Below are positions 1-64,000 of a stretch of 64,000 bases of DNA, piece after piece; positions within the stretch are counted from its first letter, which is position 1, and each line of letters opens with the position of its first letter. The notes beneath the pieces are model-generated. The model did not search any database. It was not told where the DNA came from and worked only from the letters and a program-made list of their open reading frames with translations. Source of the stretch: an uncultured bacterium (GTDB lineage: Bacteria > Caldisericota > Caldisericia > JAAYUI01). Position numbers and translations under genes: made by a program. Where the stretch lies: NCBI GenBank assembly GCA_965370295.1, contig CBDUSO010000003.1:7059-71058 (forward strand). The letters are read 5' to 3'.

Positions 1-462
1 AAGAGGGGTACTCTTGAGAGACTGTTCCGACCTTCGATCACAATCGAGCTAGAGGATGGAATAGTCAACGTCACAAGATCCTCTGAACTGAAGCACATCA
101 AACAGCTTCATGGAACAACCAGAGCTCACATCGCCAACATGGTTGAGGGTGTCAGTAATGGATTCAAAAAAGTTCTCATGATCACAGGTGTTGGATACAA
201 GGCAAACGTTCAAGGGAAAATGATCTCCCTGAGCCTTGGTTACTCTCACCCGATTGAAGTCAAAATACCAGACGACATCAAGTGTGAGACTCCAAAGGAT
301 AATCGCATTGAAATCGAGGGAGCAAACAAAGAATCCGTCGGTGCATTTGCCAGAGATATTAGACAGTATAGAACTCCAGATCCATACAAAGCCAAGGGAG
401 TGAGATACAAGGATGAAATTATCCGTCGCAAGAGTGGCAAATCAATGGTTGCAGGAGAATAG
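1..462 (+). CDS. rplF: 50S ribosomal protein L6 (5' partial; continues upstream of window)
   Basis: In-frame translation from nt 1 reads like an L6 C-terminal half (…[26 protein letters not shown]…). It sits in the expected place before rplR. Confidence 0.9.
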
Positions 463-464
463 AC

Positions 465-821
465 ATGATAGTTCCATTTGAAAGAAACAAAGAAAGACTC
501 AGGAGAAAACGCACCATTCGTAAGAAAATCAACGGTACTCCTGAGAGACCAAGGCTTACAATTTTTAGAAGCCTCAAACACATCTCCTCCCAGGTTATTG
601 ATGATATGAAGGGTGTAACTCTCTTCTCAGCAAGCACCATGCAAGATGTTGATGCAAGTGGAAGCAATGTGGAAGCTGCAAAAAAAATTGGAAAGATTAT
701 CGCAGAAAGAGCTATCTCAGCAGGAATAAAAGAAGTCGTGTTTGATCGCTCTGGTTATCTTTATCATGGACGTGTAAAGGCTTTTGCAGATTCTGCAAGA
801 AAAGCCGGACTCAAGTTCTAG
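465..821 (+). CDS. rplR: 50S ribosomal protein L18
   Basis: 118 aa with L18-like sequence. ATG start at 465 lies 3 nt after the rplF stop, in conserved operon order. Confidence 0.9.
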
Positions 822-841
822 GGCCTTAAGGAGAATCTCAC

Positions 842-1372
842 ATGGCAGATAATAATAGAAGAAGATTTGGCAGAGACGAGAATGACCCGTTTGAAGAACA
901 GATAGTTCAGATAGACAGGGTCAGCAAAACTGTCAAAGGTGGTAAGAGGATGCGATTCAGAGTTCTTGTTGTTGTTGGAAACAAGGATGATGGAACGGTT
1001 GGTGTAGCACTTGGTAAGGCTAAGGAAATCCCAATCGCAATCAGAAAAGCAGTGACCAGAGCAAAGAGAGCTATGATAAAGGTTCCAATTCGTGGAACAA
1101 CAATTCCACACGACATTACATCAAAAATTGGTGGAGTAAGTGTTTATCTGGCTCCCGCAGTTCCAGGAACTGGTTTGATTGCAGGTGGTGTTGTCCGAAT
1201 GGTTCTTGAAAAAGCCGGTCTCAAGGATGTTATCAGTAAAGCTCATGGCTCAACAAACGCCATGAACCTTGCAAAAACAACCGTTAAAGCAATTCGTAAC
1301 CTAAAAGATCCAGTAGAATATGCCAAACAAAGAGGTATTTCGGTAGCCCAGATGTTTGGTACAGAGGTTTGA
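842..1372 (+). CDS. rpsE: 30S ribosomal protein S5
   Basis: 176 aa. Contains the S5 dsRBD and C-terminal domain motifs (GGRRMRFRVLVVVG…). AAGGAG RBS upstream. Confidence 0.9.
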   Translation: MADNNRRRFGRDENDPFEEQIVQIDRVSKTVKGGKRMRFRVLVVVGNKDDGTVGVALGKAKEIPIAIRKAVTRAKRAMIKVPIRGTTIPHDITSKIGGVSVYLAPAVPGTGLIAGGVVRMVLEKAGLKDVISKAHGSTNAMNLAKTTVKAIRNLKDPVEYAKQRGISVAQMFGTEV

Positions 1373-1373
1373 T

Positions 1374-1901
1374 ATGAATCTACATACACTAAAACCCGTT
1401 GAGGGCTCAAGAAAAAAGAAGAGAATTATTGGTCGCGGTGATGGCTCAGGTCGAGGCAAATGTTCAGGTTATGGACACAAAGGTGCCAAAGCCCGTTCTG
1501 GTCGAGGAAAGGGATACGGAAGTGGTTACGAGGGTGGAGCAACCCGAAGTTATCTCCGCATTCCAAAGATCAGAGGTTGGAGAAACAAACTGATAAAGCC
1601 ACTTAAACTTGGTGAAATTCAGCTTGAAAATCTCAACTCAATCCCAGCCGGTACTGATGTAAATCTAACTGTTCTCTGGGAGCATGGTCTGGTCAAAAAA
1701 ACAGATCGAGCTTACAAAATTCTTGGTGGAACAGAGATTACAGTTGCCCTCAATTTCAAGAAAGCCAGAGCAACAAAGAGTGCAGTAACTGCAATCGAAA
1801 AGGTTGGCGGAACAATTGAGATAGTTAAACCACCAGCCGATCCTAAAAAAAGATTTGCAGCAAAAAAACCAATTAGCAAAAAATCCGAGCAAGGAGTTTA
1901 G
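1374..1901 (+). CDS. rplO: 50S ribosomal protein L15 (with Lys-rich C-terminal extension)
   Basis: MNLHTLKPVEGSRKKKRIIGRGDGSG… is a typical L15 N-terminus. I place the start at ATG 1374, directly after the rpsE stop. The longer track ORF at 1356 starts with TTG and overlaps rpsE. Confidence 0.85.
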   Translation: MNLHTLKPVEGSRKKKRIIGRGDGSGRGKCSGYGHKGAKARSGRGKGYGSGYEGGATRSYLRIPKIRGWRNKLIKPLKLGEIQLENLNSIPAGTDVNLTVLWEHGLVKKTDRAYKILGGTEITVALNFKKARATKSAVTAIEKVGGTIEIVKPPADPKKRFAAKKPISKKSEQGV

Positions 1902-1903
1902 CG

Positions 1904-3220
1904 ATGTTCAAAACCTTAAGAAATGCCTGGAACATACCCGAGCTTAGGCAGAAGTCTTTTGTGACCCTGATTCTTTTTGTTCTCTTCAGGTTGGGTAACC
2001 ATATTACCCTCCCCGGTATCAACCGACTTGCATTATTTGCAATGAAGGAACAGGGCGGACTTATGGGACTCATGGACATGTTCTCGGGTGGCGGACTTCT
2101 GAAAATTTCAGTTTTCTCACTCGGAGTAATCCCGTACATCAATGCATCCATCATCCTGAATCTCCTCCAGTCTGTTATTCCAGCACTTGAACGTATGGTG
2201 CAGGAAGAGGGCATGGAGGGTCGAAGAAAGATGGCAAGAATAACCAAATGGGTAACCGTTGGTTTGGCATCTCTCCAGTCCTTTGCGTTCGCATTCATGC
2301 TCTATCCTGGTATTCTAAAGAGTAATGCTGCATTCCATGGAATTGACCTCTATGCAAACCCCGATTCTATTATGCTCAGATTCTACGCAGCATTCGTTTT
2401 GATTGTGGGTTCATTCCTTTTGGTTTGGCTTGGAGAATTAATGACCGAAAAGGGCATCGGTAACGGTGTCTCACTCATCATCTTCGCTGGAATCATTGCT
2501 CGTGTTGTTCCTGGATTCAATATTGTTCTTCAGAATATCAAAGGTAATGCCGCATCATGGATTGGTTTTGGAGTTTACATAGGAATATTCATTGCCTTTA
2601 TCGGTGTGATTATTTGGGCATATGAAGCTGAAAGAAGGGTACCGGTTCAACATGCCAAGAGGATTGTCGGGAGAAAGATGTATGGTGGTCAAACCACGTA
2701 CATCCCACTTCGCTTGATTCAAGCGGGTGTTCTACCAATCATCTTTGCCTCAGCCGTCATCACATTCCCCCAAATAATAGGTACCTTTATATCTCAGCAG
2801 TCCTGGTGGAATACTGCGGTAGTCGCAAACCTGTCAAGTACAGGCAAACCACTCTACAACGTTCTGTTCTTCTTCCTGGTTGTTTTCTTCACCTATTTCT
2901 ACACAGCAATGCAGTATGATCCCGAAAAACTATCCTCCGATCTTCAGAAACAGGGTGGATTTGTACCCGGTGTAAGACCTGGTGAAGCGACGAAGAAATA
3001 CTTCCAGGGAGTTCTTGCAAAAGTAACTCTTCCTGCATCGGTATTCCTTGGTATCTTAGCAGTCCTTCCAAACCTGCTTCTTGCAGGAGTTCCACAGTTT
3101 GCAAGCATGTTCATCGGTGGAACAGGTATCCTGATTGCAATCGGTGTCTCACTTGAAACAGTCAACCAGATTGAATCATACTTGACGATGAGAAACTATG
3201 AGGGATTCCTAGGAAAATGA
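1904..3220 (+). CDS. secY: preprotein translocase subunit SecY
   Basis: 438 aa with 10 TM segments and SecY signature regions. Position after rplO matches the conserved operon. Confidence 0.95.
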   Translation: MFKTLRNAWNIPELRQKSFVTLILFVLFRLGNHITLPGINRLALFAMKEQGGLMGLMDMFSGGGLLKISVFSLGVIPYINASIILNLLQSVIPALERMVQEEGMEGRRKMARITKWVTVGLASLQSFAFAFMLYPGILKSNAAFHGIDLYANPDSIMLRFYAAFVLIVGSFLLVWLGELMTEKGIGNGVSLIIFAGIIARVVPGFNIVLQNIKGNAASWIGFGVYIGIFIAFIGVIIWAYEAERRVPVQHAKRIVGRKMYGGQTTYIPLRLIQAGVLPIIFASAVITFPQIIGTFISQQSWWNTAVVANLSSTGKPLYNVLFFFLVVFFTYFYTAMQYDPEKLSSDLQKQGGFVPGVRPGEATKKYFQGVLAKVTLPASVFLGILAVLPNLLLAGVPQFASMFIGGTGILIAIGVSLETVNQIESYLTMRNYEGFLGK

Positions 3221-3834
3221 GATTGATTCTTCTTGGCCCACCCGGATCTGGAAAGGGAACTTCCGCGAGAAAACTCGCAGAGAAGTTTGGTGTGGAGAAT
3301 GTTATCGCATCCAACCTTTTGAGACAGGAATACAAGAATGGCTCTCCGGATGGGGAAAAGATAAGAAGCTATATGGATTCTGGGAACTTGGTTCCAGATG
3401 AGATTACAAACAGAATCCTGCTGAGTTATCTGAAAGAAGTTGATGGATACATCCTTGATGGTTATCCAAGAACCAGGAATCAAGCAGAAAAACTTGAGGA
3501 GAAGTTGCAGGAAAATGGCGTCGTGATAGACCGAGTAATCTATCTTGATGTCCCACTGGATGTGGCTCTTGCAAGAAACCTCTCCAGGATGACCTGCCCG
3601 AATTGTGGTTATTCACCGTCCTCTGAGATGGAAATATGCCCACATTGTCACACAAAATTGGGAAAAAGAACCGATGATGCTGTCCAGACTATCAAACACA
3701 GATTCAAAACATATCTCGAACTGACAAAACCGCTCATCGATTTTTATAGTGAAAAAGGAATCCTGCTTACCGTTGATGCAAGTGTAACGATTGATGAAGT
3801 TAACAGGTCTATTGTTAGTGGACTTGAAGACTAG
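3217..3834 (+). CDS. adk: adenylate kinase (with Cys4 zinc-binding lid)
   Basis: GPPGSGKGT P-loop plus a CPNCG…CPHC lid. The ATGA start overlaps the secY stop. Confidence 0.9.
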   Translation: MRLILLGPPGSGKGTSARKLAEKFGVENVIASNLLRQEYKNGSPDGEKIRSYMDSGNLVPDEITNRILLSYLKEVDGYILDGYPRTRNQAEKLEEKLQENGVVIDRVIYLDVPLDVALARNLSRMTCPNCGYSPSSEMEICPHCHTKLGKRTDDAVQTIKHRFKTYLELTKPLIDFYSEKGILLTVDASVTIDEVNRSIVSGLED

Positions 3835-4590
3835 ATGATAGTAATAAAAACTCCTCAAGAAATTGAGAAGATGAGGGTGTTGGGTCGCGAGGCGGGTCAC
3901 ATCCTTAGCACCTTGAAAAAAAATACAAAGTCTGGCATGACAACCAGACAGATTGATGAACTTGCAGTAATTGAATCTGAGAAGATGGGTGCAAACCTTT
4001 CCAGCTTTGGCTATCATGGTTTCCCTGGTCATCTGTGTATCTCTGTGAATGAAACTATTATTCATGGAATTCCAGACAGGAGAAAACTAAAGAATGGTGA
4101 TCTTGTCAGCCTGGACATGCTTCTTGATCGTGATGGGATGTATGTTGATACAGCAATCACATTCACGGTTGGAAGCCCGAAAAAACTGCAAAAAAAATTG
4201 ATGGAAGTCACAAGAGAAGCCTTGAATTTAGGCATCAAAAAGGCTGTTTCGGGGAATCACGTTGGTGATATTTCCTTTGCGATTCAGCTCTTTGTCGAAT
4301 CAAATGGTTTCTCAGTGATAAGGGAGTTTGTGGGTCATGGTGTTGGTAAATCAATCCTTGAAGATCCACAGATTCCAAATTTTGGAAAATCAGGTTTTGG
4401 GCATATCCTGAAACCTGGAATGACCCTCGCTATTGAGCCCATGGTGTCTGCTGGCACATGGAACGTTAAGGTTCTGTCCGATGGTTGGACAGCAAATACA
4501 GCAGATGGTTCACTTTCCGCTCATTTTGAGCACACAGTGCTTGTGACTGAAGATGAACCAGAGATACTAACTAAGAGAATGACAGATTAA
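3835..4590 (+). CDS. map: methionine aminopeptidase type I
   Basis: 251 aa with MetAP metal-ligand motifs (D…D…H…E…E pattern, HGIPD, FVGHGVG). Confidence 0.9.
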   Translation: MIVIKTPQEIEKMRVLGREAGHILSTLKKNTKSGMTTRQIDELAVIESEKMGANLSSFGYHGFPGHLCISVNETIIHGIPDRRKLKNGDLVSLDMLLDRDGMYVDTAITFTVGSPKKLQKKLMEVTREALNLGIKKAVSGNHVGDISFAIQLFVESNGFSVIREFVGHGVGKSILEDPQIPNFGKSGFGHILKPGMTLAIEPMVSAGTWNVKVLSDGWTANTADGSLSAHFEHTVLVTEDEPEILTKRMTD

Positions 4591-4602
4591 GATGGAGGTT
4601 AT

Positions 4603-4821
4603 GTGGCAGATTCACGAGAAGTGATTGAGACTGAGGCAGAGATAGTCGAAACTTTACCCTCAGCAATGTTCAAGGTAAAGCTTGCCAACGGCAAGATAAT
4701 CCTTGCACATGTATCTGGTAGAATGAGAAAGTATTTCATTCGTATCTTACCAGGAGACAGGGTACGTATCGAGCTGAGTCCCTATGATCTTTCCCGTGCT
4801 CGTATAACCTACAGGTTGTAG
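4603..4821 (+). CDS. infA: translation initiation factor IF-1
   Basis: 72 aa S1-like IF-1 sequence. GTG start with a GGAGG RBS 7 nt upstream. Confidence 0.9.
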
Positions 4822-4843
4822 AGAAGACTGGAGGAAGCACACT

Positions 4844-4957
4844 ATGAAGGTTAGAGTGTCAGTAAAACCAATTTGTGAAAAATGCAAAACCATTCGACGC
4901 AAAGGTCGAGTGATGGTGATTTGTGAAAACCCAAAACACAAACAGAGACAGAAATAG
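4844..4957 (+). CDS. rpmJ: 50S ribosomal protein L36
   Basis: This 37-aa ORF is not in the supplied track (too short). [37 protein letters not shown] carries the canonical C-x2-C-x12-C-x4-H L36 zinc ribbon, and it lies between infA and rpsM. Confidence 0.85.
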
Positions 4958-4967
4958 GAGTATGTAA

Positions 4968-5339
4968 ATGCCACGAATTTCAGGTGTAGACATTCCAGCT
5001 AACAAACGTGTAGATATTTCTCTGCGTTACATCTACGGCATTGGTCCTGTCAATGCTCATGAGGTTGTCGAGAAGGCCGGTATTGATCCCTTAAAGAGAA
5101 TGAAAGAGCTCACAAAAGAAGAGCTTGAGAAGATCAATGAGGTTCTAAACAACGATTATAAGGTTGAGGGAGACCTCAGACAAGAAGTCACCCAGAACAT
5201 CAAACGCCTTATTGAAATCGGTTCGTACAGAGGTCTCAGACACAAACGCGGTCTCCCTGTCAGAGGACAGAGAACACGTACAAATGCACGTACCCGTAAG
5301 GGTAGATCTCATGCAGTCGGCATTTCAAGAAAGAAATAA
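4968..5339 (+). CDS. rpsM: 30S ribosomal protein S13
   Basis: [15 protein letters not shown]… is an S13 N-terminus. AGGAG RBS upstream. Confidence 0.9.
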
Positions 5340-5351
5340 GGAGTAAGGGAT

Positions 5352-5726
5352 ATGGCTAAGAAAAAAAGAGTAAAAAAGCTGGTCTCTGAGGGACGAATCT
5401 ATATTCATTGCAGTTTCAACAACTGCATTGTTTCTATCACTGACAAAGATGGCGGTGTGGTAGCATGGTCATCCGGTGGTGAGAGTGGTTTCAAGGGAAC
5501 AAGAAAAGGAACAGGATTTGCAGCCCAGGTAGTAGCCCAGAATGCTTGTAAAAAAGCAATGGACATGGGTATGAAAGAAGCCAGATTGTTTGTCAAAGGT
5601 CCGGGTTCTGGCAGAGAAACTGCAATCCGTTCAATAGGTAACTCAGGTATCACAATAACCGCAATCAAAGACATCACTCCAATTCCACACAACGGATGCC
5701 GTCCACCAAAGATCAGGAGAGTATAA
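5352..5726 (+). CDS. rpsK: 30S ribosomal protein S11
   Basis: 124 aa with S11 sequence. Confidence 0.9.
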
Positions 5727-5729
5727 AAG

Positions 5730-6362
5730 ATGGGTAGATACACAGGACCAGTCTGCAGACTTTGCAGAAGAGAAAAAAACAAGCTCTATCTCAAGGGTGC
5801 AAGATGTTTTGGAGCAAAGTGTCCACTCGAAGGGAACTATCATATTCCCGGAATGCACGGACCAAAGAAGAGACCAAGAGAAAAGATTTCTGATTATGGA
5901 CTTCACCTCAGGGAAAAACAGAGAGTAAGAAGAACATATGGAATGATGGAGAATCAGTTCAAGAATTATTTCGTGGTTGCCAAAAATCAGAGAACTATTC
6001 CAACCGGTGACAAACTGCTTGAGCTCCTGGAGAGAAGACTCGATAACGTTCTGTATCGTGCATCTCTTGCCCCAAGTCGAACATCAGCAAGACAGATTAT
6101 CAACCATGCTCACATCAGAGTGAATGGTAAGAGATTGGATATCCCCTCATACATCGTCAAACCCGGTGACTCCATTGAAATCAAACCAAAGGCAAGAAAA
6201 ATTAATCTGATCGAAGAAGCTATCAAATCACCTGTCACACCACCATCATGGATGACATTTGATGAAAAAAACTTTAAAGTTGAAATTCTTAGAATTCCAA
6301 CGATTTCAGACATAGACTCGACCGTCAACATCCAGCTTGTGGTTGAGTATTACTCAAGGTAG
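5730..6362 (+). CDS. rpsD: 30S ribosomal protein S4 (Cys4 N-terminal type)
   Basis: MGRYTGPVCRLCRREKNKLYLKG…C…C, followed by an S4 RNA-binding domain. Confidence 0.9.
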   Translation: MGRYTGPVCRLCRREKNKLYLKGARCFGAKCPLEGNYHIPGMHGPKKRPREKISDYGLHLREKQRVRRTYGMMENQFKNYFVVAKNQRTIPTGDKLLELLERRLDNVLYRASLAPSRTSARQIINHAHIRVNGKRLDIPSYIVKPGDSIEIKPKARKINLIEEAIKSPVTPPSWMTFDEKNFKVEILRIPTISDIDSTVNIQLVVEYYSR

Positions 6363-6373
6363 AGGGGTAAAAA

Positions 6374-7969
6374 GTGTTTCCACTTGCTAGTCTTGAACTC
6401 AAGACCATCGAAGAGGATGCCTTCCTGGGGCGTTACACATTAGAACCTCTTCATCCAGGATATGGAGTACTAATTGGCAACAGTTTGAGAAGGGTTATGC
6501 TCTCCTCAATCAAGGGTGCCTCTCCTATCGCACTCCGAATTGACGGTGTTCCTCATGAATTCTCCGTGATTGAGGGTGTGGTAGAAGATGTTGTTCAGAT
6601 CGTTCTTAATCTGAAAAAACTCGTGGTTGCCATGGATACTGATGAAATCCGAACACTAACACTCGATGCTTCTGGTGAAAAGATGGTTACTGCGGCTGAT
6701 ATTATTCCCGATATTGATACCACCATCGTGAACCCGGAACTTCACATCGCAGAACTTTCATCACCAAACTCAACTCTTCGAATGGACATAATGGTATCCA
6801 AAAAGAGGGGTTACGTTCCCATTGTCAAAAACAAAATGGAAGGTTATCCCATTGGTACCATCTGGCTCGATGCCATGTTTACACCGGTCAAAAATGTCAG
6901 ATTTTCTGTTGAGCAGACATTAATTGAACAGTATCTGGACTTTGAAAGATTGAGTATCGATATCCTTTGTAACGGTGCAATTCCACCCCGTGAAGCATTG
7001 CTCCAGGGACTCCAGATACTCTCAGATTACTACACTGTGATTGCACAACCTGAGCTTCTCAAAAAAGAAGAAGAGGGACTTGAAGAGATGCTGGAAGAAA
7101 AGCTTGGTCAACCACTTGACACAGCAGTTCCAGGCATTTCTGCAAAAACCCACCATCTTCTTGTTTACGAAGGAATCAAATCACTTCGTGACCTCCTCAT
7201 GCGTGAGCAGGATGAAATCAAAGCAATTCGTGGAATCAGCACAAAGGCTCTCTCCTCCCTCATGAAGGCGTTAAACAATTCCCCAGATTACGAATTGATT
7301 TCACAGTACACATTCCCTCTCTTTGGTGAAGAATCAGCTGTAGAAGTTTCCGATCCAGTCGAAGAGGAACCCAAGAAAAAATCTCAGAAAGAACCAGTTT
7401 CCGTAACTCCCGAGGTTGAAGAAGAAATTTCAGAACCAGAGGAAGAAACTGTTCTTGAAACTGAAGAATTAAAAATTGACAAAACCGTAACTGGTGAGGC
7501 AGATGTCCCTCAGGAAGCATTGAACTATCAACTTGAAGATATTTCACTTGCAAAACACACCATGAACTTCCTTGAAGAAAATGGTGTTACTACCCTTGTC
7601 CAGTTGGTAAGCAGATCCAGAGATGAAATTCATGAGATGAAAGATTTCAAGGATAAGATTATCACTGAAATCGAAAATAAACTCGAAAAATTGGGTCTTC
7701 AACTCTCATCAGACAAGAGTTTTGAGTCCATGGATAAGGCAGCCCAGGAGAGAACAATTCGTGAAATGGAGATTGAAGTCTTCATCGCAAATGATGTTCC
7801 AATCCCAAGCACATCCCAAAAGGCACTCGAACAAAAAGGGATAAAAGTTGTTGGTGGACTCATGGATTTGGGAAAATCCGCACTTAAAGGAAAATTGAAA
7901 TTCTCAGGAAAAACAATAAAGACGATAGAAAAGAGACTCCAAGAATGGGGTCTTGAGCTCAAGGAGTAA
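6374..7969 (+). CDS. rpoA: DNA-directed RNA polymerase alpha subunit with extended C-terminus (three alpha-CTD-like HhH modules)
   Basis: GTG start after a GAGGGG RBS. The alpha-NTD spans aa 1 to about 230. Three modules match the alpha-CTD helix-hairpin-helix pattern, separated by an acidic E/P-rich linker. Total length is 531 aa against about 330 aa in typical bacteria. Confidence 0.9.
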   Translation: MFPLASLELKTIEEDAFLGRYTLEPLHPGYGVLIGNSLRRVMLSSIKGASPIALRIDGVPHEFSVIEGVVEDVVQIVLNLKKLVVAMDTDEIRTLTLDASGEKMVTAADIIPDIDTTIVNPELHIAELSSPNSTLRMDIMVSKKRGYVPIVKNKMEGYPIGTIWLDAMFTPVKNVRFSVEQTLIEQYLDFERLSIDILCNGAIPPREALLQGLQILSDYYTVIAQPELLKKEEEGLEEMLEEKLGQPLDTAVPGISAKTHHLLVYEGIKSLRDLLMREQDEIKAIRGISTKALSSLMKALNNSPDYELISQYTFPLFGEESAVEVSDPVEEEPKKKSQKEPVSVTPEVEEEISEPEEETVLETEELKIDKTVTGEADVPQEALNYQLEDISLAKHTMNFLEENGVTTLVQLVSRSRDEIHEMKDFKDKIITEIENKLEKLGLQLSSDKSFESMDKAAQERTIREMEIEVFIANDVPIPSTSQKALEQKGIKVVGGLMDLGKSALKGKLKFSGKTIKTIEKRLQEWGLELKE

Positions 7970-7971
7970 TT

Positions 7972-8331
7972 ATGAGACACCAGAAAACACATAGAAAACT
8001 TGGAGTTTGGAGTTCCTACAGAAAGATGATGCTCAGAAATCTCGCCACAAACCTCGTAATCTCAGGCAAGATTGAAACAACTGAAGCAAGATCAAAGGAA
8101 CTCAGACGAAAGATCGACCAGATATTTGTGGTTGCAAAAAGAGATGATCTTCCTTCAATCAGAAAAGTTTATTCCTTTTTCACAACAAAACAGGCTGCCA
8201 AAAGATGTCTTGATGATGCTAAGACAAAATTTGACGACAAAAAAACCGGTGGATTTTCGAGACAGTTTAAACTTGGACCACGCAGGGGAGATGGTGCCCC
8301 GTTGGTTCTTGTCAAATTAGACTATGCCTGA
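7972..8331 (+). CDS. rplQ: 50S ribosomal protein L17
   Basis: 119 aa with L17 sequence. Confidence 0.9.
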   Translation: MRHQKTHRKLGVWSSYRKMMLRNLATNLVISGKIETTEARSKELRRKIDQIFVVAKRDDLPSIRKVYSFFTTKQAAKRCLDDAKTKFDDKKTGGFSRQFKLGPRRGDGAPLVLVKLDYA

Positions 8332-9184
8332 AGAACTAGAGGTATCTGAGAACTCATCTCTGATAAAGTTCAGGGATGTGACATTCAGTTATCGCGACAG
8401 CGAAGATAATCGAGCACCCGCACTTAGTGGGTGCTCTTTTGCAATTACCGCTGGTGAATTTGTGGCACTTGTCGGACACAATTCCTCAGGGAAGTCGACG
8501 CTTGCAAAGCTTGTTAATGGATTGCTTTTGCCGGTTTCTGGTGAAGTGGTTTCAAATGGACTTACAACATCTGAAGAATCAAATCTGATTGAGATTCGTA
8601 AAGTAGTTGGACTCGTTTTTCAAAATCCAGACAATCAAACGGTTGCAACGATTGTTGAGGACGATGTCGCATTTGGTCCTGAAAATCTGAACCTTCCCCA
8701 ACCTGAGATTCGTGAACGAGTAGACAAAGCACTCGACACAGTTGGTATGTCAGACAAAATAAATCACATCGTTGCAAACTTGTCTGGTGGACAAAAGCAA
8801 CTTGTGGCGATTGCCGGGGTGCTTGCACTTCGCCCTAAGGTGATAATTCTTGACGAGGCAACCTCACTTCTTGACCCTAAGGGAAGACGACAGGTTCTCA
8901 AAAGAATCACTGAACTAAATCAGATGGGTATTGGAATCGTAATGATTACCCATCGAATGGAAGAAGTCTTGCTTGCAAATCGGGTGATTGCACTTGAAAA
9001 AGGAAAAATAATCTTTGATGGAAAACCAGCCGATCTGTTTGTGAATCGAGAATTACTAATCAGAGCAGGACTTGAACCACCAGCAATACTTGAACTAACC
9101 AAAGAGCTTCGGGATAAAAATTATAAAATAAAAACCCCCAGAAATCCAGCAGAACTTGTGGAGGAAATATGCAAATTGAGGTGA
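8324..9184 (+). CDS. ecfA1: ECF transporter ATPase component EcfA1
   Basis: ABC ATPase with Walker A GHNSSGKST, an LSGGQKQ signature, and the C-terminal ECF-type extension. Lies in the conserved rplQ-ecfAA'T-truA arrangement. Confidence 0.85.
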   Translation: MPEELEVSENSSLIKFRDVTFSYRDSEDNRAPALSGCSFAITAGEFVALVGHNSSGKSTLAKLVNGLLLPVSGEVVSNGLTTSEESNLIEIRKVVGLVFQNPDNQTVATIVEDDVAFGPENLNLPQPEIRERVDKALDTVGMSDKINHIVANLSGGQKQLVAIAGVLALRPKVIILDEATSLLDPKGRRQVLKRITELNQMGIGIVMITHRMEEVLLANRVIALEKGKIIFDGKPADLFVNRELLIRAGLEPPAILELTKELRDKNYKIKTPRNPAELVEEICKLR

Positions 9185-10017
9185 AGAACCTCACTCATGT
9201 TTATGACCGAGGGATGCCATTCGAATACACTGCACTCGACGATGTTTCTGTAACAATCAAAAGTGGATGTATCACTGGAATTATTGGGTCAACGGGTTCT
9301 GGAAAGAGTACCCTGATTCAACATTTTAACGCACTTCTTTTGCCAACCGAGGGTAGTGTTTTTGTTGATGGTGAAGATATTTCTGAAAAAAAGATGGATA
9401 AAAAACGACTCAGACAGAGAGTCGGAATGGTTTTCCAGTATCCCGAATCACAACTTTTTGGTGAGACCGTTGAAAAAGATATTGCATTTGGTCCAACCAA
9501 AATGGGTTTGAATGCTGATGAAATCGAGCAGAGAGTCAGAGAATCAATCTCGATGGTTGGGTTGAGTTTTGATGATTATCGGGAGAGATCCCCCTTCAAC
9601 CTCTCTGGTGGTGAAAAAAGAAAAGTTGCAATTGCTGGAATCCTTGCACTTCGTCCTGAGGTTTTAGTGCTTGATGAACCGACTGCCGGACTTGACCCAA
9701 GTGCAAGAAAAATACTCCTGGAGCTGATCGTTTCGTTCCGAAAAGATGGGAAAACTCTTGTGATGGTCTCTCATGATATGGATGAGATTGCTGGAGTTTC
9801 TGATGATGTGATTGTAATGAATCAATCCAAAATAGTTTTCTCCGGTGAGACTAGTGAAGCCTTCTCACAACCTGAAATGCTTCGAGGTGCAGGGTTGGAT
9901 GTCCCCATGCTTTCAATCATTGCCGAACTTCTGAGAAACAAAAAATTTGATATTCAGAGAAAAACCTGGACAGCACCGATGCTTGCAACCAGAATTTCAG
10001 AGGAATTAGAAAAATAA
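9169..10017 (+). CDS. ecfA2: ECF transporter ATPase component EcfA2
   Basis: Second ABC ATPase (GSTGSGKST, LSGGEKRK). Overlaps ecfA1 by 16 nt. Confidence 0.85.
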   Translation: MQIEVKNLTHVYDRGMPFEYTALDDVSVTIKSGCITGIIGSTGSGKSTLIQHFNALLLPTEGSVFVDGEDISEKKMDKKRLRQRVGMVFQYPESQLFGETVEKDIAFGPTKMGLNADEIEQRVRESISMVGLSFDDYRERSPFNLSGGEKRKVAIAGILALRPEVLVLDEPTAGLDPSARKILLELIVSFRKDGKTLVMVSHDMDEIAGVSDDVIVMNQSKIVFSGETSEAFSQPEMLRGAGLDVPMLSIIAELLRNKKFDIQRKTWTAPMLATRISEELEK

Positions 10018-10820
10018 TGGCACTTGCAAATCTTATTGTAATTGGTCAATATATTCCACTCAAAACCATCATTCATCAGATGGATTCCAGGATGAAATTG
10101 TTTATTGCGATGTTGCTCCTTGTGTTCATTTTTATGATCAGCCATCTTGGTGCATTGGCAATATTATTTGGACTCATTTTACTGTTGAGTTTTGTTGCCA
10201 AAGTTCCGTTCATGCATCTTGTTCGAGGACTCAGACCAATTTTATTTCTCATATTGATAACCGTGGTGATTCAGATTTTTGTGGCTCCCGGCGACCCTAT
10301 CGCTCAATTCTGGGGAATCACAATCACCAAACAGGGATTGCTCTTCGCAAGTAAAATCGTCCTCAGGTTGATAACTCTTGTGTCGGTGTCGGTTATTCTA
10401 ACATTTGCAACATCACCACTTGAGCTGACATTTGCGATGGAAGCATTTATGACCCCCCTTAAGTGGGTGAGATTTCCCGTTTCAGAGGTGGCCCTGATGA
10501 TGAGCATTGCACTCCGTTTTATCCCAACACTTCTCTCAGAGGCGGATAAAATTGTGAAGGCTCAAAGCTCCAGAGGGGCAGATTTTGGATCCGGTGGATT
10601 AATCACGCGGGCTAAAGCATTCATCCCTGTGATAATCCCACTCTTTGTCTCATCGTTTAGAAGGGCTGAGGAATTGGCTCAAGCGATGGAGTCAAGATGT
10701 TTCATCACAGGCGGAAAGCGTGGAAGGCTTCATGTTGTCAAGAGCAAACCAATTGATTGGATTTTTTTGATTTTAATAATCCTGGTTCTGACAGCGTTGT
10801 ATCTCTATGCGACCCTTTAA
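10017..10820 (+). CDS. ecfT: ECF transporter transmembrane component EcfT
   Basis: 267-aa polytopic membrane protein. Its start overlaps the ecfA2 stop (TAATG). Confidence 0.8.
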   Translation: MALANLIVIGQYIPLKTIIHQMDSRMKLFIAMLLLVFIFMISHLGALAILFGLILLLSFVAKVPFMHLVRGLRPILFLILITVVIQIFVAPGDPIAQFWGITITKQGLLFASKIVLRLITLVSVSVILTFATSPLELTFAMEAFMTPLKWVRFPVSEVALMMSIALRFIPTLLSEADKIVKAQSSRGADFGSGGLITRAKAFIPVIIPLFVSSFRRAEELAQAMESRCFITGGKRGRLHVVKSKPIDWIFLILIILVLTALYLYATL

Positions 10821-11559
10821 TTATAAAGCAATAATTTCTTACGATGGAACGGATTTTTTTGGATTCCAGAGACAGTATGGTCTACCCTCAATTCAGGTTG
10901 CTTTTGAGGATGCAATTTGGGAGGGGTTAGACATTAAAACAGCGGTGTATGGCTCCTCAAGAACTGACAGAGGAGTGCATGCCTTGGGTCAGGTCATCTC
11001 TTTTTCGATTGACCGGGATATTCATCCTGCCGGCATGAAAAGTATGATAGCCGGCAATCTTCCCCCAAGTATTCGTCTTCGATCGCTGGAGAGAGCCCCA
11101 TGGGGATTTATTGCCAGGTTTGCACAGAGAACAAAGGTGTATTCGTATGTTCTTTACAACTCTGATTCTGATTCACCATTTGTGCATCGAGGCTCCTGGG
11201 TTCTTGCCAAAAAGAAAATTGATCCAGATATTCTTGAGGATACTTTTTTGAGATTCAAAGGAAAACACAACTTTGTCTGTTTTGGTAAAACCACAAAAGA
11301 GGGCAAAGAAAAAGACCCAAATTGCACAATCCTTGAGGTTGATGTGATGAAAAAAGGTGATTTTATTTCTCTCGTTCTCCGAGGGGATAGATTTCTTCAC
11401 AACATGGTCAGAAGGATTGTCGGGTACTCTGTTGAATGTGCTTTGGGCAGAGAGGATCCAGATTCTCTAAAGTCAATTTTTGCAGGGAATATGCGTCCCT
11501 CTGCTGGACAAAAAGCTCCGCCTCAGGGATTATACCTTGTTTCAGTAGACTATGAATAA
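10807..11559 (+). CDS. truA: tRNA pseudouridine(38-40) synthase
   Basis: YDGTDFFGFQRQ…RTDRGVHALGQV carries the TruA catalytic Asp motif. Confidence 0.85.
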   Translation: MRPFNYKAIISYDGTDFFGFQRQYGLPSIQVAFEDAIWEGLDIKTAVYGSSRTDRGVHALGQVISFSIDRDIHPAGMKSMIAGNLPPSIRLRSLERAPWGFIARFAQRTKVYSYVLYNSDSDSPFVHRGSWVLAKKKIDPDILEDTFLRFKGKHNFVCFGKTTKEGKEKDPNCTILEVDVMKKGDFISLVLRGDRFLHNMVRRIVGYSVECALGREDPDSLKSIFAGNMRPSAGQKAPPQGLYLVSVDYE

Positions 11560-11580
11560 ATAGCCAGTATAATCCGAGTC

Positions 11581-12234
11581 ATGAACAGTTTCATGACAGT
11601 GATAAAACTTGCTTTTGAAGTACTGATAGCCCTTTTGATGCTTGGGACATCGATATTTTTGTTTCAACATTACCGCAAGGGTGAAGATATTGCTTCGTTG
11701 CCGTTTGCAGTTTCCAGCCTCTCGTTGTTTGCATCTCAAATTGTACTGATAGTGATTCTATCTATGACCGGTGCCACATCAATGCCCACCCAGTATACGC
11801 TTCAGTATCTGCAGTGGTATGTAAGTGCTGGATATTTGCTCTTTGCAGTTGGCATCTTCTGGTCGATATTTTTCACCGGGAAAATTCTCTCAACGATAAT
11901 AATTCCAGTAATTATTTCAGCATCCATTTTTTTTGGAATCGGGTTTCTTCCCGGATTCATGGATTGGTTGCCGGCATTTCCAAATTCTGGATATTGGCTG
12001 TTGTTTTTGACGGGTGCAATATTTCTTGCGGTCTCGCTCAACTATTTCCTCCATTGGATTCGTGAAAAACAGGCCTTCAGAATCAGGATGTCCGTTGCAA
12101 CACTTCTCCTTGCCATCACCATGCTTCTGCACATGTTTTTGCCACAGAACAATTTTTATTGGTATGCCAACCAGTTTCTTAGATTTTTGGGATTTTGCAT
12201 AATTTTTTACGAGGTGCAGGTCGGACATTCATGA
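11581..12234 (+). CDS. hypothetical polytopic membrane protein
   Basis: 217-aa ORF with about 6 hydrophobic segments. I see no recognisable motif. Confidence 0.5.
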   Translation: MNSFMTVIKLAFEVLIALLMLGTSIFLFQHYRKGEDIASLPFAVSSLSLFASQIVLIVILSMTGATSMPTQYTLQYLQWYVSAGYLLFAVGIFWSIFFTGKILSTIIIPVIISASIFFGIGFLPGFMDWLPAFPNSGYWLLFLTGAIFLAVSLNYFLHWIREKQAFRIRMSVATLLLAITMLLHMFLPQNNFYWYANQFLRFLGFCIIFYEVQVGHS

Positions 12235-13124
12235 GATGGCTCTCGGTTCTGGTTTGCGTAGTTGTTGTGTTATCGACGGTATCATTTGTTGATTCACATG
12301 ATCCGGAGACTTTCATTGAAACAATTGAACCAGAAAAAATTGAACTCTTTAACAGATTTGAAAGACTCGGATTGCTCCCTCCCAGCTTTGAGCTTGATCG
12401 CATGGATGAATACGTCAGTAGAGACGATTGTATATCGCTGGTTTCTTTGTTAGTTGATTGGGGAGATAGGCTCTGGATTCAACGAACATCATCAGGATTT
12501 TCAAAAACTTTTTTGAAAATAAAACGTTTTTTCGGATACATCGATACTGATATTAAGTTTCTTGAAAATATTTCCAGCAGAGAAAATGCAACACTGCTGA
12601 TGATGGCGAGGCGGTGGAATCTCAGGGTAAACGTAGAGAGTCTTGACGTAGAGGTTTTTGGATGGGAGATGCTTGAAATGGAGTACAACGCACTCTCTCG
12701 GATGCTTTGGACGGCTGGAATTCCTAGAACGTTGATTGATGAGGTTAGTTCGGTTTTAGAAGAGTTAGGCGATATTCAGGATGAATCTGATAGTTTGTTT
12801 AACTCTGGGAAGCTGTCTGGCATGGTTGGATTGAATTCGTACAGAGGGGATAAACATCTCTGGGCTTACTACCTGACCGCACTTCAACATGAGCTGTTGC
12901 CTGGGTCCTCCGAGGAGATACATTTTAACGAAAGAAGTACTCCTCAAGAGATTTTGAACCTTGAACTTACGATGTATGAAACACTTCTTTTTGCAGACAG
13001 AATGATAGGCTATGTTGATTCGTTCACCGGCCATGTTTCTGGTTTTTACGAAAGAGTAAACCTGATGAAAGAATCAGCTGTTGTGACCTCAGGACAGATC
13101 GTTGAACTTTCAAATAGTTACTAA
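12231..13124 (+). CDS. hypothetical protein with N-terminal signal/anchor
   Basis: Start placed at ATG 12231 (MRWLSVLVCVVVVLS…), overlapping the upstream stop as ATGA. The longer track ORF starts at a TTG. Confidence 0.5.
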   Translation: MRWLSVLVCVVVVLSTVSFVDSHDPETFIETIEPEKIELFNRFERLGLLPPSFELDRMDEYVSRDDCISLVSLLVDWGDRLWIQRTSSGFSKTFLKIKRFFGYIDTDIKFLENISSRENATLLMMARRWNLRVNVESLDVEVFGWEMLEMEYNALSRMLWTAGIPRTLIDEVSSVLEELGDIQDESDSLFNSGKLSGMVGLNSYRGDKHLWAYYLTALQHELLPGSSEEIHFNERSTPQEILNLELTMYETLLFADRMIGYVDSFTGHVSGFYERVNLMKESAVVTSGQIVELSNSY

Positions 13125-13126
13125 CC

Positions 13127-13172
13127 CAAAAAAAAACAGAAAAGGACTCCTTTATTTTGAAATATAGAGTCC
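13127..13172 (-). terminator. rho-independent terminator for rpmB
   Basis: GGACTC…GAGTCC hairpin followed by a T-run on the minus strand (an A-run at 13127-13135 on the + strand). Confidence 0.5.
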
Positions 13173-13215
13173 CCTTGTTGTCCTGCTTAAGTTTTGTTAC
13201 AGAGTGTTTTTTTAG

Positions 13216-13404
13216 CTAAACTATTTCTACTTTGCCAGCTTTAAGGCATTTTGCACAGAGTTTTACTCTCTTTACTGTACCACCGATTTTGGCTCTGACA
13301 GTGTGAAGATTGGGTAACCAACGCCTCTTTGTACGGACGTGTGAATGACTGACCGTGTGACCGGTTATTGGACCTTTGCCACATATATCGCACTTTCTTG
13401 ACAT
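13216..13404 (-). CDS. rpmB: 50S ribosomal protein L28
   Basis: [33 protein letters not shown]… is a canonical L28. Confidence 0.85.
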
Positions 13405-13491
13405 TATTCTTCGACCTCCTGGTTATTGACGAACATGTAATCTACCATTCTTTTTGCGTTGTACAAGTGAGGAAAAGGAAAATGAATGTAG

Positions 13492-13519
13492 TTGACATGA
13501 AGTGCATAAGGGATACAAT
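13492..13519 (+). promoter_or_regulatory. candidate sigma70 promoter for rplM-rpsI
   Basis: TTGACA-N16-TACAAT about 25 nt upstream of the rplM RBS (AGGAGG). Confidence 0.45.
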
Positions 13520-13543
13520 TCATGCTTCGGTTAGGAGGATACC

Positions 13544-13972
13544 ATGGATACAGTATTCCCAAAGATAGAAGAGAAAGATAGAAAATGGTACTTGGTTGAT
13601 GCCCAGGAAGCACCTGTTGGCAGATTGGCAACAAAAATTGCCAGATTGCTCACAGGCAAAAATAAACCAATTTGGTCTCCACACATTGATGGTGGTGATT
13701 ATGTTGTCGTTATTAATGCAAATAAGTCCAATGTAACTGGTAACAAGAGAACGGATAAAAAATATTATTCCTACTCAGGTTATATCAGTGGGTTAAAAGA
13801 AGTTCCCTTCAGAAGAATGTTACTTAGACATCCAGAACGAATCATCGAGAGGGCTGTTTGGGGCATGCTTCCAAAGACGAGATTGGGTCGCAAGATGTAC
13901 ACAAAACTAAAAGTGTATGCCGGTGAAAGTCATCCGCATTCAGCCCAACAACCAACCAAGCTGACATTTTAA
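13544..13972 (+). CDS. rplM: 50S ribosomal protein L13
   Basis: …RKWYLVDAQEAPVGRLATKIARLLTGK… is an L13 signature. Confidence 0.9.
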   Translation: MDTVFPKIEEKDRKWYLVDAQEAPVGRLATKIARLLTGKNKPIWSPHIDGGDYVVVINANKSNVTGNKRTDKKYYSYSGYISGLKEVPFRRMLLRHPERIIERAVWGMLPKTRLGRKMYTKLKVYAGESHPHSAQQPTKLTF

Positions 13973-13983
13973 GGAGTAAATGA

Positions 13984-14364
13984 ATGTATAGAGCAACAGG
14001 AAGAAGAAAAACAGCGGTAGCCCAGGTTATTATGACCCACGGGGATGGTGAGATAGTAATCAACAACAAGCCACTCAACGATTATTATCCAAACTCTACC
14101 TATCATAGACCAATCTTTGAGCCACTTGCAGTAGTCGATCAGCTCAGAAAATATAACATCAAAGTGAAAGTTGCCGGTTCTGGAAAATCAGCTCAAGCTG
14201 GTGCGATCAGACATGCTATCGCAAGAGCCCTGGTTGTTGCAGATGCAGATCTCAAAACACAGCTCAAGAGCCATGGTTTGATGACTCGTGATGCCAGAAA
14301 AAAAGAACGTTGCAAAGCTGGACTTCGTGGAGCCAGGAAGGACAGGCAGTACCGCAAGAGATAA
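13984..14364 (+). CDS. rpsI: 30S ribosomal protein S9
   Basis: 126 aa ending in the S9 C-terminus …RKDRQYRKR. Confidence 0.9.
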   Translation: MYRATGRRKTAVAQVIMTHGDGEIVINNKPLNDYYPNSTYHRPIFEPLAVVDQLRKYNIKVKVAGSGKSAQAGAIRHAIARALVVADADLKTQLKSHGLMTRDARKKERCKAGLRGARKDRQYRKR

Positions 14365-15425
14365 TGCAACGGTCATTATTCTCGAACACAAATATCGAAT
14401 TCACAAACTCCCTGGAAGAATTATCCGGGGAGTTTTCTGATTTTAGCGAAGTATCTCTTTTTATTCCCTCGATTTGGAAATATTCCCAGTTCCCCCCAGG
14501 GGTCGAGATTGTAAATTTACTAATCAATTTTCTTGTGTCAAAAGGAACTCGAGTTCGATTACTTTATGATGGATTCAAGATGAAAGATTGGATTCAAGCG
14601 GTTGATTCAGAAAAAATTGAATTGATTGACCTGAATAGTACTCGCTACATGAGAACCGACGGGATTGGTGAAAAGAAGGTTCAACGATATGGAAAATCTG
14701 ACAATCTCCGAATCCCGATTCTCAAAAATATCTTCATTAATTCTGTAGTGATGGATTCCTCAGCAATAATTCCCATTCTTACGCCATATCCTTCAAATGT
14801 TTTTTTAGTGAACGGTGTGATAAGTTCGTTTATGTCTATCATTCCCACCGAGACAAGAACCAGAATTCTTTTAGAGGCTGGTGTTGGCAAACACCACGAT
14901 GCTCTCGTTGAATTATTCTCACTCATTTACAAAAAAGTGATTCTTGCGGTGTACGATTTTCATCACTTTTTTAATTGGTCCGGAAGTGGTGAGGTCGAAC
15001 ATGTTAAAGTTGATTCAACGCTGGTAACAACAGATGTGGTTGCGGGTGATGCACTTATTTATTCGCTGTTTGGATGGCCAAAACTAATATCAAAAAACAT
15101 TAGAACTGCGATTGATTTGAGATTGGGTGATGGGCTTCTTGATGAAACTCTTATAACAGGATGCAGACCAGAGCTACCAAAGATAAAGAGACCTGTTTCA
15201 GACCGAACGCAAATACTATTTCCATTCTCTGCGATTGTGAAGTTTCTGGTTCAGGTCAAGCCGGACTCTTGTACAGGTTGCATGGAGTGTACCTATGCGT
15301 GTCCTAACGGGTCGATTACGGTGATTGATGAGGATGTATTGGTGGATCATTCAATGTGTGTAAAATGTTTTGCCTGCGTCGATGCCTGCCCTGAATTTGT
15401 ACTCTCTATCAAAAGGAGACCCTGA
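14365..15425 (+). CDS. hypothetical protein with C-terminal 2x[4Fe-4S] ferredoxin domain
   Basis: Start placed at the ATG directly abutting the rpsI stop. The C-terminus has CTGCMECTYACP and CVKCFACVDACP motifs. Confidence 0.5.
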
Positions 15426-15681
15426 AGCCAAATTCATTTTTGATTTCGAGCATGATTGTTTCTTTTATCTCCAGGACTTCGCTGTATCTTGGACCAATTT
15501 TCAGTTCAGAGATAAAAATTGAAAGAGTTGCTTTTTCACCCTGAGCTTCAATACAAACACTTCCATTAATAAGATTTTTGACAAACCCGGTTACTCCCAA
15601 TTCAGTAGCCTTTTTGCGGGTAAAATTTCTAAAACCGACACCCTGAACTAATCCTTTAATCCGGACTTTTTTCCTCATCAT
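15409..15681 (-). CDS. acyP: acylphosphatase
   Basis: VRIKGLVQGVGFRNFTRKKATELGVTGFVKN is the acylphosphatase signature. Start chosen at the MMRKK ATG. It overlaps the nusB 3' end by about 26 nt. Confidence 0.65.
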   Translation of the reverse strand: MMRKKVRIKGLVQGVGFRNFTRKKATELGVTGFVKNLINGSVCIEAQGEKATLSIFISELKIGPRYSEVLEIKETIMLEIKNEFGFRVSF

Positions 15682-16087
15682 TTTTCTTCTCAAGCTCCCT
15701 AAAGATTCCACCAAGAATTCCGTTTACAAAACGACCTGACTCGTCACCGCCAAACTTTTTCCCAAGTCGAACTGCCTGGTCAATAACGACAGATGATGGT
15801 GTTTCTTCGGGGTGGAGGAGTTCAAATACTGCCATCCTGATGATTGAAAGATCAACCTTGTGGAGTCGGTCCAGCTTCCAGTTGTTGAGTCTTGCTGAGA
15901 TTAGTTCATCAATTTTTGCAAGACTGGCGAGTGTTCCTTCAAAAATACTGTTTGCAAATTCACCAACCTCCGAGTCGACGGTTGATGTTTTTAGAACATT
16001 TTTTCCAGCAAGTTCCAGATCGCCATTCCAAAAACACCCAGCGAAGAGCATCTGAAGAGCTAGTTCTCTGCCAGCTCTTCTGTTCAT
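15656..16087 (-). CDS. nusB: transcription antitermination factor NusB
   Basis: MNRRAGRELALQMLF… plus a NusB fold signature. Confidence 0.8.
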   Translation of the reverse strand: MNRRAGRELALQMLFAGCFWNGDLELAGKNVLKTSTVDSEVGEFANSIFEGTLASLAKIDELISARLNNWKLDRLHKVDLSIIRMAVFELLHPEETPSSVVIDQAVRLGKKFGGDESGRFVNGILGGIFRELEKKNDEEKSPD

Positions 16088-16111
16088 CTGGAGACAATCC
16101 CTTCGGTTGGA

Positions 16112-16675
16112 TTATTTGTTTGCACGTTCAAGATATAAACCAGTTCGTGTATCCACCTTAATTTCTTCGCCCTCCTCAATAAAAAGAGGCACCTGGCAAA
16201 TATAACCAGATTCGAGAGTTGCTGATTTTGTGCCAGCTTGAGCACGGTCCCCTTTGAAACCAGGTTCAGTTTCGGTTACTTTCAAAATCACAAAGTTGGC
16301 AAGCTCGATACCAACCTGTTTTCCTTTGAAAAATGATACTTCAATCATCTCGTTTTCTTTGAGAAAATTTGCAGAGCTTCCAAGATCGCCCCTCATTAAG
16401 GTCAGCTGTTCGTAGTTGTCTACATCCATGAAAATGTATTCATCACCTTGGGAGTAGAGATACTGCATCTTTCTGTGGTCAAGAAACGCCGGTTTGAATT
16501 TTTCGTTTGGTCGGAATGTTTTTTCGATGGTTGATCCGTTGTTTACATTTTTTATCTTCAAGCGGACATGAGCAGTGCCTTTGCCGGGTTTTACGTGGTG
16601 GTATTCGACGCAAATCCAGAGATCATCGTCCATCTCAAATGTTCTACCTGATCTTAAGTCGTTTGCTGTAATCAT
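16112..16675 (-). CDS. efp: elongation factor P
   Basis: 187 aa with the KPGKG loop (…VKPGKGTAHVRLKIKN…). Confidence 0.9.
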   Translation of the reverse strand: MITANDLRSGRTFEMDDDLWICVEYHHVKPGKGTAHVRLKIKNVNNGSTIEKTFRPNEKFKPAFLDHRKMQYLYSQGDEYIFMDVDNYEQLTLMRGDLGSSANFLKENEMIEVSFFKGKQVGIELANFVILKVTETEPGFKGDRAQAGTKSATLESGYICQVPLFIEEGEEIKVDTRTGLYLERANK

Positions 16676-16776
16676 TATTCCTCCTTGGAATCATAAAGAT
16701 TATATCGACCATCACGTTCCTGTCAACGAACCATCTAGCTTGACTACCTTACGTAAAACTAATATCATGTTGCTAG

Positions 16777-17601
16777 ATGCTTTATCTACCAAAAGGCGAG
16801 TTGATATTTGATATGCTACCAGTTAGCTCAGTTTCTATTGACGAGTTGCTGGACGGAGATAAAGAGATTAAGCGTTTGATCGAGGTGCATACTTCGGATT
16901 CCTCAAATGCATTCATCACCCATGGACACGATGTAATCTTTGGTTTTGAGTTTCGTGAGGAGATAATCCATCTTGGGGATTTGAGCATTACAAAAATTCT
17001 TTCAGACATCAAACAGAATCCATCAAAAATTTCCATCAGCAAACTTGACGAGACGCTGTGCAAATTTTATTCAGATTTGATGGTTGTGGTGCCGAGGTAT
17101 CAAAATCTGGATACCAGATATTTCTCCCTGTGGCGTTTCTCAGATGTGATTGCTGAGGGGGGTTTGAGCGGTTATATTAGTGTTCAATTCCCGGGTGGAA
17201 CGTTGTGGTCAACGTATCTTGATGGCGTAAATACCGGTGGATATTTAGTTCAAGCAGAAAAAGGAAGAACAGAGAGACTGACAACAAAACAGATATTGGA
17301 ACAATCTGTAAGGCTCACCGGCAGAATTGATTTCCACGAGCTGACCAGGAAAGAAACATTTCATATCAAAGAGGAAACGATACTGTCCAGAAGCGATTCC
17401 TTTTTTGATATTATAGACACCGACTCACAACCACAGAGAAGAATTATCAAACAATTTGGAGAGATGGGGATTGAAATAGCCATGAGCTTTGACGGGGTTC
17501 GTTCAGTTTTGCGAATTGCATCAGAATCCAGAGAGCCGGTTGAACGAGTATTGTCGCTTGCAGGTTTTCTTATTCAGTTAAAAATTCTTGAACAGAAGTA
17601 A
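16777..17601 (+). CDS. hypothetical protein
   Basis: 274-aa ORF with no recognisable motif. Divergent from efp. Confidence 0.4.
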   Translation: MLYLPKGELIFDMLPVSSVSIDELLDGDKEIKRLIEVHTSDSSNAFITHGHDVIFGFEFREEIIHLGDLSITKILSDIKQNPSKISISKLDETLCKFYSDLMVVVPRYQNLDTRYFSLWRFSDVIAEGGLSGYISVQFPGGTLWSTYLDGVNTGGYLVQAEKGRTERLTTKQILEQSVRLTGRIDFHELTRKETFHIKEETILSRSDSFFDIIDTDSQPQRRIIKQFGEMGIEIAMSFDGVRSVLRIASESREPVERVLSLAGFLIQLKILEQK

Positions 17602-17610
17602 GGGAGTTTC

Positions 17611-18174
17611 ATGGACGAAAATAAACAAATACAAATTAAACACAGCACACCTGAAAGATTGGCGATGCCCTTTGTCAGATATTTTTTCTTTAGACAAGAA
17701 AAGCGTGCCTCCTCCAGAGGTTTGGCGTTGGTCACAAAAGGGATTTGGGAGATGTTTGGTGCTAGAAAAGCCAAATCCATTCTTTATTATGTTGGAAGAC
17801 AGGCGGGACGAGAGATCTCAGAGGCAACGGAAGTAGAATACAAAACGAGCAGAGCAAAGAGCTGGTCAGAACTTCTTGGAAACATCGAAATATTCTGCGA
17901 CTTGCTTGCTGGAGCAAAGGGAAAAATAGTTTCAGCCACAGAAAATCAAGCGATAATCCATCTCTATGACTCTCCATCATGTTATAAATTGTCAGGATTC
18001 TCCGAGCCTTGTTGTGATTATATGGCAGGTATTTTTGCCTCACTCCCCCCGTTTGATTTTGATGGAGCTCAAGCAAGTTGCAAAGAAATCAGATGCAAAG
18101 GCAACGACCCAGATATTGATTATTGTGAGTTCGAATTGAATGTTGTCTGGCCAAACGGGAAGATGCCAGAATAG
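17611..18174 (+). CDS. hypothetical protein (possibly V4R-like, Cys-containing)
   Basis: AAGGGAG RBS upstream. A C-terminal CYKLSGFSEPCCDY motif loosely resembles V4R/hydrocarbon-binding domains. Confidence 0.4.
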   Translation: MDENKQIQIKHSTPERLAMPFVRYFFFRQEKRASSRGLALVTKGIWEMFGARKAKSILYYVGRQAGREISEATEVEYKTSRAKSWSELLGNIEIFCDLLAGAKGKIVSATENQAIIHLYDSPSCYKLSGFSEPCCDYMAGIFASLPPFDFDGAQASCKEIRCKGNDPDIDYCEFELNVVWPNGKMPE

Positions 18175-18205
18175 TTAGGATAAACAAACTACCGTCCTTT
18201 TTTTA

Positions 18206-20929
18206 TTAGCTTGGGCTTATTCTGATGGTCATAGTGATTGTTTTTGTTTCACCATCCCATTCAACGGTGGCTCCTAACGCTTCAGCAATAAATCTGAAAG
18301 GAAGCATTGTTCTACCTGATACTATCTGAGGTGGCGGACTTACTGATTCTACTGAATCACCTACTATTGCTGTTTCTGAACCTATAGCCAGGATAATATT
18401 AATATCATTAAGTGTGATGACAATACTCCTGGTCTCTGCTATCCAATCTACATCTGCCCCAAACGCTTCAGATACCGCTCGTACTGGAACCATAGTACTA
18501 CCACTGATAATGGTTGGTGCCGGATTTACATCTTTCTCTACACCATCAACCACCATTATATTTGAGTTTATCTGAAGCTTAACTTCAAGTTCTTTGATAT
18601 TTCTAACTGTGACTGTGGATGTCGTTTCATTACCAAGTAAGTCTGTAGCTATCACTTGAATTTCAGTGATGCTGGGAGCCGGTATGAGAGGAATCACCAC
18701 CTTGAAGACGTTTTCATTCTCAGCTGAACTAGAAAATTCTTCACCATTTACAATTAAATTGCACGGTTTATTAGTGCTGATAGCCAACTGAATTTCTTCT
18801 GCGTTTATTTGATCTGGAATGTTTTCTATCTCTACTTCAGGTGCAATCTCATCAGCTGGTGTCGAGAAGGTCACTGGAATTTCTAAGTACCCACCGTCTC
18901 TCCATTTGAGTGTAACCTTGCCTTTAAACGATTGACCAAGCTCCAATCCCTCCGTATTTATAATGATTTTTATCTTTTGGGAATCCATAACTCCAAGAGA
19001 ATAACTGTCTTTTGAAATGCTCAACCATCCACCAGAAGTAGTTGTAGAAACTTCGACATTTGTCATTGCATTATTATCAAGATAGAGTTCATGTTTTGAT
19101 TCACTATTCAACTCAATGATTCCAGCATCCAGTTTTCCAATGCTGACCGAAGGTCCTACAGTGGTGGCAGTAACAGTGACAATAGCTTCACCTTCTGCCC
19201 ACAATAACTCGACTTCACCAGTTACTTCGCGTCCTAGAGGAACTCTGTTTTTGTCTAGCTTAACAGCAACAAGTCCTTCGCTTAAGCCATCTATATCAAA
19301 ATAATTGCTATCAACCTCAATCCATGATTTGGAGGATTTTATACCAACAGCAATTGGGTTTATGAAATTATTTTTAAGAACCAGTGTTCTCCCGTTTCTG
19401 TCAGTGAAATCAACTTTTCCAAAATTGATTTCACTTTCCATTATTTCCAAGAAAGCGTGTTCAAAAACCTTCACATCCACAGTATTCTTTATCTTACCAC
19501 AGCTGATATTTATCTTGCATTCACCAGCACCAATAGCCTTAACAACACCATCCTTATCAACAGTGCATACATCAGTGTCAGATGACGAGAAGTCGAGTGA
19601 TGGATTTGGAATCTTTGATTTATTCTTATCAAAAACAGAGACATCGATTGAGAAGCTGTCATTTATTACTACCGCCACTTTAGTGGGATTAACTACTATC
19701 TCTGCTGGTTTACTCGATACTTTCACTCCCTTCTCAAAGCAATAAATGTTGCTACTACCCCTACTTCTCATATCACGAGTGATTACAATAAGCCTGTTTT
19801 CTGCAAGAATTGTATTTAGCTCAACTGTACCATCCATTTTGTATTCCCAGGTAATCTCTCCATTTGATGCATCCAGCCTGTAAACTTTGTCTCCACCATT
19901 TCTATTTCGAGATGTTACAAATAATCCATTCCCACATAAAATTGGATTAGCTATCGAGTTGTCAAACTTTTGCACCCATACTTCTTTTCCAGTGTCTTGC
20001 TCTATACAATGCATCCTTCCATCATACGAACTGTAAAAAATATTATTACTACTCACTGCAAAACCATCGATTCCTGAATCATAATCAATCGACCATTCCT
20101 CATTTCCAGTGTCAATGTCGATACAAACTACTTCTGTGTTATCGGAATCTGTGCTGTCGAGTGCAACAAAAACATAATCATCATTACATGCAATATCACG
20201 AGCATAAGCATTAGAGAATTTGTATGATTTCTTTCTTCTAGTATTGTTCATATTAACAATATCGATTGAGGTATCATGGTCGAAGACAAATTTATTGTCA
20301 GCAATCAGTAGCTCAAATGGACGTGCATCATTTGGGCTATCACCGGTTTCATAAACTGTTGCTGAGTTATGTGTTCTTGGGTTGTGTTTGAATATTTTTC
20401 CACCTGAAGTCACGTATACTTGTTCCTTGTAGAGCATTGTTTTTGGGTGTATGCCAATCATAACAAACATGTTGGAAGTCCTGGGATAACGCATATCAAA
20501 TTTTGTAATTCCTTTGTTCAGGTCAACACCTTTGATTCCCATCATTGTGCCATAAAAAATAGTATCATTTGTTATTACCGAATAAGTGCCATAAATCTGG
20601 TCAAGAGCACCTGTTTGTTGGTCCCATAATTTCTTGCCAGATTTTATGTCATAGCAGTGAAGATGGCGTTCCTGAAGGATTAGCTTGTCACCGGAGGAAT
20701 AAATCCAAGTATTTGGTAAACCGGTGCTTGCAGTAATTTCTTTTTTGTAGCTCAGTTTGAGAGTGGGTGTGGTAATACCGCAGGCAGGTGCAATATTTTT
20801 TGTACTACCAGAGTCTCCATCATGCTGATTCCAACCAAGACAATCTGAACCAGCATTTGTTGGTATATTTCCATGTCCAACAATCAAAAGAAAAACGACG
20901 AACAATGCAACAAATTTGTTTCTTTTCAT
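18206..20929 (-). CDS. large secreted cell-surface protein: PQQ-like beta-propeller repeats + Ig-like (Big_2) domains + two C-terminal Cu-amine-oxidase-N-like domains
   Basis: N-terminal signal peptide. Repeated …DG.lyclD..tGke.W… propeller motifs and a Big_2-like segment. Two C-terminal repeats (…GVEKDVNPAPTIISGSTMVPVRAVSEAFGADVDW… and …PPPQIVSGRTMLPFRFIAEALGATVEW…) are typical of Clostridia-type wall-associated domains. Confidence 0.6.
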   Translation of the reverse strand: MKRNKFVALFVVFLLIVGHGNIPTNAGSDCLGWNQHDGDSGSTKNIAPACGITTPTLKLSYKKEITASTGLPNTWIYSSGDKLILQERHLHCYDIKSGKKLWDQQTGALDQIYGTYSVITNDTIFYGTMMGIKGVDLNKGITKFDMRYPRTSNMFVMIGIHPKTMLYKEQVYVTSGGKIFKHNPRTHNSATVYETGDSPNDARPFELLIADNKFVFDHDTSIDIVNMNNTRRKKSYKFSNAYARDIACNDDYVFVALDSTDSDNTEVVCIDIDTGNEEWSIDYDSGIDGFAVSSNNIFYSSYDGRMHCIEQDTGKEVWVQKFDNSIANPILCGNGLFVTSRNRNGGDKVYRLDASNGEITWEYKMDGTVELNTILAENRLIVITRDMRSRGSSNIYCFEKGVKVSSKPAEIVVNPTKVAVVINDSFSIDVSVFDKNKSKIPNPSLDFSSSDTDVCTVDKDGVVKAIGAGECKINISCGKIKNTVDVKVFEHAFLEIMESEINFGKVDFTDRNGRTLVLKNNFINPIAVGIKSSKSWIEVDSNYFDIDGLSEGLVAVKLDKNRVPLGREVTGEVELLWAEGEAIVTVTATTVGPSVSIGKLDAGIIELNSESKHELYLDNNAMTNVEVSTTTSGGWLSISKDSYSLGVMDSQKIKIIINTEGLELGQSFKGKVTLKWRDGGYLEIPVTFSTPADEIAPEVEIENIPDQINAEEIQLAISTNKPCNLIVNGEEFSSSAENENVFKVVIPLIPAPSITEIQVIATDLLGNETTSTVTVRNIKELEVKLQINSNIMVVDGVEKDVNPAPTIISGSTMVPVRAVSEAFGADVDWIAETRSIVITLNDINIILAIGSETAIVGDSVESVSPPPQIVSGRTMLPFRFIAEALGATVEWDGETKTITMTIRISPS

Positions 20930-21363
20930 TTTTTTCTATTCTCCCTTTCCAGGATTCTTCATTTAGAATCTAGATTAATGTTACAATGGTTTCTCACGGA
21001 ATAAACGTAAGGAGCCTGGGGTTAAGCTATTTCAGAGGTCTGCTCCTGAACTCCAAAAGGAGTATATATACAAGTCCAAGTTACACAAGTTGAATCTATA
21101 TTCATACTCTTTAATAGAATTTCTTCAGCCTATGTTTGGCATATGACCAGAATGACTCTATACTGTTGACGTGTCCTGTTCCTTCCACAAATTCATCCTT
21201 GCTGTGGATTACCCTGTAAGGTTACTTGATTATCATTAGTTCCGTATTTTGCCTGCTGAGTGCATGGAGCTAAAATCAGCACCTGAGTATAACCTCACAC
21301 ATTTAGTGAAATTTCTTTTCGTATTCTCTCCTGTTGTTTGAAAAGTAATTCAATCAATTTATC

Positions 21364-23427
21364 CTACCAGATACAACCAACCTTTCCACCTTCACCATCT
21401 GAGTTTGCATCCATCCCAACGCCAACCTCAATGCCGGGGCGGGTTTTAGATTCTTCATACCAACTATCATCCTCGACACATTTTTCATTTCCATAGGTGT
21501 CATTTCCACCAACATCCAGGAATAGACCCAGACAAAGAATTTCATTTCGGATAGTGTCTGGAGAAGTATCTCCACGGATATATGAACCGCCGTACATTCG
21601 ATTGCTTTTTCCGTCATAAACATCGTCACCACCAACATTTACGAATATCCCAATCCCATTTGCGTTGCCACATCCCAACATGAGACCACCCTCTTTGCGA
21701 ACTTCATTCCCCTTTTTATCCTCTTCAACTCGGAAGCAGTCGTACTGGTCGTTTCCACCAGTGTCTATATGCCATGAAGTTGAGAAGTCATGCCCAACAC
21801 CGATTGAGGTTGCCTGTTTTGCCTGGTAGTGGTCGTCTCCAGCCTCATCTCTGAAGAGTGAAATTGCAAAATGTGCGGTTGCACCCTGGACATACCAGAG
21901 ACCGGTGTAGCTGTCATCACCAGATTTATCCGACAAGACTCCTACCCCATACCAGTATGCAACTCCCTGACCAAATACTCCGCATGAATACATATCATCA
22001 CCCGCATCATCAACAAGTAATCCGCATCCACCCGACATTGAATGACCATCAAGATAATCAGCACGCCTGCCGTATCCTGCCCCTTGGCTCAATGAGACGT
22101 TGTGATTTGCGTTCTGGGGTGAGGGGTTGATGATGTTGGTGTCATTTGCAATATATTCATCATTCCCCTCTTTGTCGTAGAGAAGTCCATATCCCCAGGT
22201 GTAACCAAATCCCTGGGATTCTATGTAACAGTTATAGGTGTCATCACCACTGTAATCCATGCAGATTCCAACACCAAAAGCCCCTGCTCCCTGGGAGAGT
22301 TCAACAGCGTCATATGTGTCGTTGCCGGCATAGTCAGCGAGTAATCCCACACCAAATACACCACTACCTTGAGAATTGTAAAATCCTTTGTAATGATCAT
22401 CACCATCAATATCCAGTAAAATTCCACAGCCAAGAATCCCTGCACCAAAAGAGGGAAGAGCTTCAGTTTCAGCGATGTATTCATCATCACCGCTTAAATC
22501 AATAATGACACTCGCACAGTTTGTGATACTGCTGGTTGCACCTGCACTTCCGCTGTAGGTGTCTGAGCCGAGACTGTCGATTATCAGAAGATGATTTGTT
22601 CCACTGTATTCATTGTCATTATCCCGACCGTCGATTGTGATTTTGCCGTATGGTGTCAAGATTGAAAAGTATTCTGAGGGGGTAGAAAATTTCTCCTCCA
22701 TCATTGCATTTTTGATGTTTTGGGTGGTGAATACTACTCTGCAACAGGCCCAGAAAAGTTGAAGCATGTCAGTGTTTTCACCAATTTTGTAGAGTGAAAT
22801 CATGTCCTCTTCAGCCATCAAATTCATGAGTTTATGGAAAAGGGCATCATTCAATTCAACATTTTCAAAAACACGTTCTCGTTCAGTTTTCAGATGATTG
22901 GCAGACCAGATAAACTCAGCTAAAAGATGAGCCGTTTCTGGATTCAACTTTGCTTCATATCCAGAAATAATTTCCTCAGTTTTGTCTCCCCATCTCCAAC
23001 CTTCGAGTTCATAAATACTTTTGAGTGATTCAGTTAATGGATTTTCATCGGGAATATCAAATTCTGGCAGGTAGTCATCCATGAATCCTGCGATTCGTCC
23101 GGCAACTTTGCCTGCACCATAATAAAAATTCATCTTCAGCTCTGCACCCATTTCGCCACTGTTCCACGCAGAGATTCTGTCTGTCATCTGTCTTGTGATT
23201 TGAGGAATTCGGAGTGGTTTTGACCAGATTTCGTCAAACCAGTAGAGCCGAAATGGATCACTTCCCAGTCGGTTGAGTTTATCCATATCCCAACTGACAT
23301 CTTCTGGGGTGAGATTACATGCAGTGAGTGCCTCTTCAAAATAATCAATCTCATCTGCAATCAAATTACCTGTGCCTGAAAAAACAAGAGAGACCACAAT
23401 TAAAACCAGAACCAGACGCTTTATCAT
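21364..23427 (-). CDS. secreted repeat protein with about 12 copies of a ~22-aa G(D/N)DxY motif (beta-roll/beta-helix-like)
   Basis: Start chosen at the second ATG, 8 nt after GGAGG (MIKRLVLVLIVVSLVFSG signal peptide). The C-terminal half repeats …SQGxGxGxGxLxDxxGDDxY…. Confidence 0.55.
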   Translation of the reverse strand: MIKRLVLVLIVVSLVFSGTGNLIADEIDYFEEALTACNLTPEDVSWDMDKLNRLGSDPFRLYWFDEIWSKPLRIPQITRQMTDRISAWNSGEMGAELKMNFYYGAGKVAGRIAGFMDDYLPEFDIPDENPLTESLKSIYELEGWRWGDKTEEIISGYEAKLNPETAHLLAEFIWSANHLKTERERVFENVELNDALFHKLMNLMAEEDMISLYKIGENTDMLQLFWACCRVVFTTQNIKNAMMEEKFSTPSEYFSILTPYGKITIDGRDNDNEYSGTNHLLIIDSLGSDTYSGSAGATSSITNCASVIIDLSGDDEYIAETEALPSFGAGILGCGILLDIDGDDHYKGFYNSQGSGVFGVGLLADYAGNDTYDAVELSQGAGAFGVGICMDYSGDDTYNCYIESQGFGYTWGYGLLYDKEGNDEYIANDTNIINPSPQNANHNVSLSQGAGYGRRADYLDGHSMSGGCGLLVDDAGDDMYSCGVFGQGVAYWYGVGVLSDKSGDDSYTGLWYVQGATAHFAISLFRDEAGDDHYQAKQATSIGVGHDFSTSWHIDTGGNDQYDCFRVEEDKKGNEVRKEGGLMLGCGNANGIGIFVNVGGDDVYDGKSNRMYGGSYIRGDTSPDTIRNEILCLGLFLDVGGNDTYGNEKCVEDDSWYEESKTRPGIEVGVGMDANSDGEGGKVGCIW

Positions 23428-23511
23428 TATCATTACCTCCAAAGGTGACTGAAGGTAATGATAACATAAAAACTCATACTACTCAAAATTAATGCTATTG
23501 TTGTGCTTGTT

Positions 23512-24324
23512 TTAGCTGGTCATCTTCAGCTCTACATATGATGCAAGGATAATCAGTAGTGTCCCAACTTGAGATAACAGGGGCAATAGTGGAATGTTGA
23601 TTATGATTCCTCTTGCAGACATGAATTGAAAAATTGCATAGTTGATAGAGAAAAATAAAATTGCTGTTGTGATAATTTTCCACGATCTCGACAGCAGACC
23701 TTTGTGAATTTCAGAGAGTACCGCGATTGAAACAATGATGCAGGCAAATGCAAATCCAATATTCCAGAGTGAAATCATTCTCTCGGCAGTTGTAAATACT
23801 CCTGGTGCAAAAATTGGAGAGACAAAAGCCAGCATAAGTGCATAAACAACAAGTACAACCGGAAGACCAATTTTCATAATTTTGCTTGGAGGTGATGCAG
23901 TCTTAACCAGTGAATATTCTCTTAAAATTGCAACCAGTAAGAGTGGTAGAACCCATAACAGACCGAACCACTCCGCCCAACTTGGTGGTCTGGACGCATA
24001 TACTTTGAATACATACATAACGAGAATAGATACTAAGCTACCTAACATCAAAAAGAACATGGAAAACATTACAAATCGCCAGATTTTTCTGTGGTAATCG
24101 GTAAAGTCGTAGTTCTGCATTGTTTTGTAACTATAGTAATATGCCACAAAAGCATTCAAAAATTGTATTATAAGTATTGGAAGATTTTTGTAGTGGATAC
24201 CACCAGTTTTTGCAAATATTTTTGGGAGGAAGAAGAATGCCACTGCTTCAAGAATCAAAACCGACAGAAGAATAATTCGTGCTCTGTCAAATGTATTTTT
24301 AAGGAGTTTTTTTATCAGATTCAA
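23512..24324 (-). CDS. hypothetical polytopic membrane protein
   Basis: 7-8 hydrophobic segments. Start is uncertain: the track ORF begins at TTG 24363. I prefer TTG 24324, which is preceded by AGGAG. Confidence 0.45.
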   Translation of the reverse strand: MNLIKKLLKNTFDRARIILLSVLILEAVAFFFLPKIFAKTGGIHYKNLPILIIQFLNAFVAYYYSYKTMQNYDFTDYHRKIWRFVMFSMFFLMLGSLVSILVMYVFKVYASRPPSWAEWFGLLWVLPLLLVAILREYSLVKTASPPSKIMKIGLPVVLVVYALMLAFVSPIFAPGVFTTAERMISLWNIGFAFACIIVSIAVLSEIHKGLLSRSWKIITTAILFFSINYAIFQFMSARGIIINIPLLPLLSQVGTLLIILASYVELKMTS

Positions 24325-26224
24325 TTGGGATGCTCCTCTCGTTGATGTTGCCTGCAAGGTCAACCGCCTGGATTTTGATGTATAGTGCAGTATGATTTTT
24401 GATTGTTTTTAGTATCGAGCCTATGCCTGTTTCAGCATTCACGGTTACAGCGTCTAAGGTCATGTCAATTCCTTCAACATAAAATTTTGTGAGAGCTTCA
24501 ATCTCTCCCATAATCGTAACGTTACCGGTGGTAGGGTCTCTCCTTGCCTTGAGCTTTGATAGATCAGGTTTTGTTAGATCGCAGATAATCTCAAGCTCTT
24601 TTTTTGTTCTATTCCCACCACTGGAGGTTGCGATTATTTCGAAGTGATTTTTTCCCTCTTTGAGCGAGAGACTCTTTTGAAATTTTCCCTCAGGACTGAC
24701 TGAGATCGTTTCGTCTCCAAAGGTAAGGGTGCTTGTATTTTTTACAGAACCATAAATAACAATTGTACTACTGTCCGTTATTTTTTTGTAGTCATCAATT
24801 CGAATGGTTGGTGATGGTGCATCCGATCTTTTTCGATAAACTGAAATTTCAGCAGAAGTCTGTTTGTGTTCGTCATCCTTCGCAACAAAAACCAGGATAT
24901 TGTTACCGTAATCAAGTCGAACGTTTACCTTGAATACTCCATTTACGACATTGATCTTCTCTCCCTTGAACAAGACGTTTTTTGTGTTGGTGATTCCTCT
25001 TATGTCGATGTTTGTATTGTCGGTTTTCAACCCTTTTTTTGGAGATGTGATTGAGATTGATGCAAGCTCTAAAGACTTCACCCTCTCTACGTTACGCCAC
25101 TTTCGAAGCTTGTTCCCGTCTGCATCCACCGATGAAACCTCAATTACCTGTTTACCGACATATAATGGGTACGAGTATTCAAAAATCCCTTCAGAGTGTG
25201 TGATTTCAGTTGTGCCGATAAACAGACGAACTGAACCCTGGATATTTCCAGTTATCTTTATGGTTGCTGAGTCTGTGATGGTGTTGTCTATGGGTGAAAT
25301 TATCTCCAGGGAGTGCTCTGTCATCTCTTTTGGCTTTTTGCGAAATATTGTGATTGCCTTTGAGGTCTCTCTGTTTGCCTTATCTTCTGAGGTAACAAAA
25401 CGTTCAACTCTACCGAAAGGATGATCGTTGATTGTTATTTCAAATCTACCATTTGACTCGGCGATAACCGGGCTAAAGTTATCAACAGAGACCTTGTTGC
25501 CAGGATTTGTTTCTCCTGTGATGATAATAACAGACTCTTCAGTTTCAATATAGCTTTCATCAATTATGAGTTTTGGTTTTGCCTGTAGGAGTAACTCTTT
25601 ATCTTTATTGTTCAGTCTCGCCGCACTCACATTTGAGCGACCATTTTCAAAAAAAGTGAGTTTCTCTCCAAAGGGAATTCTTTGAGTGGAGCCACCACTT
25701 TCGTGCGTAACAATACAACCTTCTGTCAGTGGCTTTACTTCATTGTCTGTTATCAGACACGTACCCTTCTCTATTCTGATGGTGCCTGTTTTTGTGACAA
25801 TTTCATAGAGTGAAACCTTTCCACCAGCATCTACAACATAATTTCCATGTACCTGTTTCCAGTTAACAGTCCGAATCCCCTGCCATGGATTTGAGTAGAA
25901 TGCCAGGATATGAACCTCAGAATTTTCCAGCATACGCAGGAAAGAACCATCATCGAATCGGATCTCAGCAGTACTTGCGGAAGCGGTTCTAATCTTGCTA
26001 CCCGGACCAAGTTTATGTCCAATATCTGTCGAATCCCAGCTTCCAGTTGATTTTTCATACACGGTAACATTGCCATCTTTGACGTTAATGTATGAAGTTA
26101 TCTCATCACCAGATCGAATAAAGAATAAGACCATTGCGACAAAGGTGATGGCTGTAAAGGCAATCCACACCTTTACCAGCAATCGTCTCTTCCACAAACC
26201 TTTAACTATATCATCTATTTCCAT
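24299..26224 (-). CDS. secreted/membrane-anchored protein with multiple Ig-like beta-sandwich repeats
   Basis: 641 aa with an N-terminal signal-anchor and several ~90-aa repeats of Ig-like character. Confidence 0.5.
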   Translation of the reverse strand: MEIDDIVKGLWKRRLLVKVWIAFTAITFVAMVLFFIRSGDEITSYINVKDGNVTVYEKSTGSWDSTDIGHKLGPGSKIRTASASTAEIRFDDGSFLRMLENSEVHILAFYSNPWQGIRTVNWKQVHGNYVVDAGGKVSLYEIVTKTGTIRIEKGTCLITDNEVKPLTEGCIVTHESGGSTQRIPFGEKLTFFENGRSNVSAARLNNKDKELLLQAKPKLIIDESYIETEESVIIITGETNPGNKVSVDNFSPVIAESNGRFEITINDHPFGRVERFVTSEDKANRETSKAITIFRKKPKEMTEHSLEIISPIDNTITDSATIKITGNIQGSVRLFIGTTEITHSEGIFEYSYPLYVGKQVIEVSSVDADGNKLRKWRNVERVKSLELASISITSPKKGLKTDNTNIDIRGITNTKNVLFKGEKINVVNGVFKVNVRLDYGNNILVFVAKDDEHKQTSAEISVYRKRSDAPSPTIRIDDYKKITDSSTIVIYGSVKNTSTLTFGDETISVSPEGKFQKSLSLKEGKNHFEIIATSSGGNRTKKELEIICDLTKPDLSKLKARRDPTTGNVTIMGEIEALTKFYVEGIDMTLDAVTVNAETGIGSILKTIKNHTALYIKIQAVDLAGNINERSIPIESDKKTP

Positions 26225-26311
26225 TTGAACCCATTGTAACAGGAATTATTTTTGTGTCTACAGCAACATTACTTACTTGATAAACAATTTGATAACAATA
26301 GAATCACTCCT

Positions 26312-28720
26312 ATGAACTGGAATAATTTAGACGAGAAAACACAGCGTGTATTCTATCTTGCACAAGATGAGGCATACTCGCTTGGAAATGATTATCTTGG
26401 GACGGAACACCTTTTGTTGGGGCTGACACGGGAGGGGTCAAGCTTTGCAGTTTCAACTCTCAAAGCAATGAATGTTGACTTTCAGGCGTTGAGAGACAGG
26501 GTCGTGTCCCTGGTAAGAGGAGTCAGAAATTCAGCAACAGGTCCCGTCCAGAAGAGTCACATTGTGGTTTCAGCACGAGCTAAAAGAGCCTTAGAGATGG
26601 CTGACAAAGAGATGAGAAACTCAGGGGTTAAAAAGCTTTCACCAGAGCATTTGTTAATTGGAATTCTGATGGAAGCAGAGGGGCTTGCCGCAAGAATCCT
26701 TCGAGATATGAATGTCGATATTGATTCATTCAGACAGAATCTTTCCCAGAATTTCTCAGGTGCAGGCAAAGGAAAACCTGCTTCGATACTTGACAATTAT
26801 TCAAGAGACCTCACACAGATGGCAAGGGAAGGAAAACTTGACCCAACCGTTGGAAGGGTGAAAGAGATCAGTCGGGTAATCCAAATCCTCTCACGGAGAA
26901 CAAAAAATAATCCCGTGTTGGTTGGTGATCCTGGTGTTGGAAAAACTGCAATTGTTGAAGGTCTCTCCCAGAGAATTGTTACAGGAGAGGTTCCAGAACC
27001 GTTGCGGGATAAGAGAGTGTTGTCTCTTGACCTTGCAAGCGTTGTTGCAGGCACAAAATATCGCGGAGAATTTGAGGAACGAGTAAAAAATATCCTCGCA
27101 GAAATCTATAAATCTGACGGGGAAATCATCATCTTTATCGATGAGATTCACACCATTGTTGGAGCAGGTGCAGCAGAGGGTGCAATTGATGCCTCTAACA
27201 TGTTGAAGCCACCACTTGCCCGTGGTGAACTCCAGTGCATTGGTGCAACAACGATGGGTGAATATCGAAAAAATATTGAAAAAGATTCCGCTCTTGAGCG
27301 TCGTTTCCAGATGATAAAGGTTGAGGAACCATCAGTCGAAGAGACTGTAAAAATTCTCATCGGACTCGCCCCAAGATATGAAAATCATCACAAGATAACA
27401 ATCAGCCATGCGGCACTTGAAGCATCTGCAAAGATGTCTGCAAGATTTATCTCCGATCGTTTCCTCCCGGATAAAGCAATCGATTTGATTGATGAAGCGG
27501 GTGCAAAGGTGAGATTATCCGTTTTGAATCTCCCACCAGAAATCAGAAAACTTGAGAAGAAGCGGAAGGAGATTGAAGAAGATAAAAAATCAGCGGCTGA
27601 TTCTCAAGAGTTTGAAGAAGCTGCAAAACTTCGTGACAACGAACGCGAGATTGAAGACCAACTTAGACTGAAACGAACAGATTGGCAAAAAGAGGTTGAT
27701 GCACTCGACCTTGTTGTAACACCAGATGATATTGCAGAAATTGTTGCAATGTGGACTGGAATTCCAACTACCCAACTCGTTCAAGAAGAAAAAGAACGTC
27801 TGCTGTCTCTTGAAAAAATTCTCCATGAAAGAATTATTGGTCAGGAGGAAGCTGTTTCTGCCATTTCAAAATCACTCAGAAGAGCAAGGGTTGGGCTTGC
27901 TGGACGCAACAGACCAATCGGATCATTTATCTTTGTTGGTCCAAGTGGAGTTGGAAAAACTGAACTTGCAAGGGTTCTAGCCACCCATCTGTTTGGTTCT
28001 GAAAAATCAATAGTCAGGCTTGACATGTCTGAGTACATGGAGCGACATGCTGTTTCAAGATTGATTGGTGCTCCTCCCGGTTACGTTGGTTTTGAAGAGG
28101 GCGGACAGCTCACTGAAAGAATCAGAAGAAGACCCTTCTCCGTCATCCTGTTAGATGAGATTGAAAAAGCACATCAGGATGTTTTCAACATTCTGCTTCA
28201 GATAATGGATGATGGCAGGCTCACAGATTCCAAGGGTCGACTGGTCGACTTCAGACATGCAATAATCATCATGACTTCAAATGTCGGAACCCAGTGGAAG
28301 GGTGCAAAGAGTCTTGGTTTCTCCTCTTCTGAACAGATGGACAGCAAGCTCGAAGGAAACCGATTGGATGATGCCATCAAAAAGATTTTCAGACCAGAAT
28401 TTCTTGGCAGGCTTGACCAGGTGGTTCATTTCAGTTCCCTGAGCAAGGAACAGCTGGGTCAAATTGCAGTGCTTCTGATTGAAAGACTCAGTGAAAATCT
28501 TGTCGATGAGGGTCTCAAGGTTGAACTCACGCCAGAGGCAATCGAGGCACTTGTTGAAAAGAGCTTTGATCCAAAGCTTGGAGCAAGACCGCTGGTCAGA
28601 GCAATCCAAAACATGATTGAAGACCCCATCGCTGAAAAAACTTTAGCTGGAGAATTCATCCCTGGTGATACAATCAAGGTAGACAAAAAAGAAGATGAAT
28701 TCTTTTTGTCAAAAGCATAA
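26312..28720 (+). CDS. clpC: ATP-dependent Clp protease ATP-binding subunit ClpC
   Basis: Two Clp_N repeats, Walker A boxes GDPGVGKT and GPSGVGKT, and a UVR motif ([16 protein letters not shown]). Start placed at ATG 26312 ([18 protein letters not shown]…). Confidence 0.9.
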
Positions 28721-28742
28721 AAAAACAAATAAAGAGGTCAAC

Positions 28743-30203
28743 ATGTCAGATGAAGTAAGGGTTAGAATTGCCCCATCCCCAACTGGAAAACTCCACATCG
28801 GCAATGCAAGAACAGGTTTGTTCAACTATCTTTTTGCAAGAAACAATGGTGGAAAATTTATCCTCAGAGTTGATGATACCGACAAAGAAAGATCCACTGA
28901 AGAGTCAGAAAATGCCATCTATGAAGGCTTTGAGTGGCTCGGAATAGATTGGGATGAAGGTCCAAACAAAGGTGGAGATTTTGGTCCATACAGGCAGAGT
29001 GAACGAGGGGATCTCTACCATGATGCAATAGAAAAACTCCTTGAATCCGGGAATGCATACTTTTGTTTTTGTCCAAAAGAAGAGCTTGCTCAAAAGAGAA
29101 CAACAGCCGAAAAAGCTCACGAGATTTACAGATATGACAACAAATGCAGAAATATTCCTTTAGCAGAAGCCAGAAAAAGAGTAGCAGATGGGGAACGAGC
29201 AGCAATCAGATTGCGAATTCCCGATGATTTGGCTATCACTTTTACAGACATGATTCGTGAAGAGATTGAGGTAAAATCAAATGCGTTTGATGATTTTGTG
29301 ATTGCAAAACCAAACGGTGATCCTCTCTACAATTTGGCAACTGTCATTGACGATCACCTGATGAAAATAACCCATATTTTGCGAGGACAGGACCATCTCA
29401 CAAATACTTCAAAGCAAATTCTGATATTTAATGCTTTGGGATATGATTTGCCAAGATTTGGGCATTTCTCTCTCATCATGGATAAAAATAGAAAAAAGCT
29501 GAGCAAACGTGCTGGGGCTGTTTACATCGGTGATTTCAAAAAAGATGGATATTTACCACAGGCGGTTACAAATTTTATTGCACTTCTTGGATGGTCGCCT
29601 GGTGAAGATCGGGAAAAAATGATCTTGGAGGAGATGGTTCAGGCATTTTCCATGAAGAGAATTCAGAGATCGGATGCAATCTTTGACACAGAAAAATTGT
29701 TATGGTTGAATGGTGTTTATATACGAGATATGTCTCTTGACAAATTCCTTGAAACCGTAAAACCCTACCTGAAATCCGCAGGGTATCCTGTTGATGATGT
29801 TTCCTCCGAGTGGCTGAAAAAAGTTGTCTCACTTGAACAGGAACGAATAAAAACTTTCGCAGAAGCCCCCGAAGTGTTTGAATTCTTCTTCAAAGACCTC
29901 CCGTATGATAAAATCTTGCTGACCAAAAAAACCAAAAAAACTGAAGAAGAAGTTGCGTCTGCTCTTGGAATTGTCAAAGAAAAACTTTCAAAAGTTGAGC
30001 AATGGATAGAACCAGAACTTGAAAAAACCTGCCGAGAAATCGTTGAAAGTTTAGAATGGAATGCTGGACAACTCTTCATGCCTATCCGAATTGCAATCAC
30101 AGGACGCAAGGCCACGCCACCGCTTTTTGACACGATGGAAGTTCTGGGTCGTGAGCTTAGTCTGAATCGCATTGACAAAGCAATCAGTTTGCTTACAGTC
30201 TGA
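28743..30203 (+). CDS. gltX: glutamyl-tRNA synthetase
   Basis: RIAPSPTGKLHIGNART is a HIGH-class motif, with a KMSKS-like KLSKR. Start at ATG 28743 after an AAAGAGG RBS. Confidence 0.9.
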   Translation: MSDEVRVRIAPSPTGKLHIGNARTGLFNYLFARNNGGKFILRVDDTDKERSTEESENAIYEGFEWLGIDWDEGPNKGGDFGPYRQSERGDLYHDAIEKLLESGNAYFCFCPKEELAQKRTTAEKAHEIYRYDNKCRNIPLAEARKRVADGERAAIRLRIPDDLAITFTDMIREEIEVKSNAFDDFVIAKPNGDPLYNLATVIDDHLMKITHILRGQDHLTNTSKQILIFNALGYDLPRFGHFSLIMDKNRKKLSKRAGAVYIGDFKKDGYLPQAVTNFIALLGWSPGEDREKMILEEMVQAFSMKRIQRSDAIFDTEKLLWLNGVYIRDMSLDKFLETVKPYLKSAGYPVDDVSSEWLKKVVSLEQERIKTFAEAPEVFEFFFKDLPYDKILLTKKTKKTEEEVASALGIVKEKLSKVEQWIEPELEKTCREIVESLEWNAGQLFMPIRIAITGRKATPPLFDTMEVLGRELSLNRIDKAISLLTV

Positions 30204-30206
30204 AAC

Positions 30207-30280
30207 GCGGTCGTAGCACAACTGGATAGTGCACTTGCCTACGGAGCAGGAGGTTGCAGGTTCGAACCCTGTCGACCGTA
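30207..30280 (+). tRNA. tRNA-Arg (anticodon ACG)
   Basis: Cloverleaf folded by hand. Acceptor GCGGTCG/CGACCGT (G1·U72 wobble), anticodon loop CTACGGA, T-loop TTCGAAC. No CCA encoded. Confidence 0.8.
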
Positions 30281-30305
30281 TATTTTGTCTGGAGTTTTTA
30301 GAGTG

Positions 30306-30758
30306 ATGATTTCCAAATTCATGAAGTTTGCATTTGAACAGGCATACCTTGCCAGAGAGCAGGGAGAACTGCCGGTTGGTGCAATTGTTGTGAGGGACGG
30401 GGAAGTGATAGGTAAAGCTTTCAACCATACACTGACAAACTCGGATCCAACCGCTCATGCAGAAATTCTTGCAATCAAAGATGCAGCAAAAACCATTGGT
30501 GATTGGCGTTTGACGAATTGTTCAATTTATGTAACCCTTGAACCATGCCCGATGTGCACTGGTGCAATCCTTCTCTCACGAATCTCAAATATTTATTTTT
30601 CAGCATATGACCACAAAGACGGAGCCTGTGGCTCCCGAATGAATCTCGCAGTACACCCAATTTTTGGACACAGTGCAAGGGTGCACCATGTTGACGGTGG
30701 AGAAGAATCATCAAACCTGATAAGAGAATTTTTCAGAAATAAAAGGAGAAAAAAATGA
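30306..30758 (+). CDS. tadA: tRNA-specific adenosine deaminase TadA
   Basis: HAEILAIKDA…LEPCPMCTGAI CDA zinc motifs. Start is uncertain between ATG 30306 and ATG 30321 (the latter after a shorter spacer from the tRNA). Confidence 0.8.
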   Translation: MISKFMKFAFEQAYLAREQGELPVGAIVVRDGEVIGKAFNHTLTNSDPTAHAEILAIKDAAKTIGDWRLTNCSIYVTLEPCPMCTGAILLSRISNIYFSAYDHKDGACGSRMNLAVHPIFGHSARVHHVDGGEESSNLIREFFRNKRRKK

Positions 30759-31699
30759 ACAAACATAATTTCATTGGAGAAATGAAAAGTGGAATGGAAG
30801 TTGATGGATATTACGTCCTTGTAAGAAAAGCTGAAAAATTGACAAAACATGGTGATCCATTTTTGAGCATGGTTCTCTCAGACAGCACAGGTCGAGCTGA
30901 TGCTGTGATGTGGAAAGAGGGAGTAACCAAGTGGGGAACAGACTTTGAGAGAAATCAGGTCGTCCGTATAAAAGGAAAAACCGAGGAGTATAACGACAAA
31001 GTTCAGATTGTTGCAGAGCGAGTTGGGGTTGCCGATCCAAATAACTATGACAGCAAATGGTTTCTTCCGATTTCACCTGTTTCAGTTGAAAATATAATAA
31101 CCCAGATAAAGGAAAATCTGGAAATTATCAAAGATGAAAAACTCAAGGAACTCGTAAATCTTTTTCTCTCTGACGAAGAACTTTTTTCAAAATTTGAAAC
31201 AGCACCAGGTGCTGTAAACCTTCATCATGCCTATCTTGGTGGGCTTGCTCATCACACACTTGGTGTGATGAATCTCTGTTTGGACATGGCAAGCAGGTAT
31301 CCCAACATAAGTCGCGACCTCCTCATTGTTGCGGCTCTCTTCCATGACATTGGAAAAATTCAGGAAAACACTTGGGATGTAAGCTTTGCAAGAACCGCTG
31401 ATGGTGATCTGCTTGGGCATATTATCCAGGGAATTCAGATTGTAAGACCGATGATTGAAAAGGTTTCACTGGACAAAGAAACCAGATTGAACCTTGAACA
31501 TTGCCTGATTGCTCATCATGGATTTTATGAGTATGGTTCACCAAAATTACCGATGACAAGAGAGGCACTGGCTCTCCACCTTGCAGATTATGCTGACTCT
31601 CATTTTGATGAATTTGACAGGATTTTGGAGGAAGTTGCACACGGTGAGGGGACTGGACCGATTCGTTTTCTTGATAATCGGAAATTGTATAATCTTTAA
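30755..31699 (+). CDS. yhaM: 3'-5' exoribonuclease YhaM-like (N-terminal OB-fold + HD domain)
   Basis: 314 aa. OB-fold N-terminus, then an HD motif (HHTLGVMN…ALFHDIGK). Start overlaps the tadA stop (ATGA). Confidence 0.7.
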   Translation: MNKHNFIGEMKSGMEVDGYYVLVRKAEKLTKHGDPFLSMVLSDSTGRADAVMWKEGVTKWGTDFERNQVVRIKGKTEEYNDKVQIVAERVGVADPNNYDSKWFLPISPVSVENIITQIKENLEIIKDEKLKELVNLFLSDEELFSKFETAPGAVNLHHAYLGGLAHHTLGVMNLCLDMASRYPNISRDLLIVAALFHDIGKIQENTWDVSFARTADGDLLGHIIQGIQIVRPMIEKVSLDKETRLNLEHCLIAHHGFYEYGSPKLPMTREALALHLADYADSHFDEFDRILEEVAHGEGTGPIRFLDNRKLYNL

Positions 31700-31726
31700 T
31701 GAATATCCTTTGATATTTTAATGTTT

Positions 31727-31770
31727 GTAGGGGAGGGTTTGAAACCCTCCCCTACGTTATTCTTATTTCC
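31727..31770 (+). terminator. rho-independent terminator after yhaM
   Basis: 14-bp perfect palindrome GTAGGGGAGGGTTT/GAAACCCTCCCCTAC followed by a T-rich tract. Confidence 0.65.
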
Positions 31771-31902
31771 TGTCTCTCTCTACGTCTTTCCCGTAAAAAC
31801 GGGAATCTAGGGTAGCAAAAAAGCGTATTCATATTTTGGAAAAACAATTGTTGAATCAGATAAGTTTTTTGTTTTTCATAAATGTGTACTCAGCTCCAAG
31901 AA

Positions 31903-31932
31903 CCCTGGATTCCGCATCAAGTGCGGAATGAC
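31903..31932. repeat. palindromic repeat, copy 1 (ccctggattccgcatcaagtgcggaatgac)
   Basis: 8-bp stem ATTCCGCA/TGCGGAAT. A near-identical 30-mer occurs at 38425-38454. Both lie about 110-135 nt upstream of a tRNA gene. Confidence 0.7.
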
Positions 31933-32037
31933 AAAGGAGGGCAAAAAGCGGACATCTCCCCTTGAAAAAGGGGAGCATAAACCGGAATGACGATGTATCT
32001 AATTGACTACCAACACACAAAACGTAAACTCACACGT

Positions 32038-32129
32038 GGAGAGATGGCTGAGCGGTTGAAGGCACCTGATTCGAAATCAGGAGTGTGGGGTTTCCTGCAT
32101 CGGGGGTTCGAATCCCCCTCTCTCCGCCA
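32038..32129 (+). tRNA. tRNA-Ser (anticodon CGA), CCA encoded
   Basis: Acceptor GGAGAGA/TCTCTCC, anticodon loop TTCGAAA, long variable arm, T-loop TTCGAAT, 3' GCCA. Confidence 0.85.
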
Positions 32130-32144
32130 TGGAAGGGAGATATT

Positions 32145-32918
32145 ATGCCAGAGAGTGTGCTAGACGCAATGCCTATCGTTGTTGCAGTACTTGGAGCTGT
32201 ATTGACCGGTTTCGTTAGTTTTTTGGTGTCCCGTTATAGTATTAAAGTTACAATCAGGGAAATGGTTTCTATTGAGTACAAGAAAACCAAAGCAGAACTA
32301 GCTTATGCAGAATATGTAAGATGTAAAAATGCATTTTACCAGGAACTGTACCATAATATTGTTAGTGCATTTGGTTATGCAAAAGATATCAAAAATGGAC
32401 CGGTAAGCTTTGGCTTTGATGATGACTCAGTGGATATAGTAGACGCAGAATTATTAATGCAAGACCGAAAAATACCAAACAAATCACAAGCAAAAGTGCT
32501 AAATTTATTCAGACAACCAAAAGATAATAGAGTTGCTTTTATAGAGCTAGAAACCGTCTTAGTTGTTGATTACCAAAACCAATGTAACGAAAGCATTAGA
32601 GTGTTGAACAATAGTATTGTCAGAGGTTATATTTATATGGCTGTGGAGTTATACGATAGGTGCAAATCTCTGTTGAAGAATATTGAAAATATTTTCAACA
32701 ACAGCAACAGGATAGGTTGTCTAAATGGAATAAAAAATCCTAAATATTTTAGTATAAAGGAATCAAAAAATAACATAACAGTAGAAAAACTAATGAATAG
32801 AAATTCACAAATATTAGACTCAGTCAGCAAATCGTTATTGGATATTGCTAAAGAAATAAAAGAAGAACTGGATAAACCGTTATCAGCTATTATGGATGAT
32901 GGTAGTAGTAAAAAATAG
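32145..32918 (+). CDS. hypothetical membrane-anchored protein (AT-rich islet)
   Basis: ATG start 15 nt after the tRNA-Ser 3' end. One N-terminal TM. GC content is clearly lower than the surrounding genes. No recognisable motif. Confidence 0.45.
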   Translation: MPESVLDAMPIVVAVLGAVLTGFVSFLVSRYSIKVTIREMVSIEYKKTKAELAYAEYVRCKNAFYQELYHNIVSAFGYAKDIKNGPVSFGFDDDSVDIVDAELLMQDRKIPNKSQAKVLNLFRQPKDNRVAFIELETVLVVDYQNQCNESIRVLNNSIVRGYIYMAVELYDRCKSLLKNIENIFNNSNRIGCLNGIKNPKYFSIKESKNNITVEKLMNRNSQILDSVSKSLLDIAKEIKEELDKPLSAIMDDGSSKK

Positions 32919-33264
32919 TATAAAGTCTAATTCAGTTATCCAATCCCACTCAACACAAATATCATAATACCCAGTCAAGCGCAACACCTTTGGACAATTC
33001 ATAGAAGGTGCTGGTATAAAAGAAATTCAAACTCCATAATATCCAGTCGAAGGTTCAAAATTCTAACACCTGAAATCTTGTAAGAACCCCCCCCCAATTT
33101 TCACAGCGTGAAAATTTGATCCCCTTGAAAAGAGGGGATTGACCACCCCCAATCCAAAGTCAAAAGTACTATTCCCATCCGTAGTAATTTAATTGAACAA
33201 TTCTGGTATATTCATACCATAATCCAGCTGATTCTAAAAGCTAGAAACGCAAAAGGAGTAATTT

Positions 33265-33582
33265 ATGCAAACTATGTTGTTGGTGAATACCGTTGTGAAA
33301 TCGCTGATAGTGATCGTTTGTGTCGTCGGTTTCATGTTTTCTCTGAACCTTGTGAGACACTACAAAAAGTCAATATTTGGGGTGCTGGCTCTGTTTTTGT
33401 CGATTGGTTTTCCGTTTATTGCTGTTGGAAAAGTGTTTGGAATAATTTCAAATATTACCGGAAATGGTAGACTCGGAAGCTTGAACGAAATGGTCTCGGT
33501 TGTTGGTCTGATCGCAATGTTGGTTGGATTGGTGCTACTTGACCGAACTGCCAAGAAAAAATTGGAGAGCTTAAATGCCTGA
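33265..33582 (+). CDS. small hypothetical membrane protein (3 TM)
   Basis: 105 aa, hydrophobic, with an RBS-like AAAGGAG upstream. Confidence 0.4.
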   Translation: MQTMLLVNTVVKSLIVIVCVVGFMFSLNLVRHYKKSIFGVLALFLSIGFPFIAVGKVFGIISNITGNGRLGSLNEMVSVVGLIAMLVGLVLLDRTAKKKLESLNA

Positions 33583-33913
33583 AGCCAGTGTTGGATTACC
33601 CGTTTACATTTTAAAATCATTGATTATTGGCGTTCTTATTGCAATGGTTGTGTTTTCGATACTTGTTTACAAACACTTCAAGGGTTCACATTTTGAAAAG
33701 ACTACAAAGTACTTTACAACAGGATTTTTTGCAATTGGAATTGCGATGATAATCTCCATTATTTTCGTATTCCTGCTTGACAATCACTTCGTGCCTATCG
33801 CTTATAAGTGGGCAATGTCTCTCTATGAAGTGCTTGGCTTTGTTGGGTTGTGTTTGGTGGTGTATGGTCTCTACAGGCATATCCACCATTCAGGAGTAGA
33901 TTCAGCCAGATAA
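33575..33913 (+). CDS. small hypothetical membrane protein (3 TM)
   Basis: 112 aa. Overlaps the previous ORF by 8 nt. Confidence 0.4.
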   Translation: MPEASVGLPVYILKSLIIGVLIAMVVFSILVYKHFKGSHFEKTTKYFTTGFFAIGIAMIISIIFVFLLDNHFVPIAYKWAMSLYEVLGFVGLCLVVYGLYRHIHHSGVDSAR

Positions 33914-33937
33914 AAATCTGGAGAATATCAGTGTGTT

Positions 33938-33978
33938 TATGCGTGGGGTGAGTTCTCTCATCTCACGCATATTTTTTT
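33938..33978 (+). terminator. rho-independent terminator
   Basis: TATGCGTGGGGTGAG…CTCACGCATA hairpin followed by TTTTTTT. Confidence 0.6.
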
Positions 33979-34094
33979 GTAAATCTTTCCTTTCTCACTT
34001 TTGACTTGTCAAACAAATCCATCTGTATATGATAACAATTGTCTAGAATCCAGACGTTACTACTCTAGCAATAAAACCTAAAAAAGGTGGTGAT

Positions 34095-34640
34095 ATGAAA
34101 GAGATTCGAATTCATGGAAGAGGAGGTCAGGGTGCAGTTACTGCCGCTGAGTTGCTGGCTACATCAGCATTTTATGATGGCAAATTCGCCCAGGCATTCC
34201 CAAGTTTTGGTTCAGAGCGAAAGGGTGCTCCCGTCATGTCGTTTGCTCGTGTGGATGACAAAAAAATCCGTACGAGGGTTCAGATTGAAACACCCAACTA
34301 TCTGATTGTTCAGGACTCAACGCTTCTTGCGGTGGTCGATGTTCTTCATGGTCTTGGTGATGATGGTTTAGTAGTTGTCAACACAACGAAGACTCCTGCT
34401 GAACTTGGACTGAAAACGAAGTCAAAAGTAATCACGCTGGATGCAACGTCAATCGCAGTTGAGGAGCTTGGAAAACCAATCCCAAACACTGTCATGATTG
34501 GTGCATTTGCAGGAGCTACCGGGCTTGTTTCAATTGATTCAGTTGAAAAAGCTGTTCGACATCGCTTCTCAGGTGAGCTTGGTGAAAAGAATGCGAAGGC
34601 ATGCAGAAGAGCATTCAATGAAGCAAAGGAGGCAAAATAG
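34095..34640 (+). CDS. porG: pyruvate:ferredoxin oxidoreductase gamma subunit
   Basis: 181 aa of the POR gamma family (MKEIRIHGRGGQGAVTAAELL…). Strong RBS AAAGGTGGTGAT. Confidence 0.85.
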   Translation: MKEIRIHGRGGQGAVTAAELLATSAFYDGKFAQAFPSFGSERKGAPVMSFARVDDKKIRTRVQIETPNYLIVQDSTLLAVVDVLHGLGDDGLVVVNTTKTPAELGLKTKSKVITLDATSIAVEELGKPIPNTVMIGAFAGATGLVSIDSVEKAVRHRFSGELGEKNAKACRRAFNEAKEAK

Positions 34641-34641
34641 A

Positions 34642-34911
34642 ATGAGCAAGGTAATCATTAGACCGGGTATCATTGTTCAACCAGGGACAACCAGAGAAAA
34701 CAAAACTGGTTCCTGGAGAAATTATGCCCCAAAATTTGACAAAGAAAAATGCACAGCATGTGCCCAGTGTGAAACCTATTGCCCGGAGTTTATTATTTAC
34801 GGAGATCGTGAACATAAATATGATGCAGACCTTGATTATTGCAAAGGTTGCGGAATCTGTGTCCAGGTTTGCCCTGTGAATTGTATTGAAATGGTTCTGG
34901 AGGTCAGGTAA
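34642..34911 (+). CDS. porD: pyruvate:ferredoxin oxidoreductase delta subunit (2x[4Fe-4S] ferredoxin)
   Basis: CTACAQCETYCP and CKGCGICVQVCP motifs. Start at the MSKVII ATG, 2 nt after the porG stop. Confidence 0.8.
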   Translation: MSKVIIRPGIIVQPGTTRENKTGSWRNYAPKFDKEKCTACAQCETYCPEFIIYGDREHKYDADLDYCKGCGICVQVCPVNCIEMVLEVR

Positions 34912-36086
34912 TGGCAAAGGTATTTATTGAAGGAAGCATGGCTATTGCAGAAGGTGCAGCACTTTGCAGACCTGGAGTAATCTCAGCCTATCCAATCACA
35001 CCACAGACTCACATTGTTGAGGATTTGGCAAAGTTTGTTGCCGACGGAAAACTCTTGTGTGAATTTGTAAACACCGAGTCAGAATTTGGTGCGGCATCCG
35101 TTGTTCTTGGTGCTCAGGCTGCCGGCGTTCGTTCATACACAGCAACCACATCACAGGGACTCATCCTCATGTCAGAAGTTCTCTTTAACGTTGCTGGAAT
35201 GAGACTTCCATTGGTCATGTGTGTTGCAAACCGTTCACTCTCTGCTCCACTCTCAATCTGGACAGACCATCAGGACGTTGTAACACTTCGTGATTCTGGA
35301 TTCATCATCATGTTTGCAGAAGATGCTCAGGAAGCACTCGATATGCACATGATCGCATTCAAAATTGCAGAGGACAAAAGGGTTCAGCTTCCAGTGATGG
35401 TAAACGTTGATGGATTTCTCATCACTCACACATATGAACCGGTTGATGTTCCAACTCAGGAACAGGTTGACAAGTTCTTGAAACCGTATGTGCCATTCCA
35501 GGAACTTGATCCAAAAAAACCATGTACCATGGGTGCATTCACCGAACCTGCCTATCACATGGAAGTCAGATATGCAATGCACAAGGCAAATGTTGATTCT
35601 GTAAAAGTTATCGAGGAAGTATCTGCTGAGTTTGAGAAACAGTTTGGAAGAAAAGCATGCGGACTAACCCAGGGATATAAACTTGATGATGCTGAAACCG
35701 TGGTTGTTGCGTTTAGTTCAATCACAGGATTACTTGAAGAGGCAACCGATTATCTGAGAGAAAAAGGTCAGAAGGTTGGCGTTCTCAAGATTAAAACCTA
35801 CAGACCATTCCCAGCAGATGCTATCAGAAAAGCACTTGCCGGTAAAAAACGTGTTATCGTTCTTGACCGTGCAATGTCAGCTGGATTTGGTGAGATTCTT
35901 GGTGCCGAAGTTCGTAGTGCCATGTATGGAGCAGACGGTCAACCACCAATCGACAGTTATATTTATGGACTTGGTGGAAGAGACATCAATGTTGCAACAA
36001 TCGAAGAACTGGTCAACAAACCCAATCCAGGAAAACATCACAGTGAATGGATTGGCGTAAGACATGACATTCTGGAGGAAGCATAA
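34911..36086 (+). CDS. porA: pyruvate:ferredoxin oxidoreductase alpha subunit
   Basis: 391-aa POR/KOR alpha domain. Start overlaps the porD stop. Confidence 0.85.
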
Positions 36087-36985
36087 TGGATAATCTAAAA
36101 GAGAAGTTAATGAAAAAGCATCTCCTTGCTCCTGGTCATACCGCCTGTGCTGGTTGTGGTGAAGCACTTGGAATGAGAATGATTATTGATGCAATCGGCT
36201 CAAACTCAATCGTTGCGAACGCAACCGGTTGCTCAGAGATTTTCACATCCAAATTCCCGCAGAGTTCATGGGAAGTTCCATGGATTCACTCTCTGTTTGA
36301 GAATTCTGCAGGTGTTGCAAGTGGAATTGAAGCTGCATACAAAGCCAAAGGTCGCACCGATGTTAAGGTTGTTGCAATCGGTGGAGATGGTGCAACTGCC
36401 GACATTGGAATGGGTGTTATCTCTGGAATGTTTGAACGTGGTCACAATATTCTTTATGTCTGTCTTGACAATGAAGCTTATATGAACACTGGAATTCAGC
36501 GTTCATCACTCACTCCTTTCAAAGCCTCAACCACCACATCCCCTGCTGGAAAAGTTTCCTATGGAAATCCAACTCGCAAAAAAGACCTCATGGCAATCGC
36601 TCTTGCACATCGTGTGGGATATGTTGCCTCATGCTCTCTCGCAAATCCAAGAGACCTTGAACGTAAAGTAAAAAAAGCCGTTGAACATGTTGGTCCATCA
36701 TTCATCCACTTCCATGCTCCCTGCCCCCTTGGTTGGGCTTTTGAATCTGACCAGACAATCAACATTGCAAAACTCGCAGTCAACACCGGATTGTTCCCCG
36801 TTCTTGAGTATGAAAACGGTGAATTAATCAAAGTTGGCAAGATCAAAAAAGTTCCAGTTAATGGATACCTTGAACTCCAGAAACGCTACCGTCATTTATT
36901 CAAAACTGACGAAGGCAAAGCATTTATTGCTGGCATCCAAGAGATTGCTAATGGAAATATTGCGAAGTTTGGTTTGGAGAAGTAG
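36086..36985 (+). CDS. porB: pyruvate:ferredoxin oxidoreductase beta subunit (TPP-binding)
   Basis: GDG-x-N TPP motif ([13 protein letters not shown]…[11 protein letters not shown]) and Cys ligands for the proximal cluster. Confidence 0.85.
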
Positions 36986-37029
36986 GACAGTAACCAGATA
37001 GTTATTATTTATTTTTGAAAATACAAAAA

Positions 37030-37056
37030 GGGAGTCATGAACTGACTCCCTTTTTT
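37030..37056 (+). terminator. rho-independent terminator after porB
   Basis: GGGAGTCA-tgaac-TGACTCCC hairpin followed by TTTTTT. Confidence 0.7.
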
Positions 37057-37110
37057 ATTATGCGGGGACAAGGATTCCTACAGGTTATCGATATTCATCT
37101 TGCTATGATT

Positions 37111-37213
37111 GTCATTCCTGAGAAATCGGGAATCCAGGAGATTAAAGAATTGAATTCAAATTCTGAAAAATCAACAATCAACTAGACAAGATTTCTGTTT
37201 TCTCAGGAATGAC
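37111..37213. mobile_element. MITE-like element with 15-bp terminal inverted repeats
   Basis: GTCATTCCTGAGAAA (37111-37125) is the exact reverse complement of TTTCTCAGGAATGAC (37199-37213). The 70-nt core is about 92% identical to 38325-38395. Confidence 0.55.
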
Positions 37214-37232
37214 AAGTCCTTATTTTCTTAGT

Positions 37233-37261
37233 TTGACAATATTAGTCTTTAGAAATAAAAT
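37233..37261 (+). promoter_or_regulatory. near-consensus sigma70 promoter of the TIR gene
   Basis: TTGACA-N17-TAAAAT lying 40 nt upstream of the GAGGAGG RBS and ATG 37301. Confidence 0.5.
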
Positions 37262-37300
37262 GTGTACTTGTTGAAATGAAATCAGAGGAGGCTTTAGGGT

Positions 37301-38275
37301 ATGTTTACGATTGAATATAAACTTGATAGTGATTTTGGGAAGGAACGGTTTTGGGTGTATATGGATTGGTCATACATGGAGGGTAATGAGGAGGGTATTG
37401 TTCTGTATTTTGATATTCCTGTAAATAATCCAAATGCAAATCGTGAACAGCTTTGGGAGGAATTCAATGCTTTTCTAAGAAGAGAAAAGGTTGAATGGTT
37501 AATCAAAGATGATGAAGATTATATTCTTGATTTTGACAATCTTCTTAATGACATCAGGACGGGAGATCGATATGAAAAAAGATGTACCAATTTCCCAGAT
37601 GTAGAATGGTTCAACGGAAAACTCGAAGTGCCTATTCGGCAGGGTGGTGTATCAGTAAATTCAGGCTCAGGTGATCCAAATGACTTGTATTGCACTTACG
37701 ACTTAACGTTGCTCAAGGCTCAGATTGAAAAAAGAAAAAGAGATATTGAAGAAATAAAAAAATTGCAAGCACCCAAAATAATTTTTCTAAGTTGTGCACA
37801 CGAAGACCGTAAGCGCATAGATGAATTTCAAAAGACATTAGAAGTTATAGGCTATGATTGTTGGTTTTATGAAAACGATAGTATTGTAGGAAAGCCTTGT
37901 TCAGAAGAATATTTGGCTAAAATAAAGAATTCAAGAGTAGTTGTATACTTCATTACTGAATCGTTTACTGAAAAGATAAAAAATACTGGTAGTGGTGTAT
38001 ACAAAGAGCTTTTTGCAGGTGTTGAAAGATACCAATCTGAAAATGAGAAATTCAAGATTATACCAATAATAATGCCTCCTCTGAGGGTAATTTATAAAAT
38101 ATTAAGAAAATTGGGAGTAAGGAAAATTAAGATTCCCAGTATTATAAAAGAGACTGATATTACATATTCGGAGGGTAAATCAGAACTTGAGTGTTTACGC
38201 ATTATTCTTAAGAGTATCCAAGATTTGGAATTGAACGAAGCAACAGATTACTTAGGTGCTTTTTCTTTTGAATGA
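37301..38275 (+). CDS. TIR-domain protein with unknown N-terminal domain (candidate antiphage/NADase effector)
   Basis: Residues ~160-300 match TIR motifs: KIIFLSCAHEDRKRI (box 1), DCWFYENDSIVGK (BB-loop region), SRVVVYFITESF, and GVYKELFAGVE (alphaC with the conserved Glu). The gene is AT-rich with a strong RBS. Confidence 0.6.
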   Translation: MFTIEYKLDSDFGKERFWVYMDWSYMEGNEEGIVLYFDIPVNNPNANREQLWEEFNAFLRREKVEWLIKDDEDYILDFDNLLNDIRTGDRYEKRCTNFPDVEWFNGKLEVPIRQGGVSVNSGSGDPNDLYCTYDLTLLKAQIEKRKRDIEEIKKLQAPKIIFLSCAHEDRKRIDEFQKTLEVIGYDCWFYENDSIVGKPCSEEYLAKIKNSRVVVYFITESFTEKIKNTGSGVYKELFAGVERYQSENEKFKIIPIIMPPLRVIYKILRKLGVRKIKIPSIIKETDITYSEGKSELECLRIILKSIQDLELNEATDYLGAFSFE

Positions 38276-38305
38276 TATATCCAGTAATAGGTCGCCATAC
38301 TCTTC

Positions 38306-38395
38306 GTCATTCCCGCTTTACGCGGGAATCCAGGAGGTAAGGAATTGAATTCAAATTCTGAAAAACCAACAATCAACCAGACAGGATTTCTGTTC
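38306..38395. repeat. second, truncated copy of the MITE-like element (left TIR-like hairpin present, right TIR absent)
   Basis: gtcattcccgctttacgcgggaatccaggaggtaaggaattgaattcaaattctgaaaaaccaacaatcaaccagacaggatttctgtt aligns with 37111-37198. Confidence 0.5.
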
Positions 38396-38424
38396 CATAC
38401 AAATATTCACACGCTTTGATAGCA

Positions 38425-38454
38425 CCCTGGATTCCGCATCGAGTGCGGAATGAC
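38425..38454. repeat. palindromic repeat, copy 2 (ccctggattccgcatcgagtgcggaatgac)
   Basis: 29/30 identical to 31903-31932. A further gtgcggaatgac fragment lies at 38500-38511. Confidence 0.7.
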
Positions 38455-38588
38455 GAGGATGGATGTGGGATGACAAAAGAGTATTATAAAATAACGAGGG
38501 GTGCGGAATGACAAAAGCAATAATTCCCCAGCCAAAAAATGGTTTCTTGATTTTACTCCCAACCCCATATATAGTTGTCTGTCAGTGA

Positions 38589-38665
38589 GGCGACGTGGCC
38601 AAGTGGTCTAAGGCGATGGTCTGCAAAATCATTATTCAGGGGTTCGAATCCCCTCGTCGCCTCCA
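38589..38665 (+). tRNA. tRNA-Cys (anticodon GCA), CCA encoded
   Basis: Acceptor GGCGACG/CGTCGCC, anticodon loop CTGCAAA, T-loop TTCGAAT, 3' TCCA. Confidence 0.8.
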
Positions 38666-38684
38666 TCTTTTTAGACCAATCCTT

Positions 38685-39575
38685 TTATCCCAGCAATTCC
38701 TTCTTTATTTCGTCACCCGGTTTTTTCTGTTTGTCGGTAAGCGAGATAAATAGTGCTGTCTCAACGATAACAACGAGAAGAATTCCCAACTGAGATGCGA
38801 CAGTTCTGATGAATTGATTTGAAGTTGCATAGTCGGTGAAATAGGTGATTGTCATCGAGAGCAGAATAATCGGAGCTATAACCAAAACTATCAGTATTAC
38901 TTTTCCAGAACTGATGTGGATTGAATACTTGATGCTGTCAAATAATCTTTCGGATGATTCAAGTCGAATATAGCTGAGAAATGTGATTCTCAGGAATACA
39001 AAAACCAAAAAGATAACGGTTACAGATGCGACGATTGACCATGGTATGAAGCTCGTATTATTATTGATGAAATCCGGAGTAACAACATAGATTTGAACGA
39101 ATGTACCAATCAGTCCAGCAAAAAGAATTGGCGAGAGCGTCAACCACATTGCCCCTAAAAATCTCATAGAGGGTTTAACAGAAGAGGTAATTGCTTTACT
39201 GAGCGAATCCTTGTTTCTGAGAAGTTTGATGATTACCCAGCTTGCAAACCCGACCAAAAGTATCTGTATGGTGAGAGTGAGGAACACTTGAATTCCGCTA
39301 TTCATTGCTTTGAAAAATACTGTACTCTCCCCGCTTTCAGCAATAACTGGGATTCCACCTCTTATGATTTCTCCAAAAAGACTATCACTCCAGAGTCTCC
39401 AGGGAGAGAGACCGCCCCATCCAGACCCAACAAGCTTTGCCATGATTCGTTGAACAAAGAATGTGAGTGGGTATGAAACCGCTATCATGATTCCAAAAAC
39501 AATAATGCAACTCTTGAGGCACCTGTCTTTTATTTCAATCAGGACTGAAATAAATCTAGCAAATTGTTCAGCCAT
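38685..39575 (-). CDS. polytopic membrane protein, paralog 1 of 5 (unknown family)
   Basis: 296 aa with 6-7 TM segments. Shares topology and motifs with the four genes upstream. Confidence 0.55.
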   Translation of the reverse strand: MAEQFARFISVLIEIKDRCLKSCIIVFGIMIAVSYPLTFFVQRIMAKLVGSGWGGLSPWRLWSDSLFGEIIRGGIPVIAESGESTVFFKAMNSGIQVFLTLTIQILLVGFASWVIIKLLRNKDSLSKAITSSVKPSMRFLGAMWLTLSPILFAGLIGTFVQIYVVTPDFINNNTSFIPWSIVASVTVIFLVFVFLRITFLSYIRLESSERLFDSIKYSIHISSGKVILIVLVIAPIILLSMTITYFTDYATSNQFIRTVASQLGILLVVIVETALFISLTDKQKKPGDEIKKELLG

Positions 39576-39577
39576 TT

Positions 39578-40369
39578 CTATTTGACTGCTTTCAGGTATA
39601 ATGGTGCGAGCAAGGTGAGTTGGATGATCAGGATCAGGGAGCTAATTAATTCTGTGACAAGGGGAAGATTCCCTGTCAGATTGAAAAAAACTTTTGTCAT
39701 GATTGCAGTTACAATGACGATTCCAGCCACAATCCCGGTGAACATTTTTGTTTTATCCATCGAGGAACCAAGGGCAGAAAACCAGGATATTTTTTCGACC
39801 ACCACACAAAATGGTGTGAAGGCAAATCGGATATAAACGTAAAGAACAACGACCACTAAAATAATAAATATGAGCAAACCAGCTATGACATATACCAAAG
39901 CTCCTAGTCCAAATCCAACAGCAAAGGAGAGCAAGAGTATAATCGCAATCATAAGGTTTACCCCCATCATTCTGCAAAGATTTTTCCAGCCTGCCTTTAG
40001 GAATTGGGAGATTGCTGATTTGGAATTTGATTCTTTTTGTGTCAGATAGTTTGCGATCCCGCCCTGGATGAAACTGAAAACAATGAGGAAGCTGAACACA
40101 TTTAGAGATATTATTATAGTCAACGTTTTCCACATGGCAGGTGGGATTGCCTGAAGGAATGGAACCCCTGCTTTTATCTGGGTTGAACCGAACTCAAAAA
40201 TCTCAGAGATCATGACCTGAGAACTAACAATTCCACCTTGTGTTACCCAGAAAATAATACTTGGAATCAGTAGAAACAATGCTGAGACAAGCCATATCAT
40301 CAGAAAATCACTTGTTCTCTCTCTGATAAATCTTCCCAGAAATGTTAACGATAGTTGTGTGTTGCTCAT
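39578..40369 (-). CDS. polytopic membrane protein, paralog 2 of 5
   Basis: 263 aa. A …KAGWKNLCRMMGVNLM… motif is shared with the paralogs. Confidence 0.55.
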   Translation of the reverse strand: MSNTQLSLTFLGRFIRERTSDFLMIWLVSALFLLIPSIIFWVTQGGIVSSQVMISEIFEFGSTQIKAGVPFLQAIPPAMWKTLTIIISLNVFSFLIVFSFIQGGIANYLTQKESNSKSAISQFLKAGWKNLCRMMGVNLMIAIILLLSFAVGFGLGALVYVIAGLLIFIILVVVVLYVYIRFAFTPFCVVVEKISWFSALGSSMDKTKMFTGIVAGIVIVTAIMTKVFFNLTGNLPLVTELISSLILIIQLTLLAPLYLKAVK

Positions 40370-40387
40370 ACCCTGGAGTATAGCTGT

Positions 40388-41326
40388 CTATGATTTCTGG
40401 TCAATGAGAATATTCAATTTTAATTCTTTGTCTGCGATGGGAGTGATTAGAATCACGGTGAAAGTGATTATAAGTGTGAAGATAATTTGGGAACCACCAA
40501 AGCTGTGGCTGGACATGAGCAACGGGAGAATCCCAAAGCCAAGAGGAAAAATTGAAAATGTAAACAATGTCCAGAAATATTTGGCAGAGCGATTCCAACT
40601 TAAAACCAAACACTTCCCCGGTGAATAGTCAGTGTTCATCACATAAAATGGGGCAAGCATGAATCTGGCACTGCGATAAATCATCGCATACAACCCAACA
40701 GAAAGAATTATCCACAATTCCAACCTGCCAAAAACAATTACAGAGACAGTGTAGCAAAATGCAAAAAGAAATGCTGTAGCGATGAAAGTTCTGATTGTGA
40801 TGAGAATCATTATTCCAACCATTCGAACATATTGAGAGAGTTTGATACGGAAAAAAGTGACAAGACCAGAATTCTCGTCAGATTTTGAAGTGAACACGTT
40901 CACAAGACCACAGAGAATATATGGTAAAACAAGCAAAAACCAGACAAGCCCAATGAGTACCCATCGCCAGATTAACCACAAAACAAGCTGTACCTTCAGG
41001 TCAAGTTCGTGATTGAAAGTAATTCCGCCTTCATAATCAAATGAACCAAGTGTTTCCAATAATTCTTCGAAGAGATATGTCCCAGTAAAAACTTCGTTGA
41101 AAGCCTGTTTTTCTATCGATATTTCATTTATTTTTACGGACTTTCTTGAGCTTCTTGTGACTTCCTCTGTTTGGTTATTTATTTGATAGGGGTCATTTCC
41201 AAAAATTGCAAGGTTGATTGCAGGGGATAGCAGAGAGATGAGGAAGCAGACTACGATTATCAGAGCCAGCTCTGACCCCCATCTCTTCAGTGCAGTTGAT
41301 AAGAAATCTAGTGATTTACCAATCAT
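40388..41326 (-). CDS. polytopic membrane protein, paralog 3 of 5
   Basis: 312 aa. Confidence 0.55.
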   Translation of the reverse strand: MIGKSLDFLSTALKRWGSELALIIVVCFLISLLSPAINLAIFGNDPYQINNQTEEVTRSSRKSVKINEISIEKQAFNEVFTGTYLFEELLETLGSFDYEGGITFNHELDLKVQLVLWLIWRWVLIGLVWFLLVLPYILCGLVNVFTSKSDENSGLVTFFRIKLSQYVRMVGIMILITIRTFIATAFLFAFCYTVSVIVFGRLELWIILSVGLYAMIYRSARFMLAPFYVMNTDYSPGKCLVLSWNRSAKYFWTLFTFSIFPLGFGILPLLMSSHSFGGSQIIFTLIITFTVILITPIADKELKLNILIDQKS

Positions 41327-41338
41327 GTTGTGTTATTT

Positions 41339-42175
41339 TTACCAGGTAGTTCCTTCTGTTGATTCGTTGCTTATTTCTGATTCATCACCAACAAGTTCTG
41401 ATGCATGTTTGTAGAGTGGGTAGAACAGGAAAGCTTGAGAGAGAACAGTTATTACTATACTGATAATTAATGCCACATATAATCCCGAAACAAGTGATAA
41501 GATTATGTAATTAACAATACCTAGAAGCAGTGCTAATCCAAATAGACTCCAGTATACACTCTTTGCTTTTTTGAAAGATATACCGATGGTTGATAAAACT
41601 GGTGTGTCAGTTAATGCAGCTTCGTACATCATAAACATGAAAAATAGTGCGACAGCTGTTACCGCAAACGTGATAATGAAAGCGACAAAGAGTATGCCAC
41701 TGATATTCCCCGACATAAAAACTGAGAAAAAGATCAGTCCTAGAATCAGCCCGACTATTAGCCCGATCACAAAGGTTAGAAGTGCCTGAAGTAACGATGC
41801 ACCCAGCACACGACCAAACTTTTTAAGTCCCATATTGAAAAATAATGCCACATGGTTGTCTTCGTTTTTCTTCGAGTTTAAGTATGAGAGAAATCCTGCT
41901 GTGGTGAACGATGTAATCACTATCAAGATTATCACGAACAGAAATAATAATCCGACTAGATTACCAAGTTGTGGGGCTACGCCTGTACCTGCCCCAACAT
42001 TTGGAGACTGGAACATCCCGTATGGGTTTGGCATTGGTGTCATACCTGGACCAAGCGAACCAGAAAATAATAAGTACGGAAGGAGAGTGAAGCCAATAAT
42101 AATAAGTAGAATGATAAAAAATGCTGATGGATTTCTGGAAATCAACGATATAACGTTATTTATATATTTTTTCAT
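41339..42175 (-). CDS. polytopic membrane protein, paralog 4 of 5
   Basis: 278 aa. MKKYINNVISL… and …GFLSYLNSKKNED…FGRVLGASLLQAL… motifs. Confidence 0.55.
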   Translation of the reverse strand: MKKYINNVISLISRNPSAFFIILLIIIGFTLLPYLLFSGSLGPGMTPMPNPYGMFQSPNVGAGTGVAPQLGNLVGLLFLFVIILIVITSFTTAGFLSYLNSKKNEDNHVALFFNMGLKKFGRVLGASLLQALLTFVIGLIVGLILGLIFFSVFMSGNISGILFVAFIITFAVTAVALFFMFMMYEAALTDTPVLSTIGISFKKAKSVYWSLFGLALLLGIVNYIILSLVSGLYVALIISIVITVLSQAFLFYPLYKHASELVGDESEISNESTEGTTW

Positions 42176-42335
42176 GAAGTTTATTGTATTCAGTGAGTGT
42201 TAACGTGTCAAATGGAATTTCTGTGTGATTCACGTTTTCAGTTAATAATTTGTTGTTTTTTGTTGAAAAGAGGTGCTTTGAATGGGGACAAGGAATCAAA
42301 TTCTGATCCTCATCCCCAAAGAATGTTTATTTCAA

Positions 42336-43250
42336 TTATTCTGAAAATCCGCTTGCGTCAGGATTTTTGTTCTCTTCGTTCCTGAGTTTCTTGTAATGAG
42401 ATTCGAGAATTTTTCTGTCCATCTCATCCATTTGCCCTTTCTCTGCTCTGTCGGCCAACCATCTTTCTGTAGCCAAATTATAGAGTGGATAAAAAACAAA
42501 TGCCGTGAGATATCCGAATATTAGGTTTATCAAGAAGTATGAACCATAATACAATAGATCACCAAATTGTCTGAGCGCGCCTATCAGTAATGAAGAAACA
42601 ATTATCACAAATATCCAGAAAAACATCAACCAAAATACTTTCTTTGCTTTCTTGAATGAATTCGAAACCCACTCACCTACCACAGTTTCATCTTTGAGGG
42701 CAGCTTCAAATGTGATGAAATATGTGAACACCATCACAATGATTAATATGAGTGTGGATGCAATAATTAACCCAGAGCCTCCACCTGCTCCGCCACCAGG
42801 AGAGATTTGAAATATTGCCATAAGAATTGCAACGGCTATGGCAAGGGGAATGATATAAGCAAGCATCATGAGGTATTGCATCATGGTTGCACCTATCATT
42901 CTTCCCCATTTTCCAAATGCTGATTTGAAGAAGAAATTCACATACTCGTCTTTTTCTTGCCTCCCCTTTTTCAGATAGCTCAAAAAGCCACCTTCAATAA
43001 ACGCAGAAAAAATGCCAATGACCAGGATAGATAGCAACAGAAAAAGGAAGACTTCACCTGCTTGCCCAGTGATATATTCGTTTGTCCCCACCATACCTGT
43101 GGTTGAAATGTATTCCTGTGTGTTGAACACAAACTTATTGAAAAGAAACACAACAAGTGTCATCAACCCCCCGCAAATAAACAAAATCCACAGAAATGCA
43201 CCCGTATTATGCTTAACCAATTCAGAAACTTTTGATATATATTTTTTCAT
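42336..43250 (-). CDS. polytopic membrane protein, paralog 5 of 5
   Basis: Start placed at the MKKYISKV ATG by homology to paralog 4. The track ORF extends to ATG 43271. Contains …GFLSYLKKGRQEKDE…WGRMIGATMMQYL…. Confidence 0.5.
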   Translation of the reverse strand: MKKYISKVSELVKHNTGAFLWILFICGGLMTLVVFLFNKFVFNTQEYISTTGMVGTNEYITGQAGEVFLFLLLSILVIGIFSAFIEGGFLSYLKKGRQEKDEYVNFFFKSAFGKWGRMIGATMMQYLMMLAYIIPLAIAVAILMAIFQISPGGGAGGGSGLIIASTLILIIVMVFTYFITFEAALKDETVVGEWVSNSFKKAKKVFWLMFFWIFVIIVSSLLIGALRQFGDLLYYGSYFLINLIFGYLTAFVFYPLYNLATERWLADRAEKGQMDEMDRKILESHYKKLRNEENKNPDASGFSE

Positions 43251-43353
43251 AACGTTAATACTAACTAACATCTGATTTTTTTCAAGACGGGTTCAGTTGA
43301 CTAAACTTTGCTTGACCAGATTGGTTTACCGATGTATCTTTGTCGGAGGTTAT

Positions 43354-43440
43354 GCCGGAGTGGCGGAATTGGTAGACGCACGGGATTTAAAATCCCGCGA
43401 TGGCAACATCGTGCCGGTTCAAGTCCGGCCTCCGGTACCA
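43354..43440 (+). tRNA. tRNA-Leu (anticodon TAA), CCA encoded
   Basis: Anticodon stem-loop CGGGA-TTTAAAA-TCCCG, long variable arm, T-loop TTCAAGT, 3' ACCA. The 1-72 pair is G·U. Confidence 0.75.
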
Positions 43441-43451
43441 GGCGTAACAAC

Positions 43452-43500
43452 AAAAAAACCCCACTTTCAGTAGATTCTGTCGGTGGGGTTTTATTATTTT
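43452..43500. terminator. bidirectional rho-independent terminator
   Basis: CCCCAC…GTGGGG hairpin flanked by an A-run (5') and a T-run (3'). It serves tRNA-Leu on the + strand and the convergent minus-strand gene ending at 43525. Confidence 0.7.
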
Positions 43501-43524
43501 GTTTGAATAATTATTTCTGGTGTA

Positions 43525-44745
43525 TCAGGGGATGGTCTCCTTGACCATGGTTACAGTTTTTGTAGTTGCATCCCATTCAAGTTCACAGCCAAGTGTCTCA
43601 CCAAGGAATCGGAAAGGAACCATGGTCCTGCCGGCAACAATCTGTGGTGGGACATCAAGTGTCTGAATCTCACCGTTGACGATTGCGGTTTTTGAGCCAA
43701 CTTGAAGGATTATGGTGTCGCTTCCGAGAGTTATGGTGATAGTTTTTGTTTCACCAATCCACTCAAATTCTGCTCCAAAAGCTTCACCGATGAAACGAAG
43801 TGGGACAACTGTTCGACCATCGACTATCTGGGGTGGAGCATCAAGTGCTGTGGCTTCACCATTTATGAACGCAGTATCAGAACCAATCTGAACCTTGACC
43901 TCTGTTCTTGTCCAGACATCAAATTCTTTGTCGAGAGTGCCTACGTTGCCAACTCTGTCGACTGCCTCGATATGAACTTTGTTATGACCGAGGGTTACGG
44001 GAATTTCAACAACAAAAATATCATTCACGACGGTTGCTTTGATGCCGTTCACAGTCACCTGAGAGCCGGGTTCAACACGACCCCTTATCATGAGAGTGTC
44101 TATGTCGACGTAGTGTTCTTTGTCAAGTTTAGTCTCCAGAATCATGGACGGACTCACTGTGTCCAATATCATGTCAAACTGTTTTATGGTTGTTGCGTAA
44201 TCGTTGCTTGCTTTAACCATGATTGTGTTTTTTCCCTCTTGAAGGGCGATTGTTGCAGAGAAATTTCCCTTGGCATCAACGGCAGCTTTGACCTTGTTGA
44301 CATACACAGAGACCCCTGGATTCGTTTTCCCAGTTACCGTTAGCTGTTTGGTTGATGTCGGTGTTACCTGTGGATCAAGACCAAGTGTTGGTGAGCTTTT
44401 ATCCGGGACAACTGGAATCTCAGCCTTGGTTGGTATCATACCATCATACTTGGCTGTTACCTTGATTTTGCCCGTTTCAGTTGGTACGACAGCAAAAACT
44501 GCCTCACCCTTGTAGCTTGTGAGTTTGTGCATGTTTACACCGCAACCCGTTAAGGTTACTTCTGCTTCTGCTACCAGGGCTTTTGTTCCGACCTCACGAA
44601 CAATGACCACCACCTCTGAGAGTTTTCCGGGATGGAGCGGACCATCAGGTATCACTATCTCGCTTGAGCGAGCACTTACCAGTATCGGTGCCATCATCAA
44701 CACCACGAGTGTTACGACTATTGCTACTGTTATCTTTTTCATCAT
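43525..44745 (-). CDS. secreted protein with Ig-like domains and two C-terminal Cu-amine-oxidase-N-like domains
   Basis: Signal peptide MMKKITVAIVVTLVVLMMAPILVSA. The C-terminus has …PPQIVDGRTVVPLRFIGEAFGAEFEW… and …PPQIVAGRTMVPFRFLGETLGCELEW…. RBS AAGGAGG. Confidence 0.6.
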   Translation of the reverse strand: MMKKITVAIVVTLVVLMMAPILVSARSSEIVIPDGPLHPGKLSEVVVIVREVGTKALVAEAEVTLTGCGVNMHKLTSYKGEAVFAVVPTETGKIKVTAKYDGMIPTKAEIPVVPDKSSPTLGLDPQVTPTSTKQLTVTGKTNPGVSVYVNKVKAAVDAKGNFSATIALQEGKNTIMVKASNDYATTIKQFDMILDTVSPSMILETKLDKEHYVDIDTLMIRGRVEPGSQVTVNGIKATVVNDIFVVEIPVTLGHNKVHIEAVDRVGNVGTLDKEFDVWTRTEVKVQIGSDTAFINGEATALDAPPQIVDGRTVVPLRFIGEAFGAEFEWIGETKTITITLGSDTIILQVGSKTAIVNGEIQTLDVPPQIVAGRTMVPFRFLGETLGCELEWDATTKTVTMVKETIP

Positions 44746-44789
44746 CTTGCCTCCTTTACTCTTTATACGGACAAGTAGGGCATTTGGTT

Positions 44790-45602
44790 CTAAATCAGTT
44801 TTACAATCTGTGGTTTTCGTTTTTCAAAATATGTTATTTCATCAACTCCAATTTGAGAAAGTCTCATCATTGCTTCCTTGCATCCTCTTCCAACATTTTC
44901 TGGTGTGTGAGAATCTGAACCAACTGTCAACCATTTTCCACCAAGTTCAAAGAACCATTCAACAATTTTGTAATCAGGAAATGGTTCTTTTGGAGGTTGA
45001 TAAACCCCTGAAGCGTTTATCTCAATTCCTTTATCGCGACTGATAATGACCGATAAAATATCCTGAATTATTGATTTATACTCTGTTGGTTTGAAGGTGT
45101 ATCCGTGAAGATTTGAAAACCTTTTGATAATATCGAAGTGACCAACCACGTCATAGATTCCGTTTTCAGCAAATCCGGCAAGTGTATCAAAATATTTAGT
45201 GAAGCAGTGTTTTCTGTGTTTGTTAAAAAACTCTTTAACCGTTGGTCCACCCGAGAATCCGAGTTTGTCTATTTCGTGGATAGAGCCGATGATAAAATCC
45301 AGCTCAGGGATTATGGAAATATCTTCTTGAGCGGTGGATTCAAATTCCTGCTGATATGCCAGCTCAATTCCCAGAAGTGGTTTGCATGTATCCACTGTTT
45401 CTAAAGAATGAAAATTTTCATTGATAAGTCCAAGAATTCTTCGATTTTCTGAGTGATTGTTGTGGTGTTCATAATCGAGATGGTCAGAAAATCCAATAAT
45501 ACTTAAGCCCAGTTCGACAGCTCTATCGTAATGGGCTTGAGGTTTTCCTTGTCCGTCAGGAGAGAGTCCGGTGTGGACATGAAGATCAAGAAGTTTCTTC
45601 AA
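44790..45602 (-). CDS. PHP-family phosphoesterase (histidinol-phosphatase-like)
   Basis: LDLHVHTGLSPDG…GFSDHLDYEHH… are PHP metal-binding motifs. Confidence 0.65.
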   Translation of the reverse strand: MKKLLDLHVHTGLSPDGQGKPQAHYDRAVELGLSIIGFSDHLDYEHHNNHSENRRILGLINENFHSLETVDTCKPLLGIELAYQQEFESTAQEDISIIPELDFIIGSIHEIDKLGFSGGPTVKEFFNKHRKHCFTKYFDTLAGFAENGIYDVVGHFDIIKRFSNLHGYTFKPTEYKSIIQDILSVIISRDKGIEINASGVYQPPKEPFPDYKIVEWFFELGGKWLTVGSDSHTPENVGRGCKEAMMRLSQIGVDEITYFEKRKPQIVKLI

Positions 45603-46557
45603 TATCTACCTGTGCATCAAGATGTTCTATCACTGTTGCCATGAGGTTGAGTCCCTCGGTTTCCATGATATGACAATCCTCAAGTAAATTTTTTGCTTCT
45701 TCCATATCCGGGTCCGGATAGGTCATATCCTTTTTTGGAAACGGGAAGAGCTTTGCCATTTTTACAAGTTTTGCGTGAACCTGGGCAAATCTTTCTGATG
45801 CTCTGAGCAAAAGGTTTTGTGGCAAACCCTTGAATGCTTTAGCAGATTCTGCCAGGTACAACGCTGATGACCTGCGTGCCTGGAGAAGAATCCGGATATA
45901 TTGAGCGTTTCCAAAGAGATTAAATTCACCTTCCAGCTCTTCCTGCCATTTTTTGTAGGAAGAAATTCCCTGAGCGGGATGAAGATGGGAGGCGTATGGC
46001 GGTTTGTCCATCAAACCAACCGTAACCGCTGTTCTTAGCGTCATCAATGCCGATGATTTCACTGATATTTCAAGATTCCTTATTGGAAAAATTGCAAATA
46101 TTGAGGGAATATCACCATTTCCAAAATCTGTTTTGTTTAATGTTTTTCTGCCAGAGATTCCATTTATTATCAGCTTGTCATTATCTATGCCGATAACCAA
46201 TGCAAATTCAAAACTTTCCCAGATAAGAACCGGTTTTTTTGATTCTATGCTTTTGGAGATTTTATCCCAAACATAATTCTTGTATTTATCATAGCACTTC
46301 TGACCGCCCCAAGTTAGAGTTATTTCAACCAGAAATCCAAGTCTGTCAAATGCAGACTGGAATGCATCGTACCAGTGAAAGCTTGAATTGAAAGCACCGG
46401 GAAGCAACCCGTCCCAGATAGCATTTCTAAATGCAAACCCAGAAATTGCGTCAACCTGAACATCCGTGAAACCAGCTCCAAGATATGTGATCATGGAGTG
46501 AATGAAAGCAGATGCAGAAAGCCAATGCTGTTTGGGTTCGATATCAAGGCATGTCAT
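45586..46557 (-). CDS. hypothetical protein (possibly BtrH_N/DUF4872-like)
   Basis: Start placed at ATG 46557 (MTCLDIEPKQHW…), 10 nt after the upstream stop. The longer track ORF overlaps the upstream gene by 188 nt. Confidence 0.4.
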   Translation of the reverse strand: MTCLDIEPKQHWLSASAFIHSMITYLGAGFTDVQVDAISGFAFRNAIWDGLLPGAFNSSFHWYDAFQSAFDRLGFLVEITLTWGGQKCYDKYKNYVWDKISKSIESKKPVLIWESFEFALVIGIDNDKLIINGISGRKTLNKTDFGNGDIPSIFAIFPIRNLEISVKSSALMTLRTAVTVGLMDKPPYASHLHPAQGISSYKKWQEELEGEFNLFGNAQYIRILLQARRSSALYLAESAKAFKGLPQNLLLRASERFAQVHAKLVKMAKLFPFPKKDMTYPDPDMEEAKNLLEDCHIMETEGLNLMATVIEHLDAQVDIEETS

Positions 46558-47353
46558 GAATAAACCATTTGTTGTTTCTGGCGGTAAGGGTTGCCCAGGC
46601 AACACCAGACTCCATGTATTCCCAGTTCTCATCGATTTTTTCTTCCAAATATCTTGTCTTGGAGTCTGCCTCTTCCATGGTTTTTGGCATATTTTTCGGG
46701 TCAAGAATATCTTCTTGTTCTGGAGTTTCATTCATTTCAGGTTGTACCACTGAGAATCCATGGATCCTGTATCCAATCTCTATCACTGGGCTGTCACCCA
46801 AATCGTTGAATTTAATTTGTTCAATTTTTACAGATGTGATTTTTAAGCTGGAGGAATAGTCATAATACTCAACCTGAAAAGAATCTGGATTTCCATACTT
46901 TGCATATTTGATGCCTGTTGGATCAAGAAAATCAAATGCAGCTCTGAATTCTCTTTCTGCCAGTGCAGAATAGTATGCTTGAAGGGTTGCGGTGGGGTTT
47001 ACTTCGATGTTGTATTTTTCTTTGAGTAGATTTAAAAATTCTGTCTCAGAAAGTTTTCCAGAAGAATCGCTGATGATTTCAATGTTTACTTCTTCAGATA
47101 GTTCTTTTGATTTTATGTCGATAAACTGTTCTTTGAGTTCTGGATTTTTTTTGGAAAGTTCGTAGAGAAGTGTGTACTCTTTGGGGTTGTCCGTTTTAGC
47201 TTTTTCCAGAAGTTCAACTGAATCTGTGATAGTCTCACCGGTTTTTGTGTCTGTGAATCTAGCCTGTGGTTCTGCTACTTTTACCCCACCACAAGCTGTA
47301 AGTACAAACATCGCAACCAATAAAACTGTCAACATTCCTGTATATCTTGTCAT
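46544..47353 (-). CDS. lipoprotein
   Basis: MTRYTGMLTVLLVAMFVLTACGG is a lipobox. Start chosen at ATG 47353; the track ORF starts at TTG 47410. Confidence 0.5.
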   Translation of the reverse strand: MTRYTGMLTVLLVAMFVLTACGGVKVAEPQARFTDTKTGETITDSVELLEKAKTDNPKEYTLLYELSKKNPELKEQFIDIKSKELSEEVNIEIISDSSGKLSETEFLNLLKEKYNIEVNPTATLQAYYSALAEREFRAAFDFLDPTGIKYAKYGNPDSFQVEYYDYSSSLKITSVKIEQIKFNDLGDSPVIEIGYRIHGFSVVQPEMNETPEQEDILDPKNMPKTMEEADSKTRYLEEKIDENWEYMESGVAWATLTARNNKWFIHDMP

Positions 47354-47468
47354 TCTTTTTCCTCGCGATCCATCCGTATTTCGTTTTTTTATCATACACA
47401 GAGTATTCAAAGTTCACTCCATTTATGCGGTTAAACTTACCCTTATGCTATCGATTGATTGGTCATGT

Positions 47469-48026
47469 TCAAGGAAGTCTGGTGAGTCTTGGTTTGGTTA
47501 TTCGTTGTCCAACAACTTGCCCAAATTTATTTTTGAGTTTCAGCGAATTCATCGAGAGAATTGAGGTGTCAAAGGTTGTTATATCCAGCCAGGACTTTGC
47601 AACATCTTCGACTGCTTTATCGAAGTTTGCTTTTCTGCCGGAGTGTGCGTATGTTCTTCCCGGAAATCTTCGGATGTCACCATCAAACTTTTCTGAGATG
47701 TGCCACAGTTCATGGATTATTGTGTGAACCTTTCCGGTCATGGGAAGATCGATGAATCTGGGGAATAAAAAATTCAGGATGTACAGCATTGTAGTGCCAT
47801 CAATGACCATCAAAGGTATCTCGTATAGCCTACCTCTTCTTGACGTTACGGTTGCTCCATCTTCAAACCTGAGTGGTGTGAGCGATGCCAGCAACCCTGA
47901 ACTCTTTTGGGTTCGTGCCTTTGAAAAACCTATCGCAATCTTGTCACACCTGATGTGGTGTAGCTCTGGACACAACCGCGACATGTCGACGATGACATCT
48001 CGCAGATGGGAGGTGTAGTTTATCAA
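47469..48026 (-). CDS. predicted Zn-dependent hydrolase, YgjP/DUF45-like (HExxH)
   Basis: …TIIHELWHISEKFDGDIRRF… carries a HExxH motif as in COG1451. The start codon is uncertain (TTG at 48026 or ATG 47984). Confidence 0.45.
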   Translation of the reverse strand: MINYTSHLRDVIVDMSRLCPELHHIRCDKIAIGFSKARTQKSSGLLASLTPLRFEDGATVTSRRGRLYEIPLMVIDGTTMLYILNFLFPRFIDLPMTGKVHTIIHELWHISEKFDGDIRRFPGRTYAHSGRKANFDKAVEDVAKSWLDITTFDTSILSMNSLKLKNKFGQVVGQRITKPRLTRLP

Positions 48027-49471
48027 TCTTCAGGTACCCACTTAAGCTTTGGTTTTCTTGCCGCCTGTGTTTCGTCTACTCTTGAGATTTTTGTGGTTAG
48101 CGGGGTGTTGTGGAAGTCAATTTTTCCTTCCTTGGCTTCGTCAAAGATTGATCTCATTGCGGATATGAATTCGTCAACCGCTTCTTTGCTCTCTGTTTCG
48201 GTTGGTTCGATCATGATGGCTTCGTCAACAATCAGCGGGAAGTAGTTGGTTGGTGGGTGGAAGCCATAATCCATGAGTCGTTTTGAAATATCCATTGTTC
48301 TCACGCCAAACTCTTTTAATGGAGCTCCACTCAAAACGCATTCGTGCATGCAGATTCCGGGATAGCCCTCAGGGTACAAGTCGTTCAGTTTTACTCGAAC
48401 ATAATTTGCGGAAATGATTGCGTGTTCGCTTGCTTTTCTGAGACCTTTTGCCCCCATGATTCGGTTGTAGCAGTATGCTTTGATGAGAACCAGGAAATGT
48501 CCCCAGCTTGACATGATTTGACCAATACTCTTTGGTCTGTTGAAGTCAAATTTCAATTTGTCGTTTTCTTTTATAACAACGGGAATTGGCAGGAATTGTG
48601 CGAGTTCTTTTTTTACGCCAACTGGTGCAGAACCGGGACCTCCGCCACCATGTGGAGTCGAAAATGTTTTGTGAAGATTTAGATGGATAACATCAAATCC
48701 AAAATCACCGGGTCGACTGATGCCCATCAGAGCATTCAAATTTGCACCATCGTAGTAGAGAAGTCCACCATGTTCGTGAACGATGTCAGATATTTTTAGA
48801 GTGTTTTCATCAAAGATTCCGAGTGTGTTTGGATTTGTCAACATCAGACCAGCGACTGTTTCATCCATCTTTTCCGCCAGGTCGTTTATGTCGATGCCAC
48901 CTTTTTCGTCTGACTTGACGGTCACCACATCAAAACCAGCAGTTGCTGCTGATGCTGGGTTTGTTCCGTGTGCAGAGTCGGGAACAATCACTTTTGTGCG
49001 ATTGGTGTCGTCCCTGTCTTCATGGTAAGCCTTGATGATGCTCATTCCGGTCCACTCACCGTGAGCCCCTGCTGCTGGAATCATGGTGAAGGCATCCATT
49101 CCGGTTATTTCACAGTAATCACGTTCGAGTTCGTGGATGATTCGCAGGGCACCCTGGCATCCGCTGACGTGGGTTGACGGGTGAATGTTTGTGAATCCAT
49201 CTAAGCCTGCAATCTCTTCGTTTATTTTTGGGTTGTATTTCATGGTGCAGGAACCGAGAGGATAGAATCCGTTATCGACTCCGTAGTTTAGCTTTGCAAG
49301 GTTTGTGTAGTGTCTGACGATTTCTGATTCTGTGACTTCTGGTAAGTCTGGTTCGTTGTTTGAAATCAAATTTTCAGGAAGGACGGAAGATGGAACATCC
49401 GATTTTGGTAATGAATATCCAACCTTACCTGGTTTTGACAATTCAAATAAATATTTGTTTGAGATTTTCAT
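48023..49471 (-). CDS. gcvPB: glycine dehydrogenase (decarboxylating) subunit 2
   Basis: 482 aa. PLP-dependent GcvPB sequence, with the PLP lysine in the …LHKTFSTPHGGGGPG… context. Confidence 0.9.
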   Translation of the reverse strand: MKISNKYLFELSKPGKVGYSLPKSDVPSSVLPENLISNNEPDLPEVTESEIVRHYTNLAKLNYGVDNGFYPLGSCTMKYNPKINEEIAGLDGFTNIHPSTHVSGCQGALRIIHELERDYCEITGMDAFTMIPAAGAHGEWTGMSIIKAYHEDRDDTNRTKVIVPDSAHGTNPASAATAGFDVVTVKSDEKGGIDINDLAEKMDETVAGLMLTNPNTLGIFDENTLKISDIVHEHGGLLYYDGANLNALMGISRPGDFGFDVIHLNLHKTFSTPHGGGGPGSAPVGVKKELAQFLPIPVVIKENDKLKFDFNRPKSIGQIMSSWGHFLVLIKAYCYNRIMGAKGLRKASEHAIISANYVRVKLNDLYPEGYPGICMHECVLSGAPLKEFGVRTMDISKRLMDYGFHPPTNYFPLIVDEAIMIEPTETESKEAVDEFISAMRSIFDEAKEGKIDFHNTPLTTKISRVDETQAARKPKLKWVPED

Positions 49472-50784
49472 TTTGCCACCTCGATGAGGGCTTCGACAAA
49501 TCCATCCATTGATTTTTTTGAATTCATTTCAGTTGCAGAGAGAATTAGTAAATTGTCGTTTGTTACATAGGTGATTACAAATCCTTTTTTCAACATGGTT
49601 TCTTGTAGATTTTTTGTGGCGTTCGGGATGATAACTGCAACTTCGTTGAAGAATGGATTTTCATTTTTCAGTTGAAATCCGTTTTCTTGGAGTTTTTTTG
49701 CGAGGTAGTGAGCCTTGTCGAAGTTCTGTTTTGCGACTTCTCTCAAACCTTTTTTCCCCATCAAGGCAAGATAGATAATCCCTCGAAGCATTGCATTGCC
49801 GTTGTTTGTACAGATATTTGAGGTTGCTTTTTCTCGTTTAATGTCTTGCTCTCTTGGGCGAAGCGTGAGGGTGAGGGAGCGATTTCCGTGTCGGTCAACA
49901 CTTTCACCAACGATTCGACCGGGAAGTTTTCGCATGAATTTTTTGTCGGTAGCCATGAAACCAAGATGTGGTCCACCAAAGCCCATCGGAATTCCGAATG
50001 ATTGAGCCTCACCACAACAGATGTCAACACCCATGTCTCCAGGTCTCTTCAGAAGTCCCAGAGAAATTGTTTCTGTGATTACCTGGACAAAAACCGAAGT
50101 GGATTTTTCAGCTGTCAGAGCTTCAATATCTTCGATTGTTCCGAGGAAGTTTGGACTCTGGACAATGACACAAGCCACATCTCCTGAGACTTTTTTTAAT
50201 TCTTCAACACTGGTTCTGTCGCCATCAGCCGGGATGTAGACGATTTCAAAGCCAATGTTTTTTGCATATGATTTCAGGGTTTCAATGTAGGCAGGATGAA
50301 GGAGCTCAGAAACAGCAACCTTGGTCATTCTTTTTTGACTACATGCAACACGTGCCGCCTCGCAAACTGCGGTTGCTCCGTCATAAAGTGAGGCGTTTGC
50401 AACATCTAAACCTGTCAGATTTGAAATAGCGGTTTGCCATTCAAAAGTTGCGGTGAGTGTTCCCTGGGAGAGTTCCGGTTGGTATGGGGTGTAGGCGGTG
50501 AGGAGTTCGGGAAGTGAGGCAAGGTGATTCAATGCACTTGGAATATAGTGATTGAATGCAACGCCACCGGCAAAACAGGCTGTTTCGTCGGGGTTATAAT
50601 TTTCGTTGGCAATAGATTTTGCGAGAATTCTCAACTCAGATTCTGAGAGAGCTCGAGGCAGGTTCATCTCTTGTTTTAGTTTGATGCTCTCTGGAATTGA
50701 GGCTAACAGGTCGTCAAATTTTTCTACGCCAATTGTCCCTAGCATCTCTCGGATGTCATCCGGTGTTAGTGGTAAGTAGTGCAT
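49468..50784 (-). CDS. gcvPA: glycine dehydrogenase (decarboxylating) subunit 1
   Basis: 438 aa. Overlaps gcvPB by 4 nt. Confidence 0.9.
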   Translation of the reverse strand: MHYLPLTPDDIREMLGTIGVEKFDDLLASIPESIKLKQEMNLPRALSESELRILAKSIANENYNPDETACFAGGVAFNHYIPSALNHLASLPELLTAYTPYQPELSQGTLTATFEWQTAISNLTGLDVANASLYDGATAVCEAARVACSQKRMTKVAVSELLHPAYIETLKSYAKNIGFEIVYIPADGDRTSVEELKKVSGDVACVIVQSPNFLGTIEDIEALTAEKSTSVFVQVITETISLGLLKRPGDMGVDICCGEAQSFGIPMGFGGPHLGFMATDKKFMRKLPGRIVGESVDRHGNRSLTLTLRPREQDIKREKATSNICTNNGNAMLRGIIYLALMGKKGLREVAKQNFDKAHYLAKKLQENGFQLKNENPFFNEVAVIIPNATKNLQETMLKKGFVITYVTNDNLLILSATEMNSKKSMDGFVEALIEVAK

Positions 50785-50793
50785 TATTTTGGC

Positions 50794-51165
50794 TCAGTCG
50801 TGTGATTTTGAGTAGTCTTCTTCGGAGAGAAGCTCATCAAGTTCAGACAGGTTTGATAGTTTAACCTTTACGATCCAGCCCTCATCTTCAGCGGATTTGT
50901 TTACGATGCCTGCTTCTGACGAGAGTATCTCGTTGAACTCAATCACTTCACCTGTAACTGGTGAATAAACATCAGTTGCGGCTTTTACTGATTCGATGGC
51001 GGTCAGGATTCCACCTTTTTCGAGTTTGTGTCCAACTGGAATTTCCTCGATAAAGATAAGGTCTCCAAGCTGTTCCTGAGCATAGTTGCTGATTCCAATT
51101 ATTGCAACATCCCCGTCGACTTTGACGTACTCATCGGTTTTTGTGTATAGGGTTTTCATCATCAA
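50794..51165 (-). CDS. gcvH: glycine cleavage system H protein (canonical lipoyl-lysine ESVKA)
   Basis: …ILTAIESVKAATDVYSPVTGEV…. Confidence 0.85.
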   Translation of the reverse strand: MMMKTLYTKTDEYVKVDGDVAIIGISNYAQEQLGDLIFIEEIPVGHKLEKGGILTAIESVKAATDVYSPVTGEVIEFNEILSSEAGIVNKSAEDEGWIVKVKLSNLSELDELLSEEDYSKSHD

Positions 51166-51171
51166 ACCTCC

Positions 51172-51570
51172 TTATTTATTCTTGATCTCTCCAAGCTCTG
51201 AGAGATTGTTTATACTCGGTATTTTACATCTGATTATCCAACCGTCACCGATTGTGTCATCAGAAACAAGATTTGGTTTGCGGTTGAGTTTTGTGTTGAA
51301 CTTGGTTACTTGCCCGACAACAGGTGATTTGAGTGGCCAGTCACCTTCTTTTTCGGTCTCAAGGATTCCGATTATGCCATCTTTGGACAACACTTTGCCC
51401 ATCGGAATCTGGTCGACGTATGTTATCGATCCCAATTTTGAAACTATGGATGGCAACAATCCGATATAGAATTCACCATCCTCAACGGAAACCCAACAAT
51501 CATTTATTTCGACATATTCATTTACGTTCATAACACCGGTGATTTTATTATTGGTTGCCCATTCAGTCAA
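51172..51570 (-). CDS. GcvH-like lipoyl-carrier paralog (divergent lipoyl motif ETEKEGDWPLKSPVVGQV)
   Basis: 132 aa with a GcvH fold pattern. Sits where gcvT would normally be. Confidence 0.6.
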   Translation of the reverse strand: MTEWATNNKITGVMNVNEYVEINDCWVSVEDGEFYIGLLPSIVSKLGSITYVDQIPMGKVLSKDGIIGILETEKEGDWPLKSPVVGQVTKFNTKLNRKPNLVSDDTIGDGWIIRCKIPSINNLSELGEIKNK

Positions 51571-51690
51571 GGATGAAAGAGTTCAGGTTCTATGCAGATT
51601 GATAGAGTATGTTTGAGATTTTGTTTCGTGTTGACGAATCCAGTAAATGAAGTTAGAATAGCGATAGATTTAAGTTGAAGGAGGAGCATT

Positions 51691-52107
51691 ATGCCAGAGA
51701 TTGGAGATTACAATCTGCCAGAGGACCTTTATTACCACAAGGAACATTTTTGGGTAAAGGTAGACGGAAACACGGCCATTGTTGGAATGGATGATTTCGG
51801 AACAAAGCTTGCCGGTGAAATCTCTTTCATTGAACTTCCAATGGAAGACGACGAGGTTGGTTTTGATGAGCAGGTGGGTTCACTTGAAACAGGTAAGTGG
51901 TTGGGAAAAATTTACAGCCCAGTATCTGGAACAGTTTCAGCTCTCAACGAAGACATCGAGGATGATCCTGCAATCGTAAACGAATCACCATACGAAAACT
52001 GGCTTTTCAAAGTTGAAATGGGCGACAAGTCCGAACTTGAAAAGTTGATCACAGGTGCAGCTATTGCCCCGTGGCTCGAAAAAGAAATTGAAGAGCGTGG
52101 AAAGTAA
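51691..52107 (+). CDS. GcvH-like lipoyl-carrier paralog 3
   Basis: …VGSLETGKWLGKIYSPVSGTV… with a GAAGGAGG RBS. Its 3' end overlaps the start of the large membrane protein gene. Confidence 0.6.
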   Translation: MPEIGDYNLPEDLYYHKEHFWVKVDGNTAIVGMDDFGTKLAGEISFIELPMEDDEVGFDEQVGSLETGKWLGKIYSPVSGTVSALNEDIEDDPAIVNESPYENWLFKVEMGDKSELEKLITGAAIAPWLEKEIEERGK

Positions 52108-54805
52108 AAAGAAGTTCAAGGGGGCGGGATTATTTCTCGCTCTCTTTCTGATTCTTACACTCATCTTTCCGTTTTTTCCACCCGCAAATGCTCAGCAGAA
52201 ACCCAATGTCCAAAAACTCGTTGCATACTTCGTGCTTAAATCTGATGGAAGTGCAAGGGTCAAATTAAACCTTCAAATAAAAGAGACCGAATCAAGAAGC
52301 TCTCTTGTTTTAGGTCCATTCATGTCTGGTTATTCAAATCTTACAGCTGTAATCTACAAAGGCTCTTTGGACGGCTTTATTTTAGATACCAATTTAAGCT
52401 CTGTCCCTGTTTCAGTCAGTAACTACGATGGAAACATCAAGCAATTCAATTATTCCAGCTCCTCTTCGTACAACGAAACCTATGTTATTCACCTTGAATA
52501 TAATCTCCCCGATATTTCCGTCAAAAGTTTCATGAATGGTTACAGGGATATTGGCTGGTCACCGTTTCAAGCATCTCAAACAATTGACAACGTTATTGTC
52601 CAAGTTGTTTTGCCAATATCGTTACCAGATGACGTTGATACTCCGGAAGAGGTAACGAGCGATCTGGTCAACGAAAAAGGTTTCATCATGGCAACCGACT
52701 CGTCTGGTGACTCAAAAACCTCTGACAAAAAATTTGACAGATTTGTTTTTTTCCCGACACCAGACAGTGCAAGTGGAATGAATTTCCTCTCATTCCATGC
52801 TGAGAAAAAAAATGCACCAGCATATTTTCATGCTCAGGTAACATTCAGTCTCCCCGAGAAATATTTTGGTGGAACACTTCCAGATGAAGTTATAAAGAAA
52901 ATTTTCAAACTAAATGTTTCAACGATTGCAGATGGTTTGAACGATATAACAGTTCTTAACACACCAAACATGACCTCCACAAAAAAAATCATCATCACAC
53001 GAAGAATTGGTGATGGTGTTGAAGAACTTGTTACGGGTGAACTCAAGGAAGATGGATTTGAGAAGTATTCAGTTACCGATAACTATGACCCGACAACTTT
53101 GGAATCAATCACCTATAAAGCCTATCTGTTGAAGGTTCCAAGAGACAAAAAAGACCGATTTCAGAAGCTGAGATATGTGAGTTTTGATGTTGGACGACTC
53201 AAAGCAGAATTTGAAATTCTCAGCTCCACTCAAGAGGTCTCTTTTGAGCAGGCACCTGGACAGTCAGTTCTTTCTGCGAAGCTGGACATCACGCTTGACA
53301 AAAAGGGAACTGCAATCGTAAAGGTTGAGAGAGATTCTCTCTTTAAGGGCGATCAGAGTCTCTGGAGTGATTGTCTGCACTTTGATTTTGATGATTATCA
53401 ATATCTCACGGATTGCTGGTTTACAGATTTCAAAGATGACAAGAAAAACGAGTATATCTTGTCCTCCAGGGGATCAGAGGGAACATACAATATAAGCCCT
53501 GAAATTGGCTGGGTCGATTGGTATTGGGGTGCTTACAACGAGACTCGTCATTTTGAATATGGATACAAAATCTATGGCTCTTTTGTAAAAACTAATGATT
53601 GGTCGACGAACGAGGAAAAGCAGGAAATTTTATTGCTTCCACTCATAAGTGCCGGTGTTTCAAACATTCCAAAACTTGAAGTAATCATAACCGTACCAGA
53701 TGGATTCCCTGCACCAACCTTTTCTGAGGGTCTGGAAAATGTAGCAGTTGAAACAAGTGGCAACACACACAACTTTATTTTAAGTGGCAATCAGGTTGAC
53801 GATTATTCCAGCATGATGTTCCCAGAGGGTACGTTCAAAAAAGGCTTACTTTGGTCCAGGTGGTGGATTGACCATAAGGGAACCATCTATTTCTGGTTGT
53901 TTGTGTTGCTCATTTTCCTGTTCACCTATTGGTTGATAAGCAGAGGAAAGAGGGCGGGTCGAAGAAATTTGATCAAAAAGGCTACCAAATATGAGTCTCC
54001 TGAGATTGAACTTGAAACCTACACGATTGAGGGGAAAGTTCCTGATCTTTCTGCAATTGAAACCGCAATGTATCTTGGCAAACATGACAAGGTCATCGCT
54101 GGAATTGTGTTGCAACTGTCAGCTAAAGGTGCGATAACGATCATCACTCACAGACCGCTTCAACTCGAAAAAACAAATCCAAAACTGGCAACAGAGCCTT
54201 ACGAAAAAGTTCTGATGGAAAACATTTCCCCCGAAGGAACAATCTCAAGAGAAGCCGTCCCAAAAATTATTGACTCAGTTTCAAAAGAACTCTCAGTCAA
54301 GATTTGGGATGCTGACCCAACTGCAACCAGAACGCATTACACCAATGTTGTGAAAAAACGCTGGGATGACATACTCACAGATTCAACTCCAAGGAATTCA
54401 TCATACTTCCAAAGAAACATGGCATGGCTTATCATTCACAATGATTACGCCAAAAATTTCAATAAAATTCCAAAAGCCCAACGACCCAAGACGGACAGTT
54501 GGGCTGTTAAGGCTGTTGACGGAATTGAAGATTTCACTGAGGGAATTGTCTCCAGTGTCCAAAGTTCCGTTGCAAAGGCAACAAACGCAATTGAACAGGC
54601 ACTTGGTTTGGGAACTCCAAACGTAGAAAATCTGTCATACGATGCCTGCCATTCCGCTTGTCATTCAGCCTGCCACAGTGCTTGTGTGCATGATGCCTGC
54701 CATTCTGCTTGTGTTCATTCAGCCTGCCATTCTGCCTGCCACTCTGCCTGCGTCCATTCTGCCTGCCATTCTGCCTGCCATTCAGCCTGTGTATCGGGAA
54801 TCTGA
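52097..54805 (+). CDS. single-pass membrane protein (DUF2207-like architecture?) with cytoplasmic C-terminal (AC[V]HS)x12 Cys/His repeat tail; candidate substrate of the downstream radical SAM enzyme
   Basis: From GTG 52097 the product begins with a signal peptide, MESKKKFKGAGLFLALFLILTLIFPFFPPANA. The track ORF instead starts at GTG 52055. About 590 aa are extracytoplasmic, followed by a TM helix IYFWLFVLLIFLFTYWLI and then SRGKRAGRR (positive-inside). The cytoplasmic domain is about 290 aa and ends …NLSYDACHSACHSACHSACVHDACHSACVHSACHSACHSACVHSACHSACHSACVSGI. Confidence 0.6.
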   Translation: MESKKKFKGAGLFLALFLILTLIFPFFPPANAQQKPNVQKLVAYFVLKSDGSARVKLNLQIKETESRSSLVLGPFMSGYSNLTAVIYKGSLDGFILDTNLSSVPVSVSNYDGNIKQFNYSSSSSYNETYVIHLEYNLPDISVKSFMNGYRDIGWSPFQASQTIDNVIVQVVLPISLPDDVDTPEEVTSDLVNEKGFIMATDSSGDSKTSDKKFDRFVFFPTPDSASGMNFLSFHAEKKNAPAYFHAQVTFSLPEKYFGGTLPDEVIKKIFKLNVSTIADGLNDITVLNTPNMTSTKKIIITRRIGDGVEELVTGELKEDGFEKYSVTDNYDPTTLESITYKAYLLKVPRDKKDRFQKLRYVSFDVGRLKAEFEILSSTQEVSFEQAPGQSVLSAKLDITLDKKGTAIVKVERDSLFKGDQSLWSDCLHFDFDDYQYLTDCWFTDFKDDKKNEYILSSRGSEGTYNISPEIGWVDWYWGAYNETRHFEYGYKIYGSFVKTNDWSTNEEKQEILLLPLISAGVSNIPKLEVIITVPDGFPAPTFSEGLENVAVETSGNTHNFILSGNQVDDYSSMMFPEGTFKKGLLWSRWWIDHKGTIYFWLFVLLIFLFTYWLISRGKRAGRRNLIKKATKYESPEIELETYTIEGKVPDLSAIETAMYLGKHDKVIAGIVLQLSAKGAITIITHRPLQLEKTNPKLATEPYEKVLMENISPEGTISREAVPKIIDSVSKELSVKIWDADPTATRTHYTNVVKKRWDDILTDSTPRNSSYFQRNMAWLIIHNDYAKNFNKIPKAQRPKTDSWAVKAVDGIEDFTEGIVSSVQSSVAKATNAIEQALGLGTPNVENLSYDACHSACHSACHSACVHDACHSACVHSACHSACHSACVHSACHSACHSACVSGI
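54644..54792 (+). repeat. tandem 12-nt coding repeats (gcctgccattct variants, about 12 units) encoding the AC(V)HS tail
   Basis: Periodicity is directly visible in the sequence. Antisense and out-of-frame ORFs over this stretch (54534..54893 -, 54642..54839 +) are artefacts of the repeat. Confidence 0.85.
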
Positions 54806-56187
54806 TGGAACTAAAAAAATATATAGAGAGTGTGATTGAAAGCACTCGTGAGCATATTTTCATCCGTGATGAAGATGGAATTTTGATAATCAAACCAAAT
54901 CGGGTTCATAATCTGAACCCGACTGCAACTCAACTTTTGAGCAGGATGTATCAAGAAGACCCCGATAACCCATACCAAGCCGTAATTGATATGGCTAAGG
55001 AGTTTGGTGAACCCGAAGAACGAGTTGCAACTGATGCAAAAAAAGTCCTTGATACACTTCTTGATCTGTTGAAAAATCCCTTTGCCATGGTGTCTGGCGT
55101 TAAGATGACAACCTTTGGCTCACACAAACGAGATTTGCCCGTTCTTTCGGAGATTGCTTTGACATATGGCTGTAACAACAAGTGTGTTTTTTGTTATGCT
55201 TCCTCCCCGGAACGTGTTGATGATGTTCCCCAGATGACAACCGACGAAGTCAAAAAAATTCTAAGAATTATCAGAGAAACTGCAAAGATTCCAACTGTCT
55301 CATTTACGGGCGGAGAACCCACAATGAGAAAGGATTTACCGGAACTTGTCGAGTATGCAAAGTCAATCGACATGCGGGTAAATCTCATCTCAAATGGAGT
55401 CTTGCTCGCAAGCGGTGACTTGGCTGAAAGGCTGGTTTCAGCAGGACTTGACTCTGCTCAGATTTCCCTTGAATCAAGCATTCCAGAGGTACATGACAAA
55501 GTTGTTGGAGTAAAAGGAACATTCGAAAAAACTGTTGCAGGATTCAAAAAAATAAAAAAACTTGGAATCCACTGCCATATCAACACAACAATCTGTGCGG
55601 ATAACTTTGCTACAATCACTGAACTGCCAAAGTTTGCACGAGACGAACTGGGTTTGGAGTACCAATCCATGAATATGGTAATTCGAACTGGGCATACCTA
55701 CGACAACCCGGACGAAATTGGATACACTGAGATTGCAAAGATTTTACCGAAGTTGCATGAATCAGCAAAGCAGGCAGGAATCAAACTTGTCTGGTATTCA
55801 CCAATTCCATTTTGCATCATAAACACAATTGCAGAGGGAATCGGTGGGACAACCTGTGCCGCTTGCGACGGGCTTCTCTCGATTGCTCCAAATGGTGATG
55901 TCCTCCCGTGTTCATCTTTCTCAGATGGAATCGGAAATCTTTTGAGAGAGCCATTTGAAAAAATCTGGTGGAACAGGCAAGCTCTTTATTTCAGAAAAAA
56001 AGAGTTTATCCCGCCCGTCTGCAAGGATTGCGACAGTGCTCCAATGTGTCAGGGGGCGTGTCCACTCTATTGGGATAACAGAGGAAACTTTGATGAAATC
56101 GGTGGAAGTTCAAAGTTGAGCTCTTCCATCTGGAAGCTCAAAAGAAAACTGGTTGGTCGCTCAAAACCAGTGATGGGGGTAAAATAA
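54805..56187 (+). CDS. radical SAM/SPASM-domain enzyme with N-terminal PqqD-like RRE domain (RiPP-type maturase)
   Basis: ATG 54805 overlaps the upstream TGA (TGATG). Residues ~20-95 are PqqD/RRE-like (…VHNLNPTATQLLSRMYQ…VIDMAKEFGEPEERVATDAKKVLDTLLDL). The rSAM motif is CNNKCVFC. The SPASM domain has 7 cysteines: CAACDG…C…C-KDC…CQGACP. Confidence 0.8.
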   Translation: MELKKYIESVIESTREHIFIRDEDGILIIKPNRVHNLNPTATQLLSRMYQEDPDNPYQAVIDMAKEFGEPEERVATDAKKVLDTLLDLLKNPFAMVSGVKMTTFGSHKRDLPVLSEIALTYGCNNKCVFCYASSPERVDDVPQMTTDEVKKILRIIRETAKIPTVSFTGGEPTMRKDLPELVEYAKSIDMRVNLISNGVLLASGDLAERLVSAGLDSAQISLESSIPEVHDKVVGVKGTFEKTVAGFKKIKKLGIHCHINTTICADNFATITELPKFARDELGLEYQSMNMVIRTGHTYDNPDEIGYTEIAKILPKLHESAKQAGIKLVWYSPIPFCIINTIAEGIGGTTCAACDGLLSIAPNGDVLPCSSFSDGIGNLLREPFEKIWWNRQALYFRKKEFIPPVCKDCDSAPMCQGACPLYWDNRGNFDEIGGSSKLSSSIWKLKRKLVGRSKPVMGVK

Positions 56188-57345
56188 ATGAGAAAAGACC
56201 TGGATGGAACAATCAGCGTTGTTGATGCCTGGATAAAGGACATCAAGTCTCTTCAAAATGAAATTGCCGAAATTAATTCTGTCTGGATTACCGAACTTGG
56301 AAGTCTTGAAACCGACAAACTCAAAGAGGTTGGCAAGCTGTCGCAGTGGCTTAAGGACAATATCCAGACACTCCCAGCTTCTTCCAAAACAGGAGTAGAA
56401 AAATTCTGGGACAAAGAGAAAAAACTTTTGAAGGCAGAAACTCAAAAACTTGAAAAAAGTATCAAAAAAAATATGTCGGAAAGCTTTGAACTTGAGATTG
56501 AAATAAACAAACATCGCAAAAAAGTTGAGGAAGATAATCCTGAGTTTGATGAGCAGGAAGAAGCTCTGAAATCTAAGATTGAAGAAGTGCTTGCGGATGT
56601 TAAGGATGTTGACAGGGAGTTAGCCAAATATGACAGTTTCAGAGGTTGGTTCAACGGAAAACGAGTCAAAAAACTGAAAACTGAATTTGACAAAAAGATG
56701 AGGAAGCTGAATCGTTTGACCGGCAGGCTTGAGGAGCTTCGAGGTACATGGCACAAGACATTGTCTGACAAGGATAGTTCTGAAAATGAAAAGCAGGATT
56801 TCTGGGCAAAGCTCCAAAATTTTATCACCGAGGATAAATTTGAACTTGGTCATATCGAAGAGCAGTTTGACGACATCACACTTTCAAATGTTGTGCTTGA
56901 AATGTTAGACATTGATACTCCCAATGGTTTTCCCAAGGAGCAAAATGAAAGTTTCAGTAAGGCAAAAAAACTCAAAAGTCGAGTGGAAAGCATAAACAAA
57001 GGCATCAAACGTCTGGCTTCCTTGATTGGAGCAATCAATGGTGTAGGCAAGGGTTTATCTGAAATGAACAAGAGTTTTCATTCTCTCAGGAAAACTCAAC
57101 GAGCACACACCCAACTTCCGAAGTTGTCTATAGAAATCCCGGATAATGTAGTCAAATACAATTCAATCTGGCAGACCCTCGTCCCAAAAGTAAAAAATGA
57201 GAAAAAATTTGTGGACGATCCAACCCACCTTGCTGATGAATTTGACAAGATTGGAAGCAAATATCTAAGCATGGAAAATATCAAAACCATGTTTGATTTG
57301 TTTGGTGGTGCCTTGAAAGAATCAACCGCAGGATGGAGTGCATAA
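56188..57345 (+). CDS. hypothetical coiled-coil protein (same operon)
   Basis: ATG immediately follows the rSAM stop (TAAATG). K/E-rich and predicted largely alpha-helical. Confidence 0.5.
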   Translation: MRKDLDGTISVVDAWIKDIKSLQNEIAEINSVWITELGSLETDKLKEVGKLSQWLKDNIQTLPASSKTGVEKFWDKEKKLLKAETQKLEKSIKKNMSESFELEIEINKHRKKVEEDNPEFDEQEEALKSKIEEVLADVKDVDRELAKYDSFRGWFNGKRVKKLKTEFDKKMRKLNRLTGRLEELRGTWHKTLSDKDSSENEKQDFWAKLQNFITEDKFELGHIEEQFDDITLSNVVLEMLDIDTPNGFPKEQNESFSKAKKLKSRVESINKGIKRLASLIGAINGVGKGLSEMNKSFHSLRKTQRAHTQLPKLSIEIPDNVVKYNSIWQTLVPKVKNEKKFVDDPTHLADEFDKIGSKYLSMENIKTMFDLFGGALKESTAGWSA

Positions 57346-57346
57346 T

Positions 57347-57844
57347 ATGTTTGCAAAAAAAATAATCTATGTTTTGTTGTTTGTTGTTGGGGTTGCCTTG
57401 CTCGGACTTGGCTTGTTGTTTTTGATGGGATCAGGTGGAAGTTCAGCAAGATCGATGACAGGTTTTGTGATGATTGGAATTGGAGTCGCAAGCTTGATTG
57501 GTGGCTCTGGCATGAAAGCAAGCGTTAAAAAGAACATGCCATCGATGATTGATGCTGACATGATGAGGCTTGCATCCCGCTCGGATGGAAGAGTGACTGC
57601 AGACATGGCGGTTGCCGACCTTCACATCACAAAAGCTCGAGCCCTTGAATCGCTTGACCGATTATCATCTAGCGGAACCGCAAGACCAGACATGACAGAC
57701 AACGGCGTTGCCTACATCTTTGACCAGGTAAAACCAAAAAGAAAAATCAGAAAATGCTCATACTGTGGTGCAGAATATCCTGTCTCAAAACCAATCACAA
57801 AATGTGAAAACTGTGGTGGAAAGGTGAAATTGGTAGAGCAATAA
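57347..57844 (+). CDS. membrane protein (2 TM) with C-terminal zinc ribbon (CSYCG…CENCGG)
   Basis: ATG 1 nt after the previous stop. The track ORF starts at GTG 57338. Confidence 0.5.
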   Translation: MFAKKIIYVLLFVVGVALLGLGLLFLMGSGGSSARSMTGFVMIGIGVASLIGGSGMKASVKKNMPSMIDADMMRLASRSDGRVTADMAVADLHITKARALESLDRLSSSGTARPDMTDNGVAYIFDQVKPKRKIRKCSYCGAEYPVSKPITKCENCGGKVKLVEQ

Positions 57845-57883
57845 ATAAGTAGTATGTGATTAGAAATATCTGAGGAGGTTTTG

Positions 57884-59035
57884 ATGAGAGGATTATTGAT
57901 TTGTACGGTGGTTGTGATGTTGGTGTCTACGTTGATTTCATGTGGCGGAGTTGGCGTAAACAGCTACTCGCTTGATGGTATCCAGTTGTCTGCTGGCGGT
58001 AGTAGTGAAGCTGTGTTTGTGGCAAAAGAAAATGATTCATCAGATGAAAAAGCAGAACAGACACAGGCAATTTCTTTTGCTTTGAATAATGCGATAAAGG
58101 ATAGACCAGACCTTGCTTTGATGCTTGAAGCTGACATTGTTGATGATGAAAATAATTTTCTTTTCATGGGTTCAGACCATTTTCTCAAAACCCTACAATC
58201 CTTTGCAGATGAAAACTATCCTAAAGCAAAGAAGATGTTTCTAGAGATGACTTGTGAGGAGTTTTATTACTGCACTGCAGTTGGGTACGAAGTGGCAAAC
58301 TCAAATAATGTAAAAACAACATCTGTTGATGTATATATTGACACTGAGCATAAAAATATAGATATAAACCCATCATTTGAAGATATAATAAATCATGGAT
58401 TCTGGGCTACATACTTTGCCAGAATCCATGATTTATTGATCAATGATATTGGTGTTATATCTGAAGATATTGTGTTAGATAACTCACTTGATATGGAATC
58501 TCATGGTATATCATTTGATTCTACAGCAGATATTATACAATTATCTATTATCAATCTTAGTATGGATTGTTTAATCCATAACACGATACAAAATTTTCCT
58601 GAACTGAAAAAAGATGGTCGTGGTTTGGTAAACCAGTTGATGACCCATAAGATGTTGGATCATCTCCAACTATATGGATTTGAAAAGAAACTTTTTACAA
58701 GTTACAGAAGTCGTTTCTCTGAGATTGGCACACAGACCCACTATATGTTATTACTTATCAAAATAAACACCAATCCAGGCGAGAAACAACTACGAATCGG
58801 AGACATATTTGCTGCGAATGGTGAATATCTTTTCCAACTTAGTAAGGGATATGGTATGCATAAATCTGATGCAGAAGGAATAAATGAATCTATTATGGGC
58901 ATGTTTATAGGTGGGAATGATGTTGTAAAATTAGGACATAGGTGGGACAAATGGTTTCGAGATGAGTATCCAAATCCGAATGATAACAAGTTGTACAAAG
59001 GATTATTACAGAATTTAAGTCTTAAAATCCCATAA
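57884..59035 (+). CDS. lipoprotein, unknown function
   Basis: GAGGAGG RBS upstream. Lipobox LISCGG. 383 aa. Confidence 0.5.
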   Translation: MRGLLICTVVVMLVSTLISCGGVGVNSYSLDGIQLSAGGSSEAVFVAKENDSSDEKAEQTQAISFALNNAIKDRPDLALMLEADIVDDENNFLFMGSDHFLKTLQSFADENYPKAKKMFLEMTCEEFYYCTAVGYEVANSNNVKTTSVDVYIDTEHKNIDINPSFEDIINHGFWATYFARIHDLLINDIGVISEDIVLDNSLDMESHGISFDSTADIIQLSIINLSMDCLIHNTIQNFPELKKDGRGLVNQLMTHKMLDHLQLYGFEKKLFTSYRSRFSEIGTQTHYMLLLIKINTNPGEKQLRIGDIFAANGEYLFQLSKGYGMHKSDAEGINESIMGMFIGGNDVVKLGHRWDKWFRDEYPNPNDNKLYKGLLQNLSLKIP

Positions 59036-59046
59036 CGCTCAGAAAT

Positions 59047-59433
59047 ATGTGTACAACGACAGTCACCCTCCCAGACACCACAACAGTCACATTCACCTAC
59101 TATGCAGATGGTAACCGTGCAACAAAAACAACTGCTACAGAATACATAGAATACCACTACAACGGCTCCCTACTTAAAGAAGTCCATATGGATGCTACCA
59201 ACGTGGTACTCTTCACTGTCCACTATCAGGGATGTAAATATACAATTGACCCAGGGGCAGAGGGTGGTGGAGATGAGGTTGAATACTACCCAATAACAGA
59301 TGTATCAACCTATGCCTACTCACCATTTGGTGAAAAATTCAGCACCGGGGGTTTACATGCCTCTTGGGTATGGAGCTATATCTTGTTATCCTCCCCTCTT
59401 CCCTTGACATTAAAAATAAAGTTCATATTCTAA
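59047..59433 (+). pseudogene. possible RHS/YD-repeat fragment (remnant ORF)
   Basis: …FTYYADGNRATKTTATEYIEYHYNGSLL… resembles YD-repeat units. There is no RBS, and the ORF is only 128 aa. Confidence 0.3.
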
Positions 59434-59460
59434 CCATATACAAATAAACATAGGTGAGAT

Positions 59461-60873
59461 ATGAGACCAGGAATGAAAAAACACAATCCCGAGATGATGG
59501 GAAAAGAATCCATAGGAAAACTTCTCTTCAAGTTTTCATTGCCAGCGACTATAGCTATGTTGGTTCATGCAATTTATAATGTTGTTGACAGGGCGTTCAT
59601 TGGTCAGGTTGCCGGAAAACTTGCATTTAATGGAGTTTATGTTTCGTTCCCGATTATGATGGGTGTGATGGGTATTGGATTTCTATTTGGAATTGGAGGC
59701 TCTGCACTATTTTCAATAAAGCTTGGTGAAGGGGACAAAAAGGGAGCAATGAGACTCCTCGGAAACTCGGCATTCCTTCTGCTTATTACGTCAATAATGA
59801 TAACCTCTCTTGGGATAATATTTGCGGAGCCATTGCTAAGACTCTTTGGTGCAACTCCTGAGAACATGCCGTTTGCGTTAACCTATTTGAGAATAATCTT
59901 TGGTGGAAATATCTTTATGATGGTTGGTATGGGATTGAATAATTTCCTTCGAGCAGAGGGAAGAGCAACCATCGCCATGGCTACAATGATAATCGGTGCT
60001 GTTGCAAATATGATACTCGACTACATCTTCATCGTTTTACTTGGCTGGGGAGTGGCGGGTGCGGCGTGGGCAACTGTGATTGCAAGGGGAATTGGTGCCT
60101 GTTGGGTTATGTACTACTACCTGTCAGGAAGAACATCAATCCCATTGAAAGTATCTATGATGAAGCTGAAATGGAGCGTTATAAAACCGATAATCTCTCT
60201 TGGTTCATCCGCATTTTTTCAACAGATTGCAATGAGTGTGATGATGGGGATCCTCAATTCGACGATAAGAGGTTTGGGTGGCGATTCCGCAATTGCCGTT
60301 ATGGGTACGATATTTTCTATAATGGTTCTTATCCATATGCCGATTATGGGTATTGCTCAGGGTGCACAGCCAATATTTGGTTTCAACTTCGGTGCAAAAA
60401 AATATGCCAGATTGAAGAAGTCTCTCGTTATCTCGGGGTTAGCAGCTTTTGGGTTTGCGTTAATAGGATTTACTGCAGTGCAACTATTTCCAGGCGTACT
60501 CTCAAGAATTTTCATGTCAAACAAAGATGCTCTTGAAGTAATAAAAACAGCAGAGAGGGCAATGCCGATATTCTTGATGATGCTTCCACTGGCAGCCCTG
60601 CAAGTTATTGGTGCTGGATACTTCAGATCGGTTGGAAAGGCATGGCATGCATTGGGTCTTGGACTTTTGAGACAATTTATTATATTTATACCACTGGTCT
60701 TAATTCTTCCAAGAATATACGGGTTGGATGGCGTATGGATTATTGGTCCGATTTCGGATACCATCGCTTTTCTTGTGACAGCCGTGTTCCTTGTGTTTGA
60801 GATTCGGAAACTGAACAATGGAGCCAAGGAAACTGATAAAGATGCTCTTGAGGTAAATCCAGCAAAGGTTTAA
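59461..60873 (+). CDS. MATE family efflux transporter
   Basis: 470 aa with 12 TM segments and an N-terminal MATE motif (…SLPATIAMLVHAIYNVVDRAFIGQ…). Confidence 0.8.
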   Translation: MRPGMKKHNPEMMGKESIGKLLFKFSLPATIAMLVHAIYNVVDRAFIGQVAGKLAFNGVYVSFPIMMGVMGIGFLFGIGGSALFSIKLGEGDKKGAMRLLGNSAFLLLITSIMITSLGIIFAEPLLRLFGATPENMPFALTYLRIIFGGNIFMMVGMGLNNFLRAEGRATIAMATMIIGAVANMILDYIFIVLLGWGVAGAAWATVIARGIGACWVMYYYLSGRTSIPLKVSMMKLKWSVIKPIISLGSSAFFQQIAMSVMMGILNSTIRGLGGDSAIAVMGTIFSIMVLIHMPIMGIAQGAQPIFGFNFGAKKYARLKKSLVISGLAAFGFALIGFTAVQLFPGVLSRIFMSNKDALEVIKTAERAMPIFLMMLPLAALQVIGAGYFRSVGKAWHALGLGLLRQFIIFIPLVLILPRIYGLDGVWIIGPISDTIAFLVTAVFLVFEIRKLNNGAKETDKDALEVNPAKV

Positions 60874-60876
60874 CGT

Positions 60877-61620
60877 TTAGTCGGATAACTTTGCAATCAC
60901 AACCGTGATATTGTCGGTGCCACCTCTTGACAGGGCAAGGTTAACGAGCTGATCGGCACATTTCTGAGGGTCTTTTTTCAGGTCTAGAGTTCGATGGATT
61001 TGTTTGTCGGAGATGTGCTCGGTTAAACCATCTGTGCACAGAAGTATCCACCGAATATCATCAAGTGGAACTCTGAAATAATCTGGTATGATTTCATCTG
61101 AAATACCAACAGCCTTGAGAAGATGGTGTCTGTGTGGATGTTTTTTGGCTTGAAGGGGCGTGATTTCCCCAGCAACAATGAGTTCGTTTGTCCAGGAATG
61201 GTCAACCGTGATTTGCTTTATTTCTGAACTCTTTGTGATGATATATCCTCGACTATCGCCAACAGAGATAAGGTGAAGATCATTGCCTAGAATGATTCCG
61301 ATTACAATCGTTGTACCCATGCCTGCCAATTCTTCGTGGTTGTTTCCGATGAGAATTAAGTTTCGGTTTGCTAGTTTGACCGCTTCGCTTGATAATAATT
61401 TAATATTGTTTGCTGTAAGATTTTGTTGTAATAGATAATCACCAATTGTTTGAAGAGCCTTGACGGATGCCATATCTCCAGCATTCCTGCCACCAACTCC
61501 GTCTGAGACTGCAATAAAATATGGCAAATCTTCATAGTCAGCAGGAATTACTGAGTAGTGATCCTCGTTCTTCTTCTTAACCTTACCTTTGTGTGATCTG
61601 GCTCCAAATTCTATTTTCAT
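60877..61620 (-). CDS. PP2C-family Ser/Thr protein phosphatase
   Basis: …ARSHKGKVKKKNEDHY…AVSDGVGGRNAGDMAS…DGLTEH are PP2C metal-binding motifs. Confidence 0.8.
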   Translation of the reverse strand: MKIEFGARSHKGKVKKKNEDHYSVIPADYEDLPYFIAVSDGVGGRNAGDMASVKALQTIGDYLLQQNLTANNIKLLSSEAVKLANRNLILIGNNHEELAGMGTTIVIGIILGNDLHLISVGDSRGYIITKSSEIKQITVDHSWTNELIVAGEITPLQAKKHPHRHHLLKAVGISDEIIPDYFRVPLDDIRWILLCTDGLTEHISDKQIHRTLDLKKDPQKCADQLVNLALSRGGTDNITVVIAKLSD

Positions 61621-61746
61621 CTTTAAAGTTTATTATGTCAGAGATTTCATTCAAATGCAAGCTGTACTTTCATTTTTTGTTTATGTTTGTATAATGCCTG
61701 TGTGGCAAACAGGACAATCGGCGATAGATTCGAGCTAAAGACAAGA

Positions 61747-64000
61747 ATGACTGACAATGATTCCCTCTGGGAGGCATTTGATGTCGAATCACAATGTATC
61801 GTTCTGATACGGCTTTTGCGTATCACAAAACAGGATATGCGTGGCTGGATTAGACTGGAATCTACGCTGGAAGAAATCAAAAAAATTGATTGCAAGCATA
61901 TTGCTAAAGTGGTTGAATGGGGCGATTGTGCTGAGGGCAAGTATATTGCAATGGAGTGGTTTGATGGTCAGTCGCTATCACAGATCAAACTGGAATTACA
62001 TGATGCCCTCAAGACCCTTTTATCAGTGGCAAAAGCACTCAAAGAACTCACCGATATGGACATTATCCATCCCTTGATATCCGTAGATAATATTTTCATG
62101 TCAGATAACGGTGTAAAGTTGTATGGTTTTGATACACTCCTGTCTCAGAGAACAAAACTTAGACAGATGAAATCCAATGAGATTACCAATATTCTCAACT
62201 GGATTGCTCCTGAGCTTCTCTCTGGTAAGAAACATAGCGTCCTATCAAATTTGTACAGTTTTGGGCTTGTTTGTTTTTTCACGCTAACCGGTGAATTACC
62301 CTTCAAAGATACCAATCCAAACAGTCTTGTTTGGGCAATAAAAAATTCTACCCCTGTCCCGGTTTCAACGATCAATCCAAATGTTCCTGTTTCTCTGGAA
62401 AATATGATAAAGAGACTGCTGAACAAGGTTCCTTCAGCAAGATTTCAAACATTTCATGAGGTCATAAAAAATTTAGAAAAGAGTATCTCAGAACTTGGTA
62501 GTAGCTCATCGATAAGCATTACCACTGGCTTGATGCTCAATCGTGGAAGAATCATTGGAAAACTGAAGGAGCTTGCAAGTATTGAGGGTGAGATCAAGAA
62601 TCCAACAGGGAATACTGTGCTTGTTGAGGGTGATGAGGGGGTAGGGAAAACACGATTCCTTCAGGATGTAATGAGCTTTGCAAGAAATTTTGATATGGTT
62701 ATATTGAATGTTGCCTGTGATGTGTCGCAGAAGGAAAAATCATGGTCAGCTATTTCGTTGTTGGTTTATGAAATTGTTGAAGAATTTGGAATTGGGATCA
62801 TAGGTCGTTCGAGATTTAAGAGAGAATTTTTATCAATTTGCCCCAAGCTAGGGTCTCGAGCAATGCTCACATCTGAACAATCATTCAAGGATTCAAAGCA
62901 ATTAAAGTCCAAATTGGAAATTGCTTTCCCTTGGATATTAGCTGAAATTACCAAAAAAAGAAAAGGTCTAATCGTAATTGATGATATTCAAAATTGTGAT
63001 AATGAATCCCTTGAATTATTTTGTAAATCACTTGAGGCGTTGAAAACACCTGAATTAACGTATCTTTTTTCAGCATCAGGAGAAGACAAATCGAACTCTA
63101 GCAAACTAATTAAACACAATTGTCGTCTGAAAAGAATAATCCTAAAACCATTATCACCAAAGCAAACAATGGAAATGGTTTCCAGCGTTCTTGGCAATAA
63201 AGAAATCCCTCTCCACATTGTTGATATGCTTCACAATAAAACAAAAGGAAACCCATTAAAAATCTTGCAAATTGTTGCAGGACTCATATCTGGTGGGATC
63301 TCATTGCTCCCAGGTACCCAGCTTGTATCGTCTGATAGTCCTTCTGACCTCAAAGGGATTGCTTCAATGAGAATAAAAAATTTAGATTCAAAAACTCTGG
63401 AAATCCTTGCTGAGGCGGCTATTCTTGGTGATTCTTTCAAGGAAGACTTTCTGATAGAGGTATCGTCCCATCCGAGAACAGCTGTTGAAGAAACTTTGGA
63501 TCTAGCTGTAATGTCCATGATACTCTCAATGATAAAAACAGCCAGTGGTTTTAAGTATACTTTCGTTATCAGTGAGCTGAGAGAAACTTTATTAACAAGT
63601 TTTACACCATCGCAGCGGATGCATTTTCATGATAGAGCTGGTAGAATTCTAAAAAAGAAATATGAAGATAGTTTGGATCCATACCTTGAGGATTTGATTA
63701 AACATCTCCTCAACGGGAGTAATAAATCAAGTGCCATCCCCTATCTGTTGACACTCTCCAATAATTCTCTGAGCAATTTTCAGTTGTCAAAGGCTGTGGA
63801 ACTCAGTAGGGTAGCCAAAGATACCGCTGTTAAATCCGGAAATATCAAATATATAGTCGATACCGCAATCCAACTTTCCAACATGACACTGCTTAGTGGT
63901 GATATTGTAGAGGCTCGAGAGATTCTAATGGGTACCCATAGCGCAATGAGTCAAGCTGGAATCAATTTATCTAATGAAGCAAAACTACTTATCAGTATTG
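61747..64000 (+). CDS. degenerate Ser/Thr protein kinase-like (pseudokinase) fused to a STAND/AAA+ NTPase (3' partial; continues beyond window)
   Basis: This ORF has no stop inside the window, so it is absent from the track. It has a kinase-fold sequence (…YIAMEWFDGQSL…WIAPELL…) but R replaces the VAIK lysine, HPL replaces HRD, and GFD replaces DFG. A Walker A GDEGVGKT follows. Start is uncertain between ATG 61747 and an upstream GTG 61702. Confidence 0.6.
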   Translation, partial: MTDNDSLWEAFDVESQCIVLIRLLRITKQDMRGWIRLESTLEEIKKIDCKHIAKVVEWGDCAEGKYIAMEWFDGQSLSQIKLELHDALKTLLSVAKALKELTDMDIIHPLISVDNIFMSDNGVKLYGFDTLLSQRTKLRQMKSNEITNILNWIAPELLSGKKHSVLSNLYSFGLVCFFTLTGELPFKDTNPNSLVWAIKNSTPVPVSTINPNVPVSLENMIKRLLNKVPSARFQTFHEVIKNLEKSISELGSSSSISITTGLMLNRGRIIGKLKELASIEGEIKNPTGNTVLVEGDEGVGKTRFLQDVMSFARNFDMVILNVACDVSQKEKSWSAISLLVYEIVEEFGIGIIGRSRFKREFLSICPKLGSRAMLTSEQSFKDSKQLKSKLEIAFPWILAEITKKRKGLIVIDDIQNCDNESLELFCKSLEALKTPELTYLFSASGEDKSNSSKLIKHNCRLKRIILKPLSPKQTMEMVSSVLGNKEIPLHIVDMLHNKTKGNPLKILQIVAGLISGGISLLPGTQLVSSDSPSDLKGIASMRIKNLDSKTLEILAEAAILGDSFKEDFLIEVSSHPRTAVEETLDLAVMSMILSMIKTASGFKYTFVISELRETLLTSFTPSQRMHFHDRAGRILKKKYEDSLDPYLEDLIKHLLNGSNKSSAIPYLLTLSNNSLSNFQLSKAVELSRVAKDTAVKSGNIKYIVDTAIQLSNMTLLSGDIVEAREILMGTHSAMSQAGINLSNEAKLLISI

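Follow-up and report, generated by a model that had tools for sequence, protein, structure and literature searches.

A TIR-domain gene in an accessory, repeat-built islet beside tRNA-Cys in Caldisericota: a candidate stand-alone NAD-consuming defence protein

A gene for a protein with a C-terminal TIR domain lies between the por operon and tRNA-Cys in an uncultured Caldisericota bacterium, with short repeats on both sides, and this arrangement raises the question of what its product does and how the gene came to stand there. A preliminary description of the DNA regarded it as a horizontally acquired defence gene carried by a pair of MITE-like elements. The locus was analysed here within a window of 64,000 nucleotides, the whole stretch of DNA studied (Table 1), and was compared with related loci. 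With slightly better than even confidence, we read the gene as encoding a stand-alone SpbK/AbTir-like NAD-consuming defence protein in an accessory, repeat-built islet.

Table 1. Features of the porB–tRNA-Cys islet and related repeats (window coordinates).
Feature	Position	Strand	Remarks
Third full repeat copy, 5' of tRNA-Ser	31780..31935	+	
por operon terminator, islet left border	37025..37055	.	perfect 13-bp stem-loop, A/T runs both sides; kept in L081 and L334
Short hairpin-repeat element, copy 1	37109..37215	+	107 nt; dRS3-like left end, 57-nt core, short right end
Sigma-70-like promoter of TIR gene, TTGACA-N17-TAAAAT	37233..37261	+	predicted; 11/12 consensus matches
RBS AGGAGG	37286..37291	+	9 nt 5' of ATG; kept in L081
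TIR-domain protein gene	37301..38275	+	324 aa, ATG start
N-terminal domain, residues 1-155	37301..37765	+	alpha/beta predicted; kept in part of family
TIR domain core, residues 160-259	37778..38077	+	Pfam TIR_2
Putative catalytic Glu E236, codon	38006..38008	+	alignment position
C-terminal extension, residues 260-324	38078..38272	+	typical of this TIR subfamily
Full-length (~155-nt) hairpin-repeat element, copy 2	38301..38459	+	aligns to single L334 element
Copy 2, left hairpin	38306-38334		
Copy 2, core	38338-38394		
Copy 2, right hairpin	38425-38454		
Two degenerate half-hairpin remnants (..GGGATGACAAAAG / ..GCGGAATGACAAAAG)	38458..38517	+	
Promoter-like site of tRNA-Cys	38547..38575	+	
tRNA-Cys, islet right border	38589..38665	+	

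The proposed reading frame is present and intact over its whole length. Its AT-richness had been pointed out, and the gene is indeed compositionally atypical: its GC (0.335) and GC3 (0.271) are the lowest among the 49 window ORFs of at least 150 aa, whose mean GC is 0.412 (sd 0.027), giving z = -2.8. The near-consensus promoter described for it is found as well, as a promoter-like site, and both hexamers are kept with a 16-nt spacer at the orthologous locus of L081, the closest relative with the gene; the 2-kb region as a whole has no excess of promoter-like sites (5, against 6.9 expected by chance). The strong ribosome-binding site noted earlier is likewise in place.

The assignment of the C-terminal part to the TIR domains holds. 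Pfam TIR_2 (PF13676) matches residues 161-259 with 44.4 bits (E=2.7e-11), above its gathering score of 28 bits. The domain has the flavodoxin-like TIR fold and is superposable on solved TIR domains, and TIR matches of the window protein stand clearly above its deoxyribosyltransferase matches. Compared with solved structures, the family profile matches BtTir at 2e-8 and AbTir at 1.6e-7. Residues E236, S164, F162, W188 and G197 are invariant in all 107 aligned family sequences. In the sequence alignment, the invariant glutamate falls on the Glu of 'NYELD' in AbTir and of 'QKELD' in PdTIR. The glutamate expected for NAD cleavage, the absence of which would have spoken against the proposed NADase function, is therefore present as E236; it is the putative catalytic-type Glu in the alpha-C region, as in enzymatic NADase-type TIR domains.

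The N-terminal domain, described earlier as uncharacterised, has no Pfam match and no PDB match by sequence. It is predicted to be a compact alpha/beta domain, with a model pLDDT of 80-92 over residues 30-90. No fusion to other effectors was found by a profile search, which was insensitive and recovered only 2 proteins. The same TIR subfamily carries at least two unrelated types of N-domain (hhalign probability 0.1%). We infer that the domain is a sensor or assembly module. Within its family the window protein is an outlier, retaining 19 of the 64 positions conserved at 85% or more and carrying SCAHEDR in place of the family motif SH..DK. It nevertheless keeps the core TIR residues and the Glu, and activity could be altered or lost in such an outlier.

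Comparison with the PADLOC defence models returned only weak matches to named defence families. The best match to ThsB1 (E=1.7e-4, 19 bits) is weak and confined to the TIR part. PDC-S66 is matched at E=4e-4 over profile positions 142-216 of 282, which is again the TIR part and not the full length; family relatives match the same profile at 1e-7 to 2e-14, over positions ~140-232 of 282. Even at E values as high as 10, the window protein had no match to the spbK model, to which two family relatives showed weak partial matches. No NCBIfam family, including the Thoeris models, matches the window protein.

The gene is a stand-alone one with an N-terminal module and a C-terminal TIR domain. That no ThsA-like partner accompanies it is true within the window, where no SIR2, SLOG or Macro protein was found among the 41 ORFs scanned with Pfam and the neighbours are porB and tRNA-Cys, but in L081 a SIR2-like DUF4917 gene adjoins the TIR ortholog. 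No neighbour is common to five homolog contexts (blastp). Defence-gene neighbours occur in three of six contexts; PLD-nuclease-like and SIR2-like genes are found in L082, with a SIR2_2 gene ~4 kb away, and an AriA/mad3-like ATPase gene lies in the neighbourhood of the L089 homolog.

The porB–tRNA-Cys spacer occurs in four states among Caldisericia relatives: empty; with one repeat element; as repeat-TIR-repeat, the state of the window; and, in L081, as hairpin-DUF4917-hairpin-TIR (in-frame stop)-repeat. The comparison of synteny suggested for the gene came out in favour of the preliminary description: close relatives with conserved flanks, namely L334 (91% identical) and L335-L338 (~77% identical), lack the gene in the interval from porB to tRNA-Cys. 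Exactly one element stands in L334 where the window has element-gene-element. Given these four states, the TIR gene is accessory and strain-variable. Its only ortholog, in L081, shares 70% amino acid identity and carries an in-frame stop (TAA at codon 156). Since this ortholog occupies the same site, the islet is an old polymorphic one and the gene is no recent arrival. Between the two orthologs dS is 0.92, about three times that of the flanking genes (0.15-0.39), and dN/dS is 0.22 over this distance, so purifying selection acted on the gene over most of the divergence.

The DUF4917 gene of L081 (SIR2-like, 384 aa) lies directly 5' of the TIR ortholog and in the same orientation, at the position of copy 1, bracketed by a left hairpin and a right one. 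Its product matches PADLOC PDC-S21 at 5e-42, and DUF4917 is the only domain in its precomputed Pfam hits, without SLOG or Macro. The TIR gene of L081 is flanked by the right-end and left-end hairpins of different units and is thus placed between elements. The notion of a horizontally acquired cargo gene stands in part: composition is atypical and presence patchy, but the gene is not a recent arrival and sits between repeat units, not as the cargo of a MITE pair.

The upstream element with perfect 15-bp inverted repeats, previously placed at 37111-37213, was recovered as copy 1. Its left end is GTCATTCC..GGAATCCAGG and its right end ..GGAATGAC; its 26-nt arms are 88% complementary, including the perfect 15-mer GTCATTCCTGAGAAA / TTTCTCAGGAATGAC, and its fold is one long hairpin (z=-3.7). 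The second copy exists and belongs to the same element, but it is not truncated, as had been thought: it is one full element that includes the palindrome assigned to 38425 (seen at 38429-38454) as its right hairpin. The gene does lie upstream of this palindrome and of tRNA-Cys, as described. Copy 2 has 13-nt arms that are 92% complementary (fold z=-3.5), and its 57-nt core is 93% identical to 37143-37199 (chance expectation 0). It is collinear with the third copy and with the single copies of relatives; copy 1 is a short form of the element. The 64 kb contain three copies, spread over two loci, and relatives carry copies at the same loci. A longer hairpin array is found in L081 and L334 at the position of the half-hairpin remnants.

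Both the 107-nt and the ~155-nt elements are short and non-coding and have terminal inverted repeats, as MITEs do. No target-site duplication is evident at their ends, and no transposase or integrase was found among the 41 window ORFs scanned by Pfam. The boundaries of the indels coincide with directly repeated hairpin or element copies, which fits recombination at repeats. Gain, loss and exchange of genes in the islet most likely proceed in this way, rather than by transposition of a MITE composite. An integron gene cassette was also considered and rejected: the repeat ends GTCATTCC / GGAATGAC are not the attC cores RYYYAAC/GTTRRRY, the scanned ORFs include no integrase, and the genes have promoter-like sites of their own.

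The dRS3 repeat has been defined as a hairpin, ATTCCC-N8-GGGAAT, that brackets 30-160-nt units in intergenic arrays (PMC3898611). The L334 hairpin is exactly ATTCCC-N8-GGGAAT, and those of the window are ATTCCC-N9-GGGAAT and ATTCC-N11-GGAAT; judged by their motifs, the islet hairpins are dRS3/NIME-like in form. The window showed neither an Nf-type phage nor a Piv/IS110-type recombinase.

The dRS3-type hairpin motif is widespread in bacterial and phage contigs, also between phage tail genes, and is therefore no signature of defence cassettes. Hairpins of the Neisseria dRS3 type are frequent in bacterial and phage contigs from the environment, and some of the phage contigs examined have one between almost every gene. 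This spread is possibly of broader interest.

How the TIR protein should be read depends on several rival explanations. It could be the ThsB-like, signal-producing half of a Thoeris-like pair with DUF4917 as the effector, as in L081; the effector would have been lost from the window, leaving the TIR gene an orphan, or would be encoded elsewhere in the genome. Type I Thoeris consists of SIR2 and TIR proteins, the sirtuin-like DUF4917 proteins can be threaded onto ThsA (PMC10421069), and the two L081 genes are immediate neighbours on one strand; the weak ThsB matches point the same way. However, these genes are separated by a hairpin, the TIR gene is preceded by a conserved promoter-like site of its own, DUF4917 matches a family catalogued as a single-gene candidate and lacks a SLOG or Macro sensor domain in its Pfam hits, and it resembles no compared neighbour in five other contexts (blastp), a SIR2_2 gene being nearby in L082 only. 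Moreover, the TIR gene is broken in L081, beside its supposed partner, yet intact in the window with a dN/dS of 0.22, and the NCBIfam Thoeris models do not match. We consider such a pair unlikely. The same degree of doubt applies to a role outside defence, whether the protein makes a cyclic ADPR isomer that serves in signalling or in contacts with other bacteria or a host, the role put forward for AbTir/TcpB-type proteins, or acts in NAD/nucleotide metabolism. By profile, the closest solved relatives are BtTir, AbTir, PdTIR and BtpA, whose native roles are debated, and no partner is conserved. Against this, defence genes typically show the patchy strain-level presence, the low GC and the kind of neighbour (a defence candidate, in L081) that are seen here; a constant TIR with varying N-domains is reminiscent of sensor-effector immune proteins; and the TIR matches rank clearly higher than the deoxyribosyltransferase ones.

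Quite improbable, in our judgement, is a decaying remnant, an orphan gene that has lost its function in a degenerating islet. The few conserved family positions kept, the stop codon of the L081 ortholog, the lack of DUF4917 in the window and of both genes in L334, and the position of the protein as the sole member of its own 90% cluster among 5.8 billion clusters would agree with decay; the intact 324-codon frame, the low dN/dS, the retained core TIR residues and Glu, and the conserved promoter and RBS would not. With regard to mobility, the preliminary description saw the two MITE copies as a composite, transposase-mobilised unit with the TIR gene as cargo. Two copies in direct orientation, with nearly identical cores, do flank the gene, which is absent in relatives. 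However, this model is very improbable: no transposase or integrase was found in the scanned ORFs, target-site duplication is not evident, the exact 24-nt core was missing from one metagenome scan, the L081 gene lies between hairpins of different units and not inside one, and direct-repeat recombination, or its reverse, would account for the single element of L334.

Under the preferred reading, that of a stand-alone NAD-consuming defence protein, the protein would have two modules, an N-terminal trigger-sensing or assembly domain of ~155 aa and an AbTir/BtTir-type TIR domain with E236. On the model of SpbK and other single-gene TIR systems, an infection cue would bind the N-domain and cause the TIR domains to cluster. 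Clustering would form a composite active site, NAD+ would be split there into ADPR and/or a cyclic ADPR isomer, and infection would be aborted. NADase activity and an antiphage role of the window protein may be expected from this reading, although TIR domains can instead act as signal generators or scaffolds. Between the terminator of the por operon and tRNA-Cys, the islet would exchange its occupants by recombination at the dRS3/NIME-like repeats.

If active, the protein would be a divergent and phylogenetically remote addition, from Caldisericota, to the single-gene TIR defence proteins, and its N-terminal domain would be an uncharacterised, possibly new infection sensor. With its four states (empty, repeat only, TIR, DUF4917+TIR), the locus offers a small-scale natural illustration of the turnover of small defence genes in repeat-structured spacers adjoining tRNA genes. 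A bolder combination, in which TIR and DUF4917 form a previously undescribed Thoeris-like pair, with a sirtuin lacking SLOG/Macro activated by a TIR product, and dRS3-type hairpins are cross-phylum recombination sites by which individual defence genes enter and leave spacers near tRNA genes, strikes us as highly doubtful.

Several known systems resemble the locus in part. Thoeris, with ThsB and ThsA (SIR2-SLOG), shares a TIR protein with weak ThsB matches and the SIR2-like neighbour in L081; it differs in that no ThsA is present in the window, DUF4917 has no SLOG/Macro in Pfam, and the pairing is not conserved across the family. Manik et al. 2022 are said to have found that AbTir and BtTir make cyclic ADPR isomers. 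Among solved sequences, the Tcp-type proteins AbTir, BtTir, PdTIR and BtpA come nearest to the family profile (E 2e-8 to 5e-4), and they share the FxSH..DK-type beta-A/alpha-A motif, the position of the catalytic Glu and the order of N-terminal region and C-terminal TIR. However, they have coiled-coil N-termini in contrast to the predicted compact alpha/beta N-domain, and the window protein differs by its C-terminal extension of ~65 aa and by the replacement of many family-conserved residues, for instance in the SH..DK motif. Like the genes here, PDC-S66 (TIR) and PDC-S21 (DUF4917) of PADLOC are both single-gene candidates, although the TIR part of the PDC-S66 profile alone is matched and the N-domain differs. 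The repeats resemble the NIMEs of Neisseria in hairpin form, in the 30-160-nt units between hairpins, in their intergenic arrays, and in gene presence/absence delimited by identical repeats, a pattern suggested for pilC1 (PMC3898611); a different phylum and a low copy number (two loci in 64 kb) set them apart. The NADase SpbK, a single-gene TIR protein, is switched on by a phage portal protein through TIR clustering (PMC12847820). It is an abortive-infection protein from ICEBs1 of Bacillus subtilis (PDB 9phb), in Bacillota and not Caldisericota, and its PADLOC model finds no match in the window protein, but both are stand-alone genes with the same order of N-terminal module and C-terminal TIR. 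The window TIR protein is most likely a further example of this known single-gene TIR type.

The window is part of the core chromosome; its genes include those for ribosomal proteins, SecY, Adk, RpoA, an ECF transporter, TruA and EF-P, and it also encodes ClpC, GltX, porGDAB and the glycine cleavage system. The frame that the preliminary description placed between porB and tRNA-Cys is real, and its AT-richness holds: at a G+C of 0.335 (GC3 0.271), this TIR gene ranks lowest among the 49 window ORFs of at least 150 aa (mean 0.412, sd 0.027, z=-2.8). Its promoter-like sequence and ribosome-binding site (RBS) were also found as described. A promoter scan of the surrounding 2-kb region gave 5 sites against 6.9 expected, which is not above chance; a relative keeps both hexamers and the RBS at its orthologous locus.

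Features of the TIR locus, states of the porB-tRNA-Cys spacer in relatives, and viral contigs interspersed with the hairpin
Feature	Location	Strand	Description
TIR gene	37301-38275	+	324 aa, ATG start
RBS of TIR gene			AGGAGG, 9 nt upstream of ATG
Promoter-like sequence of TIR gene	37233-37261		TTGACA-N17-TAAAAT
Copy 1, short element	37109-37215		26-nt arms, 88% complementary, perfect 15-mer included
Copy 2, full ~155-nt element	38301-38459		left hairpin, 57-nt core, right hairpin
Third full element copy	31780-31935		upstream of tRNA-Ser
Spacer state 0	L335-L338		flanks ~77% identical to window; 214 nt, no repeats, no gene
Spacer state 1	L334		flanks 91% identical to window; one full element and hairpin array, no gene
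Spacer state 2	window		short element, TIR gene, full element
Spacer state 3	L081		flanks 91-92% identical to window; left hairpin, DUF4917 gene, right hairpin, TIR ortholog, full element
Hairpin-interspersed IMG/VR contig L215	38-8115
Hairpin-interspersed IMG/VR contig L312	2290-10069
Hairpin-interspersed IMG/VR contig L303	3658-8654

The proposed C-terminal TIR domain was confirmed by Pfam, with TIR_2 matching residues 161-259 at 44.4 bits (gathering score 28; E=2.7e-11). A word-indexed look-up in 5.8 billion clusters returned the protein itself and nothing else. HMMER, run exhaustively against 1.84 billion representatives, returned 34 relatives (E<=1e-3), among them an ortholog fragment (78% identity over residues 1-155) and proteins of ~260-290 aa alignable across both N-terminal region and TIR domain. 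The profile built from these relatives recovered 196 proteins, typically ~270 aa long, which are annotated at best as 'TIR domain-containing protein' and span diverse bacteria (Thiobacillus, Methylocucumis, Rhodoblastus, Halotalea, Methylobacterium, Burkholderia and Uhrbacteria). A library protein of 1,724 aa with ~19 tandem repeats (P0003) matched query residues 18-49 (E=2e-21) and was rejected as spurious; its repeats are Cys-rich and of low complexity, and the protein resembles a translated DNA repeat.

A 107-sequence family alignment shows F162, L163, S164, W188, G197, S211, F217, E236 and F251 to be invariant. Of the 64 positions conserved at 85% or more among relatives, the window protein retains just 19 and is therefore a family outlier. 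The family profile matches the sequences of BtTir (2e-8) and AbTir (1.6e-7), as well as PdTIR, Cat1 and BtpA, and its invariant Glu aligns with that of 'NYELD' in AbTir, the catalytic Glu of enzymatic TIR domains. An AlphaFold model from the single sequence was unusable (pLDDT 40); an alignment-based model (mean pLDDT 79) renders the N-terminal ~155 residues as a compact alpha/beta domain (pLDDT 80-92 at residues 30-90). This N-domain has no Pfam match and no PDB sequence match; part of the family shares it, with conserved residues that include W66 and G106. Elsewhere in this TIR subfamily a different N-domain occurs, for which profile-profile comparison shows no relationship (hhalign probability 0.1%). 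Such exchangeable N-domains on a constant TIR domain fit a sensor-plus-effector design.

The supposed truncated second repeat copy forms, together with the palindrome at 38425, a single full element (copy 2). Its left hairpin is GTCATTCC-CGCTTTACGCG-GGAATCCAGG and its right hairpin CCTGGATTCC-GCATCGAGTGC-GGAATGAC, and its core is 93% identical to copy 1, which folds as a single long hairpin (z=-3.7). The 64-kb window holds only four hairpins of this kind (31907-31932, 37111-37135, 38306-38331 and 38429-38454), all confined to two tRNA-proximal spacers.

The spacer was compared with a 13-kb JGI contig found by look-up of the ortholog fragment (L081) and with loci obtained via porB cluster-mates (L334, on a 471-kb contig, L335-L338 and L330-L333). 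The order ClpC - GltX - deaminase - HD/OB protein - tRNA-Ser - por operon - spacer - tRNA-Cys - membrane paralogs is kept in L334 and L335, and in L081 and L336-L338 wherever their shorter contigs reach. The synteny comparison suggested in the preliminary description finds the gene missing from L334 and L335-L338, with gene order conserved. Differences between states start and stop inside directly repeated hairpin or element sequence, and the lone L334 element aligns to both copy 1 and copy 2, and likewise to the L081 hairpins H1 and H3. Judged from the sequences, recombination between direct repeats, or the reverse with incoming repeat-sharing DNA, would leave such a pattern. The 41 window ORFs scanned include no transposase or integrase, and no target-site duplication is evident. 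The earlier observations stand and their interpretation is supported in part, by the TIR domain and the absence of the gene in relatives; mobility as cargo of a composite MITE, suggested by the flanking repeats, is not supported, and we consider it highly improbable.

Between the window and L081, the TIR gene has a dS of 0.92, a dN/dS of 0.22 and 70% amino acid identity, against 0.15-0.39, 0.02-0.17 and 90-99% for the por and membrane genes. The dN/dS indicates purifying selection, and so a genuine protein-coding gene. The silent-site divergence of the two alleles, about threefold that of the surrounding chromosome, fits allele exchange at the islet; alternatively, silent sites may evolve more quickly in a weakly expressed AT-rich gene. 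The L081 ortholog (5517-6437) is collinear and in frame with the window gene and open except at codon 156, between the N-domain and the TIR domain, where TAA stands in place of CAA, the result of a recent nonsense mutation or else of a faulty assembly. This stop codon would suit a decaying remnant, a quite unlikely reading of a gene under purifying selection.

As stated earlier, nothing ThsA-like is present in the window. The gene upstream of the L081 ortholog encodes a 384-aa DUF4917 protein that matches PDC-S21, a single-gene defence candidate in PADLOC (5e-42). DUF4917 proteins resemble sirtuins, and threading has placed them on ThsA (PMC10421069), so that in one genome a SIR2-like gene adjoins the TIR gene. 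The DUF4917 gene (L081 4253-5407) sits between the left and right hairpins, exactly at the position of the window's 107-nt element, and its stop codon falls within the right hairpin. An orphan ThsB-like partner of DUF4917 is an unlikely identity for the window gene. Several points speak against an obligate pair. In L081 the two genes have a hairpin and a separate, conserved promoter between them; the DUF4917 protein has no listed sensor domain; and the window allele is intact without it. By blastp, five other family members on long contigs share no neighbours, and none of their neighbours resembles the L081 DUF4917 protein. Some neighbours of other family members are defence-like (PLD-nuclease-like and SIR2-like genes in L082, an AriA/mad3-like ATPase in L089). 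Matches to named defence models are weak in PADLOC (ThsB1, 1.7e-4; PDC-S66, 4e-4, TIR part only) and absent in NCBIfam. A TIR enzyme acting outside defence is likewise unlikely.

Other variable or repetitive segments were observed in the window. Just past tRNA-Ser and the third repeat copy, ORF 32085-32918 (277 aa) has the second-lowest G+C (0.347), with no Pfam match above threshold and none in PADLOC; L334 and L335 lack a conserved counterpart, making this a second variable spot beside a tRNA. A third AT-rich ORF (57881-59035, 384 aa, GC 0.351) has no Pfam or PADLOC matches. On the minus strand, 38685-43271 holds five consecutive genes for multi-pass membrane-like proteins (263-312 aa), none with a Pfam family above threshold, whose order is conserved in L081, L334 and L335 while copy number and length vary. 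A tandem GCCTGCCATTC-type motif (54650-54789), at the overlap of ORFs 52055-54805 and 54709-56187, may be a repetitive low-complexity coding segment.

The window hairpin, GTCATTCC-stem/loop-GGAATCCAGG, is shaped like the Neisseria dRS3 repeat, ATTCCC-N8-GGGAAT (PMC3898611), and the unit of a hairpin, 60-90 nt and an inverted hairpin is similar to the intergenic mosaic elements of Neisseria. The pattern GTCATTCC-N10-12-GGAATCCAGG occurs at no fewer than 120 loci in a metagenome scan and at least 120 in an IMG/VR scan, where roughly 5 chance matches are estimated assuming ~6e10 bases. Among the matches listed, contig G+C runs from 33 to 70%, the inner stem covaries (CGC..GCG, GGC..GCC, CAC..GTG, TGC..GCA), the commonest variant is the Nf1-target subtype of Neisseria dRS3 (PMC3898611), and inverted partners within 250 nt accompany 39 of 228 hairpins, compared with 9 in the control direction. 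Several viral contigs carry the hairpin, in a single orientation, between nearly all genes, including those for tape-measure and minor tail protein Z; in L303 it lies immediately upstream of an RBS and ATG. Its place in phage operons suggests an RNA-level or REP-like role. Because it is spread across diverse contigs and phage gene gaps, the hairpin is a general intergenic element and not a marker of defence cassettes.

The best-supported reading, which we hold with moderate confidence, is that the window encodes a NADase-type TIR defence protein that stands alone, its gene lying in a polymorphic islet structured by repeats. As a divergent single-gene bacterial TIR protein in accessory DNA it belongs to a kind already known, to which it adds an uncharacterised N-domain as well as a clear series of presence/absence states. 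By analogy with SpbK, whose N-domain has been shown to act in trigger sensing or assembly (PMC12847820), the N-domain described here would serve one of these roles.

What the first reader, a model, noticed from the sequence alone, without database searches (positions are those of the whole stretch)
37111..37213. Complete MITE-like element (103 bp, 15-bp perfect TIRs) with a second truncated copy 1.2 kb away
GTCATTCCTGAGAAA…TTTCTCAGGAATGAC bound a 73-bp core containing a GAATTGAATTC palindrome. The core is ~92% identical to 38325-38395, where the right TIR is missing. Small non-autonomous elements like this are rarely annotated, and the pair brackets the TIR gene. Either they mediated its insertion, or they mark a recombination hot spot.
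Basis: seen in the sequence. Interest (0 to 1): 0.5.

Follow-up and report, generated by a model that had tools for sequence, protein, structure and literature searches.

The report
Hairpin-repeat units flanking an inserted TIR gene
The flagged "MITE" is a shortened copy of a ~150-bp intergenic unit built from two inverted hairpins of the NTS/SRM type known from Neisseria, and in this Caldisericia bacterium these hairpins mark the breakpoints where a TIR gene and, in a sister strain, another defence-candidate gene were swapped in.

Summary
The sequence is there. The inverted repeat is 17 nt and perfect (37109-37125 / 37199-37215), and the core is about 92% identical to 38323-38394. Copy 38306-38454 is the complete unit. 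The flagged copy carries a ~47-nt internal deletion.

The ends are not transposon ends. They are NTS/SRM hairpins (CGTCATTCC-stem-loop-GGAATCCAG), the published ssDNA target of small GIY-YIG Ssn nucleases. Two inverted hairpins around a ~93-nt spacer form a unit like the Neisseria dRS3-RS-dRS3 (NIME) unit. A third unit lies upstream of tRNA-Ser.

Close relatives (91-93% nt in the flanks) carry other alleles of the porB/tRNA-Cys spacer:
- L161 and L156 have one unit and no cargo gene.
- The window has a deleted unit, a TIR gene and a full unit.
- L151 has a hairpin, a DUF4917/PDC-S21 gene, a half-hairpin, a broken TIR gene and a full unit.

Every breakpoint falls at a hairpin. Copy 1 is a chimera that switches at its left hairpin.

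There is no target-site duplication, no transposase and no copy of the core in three public collections. No Ssn gene was found, but the genome beyond the window was not available.

Verdict: a recombination hot spot built from known hairpin repeats, and a new member of a known kind.

The parts
37025..37055 (+). Hairpin with a T-run after porB, read here as the intrinsic terminator of porB. It is the left border of the variable spacer.
   Evidence: 13-bp stem found (I6). The scan reports it on the minus strand. On the plus strand the hairpin is followed by TTTTT. It is conserved in L151, L156 and L161.
37110..37137 (+). SRM(+) hairpin of unit c1: TGTCATTCC-TGA-GAAA-TCG-GGAATCCAG. It has one T.G mismatch in the stem.
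   Evidence: It is 4 edits from the NTS consensus. It folds weakly as DNA, -4.5 kcal/mol. It differs by one nucleotide from the resident hairpin of L161.
37138..37205 (+). Spacer (RS) of unit c1, shortened by a ~47-nt internal deletion.
   Evidence: Its first 62 nt (37138-37199) are 90% identical to the c2 spacer, 88% to L151 c2 and 75% to L161. The deletion is seen in alignment A6.
37206..37213 (-). GGAATGAC, the terminal 8 nt of the lost SRM(-) of unit c1.
   Evidence: It is at the same position as GCGGAATGAC at the end of the DUF4917 gene in L151.
37233..37261 (+). Sigma-70-like promoter of the TIR gene: TTGACA, 17 nt, TAAAAT.
   Evidence: 11 of 12 matches. It is conserved in L151.
37301..38275 (+). 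Cargo gene: a 324-aa protein with a C-terminal TIR_2 domain and an N-terminal half without a family.
   Evidence: Pfam TIR_2 E = 2.7e-11. Weak ThsB-like hit, E = 1.7e-4. GC is 33.5% against 41.1% for the window. The gene is absent from L156, L161 and L001. It has 34 relatives among 1.84 billion representative proteins.
38305..38333 (+). SRM(+) hairpin of unit c2: CGTCATTCCCGC-TTTAC-GCGGGAATCCAG.
   Evidence: It fits the published SRM pattern with one substitution and lies 3 edits from the NTS consensus, all at the loop; both arms equal that consensus. It folds as DNA at -8.5 kcal/mol.
38334..38426 (+). Full-length spacer (RS, 93 nt) of unit c2. It contains the core repeated in c1.
38427..38455 (-). 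SRM(-) hairpin of unit c2. On the minus strand it reads CGTCATTCCGCA-CTCGA-TGCGGAATCCAG.
   Evidence: -8.2 kcal/mol. The window lacks ~72 nt that separate two SRM(-) copies in L151, L156 and L161.
38467..38512 (-). Two half-hairpins that keep only one arm: GGGATGAC at 38467-38474 and GGAATGAC at 38505-38512. Homology with L161 resumes at the second one.
   Evidence: (D5, D10).
38547..38665 (+). tRNA-Cys promoter (TTGATT, 17 nt, TATAGT) and the tRNA-Cys gene (38589-38665). This is the right border of the variable spacer.
   Evidence: It is conserved in all relatives.
31783..31933 (+). Third unit, upstream of tRNA-Ser: SRM(+) 31783-31810, a 94-nt spacer, SRM(-) 31905-31933.
   Evidence: Exact hit to the published SRM pattern.. 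Orthologous units lie at the same site in L156 and L001, with hairpins conserved and spacers diverged.

Best explanation
The 103-bp element is a decayed copy of a ~150-bp intergenic unit. The unit is an SRM(+) hairpin, a ~93-nt spacer and an SRM(-) hairpin.

The hairpins belong to the NTS/SRM family: CGTCATTCC, a stem-loop, then GGAATCCAG. In Neisseria and Wolbachia this family is the single-stranded-DNA binding and cleavage site of small GIY-YIG Ssn nucleases. The unit layout matches the Neisseria dRS3-RS-dRS3 (NIME) unit.

In this Caldisericia lineage one such unit sits between the porB terminator and the tRNA-Cys promoter. It acts as a landing pad. Foreign low-GC DNA carrying a TIR gene with its own promoter was recombined in. 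The crossovers fell at the hairpins, which are the only well-conserved stretches. That left a chimeric unit on the left and a full unit on the right.

The left unit then lost 47 nt.

What is shown: family membership of the hairpins, the unit family, the alternative alleles, and breakpoints at the hairpins.

What is inferred: that hairpin extrusion and nicking by an Ssn-type nuclease encoded elsewhere, together with homologous recombination, drives or shapes these exchanges. The direction of each event is also inferred.
For: Hairpin family:
- GTCATTCC-N6-16-GGAATC occurs 4 times in the window against 0.01 expected.
- The published SRM pattern gives 1 exact hit and 3 hits within one substitution. 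Shuffles give a mean of 0.19 exact hits.
- The NTS and SRM definitions and the Ssn biochemistry are in PMC11893778.
- GTC before the palindrome and C after it are kept in all five hairpins. The paper reports these as decisive for cleavage and binding.
- The four intact hairpins fold as DNA at -7.1 to -8.5 kcal/mol.
- Across 38 distinct sequences (37 distinct viral-contig copies plus the window's c1 hairpin), the free stem positions covary: 20 double changes against 4.5 expected, 0 of 500 shuffles as high.
- The same hairpin was found in more than 120 IMG/VR stretches with GC from 42 to 70%.
- In L087 and L123 it flanks a GIY-YIG gene as SRM(+)-CCAGGAG-ATG...TGA-SRM(-).

Unit family:
- Seven units from four genomes align end to end.
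- Convergent pairs are the commonest close arrangement in other contigs, including Neisseria NIME arrays.

Alleles:
- L161 and L156 have a single unit and no cargo.
- L151 has SRM(+), a DUF4917/PDC-S21 gene (E = 5e-42), GGAATGAC, a broken TIR gene and a full unit.
- L001-type genomes have no unit.

Breakpoints:
- c1 is 95% identical to L161 in its flank plus hairpin. Its spacer is 90% identical to c2 and 75% to L161.
- Homology with L161 resumes at the half-hairpin at 38505.
- A 72-nt deletion lies between two SRM(-) copies.

Cargo:
- The TIR ORF has 33.5% GC, among the lowest 0.6% of 1-kb windows.
- It has its own promoter.
Against: - No Ssn or GIY-YIG ORF was found in the 64-kb window or in 133 kb of relatives' loci.
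- The rest of the source genome could not be reached. The nuclease partner in this lineage is therefore unproven.
- Crossovers at hairpins are also expected from plain homologous recombination, because the hairpins are the best-conserved stretches of otherwise diverged units.
- Only four allele types were seen, so the order and direction of events are inferred.
- Several hairpins fit the published SRM pattern only with one substitution. The c1 hairpin fits worse still.
- Strict dRS3 (ATTCCC-N8-GGGAAT) is matched only with one mismatch, at two sites.
Confidence: 0.6

Rival explanations
1. Passive repeats. The units are old conserved intergenic repeats whose hairpins serve another purpose, such as a protein-binding site, or RNA stabilisation or termination. 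There is no Ssn in this lineage. The gene swaps are ordinary RecA-dependent recombination after uptake of foreign DNA, and they resolve in the hairpins only because those are the longest identical stretches.
For: No Ssn gene was found in 64 kb plus 133 kb. Hairpins are conserved at orthologous sites while spacers diverge, which shows selection on the hairpin itself. The units lie directly after terminators and before tRNA promoters.
Against: The oriented non-palindromic flanks are kept exactly: GTC on the 5' side and C-CAG on the 3' side. The published work ties these to Ssn cleavage and binding. None of the hairpins is followed by a U-run. There is no Rfam family. In published genomes with more than 200 SRMs, 81% carry ssnA.
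Confidence: 0.25
2. REP/REPIN system. The hairpins are repetitive extragenic palindromes spread as inverted doublets by a RAYT (IS200/IS605-type Y1 transposase).
For: The elements are inverted doublets of short palindromes around a less conserved spacer, lie between genes, and form long hairpins. This is the REPIN layout, from established knowledge (Bertels and Rainey 2011; Nunvar 2010).
Against: The sequence matches the NTS/SRM family, whose demonstrated partner is a GIY-YIG nuclease and not a Y1 transposase. In the ~20 kb around the locus that was scanned against Pfam, no Y1 transposase was found. In other contigs the gene flanked by these hairpins is a GIY-YIG gene.
Confidence: 0.07
3. True MITE. 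The element is a non-autonomous transposon with 15-17-bp terminal inverted repeats, moved by a DDE transposase encoded elsewhere. It carried the TIR gene in, or jumped in next to it.
For: A perfect 17-nt inverted repeat, a length of 103 bp, and a second related copy 1.2 kb away.
Against: There are no target-site duplications. The left end is resident sequence, present in the unoccupied alleles L161 and L156. The flagged copy is a deletion derivative of a longer unit. No further copies of the core were found in three collections. No transposase is nearby.
Confidence: 0.04
4. Site-specific integration. The two copies are attL and attR of a small island inserted next to tRNA-Cys by an integrase, or attC-type sites of an integron cassette.
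For: Direct repeats flank a single foreign gene next to a tRNA gene.
Against: There is no integrase or IntI in the insert or within about 10 kb. The repeats are ~86-92% identical, not identical. The site lies upstream of the tRNA promoter and not in the tRNA 3' end. No GTTRRRY/RYYYAAC attC core is present, by direct reading. The repeat is a resident unit that is also present without cargo.
Confidence: 0.03

Closest known systems
NTS / SRM hairpin repeats, targets of Ssn GIY-YIG ssDNA endonucleases (PMC11893778, Nat Commun 2025)
   Same: Both arms of the hairpin at 38305-38333 equal the NTS consensus CGTCATTCCCGCG-MAV-GCGGGAATCYRG. The oriented flanks are kept. The repeats are intergenic and over-represented. 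The 'NTS-gene-NTS' arrangement is present.
   Different: The host is a Caldisericia bacterium. Loops are 4-5 nt and some stems read ATTCCGCA. No ssn gene was found in the sequence available. No biochemistry exists for this lineage.
Neisserial intergenic mosaic elements (NIMEs): dRS3-RS-dRS3 units (PMC1797815)
   Same: A 93-94-nt spacer lies between inverted 20-odd-nt hairpin repeats. The units are mosaics: the right end of L151 c2 equals the right end of the window's tRNA-Ser unit. They lie next to variable genes. They fit the proposed role as recombination substrates for inserting array-flanked genes.
   Different: They are not in Neisseria. They occur as single units or pairs and not as long arrays. 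Strict ATTCCC-N8-GGGAAT is met only with one mismatch. Here alternative alleles in sister genomes show the breakpoints directly.
REPINs / BIMEs with RAYT transposases
   Same: Inverted doublets of extragenic palindromes with a variable spacer, which fold into long hairpins.
   Different: A different sequence family. The associated protein in other genomes is a GIY-YIG nuclease and not a Y1 transposase.
MITEs such as Correia elements (CREE)
   Same: Small size, terminal inverted repeats, intergenic position near genes.
   Different: No target-site duplication, no near-identical dispersed copies and no matching transposase. The copies are stable at orthologous sites.
Integron gene cassettes with attC hairpins
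   Same: Single promoter-proximal genes bounded by hairpin-forming imperfect palindromes that act as single strands.
   Different: No IntI integrase, no attC core motifs, and the cargo gene has its own promoter.

Membership tests
NTS/SRM (Ssn-related motif) hairpins | Fits the NTS consensus or the degenerate SRM pattern HGTCWYN(0-2)YYVSBRHN(0-5)WNVSBRGN(0-2)RNCYNB | tested here: met
   One exact hit (31783-31810). Three hits with one substitution (38305-38333, 38427-38455, 31905-31933). Shuffles give a mean of 0.19 exact hits. The c1 hairpin is 4 edits from NTS.
NTS/SRM (Ssn-related motif) hairpins | A hairpin-forming palindrome with oriented non-palindromic flanks: GTC on the 5' side and C on the 3' side | tested here: met
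   DNA folds of -7.1 to -8.5 kcal/mol. Stem covariation across 38 distinct sequences, 37 viral-contig copies plus the window's c1 hairpin. The flanks are read directly.
NTS/SRM (Ssn-related motif) hairpins | A cd10448 GIY-YIG ssn gene in the same genome, often flanked by SRMs | tested here: inconclusive
   None in the window or in 133 kb of relatives. The rest of the genome could not be reached. The association was seen in other contigs.
NTS/SRM (Ssn-related motif) hairpins | Cut by the cognate Ssn as single-stranded DNA only | not testable with these tools
   Needs purified protein and oligonucleotides.
NIME (dRS3-RS-dRS3) | A 50-150-bp repeat sequence flanked by inverted dRS3-type repeats | tested here: met
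   Spacers of 93 and 94 nt between convergent hairpins.
NIME (dRS3-RS-dRS3) | Strict dRS3 consensus ATTCCC-N8-GGGAAT | tested here: not met
   No exact match in the window and two matches with one mismatch. The other hairpins have N9 spacing or ATTCCG arms. L161 and L156 do carry exact dRS3 at the orthologous site.
NIME (dRS3-RS-dRS3) | Found in the genus Neisseria, in long arrays | tested here: not met
   The host is Caldisericia. The units occur singly or in pairs.
MITE | Terminal inverted repeats | tested here: met
   17-nt perfect inverted repeat.
MITE | Target-site duplication flanking the element | tested here: not met
   The flanks of all three units show no direct repeat.
MITE | Presence/absence polymorphism with boundaries at the ends of the terminal repeats | tested here: not met
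   The left end is resident in the unoccupied alleles. The variable segment runs from the 3' arm of the left hairpin to a half-hairpin at 38505.
MITE | Many near-identical dispersed copies and a matching transposase | tested here: inconclusive
   No other copy in the window or in three collections. No transposase within about 10 kb. The whole genome was not available.
REPIN/RAYT | A RAYT (Y1 transposase) gene flanked by the same palindromes | tested here: inconclusive
   Not found in the ~20 kb around the locus that was scanned against Pfam. In other contigs the flanked gene is a GIY-YIG gene.

The most novel reading that the evidence does not exclude
Inverted SRM hairpin pairs may form a hairpin-guided gene-cassette exchange system found across phyla. 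In this reading an Ssn-type GIY-YIG nuclease nicks the extruded hairpins. Segments bounded by SRM(+) and SRM(-) are then swapped or inverted as modules, much like an integron but without an integrase. The segments could be short spacers, ssn itself, or defence genes such as the TIR and DUF4917/PDC-S21 genes. The short SRM-spacer-SRM units would then be non-autonomous relatives of the SRM-ssn-SRM unit. That unit is seen in opposite orientations at the same phage locus in L087 and L006.
Probability: 0.15. Interest if true: 0.8.

Novelty: new member of a known kind. Interest (0 to 1): 0.45.

Why it matters
NTS/dRS3 hairpins and NIME units have long been proposed to promote gene exchange in Neisseria, and their nuclease partner was identified in 2025. 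This locus shows the same hairpin and the same unit layout in a distant, uncultured lineage.

It also offers a natural experiment. There are three close alleles: empty, TIR, and DUF4917 plus TIR. Their breakpoints fall at the hairpins. That makes the proposed recombination role directly testable. It also links the repeats to the turnover of anti-phage defence genes at tRNA-adjacent sites.

Tried and rejected
- Rfam, scanned at E up to 1 over 30000-40000: only tRNAs and noise, and nothing for the element.
- Exact look-ups of the window's TIR and PorA proteins: not on record, so the source contig could not be extended.
- A 20-mer of the core scanned in GTDB species genomes (7 hits) and JGI metagenome contigs (16 hits). 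All were 20-30-nt chance matches. A 22-mer found nothing in IMG/VR.
- GIY-YIG search of the window by regular expression, and by phmmer with Ssn-like ORFs from L087 and L123: nothing. The same search in relatives' loci also found nothing.
- A first 'empty site' inference from the distant L001 spacer. The split alignment scored 23 against 15.9 +/- 1.3 in shuffles. It placed a junction inside the left hairpin. It was superseded by the much closer alleles L151, L156 and L161.
- The idea that the spacer is a remnant of an ssn gene. The c2 spacer has only a 24-codon frame and c1 has a stop after 11 codons, with no similarity to Ssn (by reading).
- Search of the phage collection for an ssn-free version of the L087 locus: only terminase matches.
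- Readings as attC, an integrase att site, or a terminator: rejected for lack of core motifs, an integrase, or a U-run.

Full report
**Observation.** The flagged sequence is real. GTCATTCCTGAGAAA and TTTCTCAGGAATGAC bound 37111-37213. The perfect inverted repeat is in fact 17 nt, 37109-37125 / 37199-37215. First-order Markov simulations of the window give 0.06 perfect 15-mers with a loop of 200 nt or less. It is the best inverted repeat in the 64 kb. The core 37127-37199 matches 38323-38394 at 91.8% over 73 nt. The two copies bracket an ORF, 37301-38275, with a TIR_2 domain (E = 2.7e-11). The statement that the second copy lacks its right end is wrong. That copy begins with GTCATTCC at 38306 and ends with GGAATGAC at 38454, and each of its ends is itself a hairpin.

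**What the ends are.** The motif GTCATTCC-N6-16-GGAATC occurs four times in the window against 0.01 expected. With a relaxed 5' end there are five, against 0.02 expected. They form two convergent pairs, 38305-38333(+) with 38427-38455(-) and 31783-31810(+) with 31905-31933(-), plus the left end of the flagged element.

The contigs had GC from 42 to 70% and included Neisseria. A full-text search for the sequence led to PMC11893778. That paper defines the Neisseria Transformation Sequence as CGTCATTCCCGCGMAVGCGGGAATCYRG. It defines a broader Ssn-related motif (SRM). It shows that small GIY-YIG proteins of family cd10448 (Ssn) bind and cut this hairpin only as single-stranded DNA. GTC before the palindrome matters for cutting, and the C after it matters for binding.

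The window's hairpin at 38305-38333 has both arms identical to that consensus. The published SRM pattern gives one exact hit and three hits with one substitution, against 0.19 exact hits in shuffles. The four intact hairpins fold as DNA at -7.1 to -8.5 kcal/mol. I aligned 38 distinct sequences of the hairpin, 37 distinct copies from the viral contigs plus the window's c1 hairpin. The three stem positions left free by the search pattern covary: 20 double changes against 4.5 expected, 0 of 500 shuffles as high. Rfam has no family for the element.

**The unit.** Seven units align end to end as one family of about 150 bp, made of SRM(+), a spacer of about 93 nt, and SRM(-). The seven are the three in the window, two in L156, one in L151 and one in L001. 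In that alignment copy 2 is full length. The flagged copy 1 lacks about 47 nt, namely the spacer tail and all of SRM(-) except its last 8 nt, GGAATGAC.

The layout is that of the neisserial dRS3-RS-dRS3 (NIME) unit, described as 20-bp inverted repeats flanking 50-150-bp repeat sequences (PMC1797815). Among close hairpin pairs in the other contigs, the convergent arrangement is the commonest, at 36 of 80. Some of those contigs are redundant. The units are mosaics. The right end of the L151 unit, spacer tail plus SRM(-), closely matches the right end of the window's tRNA-Ser unit by reading (44 of 45 positions by my count), although the left parts differ.

**Host.** The SecY and PorB relatives that carry names are Caldisericia.

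**Alleles of the locus.** An HMMER search of 1.84 billion representative proteins found a 78%-identical fragment of the TIR protein. Its contig, L151, is a close relative, with 91-92% nucleotide identity in the flanks. Members of the PorB cluster gave two more close relatives: L156, about 91%, and L161, 93%. All share the porB terminator on the left and the tRNA-Cys promoter and gene on the right.

The alleles are:
- **L161 and L156:** one unit, about 72 nt, a second SRM(-), a half-hairpin, and no cargo gene.
- **The window:** unit c1 (deleted), the TIR promoter and gene, unit c2, and two half-hairpins.
- **L151:** SRM(+), then a 384-aa DUF4917 gene matching the PADLOC candidate PDC-S21 (E = 5e-42). 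Its stop codon lies inside a half-hairpin, GCGGAATGAC. After it come the same TIR promoter and a TIR gene split into two ORFs, then a full unit and the second SRM(-).
- **The more distant L001-type genomes** (71-90% aa identity in housekeeping genes): only about 115 bp between porB and tRNA-Cys, and no unit.

**Breakpoints.** Copy 1 is a chimera. Its left flank plus SRM(+) is 95% identical to L161 (39 of 41) and 65% to copy 2. Its spacer is 90% identical to copy 2, 88% to L151 and 75% to L161. The switch lies at the 3' arm of the hairpin.

On the right, homology with L161 resumes exactly at the half-hairpin GGAATGAC at 38505. The window-specific segment is therefore about 37138-38504, bounded by an SRM(+) and a half SRM(-). 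In L151 the DUF4917 gene occupies exactly the place of the c1 spacer, between the same hairpin and a half-hairpin. The window also lacks the ~72 nt that separate two direct SRM(-) copies in the three relatives. Every structural difference seen therefore ends at a hairpin.

**Cargo.** The TIR ORF has 33.5% GC against 41.1% for the window, which puts it among the lowest 0.6% of 1-kb windows. It has its own promoter, TTGACA-17-TAAAAT. It has only 34 relatives at E of 0.001 or lower, and a weak ThsB-like signal. This fits foreign origin and a defence role, but the function was not tested.

**Mechanism.** What is shown is a hot spot in which segments bounded by SRM hairpins are exchanged. I infer that foreign DNA carrying the TIR gene, with at least one unit, recombined with the resident unit. 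This could have been a single crossover of a circle, or a replacement with crossovers in the hairpins. The result is a chimeric left unit and a full right unit.

A later 47-nt deletion in c1 placed its spacer (TTTCT..) next to GGAATGAC. Together with a C-to-T change in the left hairpin, seen by comparison with L161, this gave the 17-nt perfect repeat.

Whether an Ssn nuclease takes part here is not shown. No GIY-YIG ORF is in the window or in 133 kb of relatives, and the rest of the genome could not be reached. In other contigs the link is visible. In L087 and L123 a 104-aa GIY-YIG gene (Pfam E = 1.7e-14) lies between SRM(+)-CCAGGAG, which supplies its ribosome-binding site, and an SRM(-) that abuts its stop codon. 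Four of the viral loci carry such a gene.

**Rivals.**
- **Classical MITE:** unlikely. There are no target-site duplications. The left end is resident sequence. The core has no other copies in three collections. No transposase lies nearby.
- **REPIN/RAYT:** this shares the layout but not the sequence family or the partner protein.
- **Integrase or integron:** this lacks an integrase and the core sites.
- **Passive repeats with ordinary recombination:** this remains the main rival. It differs from my explanation only in whether a hairpin-specific nuclease is involved.

**Novelty.** The hairpin family and its wide distribution are published, and so is the NIME idea. What this locus adds is the unit layout in Caldisericia and a set of sister alleles that place the exchange breakpoints at the hairpins, with defence-type genes as cargo. 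I rate it a new member of a known kind, of moderate interest.

Noticed in passing
window 32141-33043 (compare L156 2152-2973 and L001 3252-3971): The gene directly after tRNA-Ser, next to the third hairpin unit, is a second variable low-GC slot at 33% GC. The flanks are 89-100% identical to L156, but the gene has no detectable similarity to the L156 gene and is only 25% identical to the L001 gene.
   Followed up: partly
window 38314-38324 versus L151 3940-3950 and 6467-6477: The 5-nt loop of the c2 SRM(+) hairpin (TTTAC) is the reverse complement of the loop at the orthologous hairpin in L151 (GTAAA), while the stems are the same. It looks as if the palindrome was flipped, or converted from an inverted copy.
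   Followed up: no
L087 3389-3768, L123 8601-8979, L006 2750-3230: In three related phage-like contigs an SRM-ssn-SRM unit lies after the terminase gene. In L006 the unit is in the opposite orientation to its flanks, with an extra ~700 bp beside it. This suggests the hairpin-bounded unit behaves as an invertible or mobile module.
   Followed up: partly
window 58387-58437: A perfect 19-nt inverted repeat (AATAAATCATGGATTCTGG / CCAGAATCCATGATTTATT) with a 13-nt loop. It is the only other perfect inverted repeat of 15 nt or more in the window.
   Followed up: no
window 38685-43271, minus strand: Five consecutive genes of 263-312 aa have no significant Pfam family. Two of them, 41339-42175 and 42336-43271, are paralogues (32% identity, E = 4e-26). 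The first is only 55% identical to its L001 orthologue, while PorB next door is 90% identical.
   Followed up: partly
window 31975-31993, 38467-38474, 38505-38512; L001 2904-2911: Half-hairpins that keep only the GTCATTCC-side arm recur a few to tens of nucleotides outside full SRM(-) hairpins, always in the same orientation. They may be scars of earlier events at the hairpins.
   Followed up: no
L151 4253-6437: A DUF4917/PDC-S21 gene lies directly upstream of the TIR gene, which is broken in L151. The pair may form a two-gene defence system, of which the window keeps only the TIR partner.
   Followed up: partly

Follow-up and report, generated by a model that had tools for sequence, protein, structure and literature searches.

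The five-gene array that lies between tRNA-Leu and tRNA-Cys encodes ancient paralogues of a single six-transmembrane (six-TM) protein, M1 to M5, which fall into four subfamilies (G1, G2, G3 and G45). Profile comparison places all of them in the uncharacterised DUF7847/GPDPase_memb superfamily, at scores below the Pfam thresholds. The array is a vertically inherited operon that is confined to a small clade of Caldisericia-related bacteria. We are highly confident of this identity and architecture. The explanation that we consider best overall, a conserved operon encoding a core plus exchangeable outward-facing subunits, is offered tentatively, at a probability a little short of even.

A sequence-only reading of the window (the whole stretch of 64,000 nucleotides that was analysed) had described five consecutive minus-strand ORFs of 263-312 aa, bounded by genes for tRNA-Cys and tRNA-Leu. 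The coordinates bear out both statements, as follows.

38589..38665, plus strand: tRNA-Cys(gca), conserved boundary downstream of the array.
38685..39575, minus strand: M1, 296 aa (ORF call), the last gene of the operon; subfamily G1, the most divergent.
39578..40369, minus strand: M2, 263 aa, subfamily G2; stop codon 2 nt before the M1 start codon.
40388..41326, minus strand: M3, 312 aa, subfamily G3; 18-nt spacer to M2.
41339..42175, minus strand: M4, 278 aa, variable M4/M5-type (G45) gene; 12-nt spacer to M3.
42183..42211, minus strand: sigma-70-like promoter consensus match (TTGACA-17-TACAAT, 11/12) just upstream of M4; a consensus match only.
42283..42318, minus strand: GC-rich hairpin directly past the M5 stop codon (-21.5 kcal/mol, z -2.9).
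42336..43250, minus strand: M5, 304 aa from its MKKYI start, variable M4/M5-type gene.
43354..43440, plus strand: tRNA-Leu(taa), conserved boundary upstream of the array.

The stop-to-start spacers from M4 to M1 are 2-18 nt in the window, and M4 is the first gene of an M4-M3-M2-M1 unit. The longest ORF of M5 extends to 43271 (311 aa); M5 probably starts at 43250 instead, as nearly all of its homologues start with MKKYI. The C-terminal tail of M5 is charged and ends in SGFSE. The total count of promoter-like sites in the array region was not above shuffled expectation. The hairpin, after which there is no clean U-tract, is a possible terminator that would part M5 from the M4-M1 unit. A spacer resembling this M5-M4 hairpin spacer precedes the second copy in L004.

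BLASTP and phmmer aligned only M4 and M5 directly (31.5% identity over 279 aa, E 1e-23). Similarity was not significant by either method for any other pair, and these pairs were 14-23% identical in the multiple alignment. The identity of roughly 25-40% that had been estimated by eye for the whole array therefore holds for M4-M5 and not for the rest. The same applies to the motifs that had been taken as common to all five, as the KKYI N-terminus and the GFLSYL...GR(V/M)(L/I)GA block are confined to M4 and M5. Besides the start Met, four residues only are invariant in all five proteins (G74, R138, G141 and S222 in M1 numbering), and they include the R and next G of that block. The M1 family has a conserved loop motif, LPYIRLESSERFxDSIKYS, and a C-terminal tail, KELLG.

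Because BLASTP and phmmer recover the M4-M5 pair alone, they are not enough for deciding paralogy. By hhalign, the M2 group matched the M4/M5 group at 98.8% (E 5e-17) and the M3 group matched it at 95.4% (E 2e-8). M2 and M3 thus join M4/M5 through profile comparison only, and M1 joins the family via a profile of distant relatives (94.9%) and via structure. With reversed profiles as controls, probabilities did not exceed 2.6% among the subfamily profiles of the array itself, or 22% against profiles of outside relatives. The true matches to the latter scored 94.9-100%, one weak M1 pairing excepted. Chance hydrophobic similarity was ruled out by these controls. No significant internal three-fold repeat of the kind known from SLC25 carriers was found in the sequences (best 19% probability). 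The proposal of one paralogous family stands on profiles and structure, with a divergence much deeper than had been supposed.

The superfamily comprises DUF7847 (Pfam PF25231) and GPDPase_memb (Pfam PF10110), the latter being the membrane domain of glycerophosphoryl diester phosphodiesterases; DUF7544, DUF2189, DUF4013 and DUF6159 are related. Searches of Pfam, NCBIfam, PADLOC and PHROGs returned nothing above threshold for M1-M5. M3 and M4 gave weak direct matches to the same region of the DUF7847 model (12 and 13.3 bits), M1, M2 and M5 matched neither DUF7847 nor GPDPase_memb in the Pfam scan, and none of the five reached the gathering score (28.7). An exhaustive search with the M4/M5 profile found 54 proteins. 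When 52 of these were scanned against Pfam together with M4, M5 and P0002 (n=55), 18 sequences matched DUF7847 (best 5.7e-15) and 15 matched GPDPase_memb (best 2.3e-8). Further, all four subfamilies aligned at full length by hhalign to the profile of the distant matches (M1 group 94.9%, M2 99.7%, M3 97.6% and M4/M5 99.8%; reversed controls at most 13%). The suggestion of a GP-PDE membrane domain was thus confirmed at the level of the superfamily.

Members of the DUF7847/GPDPase_memb families, like the array proteins, are about 250-320 aa long with six TM helices and both termini inside; this topology, with its amphipathic helices, is our assumption for the Pfam families. GPDPase_memb proper has a C-terminal GP-PDE catalytic domain, whereas M1-M5 possess no soluble domain and no GDPD match. 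They also have no fused GP-PDE or zinc-binding domain, unlike some superfamily relatives. Further, the array is a conserved multi-paralogue operon, whereas one DUF7847 relative that we examined is a single-copy gene in a MoxR-DUF58/VWA-DUF4350 operon. A search of the literature for these DUF names yielded nothing functional.

Hydropathy and the distribution of K+R predicted six TM helices with the N- and C-termini inside for all five proteins, in line with the shared topology and cytoplasmic N-terminus proposed earlier. The lengths and charges of extracytoplasmic loop 1 are distinct among the five paralogues, and that of M3 is long (~68 aa) and acidic. AlphaFold (AF2) models of M4 and M1 were confident (pLDDT 89.6 and 84.1, respectively). 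Their helix order agreed with the six-TM layout, and short amphipathic helices preceded TM1, TM3 and TM5 in both. When the models were compared with known structures using Foldseek, they matched only CysZ, a sulfate permease or channel of the bacterial inner membrane, and the choline transporter-like proteins CTL1 and PNS1, the same three families being at the top for each, with E-values >0.1 and TM-scores of only ~0.5; the best structural match of M4 was CysZ. The models therefore show a predicted fold of the CysZ/CTL type, a bundle of three helix pairs with a short interfacial helix before each.

The resemblance to CysZ (PDB 3TX3, 6D79 and 6D9Z) is one of fold, as identity in the structural alignment was 12-13% and no sequence similarity was found. 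Searching every PDB chain sequence with profiles turned up no CysZ at E <=10 and no sequence link to solved structures, and no Pfam match to the CysZ/EI24 family was obtained at E <=1. CysZ mediates channel-like passive sulfate flux as a (homo-)oligomer and has been described with two hemi-penetrating hairpins in a dual-topology antiparallel hexamer (PMC5967866). For the array proteins, in contrast, the prediction is of six full membrane-spanning helices with the N-terminus always inside, and the positive-inside bias in all five argues, as a prediction, against dual topology. CysZ is linked to sulfur assimilation, whereas no sulfur-assimilation genes lie near the array. SLC44/CTL1 and yeast PNS1 differ from the array proteins in being larger and eukaryotic, with extra helices and an extracellular domain; identity to the array proteins was 8-19%, and CTL had no sequence-level link to them. 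CTL1 and PNS1 are monomers with a disputed role in transport (PMC13160678).

The unit of tRNA-Leu(taa), array and tRNA-Cys(gca) is present in seven genomes (the window, L002, L004, L005, L006, L011 and L019), and those that bear names are Caldisericia. tRNA-Cys(gca) occupies the matching position in L001 also. The flanking por, HisJ-type PHP phosphatase and Cu_amine_oxidN1 genes are mostly kept across related genomes. In L008/L014, the array lies in a different context, beside a histidine kinase and rpsB-tsf, and the gene order holds. Such arrays are rare, occurring in four species among ~185,000 species-representative genomes and at two metagenome loci. Conserved gene order within so narrow a clade could be explained sufficiently by shared ancestry.

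The placement between tRNA genes had been taken as part of the case for a diversifying family; it does not mark an island, as the same tRNAs bound the array in six further genomes. Because the tRNAs and neighbours are syntenic in related genomes, a tRNA-bounded island is ruled out. GC content is uniform over the window, and only the M4/M5 slot and a separate TIR spot vary. The latter adjoins tRNA-Cys and is a small variable site of defence genes (TIR; PDC-S21/DUF4917).

M1, M2 and M3 are represented by one-to-one orthologues in fixed order, each single-copy wherever present. M1 orthologues are 31-95% identical and invariably close the array. G2 and G1 overlap at their junction in L005, L006, L008 and L011 and are 3-11 nt apart at other loci. 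As M3 is absent from L011, and L008/L014 yielded no M3-type gene, the core is not strictly invariant. The dN/dS ratios (M1 0.09-0.10, M2 0.04-0.06, M3 0.11-0.13) indicate purifying selection.

The front slot behaves differently between close strains. We compared four strains that are ~92% identical in the flanks (the window, L001, L004 and L019). With flanks 91-93% identical, there is one M4/M5-type gene in L019, two in the window and three in L004; L001 is cut at a contig end, and at least one M4/M5-type gene is visible. Copy number is thus variable between related genomes. M4/M5-type alleles of these strains are only 45-57% identical: the L001 M4 allele is 45% identical to that of the window, and the M5 alleles of L004 and L019 are 55-57% identical. 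The L001 M4 allele has an in-frame TAG, the mark of either a pseudogene or an assembly error. M5 is a chimera when set against the two M5-like copies of L004, and the copy number of the slot shifts as genes recombine via 5' ends that are near-identical. Every genome with a visible array has one or more M4/M5-type genes ahead of G2-G1, in three genomic contexts.

Divergence between alleles lies mainly in the outer face and the TM helices, and the cytoplasmic face is conserved. M4/M5-type alleles overall show identity of 0.16-0.27 outside vs 0.53-0.77 inside (M5-type alleles 0.27 and 0.72-0.77, respectively), whereas M1-M3 orthologues of similar overall divergence show 0.33-0.41 outside and ~0.5 inside. 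Within one allele type, dN/dS of M4 and M5 was 0.11-0.17. General diversifying selection is ruled out by dN/dS of 0.04-0.17. The earlier idea of a diversifying family accordingly fails for the array as a whole (M1-M3, 0.04-0.13) and survives for the M4/M5 subfamily. A DGR-type mechanism was rejected for M4, because its divergence extends over the entire core of the gene (45% amino acid identity) and a short variable region with adenine-specific changes is not the pattern seen.

A phage-exclusion or defence role, also raised by the sequence-only reading, found no support in PADLOC or PHROG: PADLOC gave no match for M1, M3, M4 or M5 and a non-significant one for M2 (E 0.04), and PHROG gave no meaningful match for M1-M5. 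Neither toxin, secretion nor bacteriocin genes were found adjoining the array. No riboswitch or other regulatory RNA was detected upstream of M5 or M4, Rfam returning only tRNAs, and none of the neighbours (por, PHP and Cu_amine_oxidN1) is sulfur-related or otherwise a metabolic hint at a substrate. In Staphylococcus aureus, TsaI/DUF443 arrays beside TspA encode strain-variable tandem polytopic membrane immunity proteins. They are a possible parallel to M1-M5, being tandem polytopic paralogues of strain-variable copy number. Unlike those arrays, the present one has no adjoining toxin or secretion genes, and only its M4/M5-type module varies, the rest being core genome.

According to the explanation that we favour, the products of M1-M5 would assemble into a hetero-oligomer in the cytoplasmic membrane and act jointly, with M1-M3 as the invariant core and exchangeable M4/M5-type subunits that would set outward-facing specificity. 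By analogy with CysZ, the sole relative by fold with a measured activity, the assembly may bind a small polar solute or let it pass passively. We consider this hetero-oligomer and solute mechanism doubtful as it stands, with a probability well under even. A more specific form of it appears quite unlikely: a modular, hetero-oligomeric CysZ-like channel or receptor in which paralogues replace the identical protomers of a homo-oligomer, M1-M3 are fixed, M4/M5-type subunits are swapped between strains by cassette-like recombination that changes the outward-facing surface, and balancing selection acts on the exposed face.

The five proteins could instead be independent channels or permeases, each working alone or as a homo-oligomer on a different solute, with the tandem order a relic of duplication. 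The great age of the paralogues (14-23% identity) and their distinct loops 1 fit separate specificities, the loss of G3 in L011 and the varying number of M4/M5-type copies are as expected for dispensable units, and CysZ itself is a homo-oligomer (PMC5967866). However, G2 and G1 are always adjacent, with stop and start codons overlapping or nearly abutting, at least one M4/M5-type gene always precedes them in three genomic contexts, and neither substrate-linked neighbours nor riboswitches were found; we judge independence unlikely, though well worth weighing. A little less probable in our estimate is the receptor or immunity idea of the sequence-only reading, under which the M4/M5 module, or even the entire array, would be a locus of envelope polymorphism. 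Its outward-facing loops would be targets for phages or membrane-acting toxins, or its products would be immunity proteins, with the alleles kept by balancing selection. Strains that are ~92% identical carry one to three copies with alleles only 45-57% identical, the alleles diverge on the extracytoplasmic face (0.16-0.27 vs 0.53-0.77 inside) and are exchanged via conserved ends, and the variable TIR and PDC-S21/DUF4917 spot lies beside tRNA-Cys. Against these points, PADLOC and PHROG gave no meaningful match, genes for toxins, secretion or bacteriocins are lacking next to the array, selection within an allele type is purifying (0.11-0.17) with M1-M3 conserved, and the array belongs to the core synteny rather than to an island. 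Further, it is in any case usual for membrane proteins to evolve fastest in their outer loops.

A role outside transport, as membrane scaffolds or regulators for cytoplasmic partners or in lipid or envelope metabolism, seems to us very unlikely. CTL proteins have been proposed to act in this way, and the fold of CTL1/PNS1 has been called "incompatible with transmembrane transport" (PMC13160678). Conservation is highest in the cytoplasmic parts, namely helices, loops and C-terminal tails (KELLG and the RLESSER loop in M1, SGFSE in M5), some relatives are fused to GP-PDE, which defines GPDPase_memb, or to zinc-binding domains, and one DUF7847 relative lies within the MoxR-DUF58/VWA-DUF4350 operon. 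However, none of the five proteins carries a fused soluble domain, no conserved neighbour of the array qualifies as a candidate partner, and CysZ, the best structural match of M4, conducts sulfate (PMC5967866).

The practical weight of these results is modest, as the lineage is uncultivated and rare. At this locus, four anciently diverged subfamilies of one fold have been kept together in one operon, and one of them shows outer-face polymorphism among close strains. The locus is thus a concrete system for testing oligomerisation and outward-face recognition by CysZ/CTL-fold proteins. By prediction, the DUF7847/GPDPase_memb group, whose families occur across many genomes, shares the CysZ/CTL fold, which would narrow the functional hypotheses for these uncharacterised membrane proteins.

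Window positions 38685-43271 hold five consecutive minus-strand ORFs between tRNA-Cys and tRNA-Leu, exactly where the sequence-only reading had placed them.

Features of the array (window coordinates)
38589-38665, plus strand: tRNA-Cys(gca), flanking the array
38685-39575, minus strand: M1, ORF of 296 aa
39578-40369, minus strand: M2, ORF of 263 aa
40388-41326, minus strand: M3, ORF of 312 aa
41339-42175, minus strand: M4, ORF of 278 aa
42336-43271, minus strand: M5, ORF of 311 aa
43354-43440, plus strand: tRNA-Leu(taa), flanking the array

The stop-to-start gaps from M4 to M1 were 12, 18 and 2 nt, and that between M5 and M4 was 160 nt. This spacer contained a GC-rich hairpin directly 3' of the M5 stop (-21.5 kcal/mol, z -2.9) and, just 5' of M4, the best sigma-70-like match of the region (TTGACA-17-TACAAT). 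These consensus matches, the only basis for the division, suggest that M5 is transcribed on its own and M4-M3-M2-M1 as a second unit. Nearly all M4/M5-type homologues have MKKYI as their N-terminus, which makes 43250 the probable start of M5. A 16-nt GC-containing inverted repeat (AACAAAAAAACCCCAC / GTGGGGTTTTATTATT; window 43449-43498), lying between tRNA-Leu and the end of a convergent 406-aa Cu_amine_oxidN1 gene, is probably a bidirectional terminator. Hydropathy and K+R distribution predicted one layout for M1-M5: a short basic N-terminus inside, TM1, an outer loop of 30-70 aa, TM2, a basic cytoplasmic loop, TM3, TM4, a second cytoplasmic loop, TM5, TM6 and the C-terminus inside.

The five genes had been read as paralogs of roughly 25-40% identity. 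In direct comparison, only M4 and M5 matched significantly (31.5% identity over 279 aa, E ~1e-23); M2-M5 (E 0.03) and M3-M4 (E 0.2) were marginal, and M1 had no match to the other four. The KKYI and GFLSYL...GRxxGA motifs, described as common to all five, were confined to M4 and M5; invariant in all five were the start Met and four residues, among them the R and next G of the latter block. We compared orthogroup profiles built from related genomes and, separately, a profile of the distant M4/M5-profile matches alone, to which all four subfamilies aligned over their full length.

Profile comparisons by hhalign (probability, E-value, aligned columns)
M2 group and M4/M5 group: 98.8%, E 5e-17, 237 columns
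M3 group and M4/M5 group: 95.4%, E 2e-8, 199 columns
M2 group and M3 group: 86%, E 5e-6, 204 columns
M1 group and M4/M5 group: 27%, E 7e-4, 209 columns, collinear
M1 group and merged M2-M5 profile: 88%, E 3e-6, 213 columns
M1 group and distant-relative profile: 94.9%, E 4.5e-8, 260 columns
M2 group and distant-relative profile: 99.7%, E 1.4e-26
M3 group and distant-relative profile: 97.6%, E 3.8e-12
M4/M5 group and distant-relative profile: 99.8%, E 1.8e-28

Reversed-profile controls reached at most 2.6% in the pairwise comparisons between array subfamilies and at most 13% with the distant-relative profile. The matches to the latter place M1-M5, at the level of profiles, in one superfamily, within which they split very long ago; the paralogy thus stands, at a far greater depth than had been supposed. 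An exhaustive HMMER search of 1.84 billion representatives with the M4/M5 profile returned only 54 proteins at E <= 1e-3. The distant matches carried DUF7847 (18 of 55 scanned), GPDPase_memb (15 of 55), DUF7544, DUF2189, DUF4013 and DUF6159. None of M1-M5 reached a Pfam gathering threshold; the suggested relation to the GP-PDE membrane domain holds at the level of the DUF7847/GPDPase_memb superfamily. No enzyme domain was found in the five, and the literature on the DUF families was uninformative.

Array homologues were rare, and their named sources were Caldisericia. Within 185,579 species-representative genomes, the M1 family was found in four, each assigned to Caldisericia or Caldisericales, and it also occurred at two metagenomic loci. 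Synteny and orthologues of 42-57% identity tie the window to this lineage. The order tRNA-Leu(taa)-array-tRNA-Cys(gca) was found in the window and in six other loci (L002, L004, L005, L006, L011 and L019); L001 ends at a contig edge and shows the tRNA-Cys side only. Most loci had the por operon on one side and genes for a HisJ-type PHP phosphatase and Cu_amine_oxidN1 on the other, and GC content was even across the window. The tRNAs are conserved neighbours of the array, and their recurrence in this order led us to reject the idea of an island bordered by them. Classification by group HMMs bore out the suspected copy-number variation, with one to three M4/M5-type genes per locus.

Array composition (M4/M5-type, M3-type, M2-type, M1-type genes)
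Window: 2, 1, 1, 1
L004: 3, 1, 1, 1
L019: 1, 1, 1, 1
L002: 3, 1, 1, 1
L005: 3, 1, 1, 1
L006: 3, 1, 1, 1
L011: 2, 0, 1, 1

The most distant loci, L008 and L014, lack the tRNAs, adjoin a histidine kinase gene and rpsB-tsf, and run M4/M5-type, M2-like, M1-type; no M3-type gene was detected in them. P0026, a distant DUF7847/GPDPase_memb relative, is single-copy, and the tandem array is therefore a trait of this clade and not of the superfamily. Its DUF4350-MoxR-DUF58/VWA operon (L015 8001-13038) encodes in addition a 224-aa unknown protein, with DUF4350, a MoxR-type AAA+ ATPase and a DUF58/VWA protein, and adjoins genes for SpoIIM-like and RDD membrane proteins; this context may hint at the role of the wider superfamily. 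In L002 (Caldisericia MAG GCA_041391325.1), the por genes (12777-14806) were called as several short fragments, which suggests frameshift errors and calls for caution on gene lengths there.

M1, M2 and M3 were vertically inherited, and their one-to-one orthologues fall into three tiers of divergence: 91-96% identity to the close strains L001, L004 and L019, 48-57% to L002, L005 and L011, and 40-42% to L006. Their dN/dS was 0.04-0.13 at dS ~0.3 (against L001 and L004). Between the window and L005, identity was 92% for porB, 86% for porA, 70% for Cu_amine_oxidN1, 56% for PHP and 48-53% for M1-M3. In the M1 family alignment, the cytoplasmic loop LPYIRLESSERFxDSIKYS stands out for its conservation, and the C-terminal KELLG is near-invariant; M5-type proteins have a different conserved tail (...MDEMDxKILESHYKKL...SGFSE). 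These segments look like docking motifs for putative cytoplasmic partners. The L004 M2 call (4480-5202, 240 aa) is a late start, the full 263-aa frame being open upstream.

The notion of a diversifying family does not fit the array as a whole, in which M1-M3 are conserved, and holds for the M4/M5 subfamily. Among four strains (window, L001, L004 and L019), the flanks were 91-93% identical in nucleotides and the M4/M5 slot differed sharply. L004 has an additional M5-like copy, 55% identical to M5; the single M5-type gene of L019, which lacks M4, shares 55-57% identity with the others; the L001 M4 allele is only 45% identical. Nucleotide identity between the window and L001 collapsed exactly inside M4 (window 41439-42111) and resumed at both ends. 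Further, relative to L004 the window M5 was chimeric: the region upstream of it matched copy 1 and its body copy 2, with ~90 nt of 5' coding sequence common to both. This structure bears the signature of unequal recombination through conserved 5' ends, which changes copy number. Within an allele type, selection was purifying (dN/dS against L004: M4 0.17, M5 0.11).

Two alleles showed irregularities. Codon 11 of the L001 M4 allele (1-837; MKKYIDNVIS*ISANPS...) is an in-frame TAG, and the gene caller began at a later Met; on this single contig, either a pseudogene, a restart or a sequencing error may account for it. The L004 M5 orthologue (1529-2347) has 272 aa against 304, its charged C-terminal tail apparently lost through a frameshift or early stop.

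M5-type alleles were 0.72-0.77 identical in cytoplasmic and 0.27 in extracytoplasmic segments, compared with ~0.5 and 0.33-0.41 for M1-M3 orthologues that had diverged to a similar extent overall. Compared within identical genome pairs, the M5-type outer face fell to 0.16-0.20 and the inner face, at 0.53-0.55, was at the M1-M3 level. The M4/M5 type thus evolves fast specifically at its outer face and TM helices, and the high inner identity of M5-type alleles may partly reflect homogenisation of gene ends by recombination.

The strain-variable content of the interval from porB to tRNA-Cys marks it as a small, variable spot of defence genes, distinct from the membrane array. Two 57-nt direct repeats (37143-37199 and 38338-38394), 93% identical to each other, flank a plus-strand TIR-like ORF (37301-38275; weak ThsB-type PADLOC matches, E 1.7e-4). 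L001 and L019 lack this gene; L004 carries fragments 78% identical to it, together with a DUF4917 protein that matches PDC-S21, a candidate defence family (E 5e-42). An intergenic element of ~100-160 nt occurs at three sites near tRNA genes (31784-31944, 37109-37204 and 38300-38458), was picked up in secondary blastn matches of L001, L004 and L019, and contains a 26-nt inverted repeat (37109-37134 and 37190-37215).

Foldseek ranked the CysZ, CTL1 and PNS1 families first for the M4 model (probabilities 0.82-0.99), with E > 0.1 and TM-scores of ~0.4-0.56, and the predicted similarity of fold is real but moderate. No sequence link to these structural relatives was found. CysZ has three helix pairs and three short helices, conducts sulfate by passive, channel-like flux and forms a hexamer built of antiparallel dimers (PMC5967866). 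Similarly, the M4 model consists of three units, each a short helix and then two TM helices; an internal sequence repeat was not significant.

We infer that the M1-M5 products would act jointly as a hetero-oligomeric membrane assembly, with M1-M3 as the invariant core and M4/M5-type proteins as exchangeable outward-facing subunits, and that by analogy with CysZ it would conduct or bind a small solute. Indirect support comes from the fixed gene order, the overlapping or near-abutting M2-M1 stop and start in other genomes, the fact that no genome with a visible array lacks an M4/M5-type gene, and the functioning of CysZ as an oligomer. Against it count the lack of M3 in L011, the monomeric CTL proteins, and the dual topology of CysZ, whereas that predicted for M1-M5 is fixed and identical. 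One rival reading takes each product as a permease in its own right. A second, an envelope polymorphism or immunity module, would draw on the variable outer face, and the five proteins had no defence or phage family match. A non-transport scaffold is a further rival, to be weighed against the likeness to CysZ; no riboswitch was found at the array. The array is a lineage-restricted, multi-paralogue variant of a known but uncharacterised superfamily, and its value lies chiefly in the handle it offers on what the CysZ/CTL fold does and in the strain-level polymorphism of its outer face.
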